Source: Mobula hypostoma
Lineage: Eukaryota
Assembly (NCBI RefSeq): GCF_963921235.1
Contig: NC_086108.1
Location: 88,724,001-88,788,000, forward strand
Direction: 5' to 3'
DNA: 64,000 bases
Shown here: positions 1-64,000 of the stretch, piece after piece
How the letters are laid out: every line of letters starts with the position of its first letter
How positions within the stretch are numbered: position 1 is the stretch's first letter
The notes under the pieces: model-generated
Databases searched by the model: none
What the model was told of the DNA's origin: nothing
The model's input: only the letters and a program-made list of their open reading frames with translations
Translations under genes and position numbers: made by a program

Positions 1-344
1 AAAACCCCGCTGCCAATATCCTGAACTTCACCAAGCTTTCTTCACCTGCCACCTCTGATATAACATACACTGGTTCCTAATTAAGTAATACCTTGTTTTA
101 AAGTTTGCCACTCTTCTCACCAAACCCCTTTGTGACCTTACTTCTCCTCACTTCTGCAATTTCCTCCAGTCACAGAACTCTTAGAGGTATTTGTACTTCT
201 GCAAATCTGTCCTCTTGAGCATCTACAATGTAATTGCTCTACTATTAGTGCTCATAGCTTCAGCATCAAATATCCTCAAGATCCTGTGTTTCTTCCCCAG
301 ATCGTTCTGCATTTCTATTCTTTTAAAAATCTTCAAAAAACCTA

Positions 345-468
345 AATCCTAATGAAGGGTCTCAGTCTGAAATGTTGACTCTTTATTCCTTTCCATAAAA
401 CTAAGCTCCTCCAGCTTTTTGTGTGTGTTACTCTGGAATTTCAGAATCTTCAAAATCTCTTGTGTCTC
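345..468 (+). mobile_element. Degenerate Penelope-type terminal repeat fragment
   Basis: ctaatgaagggtctcagtctgaaatgttgact...ctcctccagc resembles the pLTR copies elsewhere in the window. Confidence 0.55.
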
Positions 469-1096
469 CATAAAACCTACCTGCCTGGTCATGTTTTTGG
501 TCATCTGCCTGAAATATTTATGCATGATAACATTTCTAGGAAGTGCATTTGGGAGCTTGGCTTCATAAGGAAGCTGCTACTGGAAATAGTCGATGCTATA
601 GTATGGCCAGAAAGAGCAGGAAGGATCCATCAGTCTCTAGTAAGACAGCTGTTGAACACAATGAGTTTGTCTGATTTTGTGGAACCTGTAGGTGAGCTTT
701 TGTTTCTTAATGCTCCTTCAACTTATCTTTGGGAACCTCTTTGCTAGGACAGTTATTGAATATCAGGCACACTGTATATGACTGCCTAATGTAAGCTGGT
801 GGAACTGATAGAGGAAAAATATTCTTCACCATTCTGAGCAAAATGCCAGGTAGGAGGCCTCAAAATCTTTCCTATTAGGGTTTTCAATCATAATAAAAAT
901 AAGGGCATATTAAAATATACTGTTAATGGGAAAGAACAGTATACAAGGAGGCTAAGGACAAACACGTCTGCAATCCATTCTTAAAGCTTTATTTAATTTT
1001 GTCAGTGAAAGAACAAGATGCACAATAAAAAATGCAGCAAGCTGATTTGTTAGTATTGAATTTGAATCTCTACGTAATTAAAATCTTCTGTTTCAG

Positions 1097-1195
1097 GGTG
1101 ATGATGATGTTTACTTGTGTGTTGTTAATGATCGAAGTGTACAGATCAATCCAGCCCATTCCACTGGCCGCTCACATCCAATATTGGATTCACAG
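1097..1195 (+). CDS. FRRS1: FRRS1 exon (DOMON): [33 protein letters not shown]
   Basis: tttcag acceptor, gtaggt donor, 99 nt, phase 0/0. Confidence 0.95.
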
Positions 1196-4100
1196 GTAGG
1201 TGAGCCCGAATGGGGCTTCTGACTGCAAATTTGCTATGTACACTTATAAGGTGAGTAGGGTTTTCTCCAGTTTATAACAATTTCTTAGCCTTGAGCAAAG
1301 ACTAGAGTTAGAAAACCTTATGTTTGCATTAACTTATGAAGATAGGTTGAATAAGCTAGGGCTTTTCTCTTTGGAGTGAAAGAGGATGAGAGGTGACTTG
1401 ATAGAGGTGTACAGGATAATAAGGGGCGTAGATTGATTGGGTAGCCTGAGACTTTTGCCCAGTGTGGAAATGGCAAAAATGGGGAGGGGCATAATTTTAA
1501 GGTGATTGGAGGAATGTATGGGGGAGAATGTCAGGGTTGTGTTCTGTACACGGAGAGTGGTGAGTGTGTAGAATACCCTACCAGGAGTGGTGATAGATAC
1601 TGATACATTAGTGCTGTTCAATAAATTCTTAGATCGGCACATGGATGATAGAAAAATGGAAGGTTACATAGGAGGAAAGGGTTAGATTGTCCTTGGAATA
1701 GGTTGAAAGATCAGTACAACATTGTGGGCTGAAAGGCCTGTAATGTGCTGCAATGTTCTATATTCTATGTTCTAATAACAGTGGACGTGGGAAAGAACAA
1801 TGTGGAAAAGATAAATGATTCAGGGTTGATTAGTAAGCTTAAGAGGATGTGGTATTCATAAACATTGATGAAGGGCAGACAAAAGCTCACTGAGATTTTT
1901 ATCAGAAAGAAATTAAGGGGAAGACATTCACCCTGAACAATGGTGTATTGTCATTTTATGATCCACCCATCCTTTACTTTTAAACCAGACTTTTCTAAAA
2001 TAGGATTCAATAGATGGAAGTTTAAGATATAACACTAGATCCGGATTCCAGAAATAATGATGTTTATGAGGTGATGAACTCTTCTTACTGGATTTTAAAA
2101 ACATTTTCTTATGTTCTGTTTATGCTATTCAACGGCAACAGATAGCTCAACTTTGAAATAATTGTAACAATGATTTCTTTTGGCAGGTTTCTATTTATGA
2201 CATGGCATGGAGGTTAGAAGATGGGGTGACCCAGTGTTCATTCAGGAGGAAAACACGGCTCCCTGAATATAGTGACCGTTTTGACCTGGACAGAAAATAT
2301 TATATTTTTCTAGCAGACGGGAACACAGAAAATGGTGGGTTTGCCATTTACAGATAATGCACACCTTTACCATGCACAGTTAGCGCATGATATCGCTGAG
2401 AGACCAGAGCAGCTTCAATTTATGTAAGCGTATTGTGATATTGGGTTTCATCCATATTTCATGGGCCATCCAAATTATTCCATCTCCAGAGATGAACACA
2501 GTGGTCGTTCCCTTGTTTTACAAAAACACTCTCTTCTTCTCTTCTCTGGAGACATGATTCATCTAATTCGAGCGGTAGCATAGCGGTTAGCATCATGCTA
2601 TTATAGTGCCAGTGACGCTGATTGAATTCTGCTTCTGTCCGTAAGCAGTTTGTACGTTTTCCCAGTGACGGTATAGGTTTCCTTCCACATTCTAAAGGTG
2701 TATGGGTTAGTAGATTATTTGGTCACATGGTGTAGGAAAGGCTTGTTACTGTACTGTATCCTTAAGTAAAATAGAAAATAATATTGTGGATTCCAGTTAC
2801 TTGGTCCATGGGTTAATCAGGGCAGCCCACATATTTGGGACAACTCTTAAAGAACAAAAATTAATCGGGAAAATAGCCAGGATTTTCTTTCCTTCTTTAT
2901 TAATCTTTTTATTGATTTAGAGAAAATATATTTGTGGTAGAGGCAGGTTCGATATTGTCATTTAAAGAAAAATTGGATAGGTATATGGACAGTAAAGGAA
3001 TGGAGGGTTATGGGCTGAGTGCAAGTTGGTGAGACTAGGTGAGAGTAAGCGTTCGGCACAGACTAGAAGGGCTGAGATGGCCTGTTTCTATGGTGGTTAT
3101 ATATACAGACAAGGGGAGAACTATCTCAAATATATATATCAGCAACAATGTAAACAAAAAATAAAATAGATAGTATCATAATCATATATAGTAATAAGCA
3201 AATATGCAATATATAATAGAAAAGACAACTAATTCTCCTCTTATCACTTCATAAAGAGAGGAAAAAAACTTTAAATTTAAAATGAAGGGGAAAACCCCCC
3301 ACTGCAATAAAAAAAGAAAGAAAAGAAAGGGGACTGGGCAGTCCATTCGGAGGATACAACCAAGAAAAAAGGAAAGACTTTCTGATCAAATCTAAAACTT
3401 CAAAAAAAAAATAATTGGAATAGTAATAAATCAAATCAAATGAAAATATAGAATAAAAGGTTGCCATATTTGCTCAAATTTAAAGGATGTATCAAATGCC
3501 GGACTAATTATTTTCTCTAAACTTAAAGAGGACATAATGGAGGAAAGCCAAAAAAAGACAGTAAGTGGATTAAAATCCTTCCACTTCAATAAAATGGCTC
3601 TCCTAGCCAATAAATTCGAAAAGGCTATCATACGTTGAGCGGAAACAGTAATATTTCCTGCTTCCGATGGGATAATCCCAACAATTGCCGTAAGTAAATT
3701 AGGTTGTAAATCCATATCCAAGACTTTTGATTGCATTTTAAAAACGTCTCTCCAAAAGTTATCTAGCTTTATACAAGACCAAAACATATGAGTTAAAGTG
3801 GCCACTTCAATATTACTAATTATTAATAGGAAATAACTCACTTTTATGTAAATTTAATTTATACTCAGAAAAGCTACTGAATTCAGAAAATATGGATAAT
3901 ATAGAAGGAATAGATTTCCTAGGATCTGAAATATAAACTAACAGGTCATCTGCATATAACAAAACCTTGTGTATTTTGTCCCCTCTCTTAATACCCTGAA
4001 CAGTATTAGAACCTCTAAGAGCAACAGCAAGGGGTTCTAAAGCCAAGTCAAATAATAAATGGCTAAGAGGACATCCCTGCCAAGTACCCCTATATAATCT

Positions 4101-7100
4101 AAAATAGGGAGATTTTTGATTATTAGGTATAACCACAGCCATGGGGGAATGATAGATCAATTTGATCCAAGAAATCAATCCCGAGCCAAAATTAAATCTT
4201 TCCAAAACCTCAAAGAAGTAAGACCACTCCACCCTATCAAAGGCTTTCTCTGCATCAAGAGAAACAACACATTCAGATTCTTTAGATGGAGAAGAGTGAA
4301 TAATGTTTAATAATCTTCAAATGTTAAAATGTAAGTATCTATTTTTATCAAATCCAGCTTGGTCATTGGAAGTAACAGTAGGTAAAATACTCTCAAGTCT
4401 ATTAGCCAAGATCTTAGAAAGAATTTTAAAATCCACATTCAATAGAAAGATTGGTCTATAGGAAGTGCATTCAGATAAATCTTTATCCTTTTTTAGAAAT
4501 TAAAGTGTTTGAAGCTTCATAAAAAGTTTTCGGGAGAGTCCCAGAGGATATAGAATCAGTGAAAATTTGACATAAATGAGGTGTAAGTGTATCAGTGAAA
4601 GTCTTATAAAATTCCACTGTATATCCATCCGCTCCCAGAGCCTTAGCTGGTTGGAGAAAGGATATAGCCCTTGCTGTTTCCTCTTGTTTAATAGGTGCAT
4701 CTAATGTATTCATATCTTGAATAGAAATTTTAGGTATATTCAATTTTTGCAAAAATCTATTCATAAAAGTAATATTGTCTGAAAATTCAGATTTATGAAG
4801 ATTAGAGTAGAAATCCATAAATATCATTAATTTCATAAGGATCTACCATTTCAGTTCTATCAGGTCTTCGTATTTTCAGGATCTGTCTTCTAGCCATATT
4901 TGCTTTTAACTGACCAGCTAATAATTTGCCTGACTTATCTCCATGTATATAAAATTGGCTTTTGGATTTAAAAAGTTGCTGTTCAATGGGAAAAGTCAAA
5001 AGCAAATCATGCTGTGTTTAGAGTTCCCCCCTTTCCTTAAAGAGATTTTCACTAGGCATTATTGAATAAATTTTATCTATTTCTTTAATCCAATTAATAA
5101 TCAGTAAAAGCTCCGCCTTAGTTTTCCTTCTTAAACCTACTGAGTATGAAATTATCTGTCCCTTAAGAAAAGATTTCATCAAATCCGATTTTCTTAGTTT
5201 ATTTGGGACACTATGCCATTTAATTGGGACATGAGACTGTTCCTGAACAGTTTCTAACTAGCAATAGTTGCGTGAACCAGTGTGGCCGTTAGACACTACA
5301 CCATGCTTAGAGCAAGCAGTTTTTAAATAATGTTAGCTGCATGTGTTTGTGTTCATACAAAAGTGATTCTTGTCACTGATAGTTGGTGAGAAATAAGCAG
5401 CAAGACAATTTAGAACTGTTTTGCTCACTACAATTTCAAGCATTGAGGCTTGGCGATGCCAGAAATGGACAGAAGTGAGAATGAAACAATTTCACTCTTT
5501 CAGCAAGATAGGATCTATGAAGAAATTGAAGATATGGCAATCTTGAAGATTACAATGAAAATGAAGATTTGGAGGATGTAATCATCGATAGAATTGCGTG
5601 AAGGCAGTCCATTACCTGCATTAGGTCTGCACTGATTCTGTTCATTTACTGTCAATCGACTGGACACGGCAGTGTGTCAGTTATCCACTGTATTAGAGCA
5701 TGAGAGTGAAATCTGTACAGGAGAGATTATAAAGTGGAAAAAATTCACACTCTACTCTCTCAACCTTGGAAGCCTGGGTCCAGTGGTACTAATAGTTGTC
5801 ACAAACTGGGATTTCCACTGGATGCCAGTCAAGAAAAATCCCCTGAATCTTCCTCCCTTCTCCCAAATGGAGGAAATTTGAGCCTAGTTGCAACTGCATA
5901 TCTCACCAGGTTGTGTATTAATTTCATCAGACCACATGCATGTAAGCCTGTGAACAATACAGAATGGCATCCATATTAAAAGGATATGAAAGCACTAGAA
6001 GATACAAAATACATTTATTAAAATGGTGGTAGAACTGAGATTAGATCTGTGGAGAAAGGTCAAACAGGTTGTGGCTTATTTACTTTAGAAAAAGAAGTGA
6101 CTTGCAAAAGGTCTCAAGACCAAAGCAAGAAGCCATAAACTGAAGGTAGACACTAATAAATTCGACAATTATTTCAGAAGAAATCTCTATTCATTATATA
6201 GTTAGAATACAGAAACATCTACAGGGAGGAGTTGAAGCAAAGGGGAAGCCAAATAAACAAACAAATGATAAAGGAACGGAATGTTGTTTTAATACCATTA
6301 CATGAAGGTTGGAGGGGGCAGATTGGTACGAGCAGGCATATACTGGCCTCTAGGATAGAAAGGTTTGTTTGCATTTTTTAAATGTATTGCAGTACTAAAC
6401 AGTTTTCTGATTATCTGTAATTATCTGATAATCTAGTTGGAATGGCTGTGTTCTGTAAAAGATGCTCCCCAATTGTTCTATGGAAAACTAGTCTTAACAG
6501 TTTTTAAATTATTTAACTGATGTTTTCTTGATGTTCAACTTTAGATAATAATATTTACTTTCTCTTAATTAAAGTTTACCTTGTGCTCTGACACATTTAG
6601 CTAAAGGTTCCATTGCTAATTGTTTCTTTATTATCATATGAGATTCATTATAACCATTCCCGGAACATGATTAAATATCTAAGTATTCAATTATTGGTAA
6701 ATTGCCTAACAAGTGTAATAATACTATTATTATTTTTATTATTAAAGGAAGAATTCATAAACATCATCAGCAACCACTGATTTCGCAGGAGAAGGTACAT
6801 CTGCATGGTTCCCTGAAAGAACTGAAGGGTTCTCGGTCTCCAGGATACATTAAGGCTCATGGTTAGTTTCTCTCAGTTACTTTGTCTTCTGTTTTCTGTA
6901 AGGTAAAGATTCTCTGTGACTGATAATAGAATAATAATCATATAAATGAAGTTTGCCTGAGCTTTCAGATTTGATCCCAACAATATATACAGGGTTGAAA
7001 AATAGAAGTCTTAGGTATTCATGAACACATCTGGGGTATGATGGGTGTGTCCATCATAGTTATTAATTGGGCATTTAGTTTTATTACTTATTTAAGCCCA

Positions 7101-9031
7101 TCACCCCTGCTGGGGCATATACTGCTGACAGCAACTCATCAGAGTCCTCTTTCCTGGGCCAGGCTTTTAAGTTGTCCCCAGGTGTAACCCATCTTCAAAA
7201 ATCCTCACTCTACTAGGGTCTTTGGCGCTTCTGTTGGCATTTCAGCTCTTCGTTTTTATAGGATGGGGTTGCTAGCCTCACGCAAACCCTCCTTTTGCAG
7301 CCGGGCTTGGGACCGTCTATGGTGGAGTTATTTAATTTTAATGATGACTCTTTAATTTGCTATTTGATGGACAAATAATGATGAGATAATAATTGGTCAA
7401 TGCATAACAAAATTCTGAGTTGGACAATCCACACCAGGGGTGCATGAAAAGAGCTACTTTTTAATCAGGGCGGCGACCAGGATTTTGAAGGCAAAGTTTT
7501 GCGGCAGTTTTTCTAAGTTGAGGAGCGACCAATCATCAAGCGGCGGTGCATAAAAAGAGATTCGTTTTAGTCAGGTCCGCGTTCAAGAATTAAAAAGCAG
7601 AGCTTTGAGCCAGTTTTCTCTGAGTTGGACAATCCACACTAGGCGTGCGAGTAAAGAGCTACTTATTAATCAGGGCAGTGATCAAGGTTTTGAAGGCAGA
7701 GTTGGCAGCAGTTTTTTCTGAGTCGAGGAGTGACCAATCAGCAAGATGGATTCATCGGAAAAGGCCCATAAGAATAATTCAAGTGCAAGCGGAGTGGCCA
7801 TTCTTTTGGAGTGTGCCCATCTTTAGAGTGGCTTTGGCTCACCTGGTTCAGGCTTGGGTGAGACAGATTGTCTTGTAAGTTACTCTCGCTCTGTTCTTAT
7901 TTGTTCATTCCTCATTTACTAGTGCATAGTGTAATGGGAATGGCTCCAGGGGCAGTGTTTTGTACTGTATGTGGGATGTGGGAAGTCTGGGAGACGCTGA
8001 GTCTCCAAGGTAAACACATCTGCCCCAGGAGCAGGCGTTGCAGCTTCTGGGAGAATGTATTAAGGAACTGGAACTGTTGCTTGATGACCTTCAATGCATA
8101 TGGGAGAATGAGGAGGTGATAGACAGGAGCTACAAGGAGGTAGTCACTCCTCGATTGCAGGAGACAGGTAACTGAGTGACTGTCAGGAGAAGGAATGGAA
8201 TTGCACAGCCAGTGCAGAGTACACCTGTGGTCATTCCCCTCAATAATAATTGTGAAACTTTAGATAATATTGAGAAGGAATGACCTACTGGGGGGGGGGG
8301 GGGGGGCGGCCGCGGGGGTGAAGCACAACGACCGGGTCTCTGGCACTGAGTCTGGTGCTGTGGCTCAGAAGAGCAGAGAATTGAAGAGGACTGCAGTGTT
8401 GATAGGAGATCCCGTAGTCAGAGGAACAGAGACGAGGTTCTGTGGGTGCGATAGAGACATTTGGATGGTACGTTGCTTCCCTGGTGCCAAGATCAGGGAT
8501 GTCTCTGATCGTGTCCATAGCATTCTCAAGGATGAGAGCGAGCAGCCTTGGTACATATTGGCACCAATGAAATAGGTAAACAAGTTGAGGAGGTCCTGAA
8601 GAGAGATTTTAGGGAGCAAGGTAGAAAGCCGAGAAACAGAACCTTCAGGGTAGTAATCTCTGTACGTCGACGTTTCAGATGAAGGGTCTCAGCCCGAAAC
8701 GTCGACTGTACCTCTTCCTAGAGATGCTGCCTGGCCTGCTGCGTTCACCAGCAACTTTTATCTGTGTTGCTTGAAATTCCAGCATCTGCAGATTTCCTCG
8801 TGGTTACGTCACTTTATTCCCACTTTTTTCCTCCTGACTATCAGCCACTGCTTTATCCATGCTACAGTCTTTCCTGTTGTACAATGGGCTCATAGCTCAT
8901 TAAGCAGCCTCATGTATGGCAGCTTGTTAAAGTTTGAGAAGTCAATGTTCATGCCATCAGGTCTGATAAACTTTCACTAATGCCCTACCTCCCCCTCGTA
9001 CCCCATCCATTATTTATTTATATACACACAT

Positions 9032-9071
<40 letters not shown>

Positions 9072-12000
9072 TCTTCTTCCTCTGTTCCTCTCACTATACC
9101 TCTTGCCCATCCTCTGGGCTTTTCCCCCCCTCCCCCTTTTCTTTCTCCCTGGGCCTCCTGTCCCATGAACCTCTCATATCCCTTTTGCCTATCACCTATA
9201 CAGCTCTTGGCTCCATCCCTCCCCCTCCTGTTTTCTCCTATCATTGTGGATCTCCCCCTCCTCCTCCCACTTTCAAATCTCTTACTAGCTCTTCCTTCAG
9301 TTAGTCCTGACGAAGGGTCTCAGCCCGAAACGTCGACTTTACCTCTTCCTAGGAATGAAGTGAACCTTTTATGGTTGGCTGCCTGTGATCAGTGGTGTTC
9401 CACGGGAGTCTAGTTGTGACCGATTCTTTTAAAGTTATATGTCGATGATTTGGATGATGGAATTGATGGCTTTGTTGCAAAGTTTGCAGACAATATGATG
9501 ATAGGTGGAGGGGCAGGTAGTTTTGAGGAAGTAGAGAGGCTACAGAGGAACTTAGACAGATTAGGAGAATAGACAAAGAAGTGGCAGATGAAATACAGTG
9601 TCAGGAATGTGTGGTCATGCACTTTGGTGGAAGAAATGAAAGGGTTGACTATATTCCAAATGGAGAAAAAGCACAAAAAATAACAGGTGTAAAGGGACTT
9701 GAGAGACCTTGTGCTGGATTCCCTAAAAGTTAATTTGCAGGTTGAGTCTTTAGTGAGAAAGGTAAATGTGATGTTAGCATTTGTTTCAATATGACTAGAA
9801 CATAAAAGCAAGGATGTAATGTTGAGACTTTATAAAGCACTGGTGAGGCATCATTTGGATCAGATTCAGATTAATTTATTTATCATACATACCTCAAAAC
9901 ATTCACTGAGATGTATCAATTGTGTTAACTGCCAACACAATCTAAGGATGTACTGTGGGCATCCTGCAAGTGTTACCATATATTGTGGCGCCAACATACA
10001 GTAGCAGGCTCACAATGCTCAGCATAACAACAGAGGACACACCAAACAGAACACAGCAAGTAACAGAATAACAACAGCAAAGCAAGTTGCTTTCCTCCCT
10101 CCCACCCACACATCGACATTCCTCCAAACCCAGGACAAGACTCCAGTCCTTCAGTCTCAAGTCTTCCGGTATCGGGCTTCAACTTCTGGACTTCTGATCA
10201 ACATTTGAGCTTCGCTCTTCGGTACTGATCCCCGGACAAGTTGATGATGGAACTCCGAACTCCAGGACACTAACTCCGAGCTCGCCGACTCACTGGAACT
10301 CTTGCCTCCTGCTGAGACGGACATCTAATCCCAGGACACAACTGACCTGGGACAGCCCAAAATCCACACGTGTCCTTCATCACCTATCCACATCACTAGT
10401 CCTCGAGCACGATTCAATATGGTGTCGTTCACGATTTCCATTTTCCTCTCCGTACTTGACTGCAGAGTTGAAGTGCTTTGCACTGATCCCTGGTTTTTGG
10501 ATTCACTAAGATTCCATCATGTAAGTTTGGTGTTGAGAGAAGTGTGATTATTTTCTCTGGTGTATTAGAGAGCTGCTGTTGCCAATATATATATTCCAGC
10601 ACTTAACATCACGTCAACTGAACCAAGTTGACTGGACATTGGTGATATAGGAGCAAACTGAAAGCTACATGGAGTCAGTGTTTGAAGTAATGGATGACTT
10701 ATTCAAAAAAAATTCTGGTGTGCACCAGGAGCCCAGTCAAAGCTGATCTACCTGAGCATCAATTTGGTATAGCTTTTCCATTCTCAGTTGACGAGATTCC
10801 CAGTAAAACTACATTTTAATAACAGGATAATGGCTATAGGAACACTTAATTATGCAACAGGCTAGGTCCTGATTTCAGAATAAAATAATTATCCATAGGT
10901 CTAACAGCAAATCCAGTTTTCTATTACAAAAGTGGTTGCACACTATAACATAACTAGTGTAATTCCTGAAACTTTGGTGTCATCACTACTGTATTCCTTG
11001 TCTCTACTTCAAGGCTTTGTCTGCAGATCCCTTTTATTATACTAGCATAATCCACATCGCTTGTAATTAGGCCTCATCATCTTTCCCTTACAACCAGTGG
11101 TATTTTAATCTGAATTTGAAAAACAACACAATTTTCGGATTTAACCACAAAATTTTTGGAATATTTTACTAATGACAGACCAGAATGACAAATTTATCTA
11201 TCACCTCCCAGTTTGTTTGCCTTCCCCTCTCCTTGCCTTCTTATCATGGCTTCTTCCCCCTTCCTTTCCAGTCCTGATGAAGGGTCTTGGTCTGAAACAT
11301 TGACTGGTTTTTCCTCTTTATCGGTGCTGCCTGACTTGCTGAGTTCTTCCAGCATTTTGTGTGTGTTGTTCACAGGCTTGTAATGTTCAGTAAATTACTG
11401 AAGATTCCTGGGCAATGGTACACGAAATATTGAGTCTCTTGATAGTTTAATTTGATAAGACCTTTCAGATTAAATTCTTGTGGCAATAATAAGTTCATTT
11501 TTTATTTATTCTTCTTAGGATCATTAATGTTCATTGCATGGGTGACAACAGCCAACACTGGTGTTATCGTAGCTCGATTCTTTAAATCTGTCTGGCCATC
11601 TACCACAGTGTTTGGGAAAAAGATCTGGTTTCTGGTATGTGGTTAATGTTGCTTCATTTCGTTAGCCTTGGTTGATCACAAATGTTTTAGTTTCTGGGAA
11701 CTCAGCATCACCTGGAAGGCATCTGAGGAGCGTTGATTGTCCATAAGGATCACATCAGTATGTGAATCACTAATGTGAATGTGGAAAGAAAAATCAGATA
11801 GTTTCTGTAACTGTTAGGCTGTCTTGCAGGGATTTCCCCATCAAGGCACTACTCTTTATGCTTGGCTGATAAAGTTCAAAATTTATCCCTATCGTATTTA
11901 AGAGACTGAAATACCTTTCCTTTTGCATGTACCTGTGTGACCACGAGTCTGTGTGTCTGCGACTTTGTGTGCGTGCATGCGTTTGTGATGATGGATTTTT

Positions 12001-15000
12001 TTATGGCTTTTTACAAGGCACAGAGCGAGAGAGAGAGACTGTGTGGTGCGCCACTCCCCACACAGACATTTTCGCAGCATTTTCCCTTTGTTTTACGAGG
12101 TCGAGTTGCGGTCTCAACACTCAACCTGGCATGGATGGAAAGCATGCTCGGGGGCGGACCCGACTAGTTTCGAACCCGGGAACCTCCGCTCCCAGGTCTG
12201 GTGCCGATGTTGTTCCGCCACCAGCTGGCCCAAGAGACTGAAATTTCTATAAGAAGTTGGACTATGAATTCACTTCTGATGCATCTGATTTATAGATGCC
12301 AGGTCTGTGACTTTTCCATCCTGGGCTCCACTGAAAATCTCTATGAACATGATATACCTAATACATCTGTAATTATTAATCTAGTGGCTGTGTGAAGTGA
12401 AATAAGAAAGTTTGCAACACACGTGAACAGCTGAGAGTTTTGAAAGTGTCAGTATTTCACCACTCCTATCTGTGCACCTGCAGCAAACCTTGCACTGTAG
12501 ACTTTCCATGATAATATTTGATTCTAAGATGTAGAGTTTGATTGTTTAGCATGCAAGCAAGCAGCTGAAAAGAAGCACCCTACCGATTCATGGAAGTGTG
12601 TAAAATTAAGGTTTAGATGATCTGTTCTTTTTATAAATCTCAACACCTATGTCAGGATGCTGTTCATCGACTATAACTCAGCACTTAACACCATCTTGGT
12701 TGATAATTTACAGAACCTGGGCCTCTGTACCTCCCTCTGCAATTGGATCCTCGATTTCCTAACTGGAAGACTTCAATCTGTATAGATTGGTGATAACATC
12801 TCCTCGTCACTGCTGATCAACACTGGTGCACCTCAGGGGTGTGTGCTTAGCCCACTGCTCTACTCTCTCTATACCCATGATTGTGTGGCTAGGCATAGCT
12901 CAAATACCATCTATAAATTTGCTGATGATACAACCATTGCCACTTTTCTGCTGTACATTTCCCCAAGAACATCCGTTACCAATTTATGCTTCCAAGTTCC
13001 TGCCTAATAGTTTCATATTTCCCCTTACTCCAATTAAACGCTTTCCTAACTTGTCTGTTCCTATCCCTCTCCAATGCTATGATAAAGGAGATAGAATTAT
13101 GATCACTATCTCCAAAATGCTCTCCCACTGAGAGACCTGACACCTGACCATGTTCATTTCCTAATACCAGATCAAGTACAGCCTCTCCTCTTGTAGGCTT
13201 ATCTACATATTGTGTCAGGGAACCTTCCTGAACACACATAACAAGCTTCGACCCATCTAAACCCCTTACTCTAGGAAGATACCAATCAATTTTAGTGAAA
13301 TTAAAATCTCCCACCATGATAACCCTGTTATTATTAGACCTTTCCAGAATCTGTCTCCCTATCGGCTCCTTGATGTTTCTGTTACTATTGGGTGATGTAT
13401 AAAAAACACCCAGTAAAGTTATTGACCCCTACCTGTTCCTAACTTCCACACTGAGTGACTCCATAGACAATCCCTTCATGACTCCCTCCTTTTCTGCAGC
13501 CATGACACTATATCTGATCAGCTGTACCATGCCCCCACCCCTTTTGCCTCCTTCCCTGTCCTTTCGGAAACATCTAAAGCTTGGCACTCTAAGTAGCCAT
13601 TCCTGCCCTTGAGCCATCCAAATCTCTGTAATGACCACAACATCATAGCTCCAAGTACTGATCCATGCTCTAAGCTCAAACGCTTTGTTCATGATGCTTC
13701 TTGCACTAAAATAGGCACATCTCAAACCATCATTCTGAGCATATCCCTTCTCTATCACCTGCCTTTCCTCTCTCTCACACTGTCTACAGGCTTTCTCTAT
13801 TTGTGAGCCAACCGCCCTTTCCTCTGTCTCTTCAGTTTGGTTCCCACTCCCACCAGCAATTCTAGTTTAAACTCGCCCCAAATAGCCATAGCAAACCTTC
13901 CTGCCAGTATATTGGTCCCCCTTGGATTCAAGTGCCACCTGTCCTTTTTGTACAGGTCACACCTGCCCCAAAAGAGGTCCGAATGATCCAAAAATCTGAA
14001 TCTCTGCTCCCTGCTCCAATCCCTCAGCAGTCGTAATCTGATAAAATAGCTCAGTCCAATACATGTTGAGTGATGACATGACTGATCTACCATCAAACTG
14101 CTGTTGCCCTGGAACCAAACCCAACTTGTGTTAAAGAGAAAATGAAACAAGTAGGAGGAGATTCAGGGCAAAGGTTTGCAAAAAGATAAGTTTTAGCTGT
14201 AATGTGTCAAGTTTCTAATGTAAACATTTCTCCAAGCCAAAGACCATATTGCCCTGGCAAAGATGTTCTGGCAAAGAAGCATAGAAACATAACATGAAGC
14301 AGCAATCATAATATGACAGAATTCACCCTGCAGTTTGAGAGGGAGATGATAAAGTCAGATATATCATTATTACAGTGGGATGAAAAGAATTACAGAGGCA
14401 TGACAGATGAGCTGGCCAAGGTTGAATGGAAGGGGACACTAGCAGGGATAATGGCAGAACAACAAAGGCTGGAGTTTATGGAGACAATTCAGAAGATGCA
14501 GGATAGATATGTCCCAAGGATGAAGAAGTAAAGGGAGCATGAGGCAACTGTGGCTGACAAGGAAAATCAAAAACAGCAGAAAAGCAAAGGAGAAGGCATA
14601 CAAAATAGCAAAAAAATCCTTGAGAAGTTATGATTGGGAAGCTTTTAAAAACTAACAGAAGGCAACTAAAAAGCCATAGGGAGAGAAAACATGAAATATG
14701 AAGGGAAGCTAGCCAATAATATTGTGGTAAACCATATATATATATATGTTGTAACTGTGTTACCTGTCTGGACACGCCCCTCTGCTGACTGCTCCTGTGG
14801 CTCCTCCCACAGATCCCTGAATAAAGGTGATTTTGTCATTGCTCCTCCCTCAGTCCAAAACAGATACTCAGCATGGACGTTGGTCCATTTACTGTTAATA
14901 AAATCCTTTTCAGTACTCTACTTCCAGTCTTTTGGAGTAATTGATAGTGCATCAAATTTAAAAGAGGATACCAATTTTTTTTTTTCAAATATATAAAGAG

Positions 15001-18000
15001 TAAAAGTGAGGTGAGAGTGGATGAATTTCCAGCATCTGCAGAATTCCTGTTGTTTGCGTTTAAATTCACTACTGTGAAGCCTCTTCCGGTGATGCCTACA
15101 CCAAAGAAGTTTAGATCCGCTCTTCGACGGGAGTTCAGTGAAACCATCTCTCACTGCTCAAATCCCTTACTCACTCTTCCTTCAGTTAGTCCTGACGAAG
15201 GGTCTCGGCCTGAAACGTCGACTGCACCTCTTCCTATAGATGCTGCTTGGCCTGCTGCGTTCACCAGCAACTTTGATGTATGTTGCTTGAATTTCCAGCA
15301 TCTGCAGAATTCCTTTTGTTTGTGAGAGTGGATATTGGACCATTGGAAAATGACATTGGAAAAGTAGTAATGGGGGACAAACAAATGGCAGATGAAATTA
15401 ATAAGTATTTTGTGCAGTCTTCACTGTGGAAGACACTAACAGTATGACAGAAATTCAAGAATGTTAGGGGGCAGAAGTGAGCATTATTGCTATTATTAAG
15501 GAGAAGGTGCTTGGGAAGATGAAGGGTCTCAATGTACATATGTCACCTGGACCAGATGAACTATACCCCTGTGTTCTTAAAGAGGTGGCTGAAGAGATTG
15601 TGGAGGTATTAGTAATGATCTTTCAAGAATCAATAGATTCTGGCATGGTTCTGGAGGACTGGAAAATTGCAAATGTCACTCCACTCTTTAAGAAGGGAGA
15701 GAGGCAGAAGAAAGGAAACTATAGGCCAGTTAGTCTGACCTCAATGGTTGGGAAGATGTTGGATTCCTCTATCAAGGATGAGGTTTCAGACTACATGGAG
15801 CTGCATGATAAAATAGGTCAAAGTTTCGTAAGGGAAAATATTGCCTGACAAATCTATTGGAATTCTTTAAGGAAGTAACAGGCAAGATAGATACAGGAGA
15901 GTCGGTGGATGTTGTTTACTTGGATTTTCAGAAGGGCATTTGGCAAGGTACCACACATGAGATTGCTTAGCAAGATAAGAACCCAAGGTATTACGGGAAA
16001 GATACTTGCATGGATAGAAGATTGGCTGACTGGCAGGATGGATAGAGTGGGGGAAAAAGGGGGTCTTTTCTAGTTGGCTGCTAGTGACTAGTGGTGTTCT
16101 GATATGGATGGTGTTGGGACCACTACTTTTCACGTTATTTGTCAATGATTTTGGTGACTGAATTGATGGCTTTGTGGCCGAGATTGTGGACCATACAAAG
16201 ATAGGTCAAGTGGCCTGTAGTATTGAGGAAGAAGGGAGTCTGCTGAAGGACTGAGACAGAGTGAGAATGGGCAAAGAAGAGCCAGATGGAATATAGTGTC
16301 CAAAAGTGTCTGGTCATGCACTTTGGTAGAGGGAATAAAGGTGAAGACTATTTTCTAAGTGGGGAGAAAATTCAAAATTCAGAGGTGCAAAGGGATGTGG
16401 AAGTCCTTGTGCAGGATTCGTAAAGATTAACTTGCAGATTGAGTAGGTAGTAAGAATCAAAAAGGCACAACAGCATCTTTATTTCCTGCGGAGCATCAAG
16501 AAAGCTCACCTCTGTCCCAGGATACTGACGGACTTTTACCACTGTACCATTGAGAGCATGCTCACCAACTGCATCTCAGTGTGGTATGGCAATTGTCCCG
16601 TATTGGACCACAAAGCTCTCCAGCGTGTGGTGAAAACTGCCCAGCGGATTATCGGCACCCAATTTCCCACCATTGAGAACATCTACCATAAACGCTGCCT
16701 GGGCAGGGCGAAAAGCATTATCAAGGATGCATCTCACCCTAACCATGGACTTTTTACTCTCCTCCCATCCGGTAGGCGCTACAGGAGCCTCTGCTCCCAC
16801 ACCAGTGGGCACAGGGAGAGCTTCTTCCCTGAGGCTGTGACCCTGCTGAACCTCACATCACAGCGCTGAGCAGTATTGCATCCATATTGTACTGTCTCAG
16901 TACTTTTATATTTGTGTGCTGTAGCACTTACTTTTTATTCACAGTTATTTTGTAAATAACACTATTCTTTGCATCTCTGGTCAGATGCTAACTGCATTTC
17001 ATTGGCTTTGTATCTGTACTCGGCACAATGACAATAAAGTTGAATCTAGTCTAATCTAATCTAAATTCAATGTTAACATTCATTTTAAGAGGACCAGAAT
17101 AGAAGAGAAAGGATGTAATGCTGAGGCTTTATAAGGCATTGATCAGACTGCACCTTGAACACTTGGAGTACTGTGAGCAGTTTTCAGCCCAATATCTAAG
17201 AAAAAAATGTGCTGACATTGGAGCAGGTCCAGAGGAGATTCATGAGAATGATTTTGAGAATGAAAGGGTTAATGTATGAGGAGTGTTTGATGGCTCTGGG
17301 CCTGTATTTGCTGGAGTTTAGAAGAATGAGGGGCTATCTCATTGAAATCTATCAAATATTAAAAGTTCTGGATTGAATGGATGTTTGTCACGGGAGGATG
17401 TTTCCTGTAATGAATGAGTCTAGGATGAGATGACACAGCCTCAGGCTAGAGGGACAGCCATTTAGAACAGATGAGAATCTGTAGATTTCATTCCCACAGG
17501 CAGCTATGGAGGCCAAGTAATTGAGTATATTTCAACTGTAGGTTGATAGGTGCTTGATTAGTTAGGGTGTCAAAAATTATGGGGAGAATGCAGGAGATTG
17601 GGGTTGAGAGGGATAATAAATCAGCTGTGATGAATGGCAGAGAGGACTTGATGGGCCGAATGACCTAACTTGCTCCTGTGTCTTCTGGTCTTATGATTGG
17701 GGTCTACATTCACATAACCTGAGTTTTAATGTTAATTGCATGTGTCAAACCCAATACAAATTCAGCAATAAGCCCAGAATTCAAATTGCTGAATTCTCTC
17801 GAATGATCATGATAATGCAGCAGGCAGTGCCACCTTGTGGTTATGCTTTTACAGTTTTCAGAAATATAATACAGTTTTCTATCATAATTCTTTCAGGCTA
17901 GAGAAGTAGGGGCTCAGAGTTTGACTTTGCTGTTCAATAAGATTATACCCAAGCCTTCGTTACTTTTATTTCCAGTATGATCCTGAAAATATTTCTCTAA

Positions 18001-21000
18001 GTGTCTAAAATACTATCAGTTTCAGTCTTGATTTCATTCTGTCTGGCTCCATACAGGTTTAGTACACCTGATTTGTATCTTGCCTATAAATACACGCAGA
18101 CAGGCAGTATGGATTTAAAAGAATTTAGTCATTAGTCTGAGATTGGCTCAGGCTATATGTGTTAATGTTAGCTATTATGAATGGCAAAGCAAGACTTAAA
18201 CTGCTTCTCCAGATTATCCATTCCTGTGGGATAACCCATCTCTTCAGGCAGCCTCTGCCATTTGACTTGCAAACATTCTGGGTTATGAATAGTTCTCAGA
18301 AATGGAACCCTGCTGTAACCTGAGGAGAATCATGAGCCATTTGCAGAGGAGAATCCCAAAGATTCAGAATACAGTGGAGTCTGGTTAATTGGGCCATCAG
18401 TTAATTCAACAGCCGTTTATTTGGGACGTCTAAAGTAACAAAAACTAAAAATCAAGAAAAAGGCTGGGATTTCCTTCATTTATTTGGGACAATATGCCAT
18501 TTAATTGGGACAAGATCCTGTTGCCAAATAGTTTCTATCTAGCATCAGTCGCATGCATTTACATGGCCATTAGACACCACGCCGTGCTTAGAGTGATCAG
18601 TTTTTAAATAGAATCAGAGTGTAGTTTTGGTTCAAAAAGCAGTGATTTGGAATTGTTTTGTTCACCATGGTTTCAAGCCTTCTGGCTTAGAGATGTCAGA
18701 AACATCCGGAAGTGGAAATGAAATAGTTTCACTGCTTGAACAAGTTAAGAACTGCAAAGAATTTGAAGATGTTGACAATCATCTTGAATGTTACAATGAA
18801 AATTAAGATTCAGAGGATACAATCTGCAATTATCTAAAGCATTTTATGAAGAGATTCCATTATATATACTCGGTGTGTACACTGACTTTGTTCATTTGCA
18901 GTCAATCAAAAGAGCATGTTGGATGAAATCTTCAGTGGATAACTATTAGGAATTAATGCACAGATTTATAATACTGTAGAGGTATTGATAATGTTCTAAT
19001 TGGTTCTTTTTAAAATTAAAATACATAAAATGTTACTCAGTAAACTAGTTTTTTTATAGCTTTTAATTATTTCCATGAAACTTCAGCTAATTGGATCAGC
19101 CACTTAAATGAGCCAAAATGCACGGCGCTGATGTGTCGCAATTAATAGTATCCATTGAACTCATACCTTGTTCTTTATCCTGAAAGTTTTAGCCCTTGAA
19201 AAGCCAAGCATCTCCCTACTGTGTATCAATTCATAATGTTATCAAATATGACAATGGTTCTGGGTCTAAGAACTTGATCCATCAAGTTGAATTTCTCAAT
19301 AGACTGCAGCAATTTAATCAATCTGTAAAATGCTTGTCTCCCTGTTTCATAAAGTGATTTACTCTTAATAAAAATTATTATTTTTTGTAACAAAGCTTAT
19401 TAAAGAGGAATCAATACCTGAGCAACAGTTTTTAAAAAAAAACATTTTATACCTAATCCTATTTCCACTAGTTTGAGTTTCCCAGTAAAATGAGTCTCAT
19501 TGATAAGAACAAAAGGTTTACTGATTTGGGTTGTATCATTAGTGCATTCAAAATGCATATATATCACTGTATACAGAATAGTGAGATATATTGACTGTTC
19601 AGGTGTTGACATTTCATTGTGTTGCATATAATTGTTGATACCATACACCATGTTCTGGACACACAGCTGTGCACTTAGACAGTGAGGGAATTAATCTAGA
19701 GTCATTGTTTTTAAAGTGCATGTGCTCCATTATCGTTTCAGTATCCTGTCTTGTTTTAGGTGCACAGCATTCTGATGATGACCACAGTATTGTTTACCTG
19801 CATTGGTTTTATTCTTCCTTTTATTTACAGAGGAGGCTGGAACCAGGTAAGTCGGCATTTACTGTTTTGGTAGTAAGTGGAAAATAGTATTTTTCTTTAC
19901 TTTTCGATGCTAAACTAGCATAATGCATGAACAGTCATAATTCAGTCAATTGTTCATTACAAGTCCATGAACATACCAATATTTTCTATGCCTTTGTACA
20001 CTTACACACACATAGAAGCTCTATTTTGCATGCTCTAAAGTTATGTTTTAATGTGGTAAAGGAGATAAGTGTGGTATATATCACATCAGGAGATATCTGG
20101 GCAGATGCCAAAGAGAATTTTTTTAAGGAGAGGAGGAGACAGGGTGTCGAGATAGGAATCAGAGTTTTTTAATTCTTATTAGCTCTTTAGTTTTAAGTAT
20201 ATCCATCTAGTTGATTTATTTTATGGTTCGGACTTTATACAGATGTATTGTTCTGATTTGAACTTCTGGCTTGGTACTCTGTTTTCCTAATGTAGCCCTC
20301 AATCCTCCCTTGTCTAAAGCCATTGATTCCTTGCACTAGTATATCATTTGCTATCTCTCCAAAGTAGAAGTGACCAGGAATATTTTCACCTAATTGCTTG
20401 AATGAACCCACAGAAGGCCAACATTTGTCTTGTTTTGATTAAGGATTTATGTGGTAGACCCAGCCAATGATTGTAAATAGTTGGGGTCTGGCTGCTGTGG
20501 GGAAAGGAGATCAAAGGCTGGGTTGGGGTTAGAGGACATGCTAAGGGCTTGGTGCCTAGAGTCAGGAATGGATTGTGGACCAAGGCCTAAACATCTGGGA
20601 TCACAGCTCTGGAAATTGCAATAAGGTATTGTCCTTTGCAGACAGGCTTCTTATCTTATTGTGCAAGCAATCTTGGACATCTTTTCCTAAGAACCAATAT
20701 AGTTTGGCTGACTCAGGGCAAGCCAATATTACCATGGACAAAATAACAGTGATATTATGCCCATTTTATGTGTGTAGAAAATCTCTAAAGCATGCTTCGG
20801 ATATTAGTAGCGGACATCTCTACTTTAGTCTTGCCCAATATCGTCCATGGAATATAGAGAATTCTGTGACCTCACTAAGCAAATACCATTGCAGTGTTCA
20901 GTGAAGTCACATAAGTTTCATTAAGAGAATTTATGGGAATCTTTACGAAAGGAGCAATTGAAGCAATCTGTAAAATGCTAGTCTCACTGAATTTCACGTG

Positions 21001-24000
21001 GTGATTGTGTTTCACTTTCAATAAAGTAAAGCACCTTAAGGGTAGTAATCTCTAGATTATTCCCAGTGCCATATACTAGTAAAGAAAGAAATAAAAAAAG
21101 ACAGCTCAGATGAATGTGTGGCTGAGGAACTGGTGAAGGGGGCAGGGATCTAAGAGCTTGGATCTTGTGTCAAGAATTCAGGGCCTGCATGATCTTGTGA
21201 GAGTGAAAGACAAGGCTGATTGACAAGGGATGTTGAGACTCTGGTTAAGAAAAAGAAGCATGCACTGCACATAAGCAATTGAGAACTAGTGAATTTCTTG
21301 CTGATGACAAGAAGAGTAGGAGTGCACTTATAAGGGAGGTTAAGAAGGCAAAAAGAGAATACGAGAAAGACCTGGCAGGCAAGTTGATGCAAAATCCCGG
21401 GATATTCTACAGGTAATTAAGAAGTAAAAAGGGTGGCTAGGGAGAGGATAAGTTCCCTTAAATATCAAATCGTCCAAAAGGAAATGGGTGAGGCTTTCAA
21501 TAAATATTTCTCTTCAGTTTATGCTGTGGAGGAAATTATGGGAGGTAAGGAAATGGAGCAAATGAGTGGTTTTGGCTTAAGGCACATACAAATTATCAGG
21601 GAGGAGGTATTAGAAGCCCTAAAGTACATAAAGGTGTCTAAATCTCCAGGGCCTGACCCAGTGCATTCTCAAACCTGATTGGAAGTTAGAGATAAATTGT
21701 TAAAAGAGCTGGCATGATATAGTTGAGGTTACAGCACCAATGATCTGAGTTCAACTCAGCCAACCAAGGGCAACTAGGCCTTAGATGAGAGATCTAGCAA
21801 CTCCAAATTCAGAGTTCCCTGATATCCACTATTACAGTGCCTGTGTCCTGGGTTCATTTCCCAATTCTACTTGTAAGTAGTTTGTATGTTCTCCCCACGA
21901 CCACATAGGTTTCTTCCAGGTGCTCCAGTTTCTTCCCCAGTTCCAATGACATAGGAGTTAGTAGCTTAACTGGTCACACGGGTGTAATTGAGCAGCGCAG
22001 GCTTGTTGGGCCAGAAGGACCTGTTACTGTGCTGTATCTACAAATAATAAATAAATAAATAAAAATTGTGGAAGCCTGTGCAGAGATTTCTGTTCTTTCT
22101 CTGGTCAGAGGTGAAATTTTGCAGGACTGGAGACTAGATAATATGGCACGATTGTTGAAGAGGGTAGCAGAAACTACAGATCAGTGAATCTGACACTGGC
22201 AGTCGGTAAACATCTGCAGGAAATTTTCAGGGACAGGATCTCCAGCATTTGGAGAGATAGGGTTTGATTTAGGACAATCAGCATGGCTTTGTGCATGGGA
22301 AGTTGTGCCTAATAGATCTCTCAGAGTGCTTCAAGCAGGTAACTAAGAAGGTAGGTGAGGGTAGGGTCATGGATGTTGTCTGCATGGACTGTAGCAAGGC
22401 TGTCAATGAGATCCCTTAATGCAGGCTAGTCTGGAAGCTGAGATCACATGGGATTTGGGGGTGGAATCACAGATTGGATTCATAATTGACTCAGTGGTAG
22501 GAAACAAAAGGTGATGGTCAAGGATTTTTTCACCTACTGGAGGCTGGTGTCCAGAGGTGTGCCACATGAGTCGGTACTGGGAATTTGTTGTTTTTAATTT
22601 ATATAATTGATTTGGACATGAATGTACAAATCATGGTTAGTAAGTTTGCAGATGATATTAAGTTAGGTGGTGTTTTAGATGGTGTTGAAGGTTAAGAAAA
22701 ATTACAGGGGTATTGTATCAGCTTGGTGTTTGGCTTTCAATCCTTGTAAATGTGAAGTATTGCCTATGGAGAGAAAATCATGATAGGACCCTGGGAACAT
22801 TAGGGACAGAGGAACCAAGGAGTACAAGTGCATATTTTGCTGAGAGTAGTGTCACAGGTAGATAGGGTGGTGAAGAAAGCATTTGGAATACAGACTTTCA
22901 TCAGTCTGGGCATTGAGTATTGGATTTGGGAAGTTATGTTGCACTTATATACACTAGGAGATTGGTGAGGCTGCATGTGGAGTATTAAGTACGGTTTTGT
23001 CACCTTGTTATGGAAATGATGTTATTAAATTAGAGAGAATTCAGAAAATATTTCTTAGAATGTTACCTCAACCTGTGTGCCTGAGTAACAAAAAGATGCT
23101 TCATGATCAAGGACTTTATTCCCTAGAATACAGGAGATAAAGGAGTGATGTGATAGAGGTATATACAATCATGACAGGTATAGAAAGGCTGATTAAGACA
23201 GATTGGCATAATCAGTCTTTTTCCCAGGGAGGGAGTGCATAAAGCAAGATGGCATGCAGTAGGTTTAAGATCAGAGGCAAGAGATTTAAGAGACATCAGG
23301 GACACCCTTTAGCGGAATGGTACTTCATGCAAAGAATGGTCAGTATCAGGAATTAGCTGCCGGAAATAGTGATTGAGGTAGATTCATTATCAACATTTAA
23401 AAGACATCTAGAAAGTACACGGGTAAGAGAGGTTTAGGAAGCTGCAGGTAGATGGAATTAGCTCGTTGGGCAACACTCAATACTCTAGAGCCTGATTCAG
23501 TTGTTGTAAATAAGCTTTATATTATTAGGAAGAATCAATACTGTAGCAACAATTTTATTTTAGCTATGATATTTTATATTTAGTTCAGTAACAATTGACT
23601 TTTGAAATATTGCTGATACAATTCCCATTCCTCAGTGATGACATGACTGATCCACCATCAAACTGTTGTTGCCCTGGAACCAAACCCAAATTGTGTTAAA
23701 GAGAAAACGGGACAAGAAGTAGGAGTTTCAGGGCAAAGGTTTGCAAAAAGATAATTCTTAGCTGTAATGTGTCAAGTTTCTAAGGTGAACATTTCTCCAA
23801 ACCAAAGACCATATTGCCCTGGCAAAGAGGAATGACAAACTCAAATAGTAATAAACAGCTGAAAACAATTAGTAGCTCATGTGACACCCATGTGGTAATC
23901 ATACCTAACATTTGCCTGGTAGAATATAATGAAGGCAAGGCAACTGGGTGCTAGTGCTCAGTCTATGATCACATTCATTCAAAATTTAAGATGTGGGAGG

Positions 24001-27000
24001 AATGAAATTTCAATGGTCTATTTCCCTCCACAGATGCTGCCTGACTCACTGAGTTCCTCCAACATCTGGTTTTTGCTTGACTTTCAGCATCTGCAGTCCC
24101 TTGTTACTCCATCACATTCATCCAGTTTACTTGCCTTCTCTGACCTCTTCTGTTCATCCTTTCGCACTGTCATTTTGGTACTAAATAGCACAGTCCAGGA
24201 CCATTACTTAATGTGAACAAATTAACTTTGTATGATCCGATATAAATACTTTGAGTTAGAAAACTCATTTTAAAAAACTGTGTATACGTCTCTGCCCGCC
24301 CACCAAGGATGTTCTCTTTTCTTCGCTCTCCCATTGGGCAGAAGATACAAAAGCTTAAAAGCACATACCCCAAGGCTCCAGGACAGCTTCTACTCCACTG
24401 TTACAAGACTCTTCAATGGACCTCTTGTATAAGACCATAAGACCATAAGAAATAGGAGCAGAATTTGGCCATTGGGCCCATCAAGTCTGTTCTGCGATTT
24501 CATCGTGTCTGATCCAATTTCCCTCTCATCCCCGATCTCCTGCCTTCTCCTGTATCCATTCATGCCCTGACCATTCAAGAATCTATCAACCTCTGACTTA
24601 AATATAAATAAAGACTTGGCCTCCACAGCTGCCTGTGGCAAAGAATTCCACAGAGTCACCACTCTTTGTCTAAACAAATTTCTCATCATCCCTGTTCTAA
24701 AAGGATGCCCCTCTATTCTGAGGCTGTATCCTCTGGTCTTAGATTCTCCCACCATAGGAAACATCCTCTCCACATCCACTCTATCAAGGCCTTTCACCAT
24801 TCAATAAGTTTCAATGAGGTCATCCCTCATTCTTCTGAATTCTTGTGAATACAGGCCCAGAGCCATCAAATGCTCTTCATATGACAAGCCTTCAATCCTG
24901 GAATCAATCTTGTGAATCTCCTTTGAACCCTCTCCAGTTTCAGCACATTCTTTCTAGGATAAGGAGCCCAAAACTGCTCACAATACTTCAAGTGAGACCT
25001 CACCGGTGCTTTATAAAGTCTCAACATTACATCCTTACTTTTATATTCTAATCCCCTTTAAATGAATGCTAATGTTGTACTGCCTTCCTCACCAAAGGCT
25101 CAACCTGCAAATTAACCTGCACAAGGACCCATAAGTCCCTTTGCATCTCAGCGTTTTATATTTTCGCTCCATTTGGAAAATAGTCAACAGTTTCATTTTT
25201 TCTGCCTAGTTGCATGACCATACACTTCCTGACACTATTCCATCTGCCGTTTCTTTCCCCCTCTGCTAATCTGTCTAAGTCCTTCTGTAGGCTCTCTACT
25301 TCCTCAAAGCTACCTGCTCCTCCATCTATCTTCATATCATCTGCAAATTTAGCAATAATGCCATCAATACCATCATCCAAATCATTGACATAATGTAAAA
25401 AGAACTGGTCCCAAACCAGACATCTGTGGAAAACCACTAGTCACCGGCAGCTCGACAGAAAAGGCTCCCTTTATTCCCACTCTGTCTCCTGCCAGCCAGC
25501 CAGCCACTGCTTTATCCATGCTAGAATCTTTCTTGTAATACCATGGGCTTGTAGCTTGCTAAACAGCCTCATGTGTGGCACCTTGTCAAAGGTCTTCTGA
25601 AAATCCAGGTACACAATATCAACTGATTCTCCTTTGTCTATTTTGCTTGATATTTCTTAAAAGAATTTCAACAGATTGGCCAGGCAAGATTTTCCCTTGA
25701 GGAAACTATGCTGACTACAGCCTATTTTATCAATGACTCCAAGTACCCTGAGACCTCATACTTAAAAACTGTCTCCAATATCTTCCCAACCACTGAGGTC
25801 AGACTAACTGGTGTATAACTTCCTTTCTTCTGCCTGTCTCCCTTCTTGAAGTGGAGTTACATTTGCAATTTTCCAGTCTTCCAGAACCATTCCAGAAGCT
25901 AGTGATTTGTGTAAGATCATTACTAATGCCTCCACAATCTCTTCAGCCGCCTTTCAGAACTCTGGAGTGTCCACCATCTGGTCCAGGTGACTTATTTACC
26001 TTCAGACCTTTCAGATTCCCAAGAACCTTTTCTATAGTTATGGTAACTTCATACACTTCATGCCCCCTGACACCTGGAACTTCCACCATACTGCTAGTGT
26101 CTTTCACAGTGAAGACTAATGCAAAATGTTTATTCAGCTTGTCTGCCATTTCCTTGCCTCCCATTCCTACCTCTCCAGCATTGGTTCCAGTGGTCTGTTA
26201 TCCACTCTCGCCTCTCTTTAACACTTCATGCATCTTAAGAAACTTTTGGTATCCTCTTTAATATTATTGGCTAGCTTACTTTGCTATGCCATCTTTACCT
26301 TCTTGATGACATTTTTAGTTGCCTTTTGTTGGTTTTTAGAAGCTTCCCACTAATTTTTGCTCTATTACATGCCCTCTGTTTGGCGTTTATGTTGGCATTG
26401 ACTTCTCGTTAGCCATGGTTTTGTCATCTTTCCTTTAGAATACTTCTTCCTCTTTGAGATGTATATATCCTGTGCCATCCAGATATGGACTCAACCTCAC
26501 AACCTACCACATTATGATCTTGCCAATTTATTGTTTATCTGAACTGCACTTCTCTTTAGCTTTTACACTTTATTCTGCATTTTTATTGATTTACCTTGTT
26601 GCCCACTGTAATAATTTGATTTGTATGAATATTATATGCAAGCTTTGAACTGTATCTAGGTACATGTGACAGTAATAAACCAACCATCACCACCATTGTG
26701 TGTCATATTGGATGATGTGGGTGATCATGGTCTCCATGACCATGATTGTTCTTGGCAAGTTTTTCAACAGAAATAGTTTGCCCTTATTCTGGGCAGTGTC
26801 TTTACAAAGCTAGTGCCCTTAGCTATTACTAATGCTCTTCGTAGATTCTCTGCCTGATGTCAGTGGTCATATAATCAGGATTTGTGATATGCACCAGCTG
26901 TTCATATGACCATCCACTACCTCCTTCCATAGCTTAACATGACCCTGATCACGAGGCTAAGCAAGTACTACATCTTGCCCAAGAGTGACCTGCAGGCTAG

Positions 27001-29872
27001 TGGAGGGAGGGAGCACCTTATACGTCTTTTGATAGAGACATATCTCCACCCAGCCACCATAAAGCAGTACCAATATCAATACAACAATGTATTGTGGAAA
27101 AACAACTTACGTTACAGAAGAAAACTGTTCTGCAGACATTACTTATTTCAATAATAGTAAGGTATAGGAATGTCTAAATGTACAATCAATGAATGGATGC
27201 AAGTCATTTTACATTTACTAATTTAAATTCTCTTAAGTAGTTTCAATACCCATAAGCTTCAGTTCTTGAAAGAGCTCTGTATAATTTGGTATGTTTATTG
27301 TTTGTAATGTGGGTACATGAACTTCTATCTCCCTGTAGAATGCCGGAGCTCATCCATACTTTGGCTGTATAATACTTACACTGGTGATTCTACAGGCACT
27401 TGTGGCCATACTCAGACCCAATCCGTATGCTCCCAGGTAGGTCTATCAGTAATTGTAATACTTCCCTGTAATCTCTTCTGACACAACCTTTGATAATAAG
27501 AAAGGAAATCAATGTAATGTTAAAATACCTTAAACTAAGATCAATGGGGAATATAGTATGTTTTAAAATAGCAAGCCATATCACTATAACTTCTACAACT
27601 TGTTTATTTTAATATTCATCATCTATAGGCGATATCTCTTTAACTGGTTTCATTGGACTACAGGCACTTTTGCTCGTATAATTGCGGGTAAGTTTAAAGA
27701 AAAATGTTTTTAATTAATAAAGACTTTCTAATAAATCTTGATAAAATGGGCTTAAATGCAGACCAGTTACAGCAGGACTAAGGATTTATTAAATCAATGG
27801 ACATGCCTCATGGTGGAATTCTGAAAACTGGTTCTCAGCTGATTTTCATTAAACAGTATGGAAACTTCCAATGAGAATTACAGAATACAGGACCTTATGT
27901 TAACTTGTGACTCCTTCAATCTGCAATGAATGATCACCTTCAGAATTAATTTCCTGTGCACCTTGACTAGTAAGTAATGCAAGGGTTCTTCAAAGGGATA
28001 GAAAAAAGAACATATTGAATACACAAGGAGGTGTGTGGGGGGGAATATATGCTTTTAAAATGGTAACAATGTACAAGTGAAAATCTGTACAAAATTTAAT
28101 AAAATAGAAGACCATGCCTTCACTAAGTATTATCTGTTATTTGTACACTATATAATTCTAATGAGGTTCCTTAAGGCTGTTATAGCTGGGGGTGGTAATG
28201 GGGACAATTTCCCACTGATATAAGATGCTCCCAACAGAGTGTGCCTCAAATAGCCTCCGCCAACTAAGTCCAATTCTGGCCTTCACATGTGGCTTAGCCA
28301 CTAAACCTGGCGGAACCATTTCTACCAACAGAAGAGGGAGCAAAGGTGAAGTACTGGCGACTTTCAATCCATTGCTTTGGGCAGATGGGGCTTGTCAGCT
28401 ATGGGGAAGAAAACCTCTGATCTAAAGCCTCTGCTGCCTTGCAACTACACCCACTCATGGGGAAGGCTTTGACAGTAAACCCGAGGGAAAAATCCAGAGC
28501 TGGAGTACATTGAATTCAATACTGACTGGCAACTCCTGTAACACTGCTGGTACCAAACTGTATCAGTCTCTGCCATTCCTTTGGGTTCACCAGATGCGAG
28601 GAGAGGGGGAGCTTGCTACATGGGCAGCAGCTTGTTCTCCATATCGTACTGCCCTGGCTTGTGTATCTAGACAGCTAGGGCACAACATCCACGGTCGACC
28701 CTGACTGACGGAGGGTCATACCATACCAATTCCAATGAACGTGATGGTTTTTTGCCTTCATGGGAGACGATATCTTTTAATTTCAGATATTCTTCCATAG
28801 TGGCCATAGCTTGGATTATCCTTTCACAGTGGACATCTGCCCAACTTGTATTATTTCACCAGAGTTATTGTGGAAAGTAATATCAGTTTTTACTTTTATT
28901 ACATTATTGGGTATTCATTAGGAATTGCTGACTAGAATGAATTGCTGACATTTAATTTAATCTTCACACAGTTGGATCGATCTTTCTTGGAATGGATCTA
29001 CCAGCCCTGGATCTCCATAACCCTTGGGATACATTAGTAATGGTTGGATTCATAATTTGGCATGTGGCAACAGAACTAATTCTAGAAGCACATAATTACA
29101 TAATTACTAGTAAAGGTCAGGGTTTGTTTATATCACTTGTAGTTAATTTTAATGTTTCTTACATTACTGTGAGAATTTGTAAGACCACTGGGATTCCAAA
29201 CCACCTCAACAATTTAGAAGTAATGAAACTGCTAGACATTTGATTTAATGCTACCGTCAGGGGAAATATTTCTCAGTAATCTCTTCATAGTGCTTCATAT
29301 GCTGATGAATAATGGTTGTATCATCAGCAGTTTACACCTAAGCACTGAAACTCCTGCTCTCAATCTCTGATTTCTTTTAAGCTGCTCCTTAAAACCTCTC
29401 TTTGCCCATGCTGTGATTGTTGACTTCAATATCACATGTTACTCAGCAATAAGATTTACATTTTCCAGCACTCTTATAGTTTGATTTACAATGTATAAAT
29501 GGAAGTTTCACTGTTACCTTAGATCTTGCTGAAGATGAATTTTGATTTCATCTTTTCGTAGCACGGAAACGAGAAGAGGATAAAATGGAGATAATGGATT
29601 CGAGTGAATTGATTGATCCACAGGTAACACAATGTTGGCTTTTGATTTTTATTATGGCTGGAAGCATCAGAATTACATAACTCTTTCAGTGACTTTCATT
29701 TAAGTAACAATGCAGAAATATTGTAACATAGCAGGAAAGTAATTTCAATTTGAATTCATATTTAATCCTACAATTACAGGGTCATAGGCTTAAAATGATG
29801 ATATTAACAATCTACATCTGTGGAAACCTAACATTTCTGATAACATTACTTGTTGGAATTAGCCTTATTTGA
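1097..29872 (+). CDS. FRRS1: Ferric-chelate reductase 1 (DOMON + cytochrome b561), 5'-partial, 10 exons: 1097-1195, 2187-2334, 6748-6861, 11519-11634, 19760-19846, 27339-27436, 27629-27687, 28972-29115, 29562-29623, 29780-29872
   Basis: Hand-spliced at GT-AG junctions with matching phases: 1020 nt, 339 aa + TGA. The peptide follows vertebrate FRRS1 ([46 protein letters not shown]). The four b561 heme His (KAH, VH, AHP, FHW) are present. Confidence 0.96.
1335..1775 (+). mobile_element. CR1 LINE 3' fragment
   Basis: RT C-terminus ([15 protein letters not shown]) plus 3' UTR and ctatgttct-type tail. Confidence 0.8.
2187..2334 (+). CDS. FRRS1: FRRS1 exon (DOMON): [22 protein letters not shown]...[13 protein letters not shown]
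   Basis: tggcag acceptor, gtgggt donor, 148 nt, phase 0/1. Confidence 0.95.
2571..2780 (+). mobile_element. tRNA-derived V-SINE-like element
   Basis: Pol III-like head, gtttgtacgttttccc...ccacattc central domain, A-rich tail. Confidence 0.55.
2785..5700 (+). mobile_element. Tigger/pogo-like non-autonomous DNA element split by an L1 insertion (pieces ~2785-2890 and ~5195-5700)
   Basis: Collinear with the uninterrupted copy at 18372-19157. Confidence 0.65.
2895..5175 (-). mobile_element. L1/Tx1-clade LINE ORF2 remnant, frameshifted and internally deleted; contains a CR1 tail at 2934-3102
   Basis: [37 protein letters not shown] and HMFWSC motifs; poly(T) on + at the 3' end. Confidence 0.88.
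5790..6370 (+). mobile_element. Old, highly decayed CR1 3' region
   Basis: Residual RT C-terminal and 3' UTR similarity. Confidence 0.45.
6748..6861 (+). CDS. FRRS1: FRRS1 exon: [16 protein letters not shown]...[12 protein letters not shown]
   Basis: ttaaag acceptor, gttagt donor, 114 nt, phase 1/1. Confidence 0.93.
7414..8662 (+). mobile_element. CR1 5' region: repeated 5' UTR and ORF1 (Cys finger + SGNH esterase)
   Basis: [49 protein letters not shown]. Confidence 0.8.
8664..9353 (+). mobile_element. Rearranged Penelope pseudo-LTR cassette
   Basis: Pyrimidine-rich pLTR matching 58181-58620 and 53170-53614; includes (TC)n at ~9035-9069. Confidence 0.8.
9303..9338 (+). ncRNA. Minimal type-I hammerhead ribozyme motif in a Penelope pseudo-LTR
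   Basis: AGUC-CUGACGA-A-GGGU(CUCA)GCCC-GAAA-CGUC^GACU: intact core, stem II, palindromic ACGU stem III, stem I AGUC/GACU. Confidence 0.8.
9360..9860 (+). mobile_element. CR1 RT fragment
   Basis: [21 protein letters not shown] RT motif; [11 protein letters not shown]. Confidence 0.8.
11519..11634 (+). CDS. FRRS1: FRRS1 exon (b561 TM): [26 protein letters not shown]...KKIWFL
   Basis: cttcttag acceptor, gtatgt donor, 116 nt, phase 1/0. Confidence 0.95.
11913..12231 (-). mobile_element. tRNA-derived SINE with 13-bp TSD AAGAGACTGAAAT
   Basis: A-box-like TGGCGGAAC and B box GGTTCGAAAC on -; TSD at 11900-11912 and 12232-12244; paralogous to 38711-38993. Confidence 0.85.
12640..12940 (+). mobile_element. 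Rex1/Babar-type LINE RT fragment
   Basis: [35 protein letters not shown]. Confidence 0.75.
12941..14030 (-). mobile_element. CR1 ORF1 end plus APE endonuclease
   Basis: [40 protein letters not shown]. Confidence 0.85.
14069..14263 (+). repeat. 195-bp element, copy 1 (copy 2 at 23634-23828)
   Basis: Directly alignable by eye. Confidence 0.9.
14723..14954 (+). mobile_element. Short solo LTR (232 bp)
   Basis: TG...CA ends, internal AATAAA, 5-bp flanks AATAT/AATTT; interrupts otherwise contiguous CR1 sequence. Confidence 0.65.
15023..15321 (+). mobile_element. Non-autonomous Penelope mini-element with hammerhead and 12-bp TSD
   Basis: TSD GTGAGAGTGGAT at 15011-15022 and 15322-15333; ~33-bp terminal direct repeats. 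Confidence 0.85.
15188..15223 (+). ncRNA. Minimal type-I hammerhead ribozyme motif (Penelope-derived)
   Basis: AGUC-CUGACGA-AGGGUCUCGGCCU-GAAA-CGUC^GACU. Confidence 0.75.
16456..17063 (+). mobile_element. Rex1/Babar-type LINE 3' end
   Basis: [38 protein letters not shown] followed by a (TCTAA)n tail. Confidence 0.8.
18372..19157 (+). mobile_element. Tigger/pogo-like non-autonomous DNA transposon
   Basis: TA-CAGTGGAGTCTGGTTAATTGGG left end and degenerate inverted right end (caattaatagtatccattg). Confidence 0.65.
19760..19846 (+). CDS. FRRS1: FRRS1 exon: [29 protein letters not shown]
   Basis: ttttag acceptor, gtaagt donor, 87 nt, phase 0/0. Confidence 0.95.
21030..23505 (+). mobile_element. 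Degenerate, internally deleted CR1 containing a V-SINE-like insertion (~21710-22063)
   Basis: KSPGPD motif and RT remnants; SINE core gtttgtatgttctcccc with an (AAAT)n tail. Confidence 0.7.
23634..23828 (+). repeat. 195-bp element, copy 2
   Basis: Directly alignable with 14069-14263. Confidence 0.9.
24431..26470 (-). mobile_element. CR1 ORF2 3' half, inserted into a Rex-type 3' end (~24262-24430 and ~26470-26680)
   Basis: KSPGPDG, KFADDMK and [10 protein letters not shown] motifs; (ATAAGACC)n tail on +. Confidence 0.85.
27339..27436 (+). CDS. FRRS1: FRRS1 exon: [33 protein letters not shown]
   Basis: cctgtag acceptor, gtaggt donor, 98 nt, phase 0/2. Confidence 0.95.
27629..27687 (+). CDS. 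FRRS1: FRRS1 exon: [19 protein letters not shown]
   Basis: ctatag acceptor, gtaagt donor, 59 nt, phase 2/1. Confidence 0.95.
28160..28720. mobile_element. Non-coding interspersed repeat, possibly RTE-related
   Basis: GC-richer block in an AT-rich intron; family call is by impression only. Confidence 0.3.
28972..29115 (+). CDS. FRRS1: FRRS1 exon: [20 protein letters not shown]...[11 protein letters not shown]
   Basis: cacacag acceptor, gtcagg donor, 144 nt, phase 1/1. Confidence 0.95.
29562..29623 (+). CDS. FRRS1: FRRS1 exon: [20 protein letters not shown]
   Basis: ttttcgtag acceptor, gtaaca donor, 62 nt, phase 1/0. Confidence 0.9.
29780..29872 (+). CDS. FRRS1: FRRS1 last coding exon: [30 protein letters not shown]
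   Basis: ttacag acceptor; C-terminal TM helix; TGA at 29870-29872. Confidence 0.95.
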   Translation, partial: GHRLKMMILTIYICGNLTFLITLLVGISLI

Positions 29873-30237
29873 CGGTCACTCCACTGCCTCCTGCATTTTT
29901 GCCTCCATCGAACCGGTCTTTGCTGATGCCATCTGATCTTTTTCTGACGAGACTGCTGCTTTCCTGCTTGTCATGCACCGAACTGAAGATCCATCAGCAG
30001 GGAACTGAAATGCTGCACCAAAAGACTTACTGTTTTACTTTCTATTTAGGAAATAGCACGAGTGTGAATTATTTAAAGATTAACAGTGTTAATAATAAGC
30101 AATAAGGCAGAATTCGGCGAAACTGACTTTGAATGAAGTGTGAATAGCAAGCAGTTACAACGTTTGTAGTTATGGATTACTTTAGTGGTTTTGGATTTTT
30201 TAATAGATACAGATGTTCACTTGGTCTACAAAATAAT

Positions 30238-30243
30238 AATAAA
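30238..30243 (+). terminator. Candidate FRRS1 polyadenylation signal
   Basis: AATAAA ~365 nt after the stop in an AT-rich 3' UTR. Confidence 0.4.
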
Positions 30244-32399
30244 TGTAATGTGGATCAAAAGTAATGTTATTAAAAAGTAACCTCAAATTAATAGTGATTC
30301 AATGTGTTTTTTAAAATTGTTTTGTAAGTGAACTTGTCCTATTAAATTAGCAATTTAATGGACTTTAAAAAAAGTTTCCTTTTCCAACTCAGCATAATTT
30401 GAACTAGTATATATTGAGTTTGAACAATTGTATCGATAATTTTTACATCTATTGCTGTGTGTATTGCATTCATGATGCCACCTTGATTTTTAATTCTTAG
30501 TCCAAGGAGTTGAATTTTAATATTTGTGAATTATGGAAACTGTGTTTTCTAGTTTGATCGATGTGATTGTATTTTAACTTTATAGTGTTAGTTGAAGATA
30601 TACACAATTCAGAGAAAAAAATTCTCTTAGACCATCATCATTTCTGTATGCATCTTTTAAACCGGATTCTCAGAATATTATGCCGCAGCGCAAGTCTTTC
30701 CAACATTGTAGTGAATTTGTAGACACATAAACACTACATATCAATGAATTTTTGGTAGCAAAACTGCAAAACAGGATAAAGGCTGCCAGATACAATCATT
30801 AATGTAGAAATATTAAATAGTAATGTTTCATATCATTAGAGATTGCACTCTACAAAAGTACATAAAAAGAACCCATGCACAGATTACATTTAATAATAAA
30901 ATAATACCTTAAGTACAAAACAGGTCAAACAGCCATGAAACTGAACATATTACCTAATTGTTCTCTTTCAGATGTTGATCAATGCTTTTACTTTTGTTAT
31001 CCATACATTCATAATTTTTATCAGCATCTTGTTCCAAATGTGTTTCTTATTCAAAAGGGTAATATATATATATACAAAATTTGGGTGAAGTATGGTCAAA
31101 GTGTTCTGTTCTGATCACATATTATGCTCCACTGAATAATATTTCTTAAGGGAATTCAAAGCCAAACCACCATTTAAAACTATGTTAGACCCCAATGCAT
31201 CTCAGATGACATTATTTCATTGCAAAATATTTTAGGTAATCTAAAACTGTATCATTGCCTTAAGATTGCCAATGATCTTTCAGATAAAATATGAGACCTC
31301 AAATAATAGTTTTGCACCTCCACCGTCCACCCCCATGCTCCCCATCTTGTCCAGCCGAACCCAACTGCCAGTCTCATGCAGCTATTGTTTTCTGACATGC
31401 TTATGAAACGATTGACACAAGGGCGACTGCTTATCCTAGAAATCTGGAGCAACACACACAAAATACTAGAGAAACTCAGATGTGCAATTGTGTGCAAAGG
31501 AAATTGAGACCCTTTCAGAGGTCTCAGCCCAAAATGTGAACTGGTCAATTCTCTCTGCAGATGCACCCTGACCTGCTGAGTTCCTGCATCATTTTGTGCA
31601 TTTTGCTTATGAAGTTCTTTTTGATTTTGTAGTTGCTGGCACATCTAGCAATCTCTAGGTTCAGTGCCAGGGCATTCTTGTGATGAGTTCTTATTGATCT
31701 TGTGCCCTGCAGACAAATGATATATTGTTAGTGCATCTACAGAGGCTCATCCTGCACCAATTGCTTTAATGGAGGAATTCAACTGAAAGGTTCCAAGTTA
31801 TTGCAGATACCATAAAAGATTACAGCTGGAAAAGTGACAGGTCATAGCAGAGGGTGGCCGTACTTATACCTGGTGATCTTGAGGAAATATAACGGAGAGC
31901 ATTTGGTGTCAGATTTAATACAACTCATCTGCAATAATCTTCAGTTTTTATGGCAGAAAAACAAAAATACATAGGTAGATCCAAAATAAGAGTAACAATA
32001 ACATTATTGTTGAACAACGTAAATCAAGAAAGGTTTCAAAGAAGGGAACAGTTTTCCACTGAACTCCTAAAGAAAGAATGGAAGGAGGTTTAGGTTTCAA
32101 CTTACAATTAAATAATAATAAACTCCCCTAAATGCCTCAATGATTTTTTTCTCTTTTATCTGTAAATTAATGTCAATTTTGTGAATTTTGTCGGTTCATT
32201 CACTTTGCTTTAAGAATATTGTGCATGGCTTTTAAAATGCTCATATTGCCCACTGACAAATCCCATGAGTCTGTGAGTTATACTGGGCGGTGAAACAAGC
32301 TGGAAGAATAAAATACACACTGTAAATTCCCAGCAAAAAAATAGTTGTCCACTGTTGCATGAAAAAAATGAAGAATTTGTTAAAGAAATAATTACAAAG

Positions 32400-33420
32400 T
32401 TTGAACATAGATTATAGAATAATACTGCTAATACAGGCCTTTTGGCCCATGGTGTTATGCCAATCTACTCCATGATTAATCTAACCCCTCTCTCTTATAC
32501 AGCCTATAAACCTCCATTTCCCTTACACCTATTTGTCTATCTAAGAGTCTTTAAAAGGCCCCTACCGCAACCCCAGCAGTCCATTCCAAGCACCTACCAC
32601 TTTCTGTGTAAAATAACCTAGTTCTGATATCTCCCTAAACTTTCTTCCACTCACCATATACAGATGTCCTCTAGTATTGTCGGTGCCACCATGTGAAAGG
32701 GACACAGCACTGTAGAGCAGTAGTGAACACAGTTGGATGGAACTGAAAAGGATGTGAAAGGAAATGTAATGGAATAGATGGACCTAGGAGTGCATAGTTT
32801 GTTAAAAGCAGCATCACGTGGTGGTGTAAAAAGCACATAGGACACTGCCATCATCAGTCAAGGCACTGAGTAGGGAGCTGGGACATTATGTTGCAACTAA
32901 GTAAGGAATTGATGAGGCCACACTTGGAGAACTGTGTAAAGTTTTATTCACCCTGTCTGGGAAAAACATGTTTAAACTGGAAAGAGTGTTGAAAATATTT
33001 ACCAGGACTAGGGGGCCAGAGGCATAGGAAGAAGTTGGAAAGTTTATGCCTTTAAATTTTTAGAAATGTTTAAAATTAAAAGGGGCATAGATAAGATGGA
33101 TGGTAGCAGTCTTGTCCCCATTGAACTCCAAAACTAGTGGGCATTGGTATAGGGTGAGAGGGGAAAGATCTGAATGGGACCTAAGGGATAACCCTCTCAT
33201 GTTGAGGGCAGTGAGTATATGGAATGAGTTGCCAGAGGAAGTGGTTGAGGCATGTACAATAATATGTTTCATGAAGCACTTGGATAGGGACATGGAGAGG
33301 CAAGATTTAGAGGGATATGGGATGAACTTAGGAAATTGGGTCTAACTGGGTGAGCATTGTGATCAGCATAGATTTGTTGGGCTAAAGGCCCTATATCTGT
33401 GCTATACTGCTCTGTGACTC
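32400..33420. mobile_element. Two decayed CR1 3' ends (- at ~32400-32700, + at ~32720-33420)
   Basis: VSIWNELPEEVVEA; 3' tails. Confidence 0.7.
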
Positions 33421-36112
33421 ACCTCTCAAATTTAATTGGTTCAACTTTACCTGAGAGTAAATTATTGGCTGCATTTGAAGATCCCAAACTCTCCTCAGAA
33501 GCTCTTGCTGCTTCATGGAGACTACACCTTTGCTTACGGAGCTCATTCTCCCTTTGTAGAGCTTCTTTGATCTCCTGACTAATGATGGAATGAGCTCCAT
33601 GTGAGCGGAGTTTGAAGAAGGGGTTATTTTGCTGTGTGTCTTCTCTTTGGATTGATGAGTTAGAAGACAGTGGTAAGCATGAAGAACGTTGTATGATCAG
33701 GTTTGGTGTTTGCAGTATTACGACGTCAGCAGTTTCTGTATTTGAATAGTTGAGATTCAATACAGAATCTTTAACATTTGCCTTGTCTTTCTCAGAAGCC
33801 AGTAGATCATCTTGCAATATAAGTACATTGGAAACTTTGGTTTCATTACTGAAGGGATTCCTTATAGGAGGTGAAACCAGCAATGTGGCTGGAGAAGTAA
33901 TAGATGGAGCTAACATTTTATTGGGAAATGAGAATGGGAAGGGATTTTGCTGATCAAAAAACTTCCTTTTCCCCTCTATCTCTGGAATCACACTTTTGTT
34001 GTACCTTCCCGAAATCTTTCCCTGCTGTATAAGATCTTCCTCTCTGTGCCGTTCAAGTAACATTTCACGTTGTATTTGCATCTCAGCAAAATGATTATTT
34101 TTGACCTTAGGCGATGAAGAGGGAGAAACAGGCAGCAAGCTCAGAGGCCTGGATTTGATCTCCGTGTATTTTTCAGAGCAAGGAAGTGTGATCATGCCTC
34201 GGGCTTTTCTAAGACTCTCCTCGCGCTTTAGACTGAGGCGAATCTCCTTTTCAATAGGTGTCTCAGGCTTCTCATTCATCATGGGCAGGGAATGCGATGA
34301 TTCGTTCTGAACTACAGGCTCAAGCAAGTTGTTACCTTGAAGTCTATGTGTCCTGTCGTCCAGTCCAGAATCATTCCCTTCTGGGCAAGGACTACAATAA
34401 TCCAATAATAAATTCTGGTCTATAGCCCCTGTCGTGCCATTCTTCTGTTGTGATGCCACCACATCCTGTTCTTTATTTGGATTTGTTGAATTTCTCATGC
34501 ATTCATCTGTTAGAGTTTTGATTCCTGTTGACCCCTTGCTTTGCATGTTATCTTCTGAGAGCAAAGGTCCAGAAAGGGGTGAGGCTACTTCATTTTCTAT
34601 TGATTTATTGATGGAAGAGTCATCTTCTTTCTCTTTAGTAACATGTTTGGTTACCATTTTATTCTTCTGCTCTTTGACTGATGGCCTGTAACTGTGTGTC
34701 CTGCTCATCGCTTCCAGCCTCAGCCACTGTTTGCGAGCCGTGGCAAAATCCATGTGTTCCATGTCCACACTTTGACTGTCTGACACCTCAGTCTCGTGCT
34801 TCACCCCTTGAAATGGCTTAGCAGATTGAGTTTTAATACCCCAGGGCTTGAACTGCGTTTCGTCACTCTGGCCTGGGCTATTTCTCTGTCTTTGATGCTG
34901 CAGTTCCATTATCTCCAACACAAGCTTCCTATTGAGAGAAGTCAAGCTTTCAGCTGAACCATATCTTTTAATGAACTTACGGTTAAGTTGATTTGTCTCT
35001 GTATGTTTTTGGAGGCATTTGAACTTGTTCGTCTGATCTGATCCCAACTCTTCTGCATATGGCACTGGAGGAGTGGTGATTGGCAAAGGTTCATTTTGAA
35101 TAGCAGTTGAAATGTTTTTGGACTCCTGTTGATATATCAACCTGTTGCATGGTGTTTGATTACTGTTGCTGCCTGAATAAGCAATCCTTCCACTTTCATC
35201 CATCACTGACAGATTAATTAAGTCTTTATTGTCCTGTGGCATGCCTAAAATATTTGGACTTTCCTTGGTCAACTTAGTTAAATCAGTTGAGGAAAAATTA
35301 TTCGGCTTTTCTTCATTTTCACTCATTTTTGAAGAGTTTTCAGACATAACTCCATTGGAGGTTAATACTGACTGATTTGATGTTGATTCCTTTTTAGATT
35401 TGGCGCTTGCTACCGTAGCTTCATTTCCAGTTTGGAAATTGTCCACCATTTTTTCTTGGTAGACCTCAATTGGAACAGTGGCAACTGAAAGAGGTTTCTT
35501 GGCAAGGATCTGTCCTGTCACCTCTAAATCCTTTTGTGCTAATGTGCCTGCAGTTTGGGTAACCAGTACTGTAGCTGGAAAGTCTTTGAAGTACTCTTTG
35601 TGTGTTGTGCCACAGGTTACTTTTGACATTTCATAAGATGAAGGCCTTGTTTCAAACTGCATAGCATGATCGAAAACCTTTTTGATTTTGAGAACTTCGC
35701 CTTGAAGATCATGGTTTAGGTTTTCTGAATTGTCATTACAATTTTCATTATGTTTTGTTGAAGTGGATTTTGCTATTAATTTGCAACTATTGAAGGTTTC
35801 CTTTATGTCTTTTAACACAGCGCATTCGTGTGTGGCATTCACATGAAGTCCGCCTTGTGGATCAATGGCCTTCTCTGTTAGTTTTGTTTCCATGGTAATA
35901 GGTTTCGACACATAAGCTCTTTCAGAACATGAGAAGTCTACACCAGAGTCCATAGTTACAGCTGACGAACAAGCATCTCTAATGTCAACATCATTTTCTT
36001 TTCCATTCTTGACCTCCTCAGTCAGAACACCACTTTGCTGCATAGTCAAATATGCACGTAAATTAGTCACAAGATGCTTTAAACAAACTTTTCCACAAAG
36101 CACATGATACAT
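33419..36112 (-). CDS. Large coding exon of a MISP/AKAP2-family (mitotic spindle positioning-like) protein; 897-aa ORF
   Basis: Long uninterrupted non-TE ORF with family motifs DFATARKQWLRLE, DSGLDD, ETPIEKEIRLSLKREESLRKARG, QREMLLERHREEDL and NPFFKLRS...SQEIKEALQRENELRKQR. Likely donor CAG|GTAAAG at 33451. Candidate acceptors at 36124 and at 36037 (phase 0, CTAAT branch point ~26 nt upstream). Exact orthologue unresolved. Confidence 0.88.
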   Translation of the reverse strand: MYHVLCGKVCLKHLVTNLRAYLTMQQSGVLTEEVKNGKENDVDIRDACSSAVTMDSGVDFSCSERAYVSKPITMETKLTEKAIDPQGGLHVNATHECAVLKDIKETFNSCKLIAKSTSTKHNENCNDNSENLNHDLQGEVLKIKKVFDHAMQFETRPSSYEMSKVTCGTTHKEYFKDFPATVLVTQTAGTLAQKDLEVTGQILAKKPLSVATVPIEVYQEKMVDNFQTGNEATVASAKSKKESTSNQSVLTSNGVMSENSSKMSENEEKPNNFSSTDLTKLTKESPNILGMPQDNKDLINLSVMDESGRIAYSGSNSNQTPCNRLIYQQESKNISTAIQNEPLPITTPPVPYAEELGSDQTNKFKCLQKHTETNQLNRKFIKRYGSAESLTSLNRKLVLEIMELQHQRQRNSPGQSDETQFKPWGIKTQSAKPFQGVKHETEVSDSQSVDMEHMDFATARKQWLRLEAMSRTHSYRPSVKEQKNKMVTKHVTKEKEDDSSINKSIENEVASPLSGPLLSEDNMQSKGSTGIKTLTDECMRNSTNPNKEQDVVASQQKNGTTGAIDQNLLLDYCSPCPEGNDSGLDDRTHRLQGNNLLEPVVQNESSHSLPMMNEKPETPIEKEIRLSLKREESLRKARGMITLPCSEKYTEIKSRPLSLLPVSPSSSPKVKNNHFAEMQIQREMLLERHREEDLIQQGKISGRYNKSVIPEIEGKRKFFDQQNPFPFSFPNKMLAPSITSPATLLVSPPIRNPFSNETKVSNVLILQDDLLASEKDKANVKDSVLNLNYSNTETADVVILQTPNLIIQRSSCLPLSSNSSIQREDTQQNNPFFKLRSHGAHSIISQEIKEALQRENELRKQRCSLHEAARASEESLGSSNAANNLLSGKVEPIKFER

Positions 36113-36631
36113 TCACTCCACAAACTGCACAGAAATTTCTATTCACTGGATCAGATTTTAAACAGAGGTCACGTGGAGAAATCACATGGTATTTATTTAA
36201 GTAACAAAAGAGTTCTGTTTATCAGATGGCACTTATCCCGGGGCCTAGATGTGAAATACTGTAGATAATGTAAATTTTTAATTCTTGCTTGTGAGACCAC
36301 GTGTGTATTTTTGTTTTGCACATTGAAGTTACTCCATTAAATGTAAGGGCAAAGGAAATGTCTATGTACATATATATTTAAGTGCTTTCTGTAATATTTC
36401 AGAGACTGCATCAATACCTTCATATAGTGATTGTACTGTTTAGCAGTGCAGTTAGTTCTTGCACAGTATTTTGAAAACATTTTAATGAGACAACATTTTT
36501 GTGAGAAAACCCGTCAGTTCATGGATCATATACAAAATAAACACATCTGTAATTCCACTTCCTATTTCAGAGGTTTTCTAACATATGCAACAGAGTTTCA
36601 CATCTGTACACTTTAGCTGAAAAGAGGTAAA

Positions 36632-37835
36632 CCCTCAGTGGCAATCATGTGACAGCAGCTCAATGCATAAAGGCATACAGACATGGTCAAGAGTTTCAGT
36701 TGTTGTCCAAATCAAACATTTGAATGGGGAAGAAGTGTGATCTAAGTGACTTTAACTATGGAATGGTTGTTGGTGCCAGATGGGGTGGTTTGAGTATCTC
36801 AAAAACTGCTGATCTCCTAACATTTCCACATACAACTGTCTCTAGAGTTTACAGAGAATGGTACGAGAAACAAAAAAAAACATCCAGTGAGCGGCAGTTC
36901 TGTGGGTGAAAACGCCTTGTTAATGAGAAAGGTCAGGTGTTCTTGTACATCAGTCACTGAAAGCAAGCATGCAAGTACAGCAGGCAGTGAGGAAAGCTAA
37001 TGGCATGCTGGCCTTCATAACAAGGGGAATTGAGTATAAGAGCAAAGAGGTCCTTCTGCAGCTGTACAGGGCCCTGGTGAGACCACACCTGGAGTACTGT
37101 GTGCAGTTTTGGTCTCCAAATTTGAGGAAGGACATTCCTGTTATTGAGGGAGTGCAGCGTAGGTTCACAAGGTTAATTCCTGGGATGGCGGGACTGTCAT
37201 ATGTCGAAAGATTGGAGCGACTGGGCTTGAATACTCTGGAATTTAGACGGCTGAGAGGGAATCTTATTGAAACATATAAGATTATTAAGGGATTGGACAC
37301 GCTGGAGGCAGGAAGCATGTTCCCGCTGATGGGTGAGTCCAGAACCAGAGGCTGCAGTTTAAGAATAAGGGGTAGGCCACTTAGAATGGAATTGAGGAAA
37401 AACTTTTTCACCCAGAGAGTGGTGGATATATGGAATGCTCTGCCCCAGAAGGCTGTGGAGGCCAAGTCTCTGGATGCTTTCAAGAAAGAGATGGATAGAG
37501 CTCTTAAAGATAACGGAATCAAAGGTTATGGGGATAAGGCAGGAACTGGATACTGATAGTGGATGATCAGCCATGATCACAGTGAATGGCGGTGCTAGCT
37601 CGAAGGGCCAATGGCCTACTCCTGCACCTATTGTCTATTGTCAGAGGAGAACGGCCAAACTAGTTCAAACTGACTAACTCAAATAACTATGTGTTACATC
37701 AGTGGTGTGCAGAAGAGCATCTCTGAATGCACAACACATTGAGCCTTGAAGTAGATGGGGTACTGCACCAGAAGAACCCAAAGATACTTCTTTATTAGGT
37801 ACAGGTGGTATCTAATAAAGTGACCACAGAGTGTA
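36632..37835 (+). mobile_element. Tc1-family non-autonomous element (N-terminal HTH remnant)
   Basis: MGKKCDLSDFNYGMVVGAR...PHTTVSRVYREW; right TIR taataaagtgaccacagagtg followed by TA. Confidence 0.75.
36937..37639 (+). mobile_element. Young 5'-truncated CR1 inside the Tc1 element
   Basis: Intact 195-aa ORF2 C-terminus (LVRPHLEYCVQFWSP); GTCAG flanks at 36932-36936 and 37640-37644. Confidence 0.9.
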
Positions 37836-38710
37836 TAAATAATGCTAAATATAGTCACATGACATTGCAATCTGGTGTACAGTGACCTGATGAGTTATTT
37901 ACTACTGTGGTAGTGTAGCACACTGGAAAAATAATCCAGGGACATGAGTTCATATTAAATTTTGTGTATTTTGGGAAATTAAGTAAAAATTAACTGAAGA
38001 AAGTGGCATTGGCAATAATGACTATAGAAATATCAACTGTGATGAACTAAAGATAATAGTTAATCACTGTCTTTTAAGACAGAGTTTTACAGTCATTCCA
38101 TCTGTTCTTTGGTCTCATAACAGAGTGGTTGAGTTTTACCTCAGCAAGCCATTCAATTCAAGGATGTCTGTGCGCCCTCGCCAGCATCACTCACATCCTG
38201 TCCATCAGTTAGAAACAAAAAGCCATTGTAATGTACTAGCTAAGTGAAAATAACACTATGTATACAATATTGGGATAAAGTAATTTTCCTGATTAGATTA
38301 AAACAGATTAGACTGAATAGTTTACCTATAATAGTTTACACACTACTGGGAATGATGAAGGTCAGAAACAGTTAAAACAACAAGTTTATTCGGAAGTCAG
38401 ATAAGATTATAAATGCTTGCAAAATACGGTGTAAATATAATAAACATTAATATGTATTGAATTTTTAAATAATTGGAGTATAAAAAGCCTAAGGTTTCAT
38501 CTCAATTAATACTGGAAATTTAAAAAAAAATTATCTTAGATTTTCTGTCCTTTTGCCCAAATATTTTAAGGATATATACATAACTACTTTCAATATATTA
38601 CTGTAATGTATCCATGTTCATCCTTCCATTGGAGTTCCTGACAAAGGAATAACAGAAGTAACATTTACTATAGCCTAAACAGTTTCTCTATTTTAAGTTT
38701 CACTATTTCC

Positions 38711-38993
38711 TTTTTTTTGGCGTGTGCGTGCGTGCACGATGTTGGCAGGACGATGTCCTTTTCATGCCTTTACAAGGCGCAGAGCGAGAGAGAGAGAGAC
38801 TGTGTGACACGCCACTCCTCACACAGACATTTCACAGTATTTTTCCCTTTAATTTACGAGGTTGAGTTGCGATCTCGACACTCAACCTGGCACGGATGGA
38901 AAGCGTACTCGGGAGCAGCCCTGACTGGGTTTGAACCCCGGAACCTCCGTTCCAGAGTCCGGCGCTGATGTCATTGCGCCACCAGCCAGCCCT
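38711..38993 (-). mobile_element. tRNA-derived poly(A) SINE with 15-bp TSD AGTTTCACTATTTCC
   Basis: A box TGGCGCAATG and B box GGTTCAAACC on -; A8 tail; TSD at 38696-38710 and 38994-39008. Confidence 0.88.
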
Positions 38994-39739
38994 AGTTTCA
39001 CTATTTCCAATTTTGTAAAGTTTCCATTTGTCCTTACTGACAAAAAAATTGGCAATGTACCCAAAATCCTTAAAAACGCAGGACTGTAAAATACAATATT
39101 CTTATTTGGTGATATAGGAATTTTACACTGAGCTTTGAAACCAGTCAAAATTATTTGAACTGTACTTAACTTCAGGGTACTGCTGGTAAATGGCCACTCA
39201 TTTTGGGTTTCCATGGAAACATGGAAGTCAGAGAGGACCTGAAGGTGAAATGCTGTCATATCTAGCTTCCTACTGTGTGGCTAGACTGAGTCTAGCAGTA
39301 TAGCGCAGACATATTAGGGAAAGGAGGCAGGCGCACTTTTCAACTCTACCTCAGTCTTGTCTGCAAAAATAGGTTACCACAAAAATTTGAATGGGTTGCT
39401 GTAGACTTTCCATTTATTTAAGAAAATATATTGATACCGCACAGTAATAGGATCTTCCAGCCCAATGAGCTCGTGATGTCCAATGACCCCGTGACCAATT
39501 AACCTATCAAACCCCAAAGGTTACCTGCCATGTTTAATTTGTGGGAGGTTAGCTAGGAATTTCCTCTACATCCATGTCCCACATCCTATAATACCTTGGA
39601 GGGATTCTTATCAAATACTTTATGGAACTCCACTTACGGAACATTCATTGACATTTCCCCATGCACTACTACGACTACCAATTTAAAATTTTATTTTCCT
39701 ACTGGCAGACAACATCACGTTTAAGGAGGGAGTTTAAGA

Positions 39740-40290
39740 AGGCTGTGCGCATGGTAAGTGCTGAGCTTGTGAACTAAGTGCAGAAGTTTTGACAAGGAAG
39801 GTTTCAGTGAGGAGGCTGGGTTGCAATACAGTAAGGCAAAGTACAGTCTTCCTCTTCTTTTCAACCAGTAGGTACTTGAGAGTGATATAGATCAGCAGAG
39901 TGTGAGAGATGAGAGATCAAGGAGAAGCCAAATATCCCTTATGACCATATTTTCAGGCAGTGTGTCTTGCTGCAGCTCCTCTCCGACCACATGGAATAGG
40001 TTGGGACAATATTCCCTGAAACGTAGGAGACAGGGAGATTTGACAGAGGTATACAATATTATGAGGGGCACAATTAGGGTGGGCATTTTCCACTGAGAGT
40101 GGTTGAGACTAGAACCAATATGTTTAAGGCAAAAAAGTGAAATATTTAAAGGGAATCTGAGGGGGATCTTCATCACCCAGAGGTCAGTACAAGTGTGGAA
40201 CAAACTGCCAGTGGAAATGATGGATGTGGGTTCGATTTCAAGTAAGAGACGTTTGGATAGGTACATGGGATGACAGGGTTAATATAAGTA
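39740..40290 (+). mobile_element. Decayed, internally deleted CR1
   Basis: LKRRRQGDLTEVYNIMRG. Confidence 0.6.
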
Positions 40291-43242
40291 AGCTAGTCCG
40301 AATCTTTTACCGAGGGTGGGAACATGCAGAACTCGAGTGCAAGATGAGAGGTGTGAAATTGAAAAGAGATCAGAAGAGTAGGTTTTTCCTCAAAGAGGGT
40401 GGAATGAGCTATCAGAGGAGATTGCAAAGGCAGATACAACATGTAAAGAAGGCATTTGGAAATGTACTTGCATAACAACATCATGTTTACAGTTCATTCC
40501 AAAATACTTGATGGCTTGGCACCCATCACCCAGTTTATATTGAGTGACTCTCCAACCTTTTGGTCTCCTTACATTCCTGTGCTTCTTCATAAGATTCCAT
40601 AAAACTGCTCTTCACAAACATCCCATTGCAAAGTTTTGACCTGCAATACCAATAATTATTTTCCTCCCATGGACGCTGGTCAACCTGCTGAGTTCCTACA
40701 ACAGATTGATTGTTATTCTAATGCAAACTTAATCAGTTCCTAAAGAAACCAAAACCGTTTCCATGAGATGAACTAGAGTCACAGAGCACTACAGCACAGA
40801 AAATCCCATCTAGTCCATGCTAAACTATTAATCTGCTTAGTCCCATCGACCTGCACCCAGATCATAACCCTCCACACCCCTCCCATCCCTGTACCTATCA
40901 AGATTTCTCTTAAATGTTGAAATTGAACCCACATTCTCCACTTGAACTGGCGGCTCGTTCCATACTCTCACTACTCTCTGGGTGAAGAAATTGTCCCTCA
41001 TGTTTGCCTTAAACATTCCACCTTCCACCCTTAACCCATGACTCATATAAGCTCAGTGGGGAAAATAGCCTGCTTACATTTGCTCTATCTATACTTCTCA
41101 TAATATTGTATACCTCCATCAAATCTCCTCTCAATCTCCTATGTTCTAGACAAAATCCTAATCTATTCTACTTTTCCCTATAATTCAGGTCCTAAAGTCC
41201 CAGCAACAGTCTTCTAAGTTTTATCTGCTCTCTTTCAATCTTATTTACATCTTTCCTGTATGTAGGTTACCAAAACTGCACACAAAACTCCAAAGTAAGC
41301 CTCACTGATGTCTCATACAACATAACATCACAACTCCTGTACTCATTACTTTGATCTACGAAGACCAATGTGTCAAAGGCTTTCTTTATCACCTTATCTA
41401 CCTGTGATGTCTCTTTCAAGGAATTATGGATCTGTATTCCTAGATCCCTCTATTCTACCACAGTCCTCAGTACCCTACTGCTTACCATGTAAGACCTACA
41501 CTGGTTGGTCCTAATGAAGTGCAACACTTCGCACTTGTCTGCATTAAGAACCATCTGCCATTTGTAAACCCAATTTTCCATTTGTTCCAGATCCCACTTC
41601 AAGCTTTGATAGCATACCCAATCTTGATGTCATCCACAAATTTGCTGATCCATTCAGATCATTGCCATAGATGACAAACAACAATGGATCCAGCACCGAT
41701 CCCCCGTCACTCCACTAGCCACAGGTCTCCAGTCAGAGAAGGAACCATCTATTAACATTCTCCTGCTTCTCCCTCGAAGCCAATGTCTAATCCAATTTAT
41801 TACCTCATCTTGAATGCCAAATGACTGAAACTTTTTTACCAACCTCTCACGTGCGATCTTGTCAAAGGCCTTTCTAAAGTCCTTGTAGAGACCATCCACT
41901 TCATTGCCTCCACCAACTTTCTCGGTAGCTTCCTCGAAAAATCTATAAGATTGGTTAGACATGACTTACCACACATGAGGCTATGATGACTATCTCAATC
42001 AGTCCTTGTCTATCCAAATACTTAGATATCCAATCCCTTAGAATACCTTCCAGTAACTTTCCCACTACTGATGTCAGGCTCACCAGCCTACAACTTCCTA
42101 GCTTACTTTTAGAGCCTTTCTTAAACAATGGAACATTAGCTATCCTCCAGTCCTCCGGTGCATCACCCATGGCAAAGGATATTAATTGATAGGCTCCCTG
42201 CAATTTCTGCACTACCCTTCCACAGGGTCTGAGGGAATACCTTGTTAGGCCCTGGGGATTTATCCACTCTAATTTGCCTCAAGACAATAAACATGTCCTC
42301 CTCTGTCATCTGTATAGGGTCCATAACCTCGCTGTTGCATTGCCTCACATCTATAAACTCTGTGTCCATCACCTGAGTAAATACAGAAGCAAAAAAATCC
42401 ATTTAAGTTCTCCCCCATCTCTTTTGGCTCTACACATCAATTACCACTCTGATCTTCCAGAGGGCCAATTTCGTCCTTTGCTACCGTTTTGCTCTTAATA
42501 AGACTGTAGATGCCCTTCAGATTCTTCTTCACCTTGTGTGCCAGGGAAAACACACCTTCTTTTAGCCTCCTGATTTCCTTCTTAAGCATTCTCTTAATAT
42601 ATTATACTCCTCAAGTATCTAATTTGTTTGTATCTGCTAAGCACCTCCTTTTTCTTAATCAGGGCTCTATATCTCTTGAAAACCTAAAACCTATTATCTT
42701 GCCTTTTATTCTGACAAGAACATACCAACACTGTGCTTTCAAAATTTCACTTTTGAAGGCCTCCCACTTAGTAAGTGGATCTTTGCCAGAAAACAACTAC
42801 ACCCAGTCTACACCTGCCAGATGCTTTCTGATACCATTAAAATTGGCCTTTCTAAAATGTGGACTCTTAAGCCGAGGACCAGACCTATCCTTCTCCATAC
42901 TTATTTTGAAACCAGTGGCATTATGATCACTTGATGCAAAGTTTTCCCCTACACAAGCTTCTGTCACCTGCCCTATATTATTTCCTAATAGGAGAACTAG
43001 TATTACATTCTCTCTAGTTAAGACTTCCATGTACTGATGAAGGAAACTTTCCTGAACTCATTGGACAAACTCTTTCCCATACACTATGGGAGGCCTACTC
43101 AATATGTGGAAAGCTAAAATCACCTGCTCTCACAACCTTATGTCCCTTGCACCAGTCTATGATCTCTCTACAAATTTGTTCCTCTAAATCCCATGGGCTG
43201 TTGGGTGGTCTGTAAAATAATCCTGTTAATGTGGTCATACCT

Positions 43243-44447
43243 TGCTACCACCCAGACTGGACCCCCTACAATTTGCCTACTGATCAACAGATGACACAAT
43301 AGCCACTGCTCTACATATCGTCCTTACACATCTGGAAAAGAAGGGTGCTTCTGTGACAATGCTGTTCTTGGACTACAGTTCAGCATTCAATACCACAGTT
43401 CCACCCAGGCTCGACAAGAAGCTCAGAGACCTCGACCTTGTGCAGCTGGATCCTGGACTTCCTGTCAGATTGTCAGCAGGTTGTAAGAGTGGACTCCCTC
43501 ACTTCAACCCTCTGACTTTCAATACAGGAGCCCCTCAGGGCTATGTACTGAGTCCCCTCCTTTACTCTCTGTATACCCATGACTGTATCGCCACCCACAG
43601 CTCTATTCTGCTAATTAAATTTGCCAACAACAGTACATTGATTGGCCTTATCTCAAACTATAAGGTGGCTTACAGGGAAGAAGTTATCTCTCTGACACAG
43701 TGTTGTCAAGAAAACAAAGTCTCCCTCAATGTTGTAAAAACAAAGGAGCTGGTTGTGGACTACAGGAGGAATGAAGATGGGCTAACCCCTATTGACATCA
43801 ATGGATCTGGGGTAGAGAGGGTAAACAGCTTCAAGTTCCTTGGCATCCACATCACCGAGGACCTCACGTGGTCTGTACATGCCAGCTGTGTGGTGCAAAA
43901 GGCACAACAGCGCCTCTTTCACCTCAGAGGGTTGAGGACGTTTTGTATGGGGCCCCAAATCCTAAGAACTTTCTACAGAGGCACAATTGAGAGCATCCTG
44001 ACTGGCTTTATCACTGCCCGGTATGGGAACTGTACCTCCCTTACTCACAGGACTCTGCAGAGAGTGGTGCGGACAGCCCAGCGCATCTGTATTTGTGAAC
44101 TTCCCATGATTCAGGACGTTTACAAGGACAGGTGTGTAAAAAGGGCCCATAGGATCATTGGGGACCTAAGTCATCCCAACCACAATCTATTCCAGCTGCT
44201 ACCATCTGGGAAACGGTACCGCAGCATAAAAGAGCCAGGACCAACAGGATCTGGGACAGCTTCCTCCACCAGGCCATCAGACTGATGAACTCACGCTGAT
44301 TCGAGTGTACTCTATATTACATTGACTGTTCAATTTATTATAAATTACTATGATTGTGCATGGCACAATTATATGGAGAAGTAACATAAAGATTTTTACT
44401 CCTTATGTATGTGAAGGATGTAAGAAATAAAGTCAATTCAATTCAAT
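43243..44447 (+). mobile_element. Rex1/Babar LINE, RT and 3' end
   Basis: 310-aa ORF with [31 protein letters not shown] and KFLGIHI; AATAAA followed by a (CAATT)n tail. Confidence 0.88.
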
Positions 44448-44567
44448 TCCTTATTTCTACCCATAAAACCTCACTAGATCTGTCCAGTCTGTCTGACTGA
44501 GAACTGCCAGGATAGTTTCCCTGACTAGAAGTGCCATCCCTCCCTCTTTTAATCCCTCCCGCTCTAT

Positions 44568-45337
44568 CATAGAAACATAGAAAATAGGTGCAGGAGTAGG
44601 CCATTCGGCCCTTCGAGCCTGCACCGCCATTTATTATGATCATGGCTGATCATCCAACTCAGAACCCAGCCTTCCCTCCATACCCCCTGACCCCTGTAGC
44701 CACAAGGGCCATATCTAACTTCCTTTTAAACATAGCTAATGAACTGGCCTCAACAGTTTGCTGTGGCAGAGAATTCCACAGATTCACCACTCTCTGTGTG
44801 AAGAAGTTTTTCCTAATCTCGGTCCTAAAAGGCTTCCCCTCTATCCTCAAACTGTGACCCCTCGTTCTGGACCTCCCCAACATCGGGAACAATCTTCCCG
44901 CATCTAGCCTGTCCAATCCCTTTAGGATCTTATACGTTTCAATCAGATCCCCCCTCAATCTTCTAAATTCCAACGAGTACAAGCCCAGTTCATCCAGTCT
45001 TTCTTCATATGAAAGACCTGCCATCCCAGGAATCAATCTGGTGAACCTTCTTTGTACTCCCTCTATGGCAAAGATGTCTTTCCTCAGATTAGGGGACCAA
45101 AACTGCACACAATACTCCAGGTGTGGTCTCACCAAGGCCTTGTACAACTGCAGTAGTACCTCCCTGCTCCTGTACTCGAATCCTCTCGCTATAAATGCCA
45201 GCATACCGTTCGCCTTTTTCACCGCCTGCTGTACCTGCATGCCCACTTTCAATGACTGGTGTATAATGACACCCAGGTCTCGTTGCACCTCCCCTTTTCC
45301 TAATCGGCCACCATTCAGATAATAATCTGTTTTCCTA
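44568..45337 (-). mobile_element. Young CR1 3' end
   Basis: Intact 209-aa ORF2 C-terminus; ATAGAAAC-type tail. Confidence 0.9.
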
Positions 45338-46489
45338 ACCTCTGGAAATTAAGTTGGCAGTCCTGCCGCTCCTGCAACCATGTCTTAATAATGGCTACAG
45401 TGTAACAAATCCACATGCTAATCCATGCCCTAAGCTCATCCACCTTTCCTCCAATACTCCTTGCATTGAAATATATGTGACTCACAACATTAGTCCCACC
45501 ATCCGCTTCCTGACTTTGTATATCAGCTTAACAACATCTTTCTTCTCAACCACTCCACTATCTGTTCTGACGCTTTGATTCCCCTCTCACCCCCACTCCC
45601 TCTCCCTGTAGCACTAACAACCCTTTCCATTAGGCTATCTATAACCCTCCAGTTCAGATGCAAACCATTCCTTCTGTATTGTTCCCAATTTCCCTGGAAG
45701 AGAGTGCAATGATCCAAAAGCCCTCCCTCCTGCACCATCTCCTCAGCCAAGGGTTGAAATGAATGATCTTCCTACTTCTGCCCTCACTAGCATGTGGCAA
45801 AGGTAGCAATCTGAGATTACAACCCTAGAGATCCTGTCCTTTAACTTAGCACCTAACTCCCTGAACTTACCTTGCAGGACCTCATCACCCCTCCTACCCA
45901 TGTCCCTGGTACAGACATGGACCACAGCCTCTGACTGCTCAGCCTCCCTATTAATGCTGTGGACTTGATCTGAGACGTCCCTGACCCTAGCACCCAGGAG
46001 GCAATATACATCTGGGTATCCCACTCTTGTCCACAGAACCTTCTTTCTGTTCCCCTCTTCAACAAATCCCTTATCACTACAGCCCACCTCTTCCATCCCC
46101 TCTTCTTCCGAGCCACAGAGCCGGACTCAGTGCCAGTGACCTAACCGCTGTGGTTTTCCTCTGCTAGGTCAAACCACCCCCACTCCCCCACCCCAAACGG
46201 TATCCAAAGCCGAATACCTGTTGTTGAGGGGAATGGCCATGGGGGTATTTAGCACTGGCTGCCTTACTCCTTGTCCCCTTCTCATGGTCACCTAGTTACC
46301 TGTGTCCTGCACCTTGTGTGTAACTAACTCCCTGTATGTCCTGTCTATTAACCCCTCAGCCACCAGAATGATCCACTGTTGATCTAGTTCCAGCTCCAAC
46401 TCCTTATCATAGGGCTGATAGAAGCTAGAGGTAGGTACAGTCATCAAGTCTCCCTGCCTTCCAACATCCAGCAAGAGGATAGAGCGAGG

Positions 46490-47312
46490 CATCTGGAAAG
46501 AAATGGATCTATCAGGCAGACGCAGCATGGATTCAGCAAAGGCAGGTCCTGTTTGACAAACTTACTAGAGTTCTTTGTGGATATAATGAGTGCAATGGAT
46601 AGAGGGGAACAAATGGACATTATTTGCTTGGATTTCCAGAAGGCGTTCGATAAGGTGCTGCATAAAAGACTTATCCATAAGATAAGGACTGAATTTAAGA
46701 GCAGGGAGGTTATGCTTCAATTGTACAGGGTACTAGTGAGGCCGCACCTGGAGTACTACTGTTCTGATCTCCTTATTTGAAGAAGGATATACTGGCTTTG
46801 GAAGCGGTGCATAGGAGGTTCACCAGGTTGATTCCACAGATAAGGGGGTTCGACTATGAGGGGAGATTGAGTCGCCTGGGACTGTACTTGCTGGAATTCA
46901 GAAGAGTGACAGGAGATATTATAGAAACATATAAAATTATGAAAGGGATAGATAAGATAGAGGCAGGAAAGTTGTTTCCACTGATTGGTGAGACTAGAAC
47001 TAGGGGACATAGCCTCAAGATTCAGGAGAGTACATTTAGAATGGAGATGAGGAGGAACTGCTTTTCCCAGTGGGTGTTGAATCTGTGGAATTCTCTGCCC
47101 AATGAAGCAGTGGAGGCTACCTAAGTAAATATATTTAAAACAAGGATGGATATATTTTTGCATAGTAGGGGAATTAAGGGTTATGGTAAAAAGGCAGGTA
47201 GGTGGAGGTGAGTTCATGGTCAGATCAGCCATGATCTTATTGAATGGTGGAGCAGGCTTGATGGGCCAAATGGCCTACTCCTGCTCCTATTTCTTATGTC
47301 CTTATGTTCTTA
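46490..47312 (+). mobile_element. CR1 RT/3' end with internal deletion
   Basis: DFQKAFDKV joined directly to EFKSREVMLQLY; cttatgt tail. Confidence 0.85.
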
Positions 47313-48019
47313 TTCCACTATCCTGCCTGGCATCCCCTCTGCTCTAAATGTGCAATAAGAAAGAAAGAATTAACAATGAGAAAAATCCACCTGCACCTCT
47401 CTTTGCCAAAGCCTCAAATTCCCACTCTAACACTATCCCATTCTCACAATGACCGCTCCATTTAAACCGAACACCTTTTTATTGGATCTTGCCAAATGCC
47501 TAATTATGCACAGTTCAGTTGCCTCCTCAGGAACTGTGGTGCACAAATTGTGCTGACTGCCCCTGCTCATTTCTTTTAAACTCTCCCTCTATGCAATCCA
47601 ATATCTCCTTGGGAGCTTTAGTGTGCATAATTGCTGATTGCTTCTGCTCACTAATGTAAATATCACAACTCATATTTTGCATCAGTTTTGTTGAAATAGT
47701 CATAGAATTATACACATATTAAGAATTCTTTTATAAAATAAATCCCAAGTGCCTATGCAAATGAAGTTTTGTGCAAGAGTTGTGGGGTATAGAGGGCTAT
47801 GTCCAGGTTAATTAGACTAGGCAGAATAACAGTTTGACACAGACTAGATGGGCTGAAGGGCTTCTTTATGTGCTGTAGTGCTCTATGACTATGACTCTAG
47901 AACTATGGCAATGTTTCATTTCAATGAAAGTGACATGAGATCTGCTACTAATGGAATACTTCTGTATACTGTAGTTCTAATGTACTGCTGGAAGCTCAGC
48001 AAGTTTATTGCACATTCAT

Positions 48020-48697
48020 ATGTCTTTTTCTTTTGGCTTCCTGTACATTGAGGTATTGAGGAGAATGAGTGGGTTGATTATTTTTCCAAAAAAGCTGTTG
48101 AAAGTTCATCTGTGGATATAGACCTTCCACTTAGCAAATCAGAAGCTAAGGGATTGGTGGTGCTAAGAATTTGGGGATCATGGGCATAAGGAGAGACCCC
48201 TTTAGAGAATACATAAAACTGTGGGATTGATGGGAGAAGGGGGTAAGACAAGAAGGGAAGGAATTATATTGACTCGATTTAGAATTGGGCATATTATGCT
48301 TAATTATTCCTGGTATCTCGTTGGAAAACATCACCCTGGGGTGTGTAGGTGTTGTCATCATTATGAAACAGTTGAACACACCCTTTTACAATGTGAAGCA
48401 TACGAGGTTGAAAGGTAGCAATTGCAGGCTTCACTACTAGCTTTGGGGGTTGACAGTTTTCATTTTAAAACTTTTCTAAGTCATGGAAGGTACTTTAATT
48501 TAATTCACAATATTGTCTTTCATTGTTTAAAATCTATAGGGCTTTTTGGGGTAATTTAATTTTCAAATGATAAAGAACCAGTAGGGGTTTTAATTCCTGG
48601 CTCTCTACACCACACTCCAGTCCAACTGGTGGCGGTACTGCACCTTTTAGTTGGCCTTCCAGCTGCCATTAAAAGTCAGCAGAAGAAGAAGAAGAAG
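48020..48697 (+). mobile_element. RNase H-containing LINE (I/Nimb-like) 3' end
   Basis: GIEENEWVD RNase H end; LTRFRIGH...CRCC...ETVEHTLLQC knuckle; (AAG)n tail. Confidence 0.7.
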
Positions 48698-51211
48698 GTC
48701 CAACAGTTGGTGAGTCAGTATACTGGCAGAAACTACACCCTGAAGACAAAAGAACTCTCCAACCAGCTTTGTGAAAAGGTTCTTGAAAAGCACAAGTCAG
48801 GAAGTGGGTACAAGATGTTAACCAGAAAGGACTACTGTCTGCTAATCAAAGAAGTTGAATGAATTAAGAACAGTGGAAGTAGATCGACCAGTTGTCTTTG
48901 TTTAGACCATAAGACCATAAGACAAAGGAGCAGAAGTAGGCCATTCAGCCCATTGAGTCTGCTCTGCCTTTTTGTCATGAGCTGATCCATTCTCCTATTT
49001 AGTCCCACTCCCCCGCTTTCTCACCATAACCTTTGATGCCCTGGCTACTCAGATGCCTAGCAAGCTCTGCCTTAAATACACCCAATGACTTGGCCTCCAC
49101 TGCCGCCCGTGGCAACAAATTCCATATATTCACCACCCTCTGACTAAAAAAATTTCTTCGCATTTCTGTTCTGAAAGGGCACCCTTCAATCCTTAAGTCA
49201 TGCCCTCTCGTACTAGACTCCCCCATCATGGGAAACAACTTTGCCACATCCACTCTGTCCATGCCTTTTAACATTTGAAATGTTTCTATGAGGTCTCCCC
49301 TCATTCTTCTAAACTCCAAGGAATACACTCCAAGAGCGGACAAACGCTCCTCAGATGTTAACCCTCTCATTCCCGGAATCATTCCAGTGAATCTTCTCTG
49401 TATGTGCTTAGAGATGGGGGCTACCATTTTGTGGAACTGTTTTACATCCTCCATTTTGTGTTAGTTGCTTGGCTTCATCAATGTTTTAAAGAAGACACAG
49501 TGATGCCACAGGTAATCTGTTGAACTAGGGATCATTTCCAAATAAGAAGTTAATTGTGAGGTGTTCTTTGATTGGATATAACATGCATGTTTATGAATGA
49601 TGGTCTGTGTGATTCAAACTGATTGAGAACAAAGAGCCATTAATTACCGATTGACACTTGCTGGGAAAAGGATGATAAATGGATGCTAGCCTAGAGCAGA
49701 ACCAATAAAAGATGTTATAGGTCAGACACATGATCAACAGCCAATGATACTGGGATGCAATATTTGAATTGGTAAGAAATAGATATAAAAACAGACACTT
49801 CAAGTCTGCTGGCAGTGGTAACTCTGTGAGAGAACAACAGTTGTGGATGAGAGGTTCCCCACAGACAGGTGAAGATTCAAAATGGAACTACAAGGAACAT
49901 GTGGCCAGCAGAAGAAACTCATTTTCAACTGGTAATATGTATTCTGTTCTTTGACTGTTCATGGAAGGTCAGGAAAACTTAATTGGTGTGCACACAAGAT
50001 ATTTAGTGTATGAATTCACATAATTGTTAATTTAGACAATAAAGCTACTTGTCAGTTAATACTGATCTCTCTGTGCCTCTCTGATCATTATTACAAGGGG
50101 TGATTCTTGTAACAAAGTAAATTTCCAAGTCACTGAATATCCTGTGGAGTAGTTATTTCAAGAAGGGAACTAGTGAGGGAGGCCACCAAGAGACCTATAA
50201 CAACTCTAGAGGAGTTACAAGCTTCAGTGGCTGAGATGGGAAGACAGCACATCCAATTGTTGCTTGGTTGCTTTACCAGCTTTATGGGAGAGTGGCAAAG
50301 AGAAAGCTACTATTGAGAGAAACTCACATGAAATCCTGGCTAGAGTTTGCTACAAGGCATGTGGGAGACTCTGAAGTCGGCTGGAAGAAGGTTCTGTGGT
50401 CTGTTGAAACCAAAATTGAGCTTTCTGGCCATCAGACTAAAGGCTATGTTTGGTGTAAACCAAACACTGCACATCATCAAAACACACCATCCCTACCATG
50501 AAGCATGGTGGTGGCTGCATCATGCTGTGGGGATGCTTCACTGCAGCAGGCCCTGGAAAACTTGTGAAGGGAGAGGGTAAAATGAATGAAGCAAAATACA
50601 GGGAAAATCCTGGAGGAAGACCTAATGCAGTCTGCAAGAGAACTGCGACTTGGGAGAAGATATTTTTTCCAGCAAGACAATGACCCTTTTCAGCATAAAG
50701 CCAATGGTACACAGAAATGGCTTAAAAACAACAAAGTTATTGTCCTGGAGTGGTCAAGTCAGGGTCCACTAATTGAGAATTCGTGGCTTGATTTGAAAAG
50801 TGCTGTTTACACATAATCCTCATGCAATCTGACAGAGCTTGAGCAGTTTTGTAAAGAAGAATGGAGAAAAATTACAGTGTCCAGACGTGCAAAGCTGATG
50901 GAGACCTAACCACACAGACTTAAGGCTGTAATTGCTACCAAAGGTGCATCTACTAAATGCTGACTTGAAGGGGGGTGAGTAATTATGCAGTCAATTATTT
51001 TGTGTTTAATATATTTTAATACATTTAGATTTTATTTTAATACATTTAGATCAATTTGTAGAAATTTGTTTTTACTTAGACATGAAAGAATCTTTTCTGT
51101 TGATCAGTGCCAAAAGAGCCAAATTAAATCCATTGTGATTCAATATTCTAAAACAATAAAACATGAAAACTTTGAAGGGGTGGGGGGAGTGAATACTTTT
51201 TATAGGCATTG
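48698..51211 (+). mobile_element. Decayed Tc1 transposon interrupted by a solo LTR
   Basis: [51 protein letters not shown]; right TIR gtgaatactttttataggcattg followed by TA. Confidence 0.85.
48816..50114 (+). mobile_element. Solo LTR containing a CR1 3' end (- strand, ~48903-49400)
   Basis: TGTTA...TAACA ends; AAGA/AAGT flanks; TATAAAA at ~49784; AATAAA at ~50038; the Tc1 frame resumes after it. Confidence 0.7.
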
Positions 51212-51244
51212 TATTTGTATAGAAGTTGAGATCTGTTGTATATT

Positions 51245-51500
51245 AAGCAGGGAGGAACATGGTGTATTTAATATTTCATTAATGTTTGAGTAATATTGTA
51301 AATCTGTTGTTTGAGCACCCTTTGCTTAAATAATTCATTATGGGTTATACTTAAAAGTATGCAAATGGCATGTGTTATCATGCCACCATGTCATGTGTGT
51401 GTAACTCGCTAAAATTAAAATGAAATGAGACATTAGTTATCCTTGGCTCATCCATGTTTTTTTCTCTTTCGATTAATTTCTAGAGTTACAAAACATAACA
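51245..51500 (+). mobile_element. Possible Gypsy-type LTR preceded by a polypurine tract
   Basis: aagcagggagga, then TG...ATAACA. Confidence 0.35.
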
Positions 51501-52735
51501 TTTGTAACATAGAAAAGATGTGTCATTTACCAGGAAGAAGGAAGAGTACAAAGTTATTGCAAGTTATTTACATAAAGTAACAGTAAAAATCCTTGTATGA
51601 TACCCAGAGCAACTGTATCTGACAATATGTTACACTTCTGTCTTAATTCAGTACATTTATTCTTCTGGCCAAAACCAAATGGCAGCTTCCTTTGGCAAAG
51701 CCTCCAAGCAGATAAGGGGTTTACACATGAAGTAATCTTAGATTAAGTGTCCAAGGAAATGTGAAGGCTTTCACTAACTGCTATTGTATGATACAGTTTA
51801 TGACAAGATAGATTTGGTTTCATAGCATATTGAACTAACCTGAAGAATGTTATTACAAAAACAGTAATACAACCATAATATTGCGGCCTTGTGGTACTTC
51901 CCCTTGGGGTTCTGAAAGTACTTTTCAGAATAAAACAGCAACTTTATAGCATATTGTCTTCTCAGGCATTTCACTAACACAAGTCTTGAATGTACATTAC
52001 CTTGACTGTAAGCAAGAGGACTAAGTAAAATGGCATTACTGAAATGTGCCACTAGTTTGTTCTAGGGTGGCACTGGTGAATCTCGGTGACATTCTGTGGG
52101 GCTATGTACAAAACTTCTAAATATTCCTCTTTTGAATTACTCTCATTAATCTGCAGCATGTATTTTGAACTAATTTCATTCACAGATTCTGTCTCAACAT
52201 CTATCAAACAAATACAGTACCTAGCAATATAGCCATCCATGGTTTCCTCCTAAACCTTTTCACTACAGTAGAAAACTGTCTGTTCTAGTTTTATCTGTGT
52301 CAGAAGACATAAGACCTTTGTCAACTATAGAACCTTATATCTACTAAATAGTTAATTAACGGGGTGTTTGGGGTGTCAAGGGAGGGATAGCACCTCTGGT
52401 GAAAGGGCTTGCTGTGTCCAGTTTGGGGCAGCTCAGTCACCTTTGGTCCCCACCAGGTACCTAGGTCTCACCTGTGGTTCCAAGTAGCTGTCTGCACGTA
52501 ACAGCGGCCACACCTTTGTACACTGCTTCTACAGGCGGGCTGTAGCCTTATACCCTGGTGAAATGGAGACATGCATATCCTAGCATGCAAAGTCAGCTCC
52601 AGTGGACCGTGCAGATGAGATCTACAGTGAGGTTCAATGGCCAGGAAAGTAGTACTGCAACACTCCATGGAGAGTGAAGGGTATGCCAAGGTACAGGAGA
52701 TGTCATGGTCATCCACTGCAACTAAGGAAGATCCC

Positions 52736-53614
52736 AAACACGAGGAAATCTGCAGATGCTGGAATTTCAAGCAACACACATAAAAGTTGCTGGTGAATGC
52801 AGCAGGCCAGGCAGCATCTCTAGGAAGAGGTACGTCCTGACGTTTCGGGCTGAGACCCTTTGTCAGGACTAACTGAAGGAAGAGCTAGTAAGAGATTTGA
52901 AAGTGGGAGGGGGAGCGGGAGATCCGAAATGATAGGAGAAGACAGGAGGGGGAGGGATGGAGCCAAGAGCTAGACAGTTGATTGGCAAAAGGGATATGAG
53001 AGGATCATGGGACAGGAGGCCTAGGGAGAAAGAAAAGGGGGAGGGGGGAAAAACCCAGAGGATGCACAAGGGGTATAGTGAGAAGGACGGAGGGAGAAAA
53101 AGGAGAGAGAGAAAAAGAATGTGTGTATATAAATAAATAATGGATGGGGTATGAGGGGGAGGTGGGGCTAGCCTCCAACCTGATGGCATAAACATTGACT
53201 TCTCAAACTTCCTTTAATGCCCCACCTCCCCCTCGTACTCCATCCGTTATTTATTTATATACACACATTCTTTTTCTCTCTCTCTCCTTTTTCTCCCTCT
53301 GTTCCCCTCACTATACCCCTTGCCCATCCTCTGGGTTCCCCCCCTCCCCCTTTTCTTTCTCCCTAGGCCTCCTGTCCCATGATCCTCTCATATCCCTTTT
53401 GCCAATCAACTGTCCAGCTCTTGGCTCCATCCCTCCCCCTCCTGTCTTCTCCTATCATTTTGGATCTCCCCCTCCCCCTCCCACTTTCAAATCTTTTACT
53501 AGCTCTTCTTTCAGTTAGTCCTGACGAAGGGTCTCGGCCTGAAACGTCAACTGTACCTCTTCCTAGAGATGCTGCCTGGCCTGCTGCATTCACCAGCAAC
53601 TTTTATGTGTGTTG
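52736..53614. mobile_element. Head-to-head inverted pair of Penelope pLTRs with TSD, inserted into another repeat (~52361-53765)
   Basis: ~400-bp inverted arms; TAAGGAAGATC at 52723-52733 and 53615-53625. Confidence 0.88.
53517..53552 (+). ncRNA. Minimal hammerhead motif (core intact, one stem I mismatch)
   Basis: AGUC-CUGACGA-AGGGUCUCGGCCU-GAAA-CGUC^AACU. Confidence 0.65.
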
Positions 53615-54099
53615 TAAGGAAGATCGCAGCTTTTGATGACTGACATACCACTGGAGACTGGACCTGAACGTCCGAGGTCAAGAGAGTGGAACTTCCCCGG
53701 TGCAACAGCTTTTTCATTTTAAAAACTCTCCCACACAGGATTCCTGTCATCATTGGACACAATGGACAACTACCAGTTCATTTATAAACTCCTTCCTGGC
53801 TTCTATTTCAGTCAACGATGCAAATGATTGTTTTTCTTTGGACACTCTCCACCTATCTTCAACAACTGCTAAGTCAATGGTATTTATCTTTTACCTCAAC
53901 ATTCTTTCCAACTTCAAGGTTCAAAAACGTGGTGTCACTTCCCAAATCTGTGCTCGTTTTTATTATAACTTCATTCGAATCCTCCCACAGCACAAAATGC
54001 TACTTGATTCGTAAAAATATGCTCTTAGTTTTCTGTCACTATATTACATGACTTCTCCTCATCCTCTCCATCGTTTTGACAACCACATTATTTTTTTTT

Positions 54100-54400
54100 C
54101 AACAGCACAGAAACAGGCCCTTTGCCCCATTTAGTCTGTGCCAAACTTTCACCCACCTGCACCTGGACCATAGCTCTCCTTACCCCTCTGATCCATGTAC
54201 TTATCCAAATTTCTATTAAGCGTTGAAATTGAACTTGCATACAGCACTTCTACCGGCAGCTCATTCAACACTCTCACCTCCCCGAGCGAAGAAGTATCCT
54301 CTCACATTCCCCTTAAAAACTTCCTCTTTCACCCTTATCCTAGGATCTCTAGTTCTAGTTTCACCGAACCCAAGTGGAAAAGGCCTGCTTGCATTTACTG
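54100..54400 (-). mobile_element. CR1 3' end
   Basis: Resembles the CR1 tail at 40780-41100. Confidence 0.65.
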
Positions 54401-54974
54401 CTCAGTTCTTGTTTTCTGTTTTACTGGGACAGGCTTTGGCTGGCTCCATTCTTACTTGTCAAAGCTCTTCCTGTCGATCTGTGATAGCACATTCAGACAG
54501 TTATAGGGTCTTTCCTCATGGTTGTATCACAGTGCACATTCAATAGTTAACCTCAGGGATGGCTGGAAATCTAAAATATTATTGTAAGATATGCAGGATT
54601 TAAACTCGTAGACAAGATGGCGTGTCACTCTAATCTGCAGAAATCTACCTTCTCCAGTGTGGTGGAAAATATACATACAGCCGCAAATGTACACACCTAA
54701 GATTTTGTAGATGCAGAAATTCCAGAGCAACACACAAAAAATGCTGGAGGAATTCAGCAGGTCAGGGAGCATCAATGGAGAGAAATAAATGGTCAACGTT
54801 TTGGGCCAAGACAATTCATCAGGATAGTTCTGATAAAAGTTCTCAGTACAGATGTACGTGCACCATTGCCTCCAGTATTAATAATGACAGAGATGCTTCA
54901 GACCCAAAATTAACCGCTGCCAAATAGTTAACTTTCCTTTGCCCACTATGGTGTGAGCTTGGACATCTAAGTTG

Positions 54975-55772
54975 CAAAACGGCGACTCTTTTGCTTGCAT
55001 CTTCCAGAAACAGTTCTATTTCCATCTTTAATACCTCTATTTTTCCCTTTCAGGGCTCTTTTGAAGACCCTGACCTGGAGTTACACACTGACTTTGCTTC
55101 CTTGCAGTAATGGGACACCCTCTCCTGGTGTCATGACTGTCTGTTATTCGACAGGCTAAGGTGCGGCCCAAGAGTTCAGCTCGCCTTTAGAGGCCTAGGA
55201 TCCTGGGGCTCTGGAGATGGGCAGATCTAAGGTTGGTGTCCCGGACTGGTGTGTCATGGGAACTGGAAGATCTTTGGCTGTGTGCCCAGAGACCTGAGCT
55301 CTTTGGGCACAGAGTTTGGAAAAAGCAATGCAATGCACTTTTAACATTGTAAACCAGTGAGCTGTTCGTTCTGTCTCCTCTCTCACTGTGAAATGGAGAC
55401 ATCTCTTTCTCTCTTATTAGGGAGAGAGAGAGAGAGAGAACCTGTGGTATGTCGAAACCCGGGTGAATGCATAGTCTTTGGGGTACTGCAAGTCTATGTC
55501 TTTGCTGTTGCTTTGCTGCACACTTGAGTGCTCGGTGGTGGGAACTGATGCTTGTTTTTGCTGGTGGGGGGGGGAATTGTTGCTTGCTGCCACATACGCG
55601 CGGGAGGGAAGGGAACTGGGGGGAGACTTTGGGGTTCTAACATTTAACTGTCATTCATTCTTTGGGGCACTCCTCTGTTTTCGTGATTGGTTGCGAAGAA
55701 AAAGCATTTCAGGAAGTACAGTATATTGTATACATTTCTCTGATATTAAATGTACCTTTGAAACCTTTGAAA
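54975..55772 (+). mobile_element. Non-autonomous LINE/SINE-like repeat
   Basis: ATTAAA followed by a (CCTTTGAA)n tail; no ORF. Confidence 0.4.
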
Positions 55773-57639
55773 TCCTCTACCTCTCTTGACATTATTGCTG
55801 GCTTTCTACCATCTGATATGCAGTCTGTATCCTGTAGCTGAAAAATGGGAACAGCACATCCAGATATTGTATATCCTTGAAACAGCCACTATCAAGTTCC
55901 CATCAGTCTAACCCTAAATTAGATTGGTTGTACACCTGATATAACAAGTGACACGGAAGAGAATCTGTGCCTTATGTGCTCTCTCTTTCAACTTCTTTCA
56001 CCTATAAATCCAGTTGCTGTAATGCATTGTACATAATATTGAATAAAAGTCAGATTTCTAGATCATGAATCCAAAGGCATGAGGAATTCAAATCCCACCA
56101 TGGCAACTGCACAACTTAAATTGAAGTAATCAAACAGAGAAATAGAACATAATCTTAGCAAAGGTAATCAAAAAAAAAACACTAGTTTCTTGTAAAAAAA
56201 AAAATCTAGTTTACCTCAGGGAAGAAATTGACCTTTCACATCTGATCAGACCCACTAATGCAAATGATTTTAGACTGCATCTACAGTACTGGGAAAGTAC
56301 AGTAAGCGATTCATAATGATGCCAGCATTAATAGCGTTGTCTATAGGCATTGAATGCCTAAATAAAAACTTCACCTGCCTCTGGTACTGACTTAGCTACA
56401 GTGCCCTTGAAATTCTAAATCATGTTTTTAGTCACATCAAGGTGTAATGACCTAAAATTATGTTGGGTAATATTTGTTTTTCAGTTCCTACATGACATGA
56501 GGCACTGAAAATAGCAGATTAACACTGATCATATTGAATAAGAACAAACTTGTTTATTAATCCAACTCTAAGATGACTTTTCTCCTAGGCAGTCAACATC
56601 AATGCTGTAATGGGAAAATAGCTTCACAGGTATCTGTACTACGTTGGTGTAGAAGGAAGAATGTATCACGTCATTAAAGTCAATTACAATTGTTGACAAC
56701 ATATGACTTCTAGCTTCCTACCATCAGTCCATTTTCCCAGATGTGCCTTCATCATAATTGCATCCCTTTATCTTCTATAGACTTCAGGTCATCCAGATTT
56801 CTACTACTTATCAGAATCAGGTTCACTATCACTGACCCATGTCATGAAATTTATTGTTTTGTGGCAGCAGTTCAGTGCAATACATAAAATATACTATAAA
56901 TTCCCAACTACCGTGAGCAAAATCAGGCTGTGAATATAAAAATATGCTTGACAAATAGCCTAGTTGTTCACTGAATCATCGATTCTTGCAGTACTGGAGG
57001 GCATTGAGCTACAGTTTTGGAACAGTACCTTGTTTTTTTCTCTGCATTTCATCAAAACAGAGATCATGGGGGGAGGCCATTTGGTGTGTTGTGTCCACAT
57101 GAGAGAACAAAGCTGTTAGTTGACTCACACTTCATGGTCCCCTTGTCTAGGTTCTTCAAGTGCTCATGCAGATATCTTTTAAATGCCATAGCACTTACAA
57201 TTTTTCATATTCAAACATTTAAACAATTTTTAATAATAATTATGGGCTTTGCATTCAAAATCATCTCTGACAGTGTGCTCTAAATCATAGCAACCTAGAT
57301 TAATAAATAAATTTGATATCTATTTGGTCCTTTTAAACAAGTGTATTAAATATATTCTCTGTTGATGCCTACACATTGATCAGAAGTAGAAGTTTTCATT
57401 ATAGACCTGAGCTAAATACTAAATTTCAGATCATCATTTCCCATGAGCTTATATGAAAAGAACCCTATTTTTTTATATAATTTTCTCCAAATAGAAGTGT
57501 CTCATCAACAAGATTTTAGTAAACCTGTTCACTATCTTCTGGTGAATTTAGTATTATTTATATTAATAAGATCTCCATGTACCAATCCATTTCAATTTAA
57601 CTTCCCCTTCTCATTCCAACATGTCTGTCCATGTCTCTT

Positions 57640-58170
57640 TGACTGACATGATGAGACCAAACACGGGCTGAAGGAGCAGCACCTCATATTCTGACTGGGT
57701 AGTCTCCACTTAACGGTATGAACAATGATTTCTCTAACTTCCGGCAATTTCTCCCCCTTCTTTCTCTATTTTGCCATTCCCCATTCTGGTTACCCTTTTA
57801 CCTCTTTTCTTCTCGTCACCTGCCCATTCACCTAACTCTGGTTCTCCATCTCCTTTCATTCTTCAATGGTCCACTGTCTCTCAAATAAAATTCCTTCTTT
57901 TTCATCCCTTTACCTTTTCCACCTATCCCTTCCCATCTTTTCACTTTGTTCCCCCTCACTTGGTTTCACCTATGACCTACCAGCTTGCATGCCTTCTCCT
58001 TTCCCCATCTTCCTCTTCTGGCTTCGTCCCCCTTCTTTTCCCGTCCTGATAAATGAAGCCCAAAACATCAACTGTTTATTCCCCTCCATAGATGTTGCCT
58101 GATTTGCTGAGTTCCTCCAGTATTTCGTGTGTGTTGCTCAAGATTTCCAGCATCTGCAGAATCTCTTGCA
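57640..58170 (+). mobile_element. Older Penelope 3' end (GIY-YIG tail plus pLTR)
   Basis: LKEQHLIF*LGSL..GMN; pyrimidine-rich pLTR with a decayed hammerhead. Confidence 0.7.
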
Positions 58171-58180
58171 TTTAATAATA

Positions 58181-61142
58181 TCAAGCAACACACATCAAAG
58201 TTGCTGGTGAACGCAGCAGGCCAGGCAGCATCTCTAGGAAGAGGTACAGTCGACATTTCGGGCTGAGACCCTTTGTCAGGACTAACTGAAGGAAGAGCTA
58301 GTAAGAGATTTGAAAGTGGGAGGGGGAGGGGGAGATGCAAAATGATAGGAGAAGACAGGAGGGGGAGGGATGGAGCCAAGAGCTGGACAGTTGATTGGCA
58401 AAAGGGATATGAGAGGATCATGGGACAGGAGGCCTAGGGAGAAAGAAAGGGGGGAGGGGGGAAGAACTCAGAGGATGGGCAAGGGGTATAGTCAGATGGA
58501 CAGAGGGAGAAGAAGGAGAGAAAGAAAAAGAATGTGTGTATATAAATAAATAATGGATGGGGTACGAGGGGGAGGTGGGGCATTAGCAGAACTTTGAGAA
58601 GTCACTGTTCATGCCATCAGGTTGGAGGCTACCCAGACGGAATATAAGGTGTTGTTCCTCTAACCTGAGTGTGGCTTCATCTTTACAGTAGAGGAGGCTG
58701 TGGATAGACATATCAGAATGGGAATGGGACGTGGAATTAAAATGTGTGGCCACTGGGAGATCCTGCTTTCTCTGGTGTACAGAGCATAGATGTTCAGCGA
58801 AACAATCTCCCAGTCTGTGTTGGGTCTTGCCAATATATAGAACAGGGGTCCCCAACCTTTATCGCACTGCAGACTGTTTCATATTGACAACCTTCTTGCA
58901 GACTGGCCGACCGGCCGGTGGGGGGAGGAGGGGTAGGGTTGCCAACAGACAAGAGTAGCAGTCAAAACGTTGCGTTTACCCCGTGAAAGACTACAATGAC
59001 CATGAAGCCTTGCGCGGGCACCAATACGCAAATGCCGATTTTTTTCTGCTTATTGTTTTTGGCAATTCTGTTCGGCGGGGGGGGGGGGTGTTAATCACTA
59101 CCGCAATATAGGTGACAAGTGGCTAATACACTCAATTTCATTTCTCAAAGGGTTTATCTAACGAATTTAATATTAAACACACAGCGCATATTTTTTCTCG
59201 CATGAATATAGCGATAAGTCAATTATCAGGGGAGGACAGGGGAGTTTGAAGTAAGTGTTGAACGAACTTCCAATAGAAGTGGTAGAGGCAGGTTCGATAT
59301 TATCATTTAATGAAAAATTGGGTAGGTATATGGACAGGAAAGGAATGGAGGGTTATGGGCTGAGTGCAGGTCGGTGGGACAAGGTGAGAGTAGCGTTTGG
59401 CACGGACTAGAAGGGCCGAGATGGCCTGTTTCCATGCTGTAATTGTTTTATGGTTATATAAGTCAATAGCATCATAACATTTTAAGTAACGTTTGGATAT
59501 TAAACACACAGCACATATTTTCCCCGTATGAACATATAAAATCATTGCAACACACCAATATCGCTGAATCAGTGGGAGCGCTGGGCTTGTTTTCCTGCAA
59601 CAAGGTGGTCCTCTCGAGGGGTGATGGGAGACAGCGATACTCGAACGGGGTTCCTCATGTCCAGTCTATTCCGCAATTTAGTTTTCGTTGCATTCATTGC
59701 AGAGATATGTTGGAATGTTGAAAATGGAAGCAACGTCTGCAGTGCTTTCGTGGCTATCTCAGGATAGTCAGCCTCGACTTTGATCCGGAATGCCGGCAGA
59801 GATGTTATGTCGAACATACTTTTTAGCCCGCCGTCATTTGCAAGCTCGAGGAGTTGATCTCCTTCCCGCGCTGACATGGATGACGCGCAGGTCATGACCT
59901 CGCGTGTGTTCAAGCTCAACAGTGGCCGTGACAGGGAATGAGGGAAGGTGCAGCTGACTCCTACCGCCAAATCATATTGTTCCCTCATGGCCCGGTAGCA
60001 CATGCCTTGCGGCCTGGTACCAGTCCGCGGCCCGGTGGTTGGGGACCGCTGATATAGAAGGCTATATCGGGAGCACTGGACGCAGTACATCACCCCAGCC
60101 GACTCACAGGTGAAGTGTCGCCTCACCTAGAAGGACTGTCTGGGGCCCTGAATGGTGGTGAGGGAGGAAGTGTAAGGGCATGTGTAGCACTTGTTCCACT
60201 TACGAGGATAAGTGCCAGGAGGGAGATCGGTGGGGAGGGATGGGGGGGACGAATGGACAAGGGAGTCGTGTAGGGAGTGATCCCTGCGGAATGCAGAGAG
60301 AGGGGGGGAGGGAAAGATGTGCTTAGTGGTGGGATCATGTTGGAGGTGGCGGAAGTTACGGAGAATAATATGTTGGACCCGGAGGCTGGGGGGGTGGTAG
60401 GTGAGGACAAGGGGAACCCTATTCCTAGTGGGGTGGCGGGAGGATGGAGTGACAGCAGATGTGCGTGAAATGGGGAAGATGCGTTTGAGAGCAGAGTTGA
60501 TGGTGAAGGAAGGGAAGTCCCTTTCTTTAAAAAAGGAGGACACCTCCCTTGTCCTGGAATGAAAAGCCTCATCCTGAGAGCAGATGCAGCGGAGACGGAG
60601 GAATTGCGAGAAGGGGATGGCATTTTTGCAAGTGACAGGGTGAGAGGAGGAATAGTCCAGATAGCTGTGAGAGTCAGTAGACTTATAGTAGACATCAATA
60701 GGTAAACTGTCTCCAGAGGTAGAGACAGAAAGATCTAGAAAGGGGAAGGAGGTGTCAGAAACGGACCAGGTAAACTTGAGGGCAGGGTGAAAGTTGGAGG
60801 CAAAGTTAATGAAGTCAACGAACTCAGCATGCGTGCAGGAAGCAGCGCCAATGCAGTCGTCGATGTAGTGAAGGAAAAGTGGGGGACAGATACCAGAACA
60901 GGTTTGGAACATAGATTGTTCCACAAAGAAAACAAAAAGGCAGGCATAGGTAGTACCCATGCGGGTGCCCATAGCTACACCTTTAGTTTGGAGGAAGTGG
61001 GAGGAGCCAAAGGAGAAATTATTAAGAATAAGGACTAATTCCGCTAGACGGAGCAGAGTGGTGGTAGAGGGGAACTGGGTAGGTCTGGAATCCAAAAAGA
61101 AGCAGAAAGCTTTGAGACCTTCCTGATGGGGGATGGAAGTAT
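58181..61142 (-). mobile_element. Penelope-like retroelement: RT + GIY-YIG endonuclease + pLTR, 5'-truncated
   Basis: GVAMGTRMG, LHYIDD and YYKSTDSHSYL (60127-61095); GVMYCVQC...LLY|IGKTQHRLGDCFAEH; RLEEQHLIFRLGSLQPDGMN. Confidence 0.93.
58843..60051 (-). mobile_element. hAT (Charlie/Buster-like) non-autonomous transposon inside the PLE endonuclease
   Basis: TIRs CAGGGGTCCCCAACC / CAGCGGTCCCCAACC; 8-bp TSD ATATAGAA; dimerization-domain remnant YPEIATKALQTLLPF...KTKLRNRL. Confidence 0.92.
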
Positions 61143-61396
61143 ATAGTATAATAAAATCATCTCCTTTTTAAAATTAGCACCCAATTACCCATACACTTTT
61201 AATAAATGTATGAGTGAATTCCAAATCACTCTTCTTTCATACAATACTTTGTAGAGAAGGGTAGTAGCTTTTCAGCAAAAAAGCATATGTTTTAACGCTG
61301 TTGACATTCTTTTGATCTGTAGTCATTTTCTAATATGAAGGTCAATGCTCAAACAGCTAATGCAAATGTGAAAAAAATACAGTATTGCCAACTTAC

Positions 61397-61423
61397 CTTC
61401 AAATTGTATTCCCTACTTATCAG
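61397..61423 (-). CDS. Candidate 27-nt microexon (LISREYNLK) of the MISP/AKAP2-like gene
   Basis: ttttttttgtag acceptor and AAG|GTAAGT donor; phase 0/0. Confidence 0.5.
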
Positions 61424-61611
61424 CTACAAAAAAAATCATAAATCTATAACCCATAATCTAATTTCTAAGATTAAGTTGCATGCATTTAACAAATAATACA
61501 GACACTATTGGTAAAGAGTCCTACCCTTAAATTAAGGAATTCCTTCCAAATTATACAAAGATTTACCATTTCCTTAGTTTAAAATTGTATTACATTTTTG
61601 GTGTAACTTAC

Positions 61612-61649
61612 CAGGAAGTTTCTAAACATCAGCCAAACTGAAATCATTT
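61612..61649 (-). CDS. Candidate 38-nt exon (E)MISVWLMFRNFL
   Basis: tttttgttctgtcag acceptor and CTG|GTAAGT donor; ATG at 61647 is in frame with the downstream exons. Confidence 0.45.
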
Positions 61650-61790
61650 CTGACAGAACAAAAATTGTGCTAGAGAAGTTGTTGAACAATGAAAAAAAAT
61701 CTTGTCAAGGGCAAAAAAAGCTCATCCCTTTTTGTATTTATAGTTATCGATCTGAGCCATCAGTAAACAAAAGAGATGAGATGCTAACTG

Positions 61791-62428
61791 ACACACTGAT
61801 AGAACTCCAATAAGCTATTCTTGACACGCGTCCTTGAATGTTGCTTTGTATTATTATAGAATGATGCAATGAGAGACGAGGTGAGAAAATGTATTAATCT
61901 CTCAGTTATTAAAGAAAGCCAGCTGATATTTAATACATCCTTTTTAACCACAATAATATTCAAAGGATAGATTTGCAGAACAATACCATAGATGAAAGGT
62001 TTCTCTGGAGACACAGAATTATTGGGAACTAATTTTATGCATATCCTGAACACAGATAATGAATGGCCAACTAACTGAATTTGCATGCAAGAATTTGGGT
62101 GCAGTGTTATCATGCCTTAGACAGTTTTATCATTTTTAAAAAATATACATGAAGTTTCAAGGATAATATATTTTAGTAAGAACCAAATTATAGTTATGTA
62201 GGTGAAAATCAAAAAGTTGCAGGTGCTGGAAATGTGAACTCACTTCTGAGCAATGAGTAACTTTCTCTCAACAGCACATGTGGAAGTCTTACCATAATCT
62301 AGTGTTTCATGGTGATTTGCAACACACTGATAGAACTCCAGTAAGCTACTCCTGATATGCGTCCTTGAATGGTCCTTTGTATTATTATAGAAAGATACAT
62401 GAGAGATGAGGTGAGAAAATGTATTAAT
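61791..62428 (+). repeat. Diverged ~107-bp direct repeat (61791-61898 and 62322-62428)
   Basis: acacactgatagaactcc...gaggtgagaaaatgtattaat occurs twice. Confidence 0.9.
62293..62374 (-). other. Candidate upstream 82-nt exon (5' UTR or coding DHSRTHIRSSLLEFYQCVANHHETLDY)
   Basis: Pyrimidine tract ...tacaaag acceptor and ATG|GTAAGA donor; the phase-1 end joins the next exon in frame. Confidence 0.35.
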
Positions 62429-63169
62429 ACATTAATTTAAATGTATTAATTTAACAGTTCTTAACAAGTAACCATTTATACTATCTATCAAGTTCAATGT
62501 TGAAGTATTGTTGCCTAAGAACATATTAAAATACGTATTTATTTTTAATTTATGACTAATAATCTCCAAACGCACAGAAAGATGATCTCCCACTCCATGG
62601 TAACACAACAAAAAAGAAGTGTTTGCATCAGCTTTTTCTCTTCCCTTTAAGCCCACCTCCTCCATTTCTGAAACATTCGTTCTGCATGTTTTTAGTGGGC
62701 TTTCCTCTCTTTTCTCATCGCCAGCCTCCCTAAGACCTGCAGCTTCAACATCTGCATTGCAGGGGGATCTCCCTGGCCACGTAACTGAAAATGGAGAAGG
62801 CTGCACTACTGGACAGTATGGGCTGGAATGGGTTTATTACACAGCCTGGAGCAGGCTGTGAGGCCAGAGAGAATTATTACCCAATTAACCAGGTGTGCGG
62901 TGAGAGGAACAGGGTGCTTGACAATGGGCAGAGTAAATATGACAACTGCACATGGACCCAAACTTGTAGCAAACACCAGGAGGGAAGTTGCTTACTGTAA
63001 TGAGATGTTAGAGATTAAAGTTTTCTTAAACTAGTGCAAGCTATCCCTGAGTTAGGAATACCCAATTTAAGGACACCTAAACATAGGAACAAGCTCCGAT
63101 AATACTAAATCCAGTGTTTGTTCCTATGAGCAGAAGTAGTTTTCTCACTCCACTTTTTAGCAAATGTTA

Positions 63170-63342
63170 CATAGAAACATAGAAACATAGAAAATAGGTG
63201 CAGGAGTAGGCCATTCGGCCCTTCGAGCCTGCACCGCCATTCAGTATGATCATGGCTGATCATCCAACTCAGAACCCTGTACCAGCCTTCCCTCCATACC
63301 CCCTGATCTCTTTAGCCACAAGGGGCATATCTAACTCCCTCA
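63170..63342 (-). mobile_element. Short CR1 3' tail, same young subfamily as 44568-45337
   Basis: Near-identical (ATAGAAAC)n tail and 3' UTR. Confidence 0.85.
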
Positions 63343-64000
63343 TGTTCTTCTGTTATAAATCTTACGTGCTTTTGATGTTATACATCGGAGGTATGGGTAC
63401 CATACCAAGTAATTTTTGCGTATTTTCCGACTTTCGGATTAAAAATAAACGACTTATGGATGTCTGTAAAAACAGAACCCATTTATTCTCCAAGGACGAT
63501 GTGTATAAGAGACTTAAAATGCTGCACCGTACAACGACCAGCGCCTCCAACTAAATACAAAAGCAGAATACTACAGATGCTGGAAAACTGAAACAAAACA
63601 GAAATACAATGGCATCGATACGTAAAGAAATAAAATTACCATTTAAGGTTCATGACCTTGCATCAGAACTGTTCAATATTCTGTTTTGTTCCAGAATCCT
63701 AGACCTCAAGAGAAATACCAATTGGAATGTACTTATAATTAGGTCATTCAGATGAATAATTGCATTATCAAGCGTCAATATCAATATAAACTTGTCAACA
63801 TTATTTGCTGATCTGTCATCTTATGGGCGGCATTCTTGACATGGCATCTGAAAGGCAGCGATTTAAAAAAACCATTCCTACTCTATAAAAGAATGGTTGA
63901 ATTAGTGGCCCTTTTAAACGTGACCTTGTTTGAATTTTAATATTTTGAATATTTTTGGAGCATGAATGGTCCCTTGAATTCTGGAAATCCGTGTGCCTTC

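Follow-up and report, generated by a model that had tools for sequence, protein, structure and literature searches.

Minimal hammerhead ribozyme motifs of an abundant Penelope-like element in the genome of the ray Mobula hypostoma, including sense copies in FRRS1 introns

Penelope-like elements (PLEs) are known to carry minimal hammerhead ribozyme motifs (min-HHRs), of which a single copy does not cleave and dimers, even adjacent ones, cleave at low levels only (PMC4209133). In the Anolis element Poseidon PAc the motif cleaves only together with the element's protein, ribozyme mutants still insert, and reads terminating at the cut are lacking (Frangieh et al. 2024, PMC11167929). About 9,000 min-HHRs have been counted in Xenopus tropicalis and about 4,000 in the coelacanth (PMC4209133), and 126,247 canonical motifs in the axolotl (PMC7229834), whose genome measures 28.21 Gb (bioRxiv 10.64898/2026.07.22.740005). 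A search of supplementary file 2 of PMC4209133 found no cartilaginous fish, a literature search across listings and the openings of abstracts yielded no study of shark or ray PLE hammerheads, and the same retrozyme preprint covers one chondrichthyan genome. Here we analyse a 64,000-nt stretch of the Mobula hypostoma genome (the window; NC_086108.1, 88,724,001 to 88,788,000) together with further copies of its hammerhead motif elsewhere in the assembly. It is very probable, in our assessment, that the motif at 9303 is a minimal hammerhead from the pseudo-LTR (pLTR) of a very abundant PLE encoding reverse transcriptase (RT) and a GIY-YIG endonuclease, likely of the Neptune clade, and that its copies in FRRS1 are likely neutral debris which leaves the host RNA uncut.

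The motif at 9303-9338 consists of stem I (AGUC/GACU), the CUGACGA core box, an extra A between positions 9 and 10.1, stem II (GGGU/GCCC) closing a four-base CUCA loop, the GAAA box and C-G-U-C, where G10.1 pairs with C11.1 at 9303 and with U11.1 at 15188, and where the 15.2/16.2 palindrome is ACGU, without a helix III of its own. It agrees with the published min-HHR consensus in its CUGANGA and GAAA core and NUH triplet (PMC4209133 Fig. S3), and further shares with that class (PMC4209133) the CUGANGA-H core, the extra base before 10.1, G10.1, the GAAA-C-G-U-H palindrome, the 4-bp stem I, the pyrimidine-rich 5' flank, and the occurrence of one motif per pLTR and mostly as solo copies. It differs by a short, 4-bp stem II and by a near-uniform sequence where the published class comprises many families. 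Judged by its sequence, the ray motif is a member of this known class and would work likewise. Non-LTR retrozymes (PMC7229834; bioRxiv 10.64898/2026.07.22.740005) are also type-I, PLE-related and very numerous, but they form tandem arrays of canonical motifs, whereas the ray copies are dispersed PLE stumps with minimal motifs; no tandem motif array, a retrozyme feature, was found among the window copies or in window positions 1-30000.

An ungapped scan of both strands recovers 10 copies at ≤13 mismatches in the window, as against none in three mononucleotide shuffles scanned on one strand only, and an eleventh copy, carrying a deletion, lies at 58043 (Table 1). The original prediction had named intact core boxes at 9303, 15188 and 53517 and decayed copies near 345, 8672, 11270 and 58043 on the plus strand and 52835, 54791 and 58248 on the minus strand, all of which are borne out here, and a further decayed copy lies at 31507. 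U occupies position 11.1 at both 15188 and 53517, the latter with a stem I mismatch adjoining the cut site, and the minus-strand copy at 58248-58283 (G8>A) sits inside the 3' part of a broken PLE. Among the neighbours of 9303, the end-piece at 8678 keeps the GUC and the 3' half of stem I intact plus the full tail, with an inverted piece directly upstream that hides the GUC in a predicted hairpin; the match of the 9303 fragment to the element copy L023 stops 17 nt past the cut site. The 15188 copy belongs to an insertion bracketed by 12-nt direct repeats (15011-15022 and 15322-15333), in which ~140 nt from the start of the PLE frame are fused to the pLTR end and tail; as a side observation, this insertion (15011-15333) resembles the copy of an internally deleted 266-nt unit.

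Table 1. Hammerhead motif copies, PLE pieces and FRRS1 exons in the window
Feature	Position	Strand	Remarks
Decayed motif (G5>A)	345..380	+	
FRRS1 exon 5' of the intron holding 8672, 9303 and 11270	6748..6861	+	tblastn, AG/GT ends
PLE end-piece truncated inside the core	8678..8809	+	5' end at -26
Short PLE piece in inverted orientation, 5' side of the 9303 fragment	8930..8962	-	
PLE 3' UTR/pLTR fragment with the 9303 motif	8969..9351	+	blastn to L023, 80% over 384 nt
Minimal type-I hammerhead, G10.1-C11.1 form	9303..9338	+	predicted cut after C9334
Decayed motif, older subfamily	11270..11305	+	palindrome broken, weak stem II
FRRS1 exon between 9303 and 15188	11519..11634	+	tblastn, AG/GT ends
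Short PLE insertion	15022..15321	+	ORF 5' piece (15022-15159) fused to pLTR end and tail
Core-intact motif, G10.1-U11.1 form	15188..15223	+	predicted cut after C15219
FRRS1 exon 3' of the intron holding 15188	19760..19846	+	tblastn, AG/GT ends
Heavily decayed motif	31507..31542	+	window scan
PLE end-piece, decayed motif at 52835-52870	52736..53172	-	head-to-head with the 53166-53614 piece
PLE end-piece, core-intact motif at 53517-53552	53166..53614	+	stem I mismatch; outside FRRS1
Decayed motif, older subfamily	54791..54826	-	
Decayed motif with internal deletion, older subfamily	58043..58073	+	
3' part of broken PLE	58181..58842	-	GIY-YIG end, 3' UTR, tail
RT part of the same 5'-truncated PLE as 58181..58842	60052..61146	-	93% to L023

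Could the end of a repeat merely look like a hammerhead? The Rfam search proposed with the original prediction returned no hammerhead family among 14 matches at E ≤ 5 in the window (miRNA and snoRNA matches at 53070-53320 were rejected, being traced to the head-to-head PLE pieces there), a loose pattern found 14 matches in the window where 3 of 100 shuffles had as many and is marginal by itself, and the stem I/II covariation put forward at the same time did not appear, with at most one compensatory double change per stem pair among 149 copies. Because the subfamilies are too alike in their stems, however, being near-identical there, the missing covariation does not refute the fold. Against a chance resemblance, every item of the published consensus is present, at the expected place in both pLTRs, and the core pattern has 88,988 matches genome-wide (25.6 per Mb) versus 134 for the reversed control; we find such a resemblance barely credible. 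The exact 36-mer alone occurs 4,891 times, and of 31,854 matches to a looser pattern aimed at unrelated motif families, the first 100 nearly all belong to this PLE family. The ~89,000 core-pattern copies in the ray stand against the ~9,000 and ~4,000 min-HHRs noted above, a comparison that, like that with the axolotl, is rough since different descriptors were used.

The window itself contains a broken, 5'-truncated PLE on the minus strand (60052-61146 and 58181-58842), whose RT yields 138,223 first-look candidates genome-wide, 117 of them scored. A ~1.2-kb insertion at ~58843-60051 divides it between RT and GIY-YIG; the frame within the insertion has no Pfam match and resembles a DNA-transposon fragment. 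All 12 fetched loci with long ORFs carry the motif ~300-400 nt past the ORF, and in L023 motifs at 7322-7349 and 3806-3833 flank a frame of 1,043 codons that begins ~60 nt downstream of the motif and its cut site. Two direct pLTRs, 3,516 nt apart and each containing the motif, can be recognized in L023 along with an inverted copy upstream, and the presence of the motif in both pLTRs is also seen in L025. The consensus described above and this element anatomy both agree with the original prediction of a minimal type-I hammerhead with a palindromic ACGU helix III that is spread by PLEs.

In Pfam the L023 frame matches RVT_1 followed by GIY-YIG (E 3.8e-5 and 1.1e-3, both below the curated cut-offs), and by eye the frames of L023-L030 contain a Cys-rich linker, C-x4-C-x2-C. 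A Cys-rich, Zn-finger-like linker between RT and EN is a Neptune feature found also in Nematis (PMC8557442), and linker and domain order together make a Neptune-type source element likely. With the Neptune-clade EN+ PLEs (PMC8557442) it has in common a single frame of RT, Cys-rich linker and GIY-YIG, as well as pLTRs, inverted 5' copies, an optional 30-40-nt tail and heavy 5' truncation, and it differs from them by its very high copy number. A PDB sequence search with the PLE ORF gave nothing at E ≤ 1, and a comparison of L023 with the assembled contigs of 4 of the 23 public runs shows its presence only.

We sampled 1.6 Mb lying between same-strand Laminin_G_2 matches on four contigs, presumed from these matches to be intronic and to belong to giant genes that we assume to be neurexin- and CNTNAP-like. 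This sample has 189 copies at ≤10 mismatches, 38 with an inverted partner within 120 nt, as against none in one shuffled 400-kb block. Tail sequence defines four groups of 65, 65, 23 and 6 copies, with 30 falling in none; the groups have a common 36-mer and differing flanks, and their motif varies at N7, loop II, 11.1 and 17, some of which variation may be CpG decay. In the youngest subfamily U11.1 occurs in 50 of 65 copies, so in the latest active masters stem II closed with a G-U pair; an alternative A10.1-U11.1 register was rejected as less stable than G10.1-U11.1 (-4.6 vs. -6.0). For decay we considered 149 of the 189 copies, the other 40 having a missing or changed 5' stem I. CpG sites are changed at rates of 23-32% in the core and 25-28% in the loop, and non-CpG sites in 79/1341 core versus 168/1639 non-core cases (by base, p=0.04 for T and 0.12-0.13 for A, C and G). 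The better-kept non-CpG core fits selection on the masters, though it could also reflect weak selection on the copies, and at the level of these sequences the pattern fits active masters under selection with copies that would decay neutrally.

The ends of inserted copies bear directly on what the ribozyme does for the element. Among 78 young, tail-anchored copies from the 1.6-Mb sample and the window region, 3' ends cluster at +65 to +71 (25/78) and at +100 to +103 (29/78) past the cut site, in agreement with the anole PLE, for which two internal start sites and an optional tail have been shown (PMC11167929). A 5' end at the cut (0 or -1) is seen in only 2 of the 78, while 74 extend further 5' than -1 and 36 end in a pile-up at -13 to -37, with a rate ratio of 4.5 over -38 to -139 (p=3e-7); per base, the 5'-end rate is 2.55% at -13 to -37, 0.42% at 0 to -12, 1.14% at -38 to -62 and 0.32% beyond. 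Genome-wide counts of nested patterns, extended twice by 8 nt, fall from 12,393 to 8,881 to 7,856 copies, a loss of 28% over -29 to -36 and of 11.5% over -37 to -44, where the comparison is approximate in that the latter control segment includes a subfamily variant. With so few ends at the cut and most copies crossing it, uncut RNA is likely the usual template for PLE copying. Poseidon PAc likewise has two end sites ~35 nt apart past the hammerhead and copies that cross the cut site, and differs in belonging to another clade, in an ORF that starts inside the hammerhead where the ray frame begins past the cut, and in having had its activity measured (PMC11167929).

A natural control for this mapping lies in the FRRS1 intron that also contains 9303, where we observed a Twister-P1-like ribozyme at ~7100-7334 on the minus strand, antisense to the gene (a match to Rfam RF03160 at 33 bits and E 0.0028, under the gathering threshold). 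It heads a dispersed element of ~240 nt with relatives at L200-L213 (of 3,755 candidates, 40 were scored and gave 41 matches), and in 12 of 13 pattern matches the element starts at AACT, the twister cut site, directly after unrelated flank, with a target duplication often adjoining that start. End mapping can therefore reveal ribozyme-made ends, the copies of the twister-headed element starting at the cut site as do the Perere-3 twister variants (PMC8501958). Its 3' tail is presumably RTE-like, and the element may be a twister-headed SINE.

Together, these ends lead us to argue that the inserted copy is defined not by cleavage but by something at the 5' edge of the motif. As in the anole element, the PLE protein would, by analogy, start reverse transcription internally, at two sites in the tail, with uncut RNA as its template. 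In about half of the young copies the 5' end falls inside the motif, and this accounts for the frequency of short stumps that carry it. Either many of the template RNAs start at the 5' edge of the motif, in which case copying of the 5' pLTR would run out after 100-140 nt, or hairpins at that edge may stall the enzyme; an upstream hairpin covering ~-47 to -18 is predicted in the young subfamily and is lost in RNAs that start at -37 or later. The ribozyme itself would be a weak cutter, acting on RNA of the element alone and given a partner motif or the element's protein, whereas lone intronic copies are predicted to adopt inactive hairpin folds and to decay afterwards by CpG mutation.

That copy ends ignore the cut site could also mean that cutting has been lost altogether in this lineage and that the motif survives only as a structural or protein-binding signal, such as one close to the RNA start or to a 3' splice site. 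The insertion of anole ribozyme mutants and the missing reads at the anole cut (PMC11167929) point the same way, as do U11.1 in 50 of 65 copies of the youngest subfamily, the upstream hairpin predicted to hide the core, and a pyrimidine tract with CAG before stem I in all groups, like the intron end of Drosophila Penelope (PMC4209133). Yet all catalytic positions are kept across subfamilies with diverged flanks, G10.1-U11.1 is present in published PLE motifs (PMC4209133), and the anole motif does cut when its protein is present (PMC11167929), and we therefore regard the loss of cutting as unlikely. In every subfamily the tract and CAG directly precede stem I (e.g., 9288-9302) and, with a branch-point-like word beside them in the young family, resemble a 3' splice site; on this resemblance, sense copies could provide host introns with cryptic acceptors. 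That this CAG ends a spliced intron is not supported: the 5' ends form a broad zone and not one peak, and no matching joint is among the 15 joints listed (there are 356 more).

Five of the window copies lie within FRRS1. Pfam found only DOMON, in 1 of 8 single FRRS1 exons, and the gene was confirmed by homologue search instead: one exon frame retrieved 13 proteins of the FRRS1 family; all 11 that are named come from cartilaginous fishes, and the best match (94%) is from a stingray, whose FRRS1 protein gave 13 plus-strand exon matches by tblastn, from -18364 to 29120 in window coordinates. This exon mapping agrees with the earlier placement of sense copies in introns of a plus-strand FRRS1. The intron at 6862-11518 contains the copies at 8672, 9303 and 11270, the next one (11635-19759) that at 15188, and an earlier intron that at 345, whereas the stop lies near 29870 and the remaining window copies, including 53517, beyond it. 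We also observed three direct repeats of ~100 nt at 7414-7723 (+) in an FRRS1 intron and, at 33419-36112 (-), an 897-codon frame with a weak AKAP2_C match, ~48 kb downstream of same-strand paralemmin-family exons (88808010-88833181, minus strand), a PALM-AKAP2-like arrangement convergent with FRRS1.

The original prediction further held that 9303 and 15188 lie in the same FRRS1 pre-mRNA and might pair to cleave it. They do share that pre-mRNA, but are 5.9 kb apart in different introns with the exon at 11519-11634 between them. Each of the two retains its core and its ACGU palindrome, and a complete dimer between them can be drawn; alternatively, 9303 might pair with its nearest possible partner, 8672, which lies 631 nt off in the same intron and has lost its core but kept its GUC half, and which the 9303 core could cut. 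In nearest-neighbor predictions, which omit the core's noncanonical contacts and proteins and thus rank folds without measuring activity, inactive folds are favored throughout: each monomer prefers, over the open form, a rod in which G5-G8 pair with 15.2-17 (-11.9 vs. -7.9 kcal/mol at 9303 and -10.0 vs. -6.0 kcal/mol at 15188), the active 9303-15188 dimer reaches -12.1 kcal/mol, two separate monomers -21.9 and the best inactive dimer -27.4, half-dimers reach -8.9 or worse against -20 to -22 for monomers, and the inverted piece of 8672 folds with it into a hairpin that leaves no base of its GUC unpaired. All five FRRS1 copies are sense, as would suit such pairing, though with a two-sided chance of ~0.06 this orientation points away from harm. 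Sampled introns show no sense depletion either: core-intact copies number 37 sense and 39 antisense, fully intact ones 15 and 16, and broken ones 53 and 60, so that sense intronic copies show no sign of harm in the sample, where a sense share of core-intact copies with a 95% CI of 0.37-0.60 excludes only strong depletion. Published motifs, moreover, are poor cutters even as adjacent dimers (PMC4209133). Pairing of intronic sense copies that cuts FRRS1 pre-mRNA enough to matter is thus, in our judgement, highly improbable.

The ~89,000 near-identical, core-intact motifs with one common ACGU palindrome raise a further reading, in which RNA or protein of the element acts in trans as partner or chaperone and host pre-mRNAs such as that of FRRS1 are cut at intronic GUCs. 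If true, this would constitute a genome-wide, transposon-driven layer of RNA cleavage in rays, switched on when the element is expressed; we deem it highly improbable. Control of FRRS1 or of other host genes would be of far greater consequence, and the evidence speaks against it.

Neutral debris of an abundant PLE thus remains our preferred reading of the FRRS1 copies. What the ray genome offers is an extension of the known pairing of ribozyme and transposon to a very high density, ~26 core-pattern copies per Mb, and with it an extensive natural archive of the points at which PLE copying begins and ends, copy density and mapped ends being the useful additions to the known class. This young, near-intact family would be a good system for asking what defines PLE copies.

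Follow-up and report, generated by a model that had tools for sequence, protein, structure and literature searches.

A probable ray orthologue of the paralemmin downstream gene PDG4 in Mobula hypostoma, predicted to lack the terminal WE motif of its family

The genes that follow the paralemmins along vertebrate chromosomes were defined as paralemmin downstream genes, PDG1 to PDG4, by Hultqvist et al. (2012; PMC3405040). That study reports PDG4 next to PALMD in teleosts, with three zebrafish ESTs reading through from one gene to the other, and it found the position after PALMD without a PDG4 in human, mouse, chicken and frog; from the elephant shark and lamprey it reports no PDG of any kind. 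A C-terminal PDG motif containing WE is described there as invariant. Among the members of the family, MISP is the one with actin-bundling data in the papers cited here: its binding to F-actin was measured at 0.76 uM, and it bundles or cross-links filaments, with the affinity mostly in its C-terminal half and without a recognisable actin-binding motif (PMC9097542); further actin data are found in PMC3601349. Only MISP, MISP3 and AKAP2 are treated in the available parts of PMC9145010 and PMC3601349, and a literature search, with most subscription journals outside its coverage, returned no further paper on PDG4 and no experiment with any PDG4 protein. Because PDG4 was named and its absence from four tetrapods recorded in PMC3405040, the notion of a fourth member lost from mammals was already published; a sequence-only reading of the DNA considered here had put forward such a fourth member as a possibility, and was in this respect anticipated in 2012. 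The mammalian loss of PDG4 itself rests on that study.

Here we describe a gene in a 64,000-nucleotide stretch of the Mobula hypostoma genome (contig NC_086108.1, positions 88,724,001 to 88,788,000; hereafter the window) that, judging from its sequence relationships, is very probably the PDG4 orthologue of this ray. PDG4 is the PALMD-linked gene in the MISP/AKAP2/MISP3/PDG4 family. The minus strand of the window holds an ORF of 897 aa (33419-36112), the longest by far among 34 ATG frames of at least 100 aa. The sequence-only reading had presented this ORF as a gene with family motifs; the frame exists and carries a match to Pfam AKAP2_C at aa 831-883 (E 1.4e-5, 24.9 bits, slightly below the cut-off of 27), but it corresponds to one exon and not to the whole gene. 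Because splice sites were located at 36037 (acceptor) and 33451 (donor), ORF aa 1-25 and 889-897 are read as what is most likely intron sequence, and the N- and C-termini of homologues part from the ORF at the same two points. A counterpoint is a single Hypanus gene model that begins with the identical 25 residues. The upstream exon, whose 12 residues all equal the N-terminus of the Hemitrygon model, would be spliced to 36037, and a transcript made up of this 12-codon exon, the large exon of 2587 nt and the short last exon would give a product of about 894 aa, a figure calculated by hand from the exon boundaries. Four read runs were compared over 29000-37000. In run X4, from a relative at about 92% identity and of RNA status by the tool's guess, one contig links 31710 directly to 33455 with 1744 bases missing, which is the predicted intron length, and in a second contig the alignment ends at 36038 with 41 letters unaligned. 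The DNA-like run X9 continues through both splice sites, and runs X1 and X2 cover the gene in patches only. Rfam gave 0 matches. The coordinates of all features are collected in Table 1.

Table 1. Positions of the predicted PDG4 exons, conserved protein blocks and convergent neighbouring gene within the window.
Feature	Position	Strand	Basis or remark
Upstream coding exon, 12 codons, GT donor	61612..61647	-	in phase with large exon
Large coding exon, 2587 nt, ORF aa 26-888	33451..36037	-	splice sites and homologue divergence points
DF..AR.QW block, aa 455-463	34724..34750	-	motif counts across four classes
Charged repeat copy 1, aa 616-639, starts with ETPIE	34196..34267	-	purpose-built profile, 39 bits
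Charged repeat copy 2, aa 840-863, within AKAP2_C match	33524..33595	-	purpose-built profile, 30 bits
Last coding exon, 20 codons and stop if spliced directly	31645..31706	-	Narcine and Amblyraja tails matched by tblastn
Probable 3' untranslated region, at least to 31169	31169..31644	-	covered by the X4 contig that joins 31710 to 33455
Convergent FRRS1-like gene, 3' part	2187..29872	+	Pfam DOMON, frames, stop
FRRS1-like gene: DOMON match	2187-2321	+	Pfam E 1.1e-5, 26.1 bits, below cut-off 32.7
FRRS1-like gene: membrane-type exons	near 11520, 27620, 28970	+	reading frames
FRRS1-like gene: last exon	29780-29872	+	stop ends at 29872

The closest proteins come from stingrays, with 87-88% identity to Hemitrygon and Hypanus, and named MISP, MISP3 and AKAP2-like proteins also occur among the homologue matches. 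Proteins gathered by homologue searches and by a profile search (best 150 of 452 matches) fall in four clades. One of these clades unites the window protein with its shark, ray and chimaera orthologues, a protein labelled P0023 and ray-finned proteins, and it was recovered in four trees: with support of 100/99 in the first (63 rows, 630 columns), SH-aLRT 98 in the second (104 rows restricted to the core, after removal of a short one), 98/96 in the third (41 rows, mixture model) and 93/98 in the fourth (25 rows, lamprey outgroup), the smallest, in which bootstrap support drops to 93. On the 25-row set, AU tests gave p 6.8e-5 against a grouping with MISP, 0.0043 against AKAP2 and 0.019 against MISP3 (0.024 with P0023 added). 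Together, these rejections and the trees identify the window protein as a fourth paralogue, and they bear out two earlier guesses, namely that it is no orthologue of MISP, MISP3 or AKAP2 and that it belongs to a fourth family clade, the PALMD-linked one. The other paralogues exist beside it in related species: MISP, MISP3 and PDG4 are separate proteins in the elephant shark, as are MISP, AKAP2 and PDG4 in the horn shark, stingrays possess a separate MISP-clade protein of their own, and rays a separate AKAP2.

Teleost PDG4 was recognised in the trees through palmdelphin-fused gene models, many ray-finned members of the clade being models that include a paralemmin domain and go by the name of palmdelphin or palmdb. 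In a milkfish model of this kind Pfam Paralemmin matches at E 7.5e-23, and gar and bichir entries named PALMD share 90% clusters with PDG4. One fused cod entry, as a counterpoint, carries the name paralemmin-3. The teleost genes stand in databases as si:ch211-153l6.6 and as palmdb fusion models; by the trees presented here, si:ch211-153l6.6 would be the PDG4 of PMC3405040, although the si: name is absent from Table S1 of that paper. With the teleost PDG4, PDG4A and PDG4B described in PMC3405040, the ray protein shares its clade in all four trees, a first-exon motif, a VILET-type block and one large coding exon, and like stand-alone teleost PDG4 it is without a paralemmin part. It differs from them in two extra core stretches, in lacking the terminal WE and in an N-terminal half that cannot be aligned.

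Motif counts were made across classes assigned by purpose-built profiles, with many near copies among the members. On this footing DF..AR.QW was found in 154 of 161 PDG4-class, 30 of 31 MISP and 23 of 23 AKAP2 proteins and in 3 of 93 MISP3 proteins. Two further motifs, both picked after viewing the alignment, are diagnostic of the PDG4 clade: the VILET-type block (149/161 PDG4-class vs 0/147 other paralogues) and the short N-terminal motif of the first exon (39/161 vs 0/147). The two charged repeats are, in our reading, the small repeated motif described in PMC3601349.

The nearest clade to PDG4 is that of MISP3 (99/97 in the 41-row tree), and one may ask whether the ray gene is a cartilaginous-fish orthologue of MISP3 (PDG3, LOC113230) that has moved or been mis-grouped. 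The likeness is real, extending to both charged repeats and to the ETPIE and NPFFKLR blocks common to the two; moreover, 100 of the 138 classified proteins are MISP3-like, and no named shark or ray MISP3 was among the matches obtained. We nevertheless regard a MISP3 orthologue as highly improbable, given the AU results, the separate MISP3-named protein of the elephant shark and the presence here of DF..AR.QW, which 90 of 93 MISP3 proteins lack. MISP3 also forms a separate clade, is without the VILET-type block (93/93) and keeps the terminal WE, and the purpose-built profiles score 623 for PDG4 vs 156 for MISP3, the window protein itself being inside the PDG4 profile. The rejection of the MISP3 grouping, at p of about 0.02, is modest.

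The remaining two paralogues resemble the PDG4 protein in other ways. With MISP (PDG1, C19orf21) it shares the DF..AR.QW, DSGLD and ETPIE blocks and a disordered character, 13 of 17 sequence windows of the ray protein being scored as disordered; unlike it, MISP lies in a separate clade, and the N-terminal block that MISP has in common with AKAP2 does not align to the window protein. With AKAP2 (PDG2, PALM2-AKAP2) it shares Pfam AKAP2_C, whereas AKAP2 falls in its own clade, shows one copy of the repeat and not two, and carries an RII site. As a working picture, the ray product would be largely disordered, an N-terminal spacer being followed by a C-terminal half in which short blocks are conserved and a charged, helical repeat occurs twice. 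From the homology with MISP, we lean towards a cortical F-actin-binding or bundling scaffold; since MISP has no recognised actin-binding motif, the transfer of function to PDG4 is loose. The name 'A-kinase anchor protein 2-like', given to several orthologues at source, would suit a PKA anchor resembling AKAP2. PMC3405040, however, restricts conservation of the RII site to PDG2, and the RII-site pattern is absent from the window protein, a weak test in that the same pattern missed two of three true AKAP2 controls. We hold a PKA anchor to be very improbable.

The N-terminal half of about 450 aa had been declared unrecognisable in the sequence-only reading, and so it proved: it diverges fast, with identities of 87% to stingray, 52% to skate, 39% to sawshark and 26% to chimaera, gave no significant match to six other proteins tried and could not be aligned to bichir or gar (E 0.89-1.0). 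Judged by these comparisons, it is a fast-evolving spacer. In the Atlas, aa 25-445 matched a cluster labelled 'Palmdelphin family protein' at 0.83, which serves as a lead only. Such rapid divergence would also be expected if PDG4 were decaying or relaxed in rays and no longer a working scaffold, a proposition to which the absent terminal motif and two stingray models that stop even earlier, right after the second repeat, lend some weight. Decay is nonetheless very unlikely in our estimation: the 2587-nt exon is still open, the C-terminal half is better conserved than the N-terminal (64% to skate, 60% to sawshark and 44% to chimaera), a relative yields a contig that looks spliced, and orthologues are found in 15 shark and ray species.

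The end of the protein requires separate consideration. The WE motif is missing from the predicted window protein, and none of the 39 isoforms annotated in sharks and rays carries it; in the elephant shark, a chimaera, 2 of 4 models keep WE, and a middle segment is present. The motif is kept in the family from lamprey to tetrapods as well as in the chimaera. Read in its other frame, the last exon of the ray gene contains a decayed copy of the terminal motif in which W is replaced, the profile of that motif being weak on its own there (E 1.2, second among 2779 segments). Of 8 tails from sharks and rays, 7 have a best-case shifted-frame reading that fits the chimaera motif better than 200 of 200 shuffles, and in 5 of the 8 that frame could still contain an unbroken WE if best-case codons are allowed. 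Made on best-case codons and not on the actual DNA, the comparison of tails shows, at that level, a common origin. It is probable that, in sharks and rays generally, splicing the large exon straight to the last one changes the reading frame and thereby eliminates WE; such a shift is most simply explained by a middle exon having been lost.

Annotation could mislead here, however, if the main PDG4 product kept WE through a missed middle exon or another splice and the frame shift were an artefact. Both the tails with a potentially intact WE and the middle segment and WE-bearing models of the elephant shark speak for this possibility, which we rate as unlikely without dismissing it. Against it stand the annotated isoforms, uniformly without WE, the DNA of the window, which has no W in the relevant frame, and the X4 contig, which joins both exons directly. 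The elephant shark middle segment, moreover, found no match in the last intron, and when the intron was scanned for a middle exon that would restore the frame, by a method that could miss weak splice sites, 2 candidates emerged, neither chimaera-like by eye. On its predicted sequence, then, the window protein is a variant by descent without the terminal WE motif.

As to the surroundings of the gene, a tail-to-tail arrangement with FRRS1 had been claimed, and a convergent plus-strand gene with a DOMON exon is indeed present, its stop (29872) lying 3547 bases from that of the ORF; from the likeness of its later exons it would be FRRS1. Of 11 frames searched, 1 matched any Pfam family (DOMON), and an Atlas search with one FRRS1-like exon gave no match. 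In human, PALMD sits tail-to-tail with FRRS1. Within the 64-kb window no paralemmin exon was found (best profile E 2.9), and a bichir PALMD exon had no tblastn match at E <1. One horn shark N-terminus gave two matches in the window, both within repeat-rich DNA. The read-through fusion of AKAP2 with its upstream paralemmin offers a model for PALMD and PDG4, and PALMD exons may conceivably be spliced onto the large exon in this ray, as they are in ray-finned gene models, though we put this forward tentatively.

Beyond the sharks and rays, PDG4 orthologues were found in a chimaera and in bichir, sturgeon, paddlefish, gar and bowfin, and a family member was found in lamprey; RefSeq already lists orthologues, annotated as uncharacterised genes. 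The Hemitrygon and Callorhinchus proteins have the accessions XP_072918864 and XP_007885290. Among the best 150 of 452 profile matches, 23 further representatives were of PDG4 class, 21 of them falling among ray-finned fish in the tree, 1 being lamprey and 1 too short. All 11 named tetrapod proteins in the 63-row tree sit in other clades, and named mammal proteins, for any paralogue, were absent from the matches of the homologue and profile searches (best 150 of 452). P0023 takes a position outside both the cartilaginous and the ray-finned groups: its placement as a MISP3 was rejected (AU p 0.019), as was that of a sister to sharks and rays alone (p 0.0009), while a sister relationship to ray-finned PDG4 was not rejected (p 0.20). 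Our guess is that it represents a lobe-finned PDG4, in which case the loss of PDG4 would be dated to the tetrapod line.

The presence of PDG4 in chimaera, sharks, rays, bichir, sturgeon and gar indicates that the four paralemmin downstream genes descend from the jawed-vertebrate ancestor. A jawed-vertebrate origin of all four is a prediction of the two-round genome duplication model, and it makes the tetrapod absence a loss. What appears to be new is the occurrence of PDG4 in cartilaginous fish, the lamprey family member and the apparent loss of the WE tail in sharks and rays; these fill a gap from the 2012 study and concern a small field, with no new mechanism or gene family. Taking the parts together, we marginally favour a history in which the shark and ray ancestor lost the middle exon of PDG4, so that the frame shifted and WE disappeared, with selection still acting on the remainder of the protein, and in which P0023 is lobe-finned. 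If this is true, the loss of WE would amount to a natural deletion experiment on the terminal motif, and the shark and ray form without it would provide a ready comparison for the role of that motif in MISP and AKAP2.

In three trees (of 63 rows, of 41 rows under a mixture model, and of 25 rows with a lamprey outgroup), MISP pairs with AKAP2 and MISP3 with PDG4, the fourth, PALMD-linked paralogue, with support of 99/97 in the 41-row tree. The names that source databases give to proteins of the MISP/AKAP2/MISP3/PDG4 family are untrustworthy; among the homologue hits, PDG4 and MISP proteins often carry names such as "AKAP2-like," "MISP-like" or "PALM2-AKAP2 fusion protein-like." The family extends to the lamprey Petromyzon marinus, where the C-terminal WE motif is intact in protein P0255 and its cluster, which also possess the family's charged repeats together with a VILET-like block. 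The 2012 paper that defined PDG1-4 reports no family member found in lamprey (PMC3405040).

The stingray models P0002, P0008 and P0009 (Hemitrygon/Hypanus) reach their C-terminus a few residues past the second repeat, earlier than the window protein, and the PDG4 tail is therefore variable even between close relatives. At the opposite end of the gene, the stretch that matches the Narcine orthologue's alternative 5' exon contains a stop codon in the window; it may be an alternative first exon that is non-coding or dead.

Features in and around the ray PDG4 gene (window positions)
Feature	Position	Strand	Evidence
Reverse transcriptase remnant	3819-4142	-	Pfam RVT_1
High-copy repeat	about 31400-31670		Read depth
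Reverse transcriptase remnant	43362-44282	+	Pfam RVT_1, also ALKBH8_N
Match to Narcine alternative 5' exon	53913-54008	-	62% over 32 aa, E 9e-8
Presumed Penelope-type frames	58586-61167	-	Resemblance
Presumed hAT-like fragment	59572-60126		Resemblance

The high-copy repeat showed very high depth in all four sequencing runs; it lies within the probable 3' UTR of PDG4, directly past the stop. Two of the ten repeat-like frames tried against Pfam gave a match, and many further LINE-like fragments fill the introns. The Penelope-like frames, which look like the reverse transcriptase of a Penelope-type element together with a GIY-YIG nuclease and are split by the hAT-like fragment, gave no match in the Pfam search.

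One further homologue, P0023 (892 aa), represents a PDG4 lineage placed outside both the cartilaginous and the ray-finned groups. Should its source be a lobe-finned fish or an amphibian, P0023 would date the loss of PDG4.
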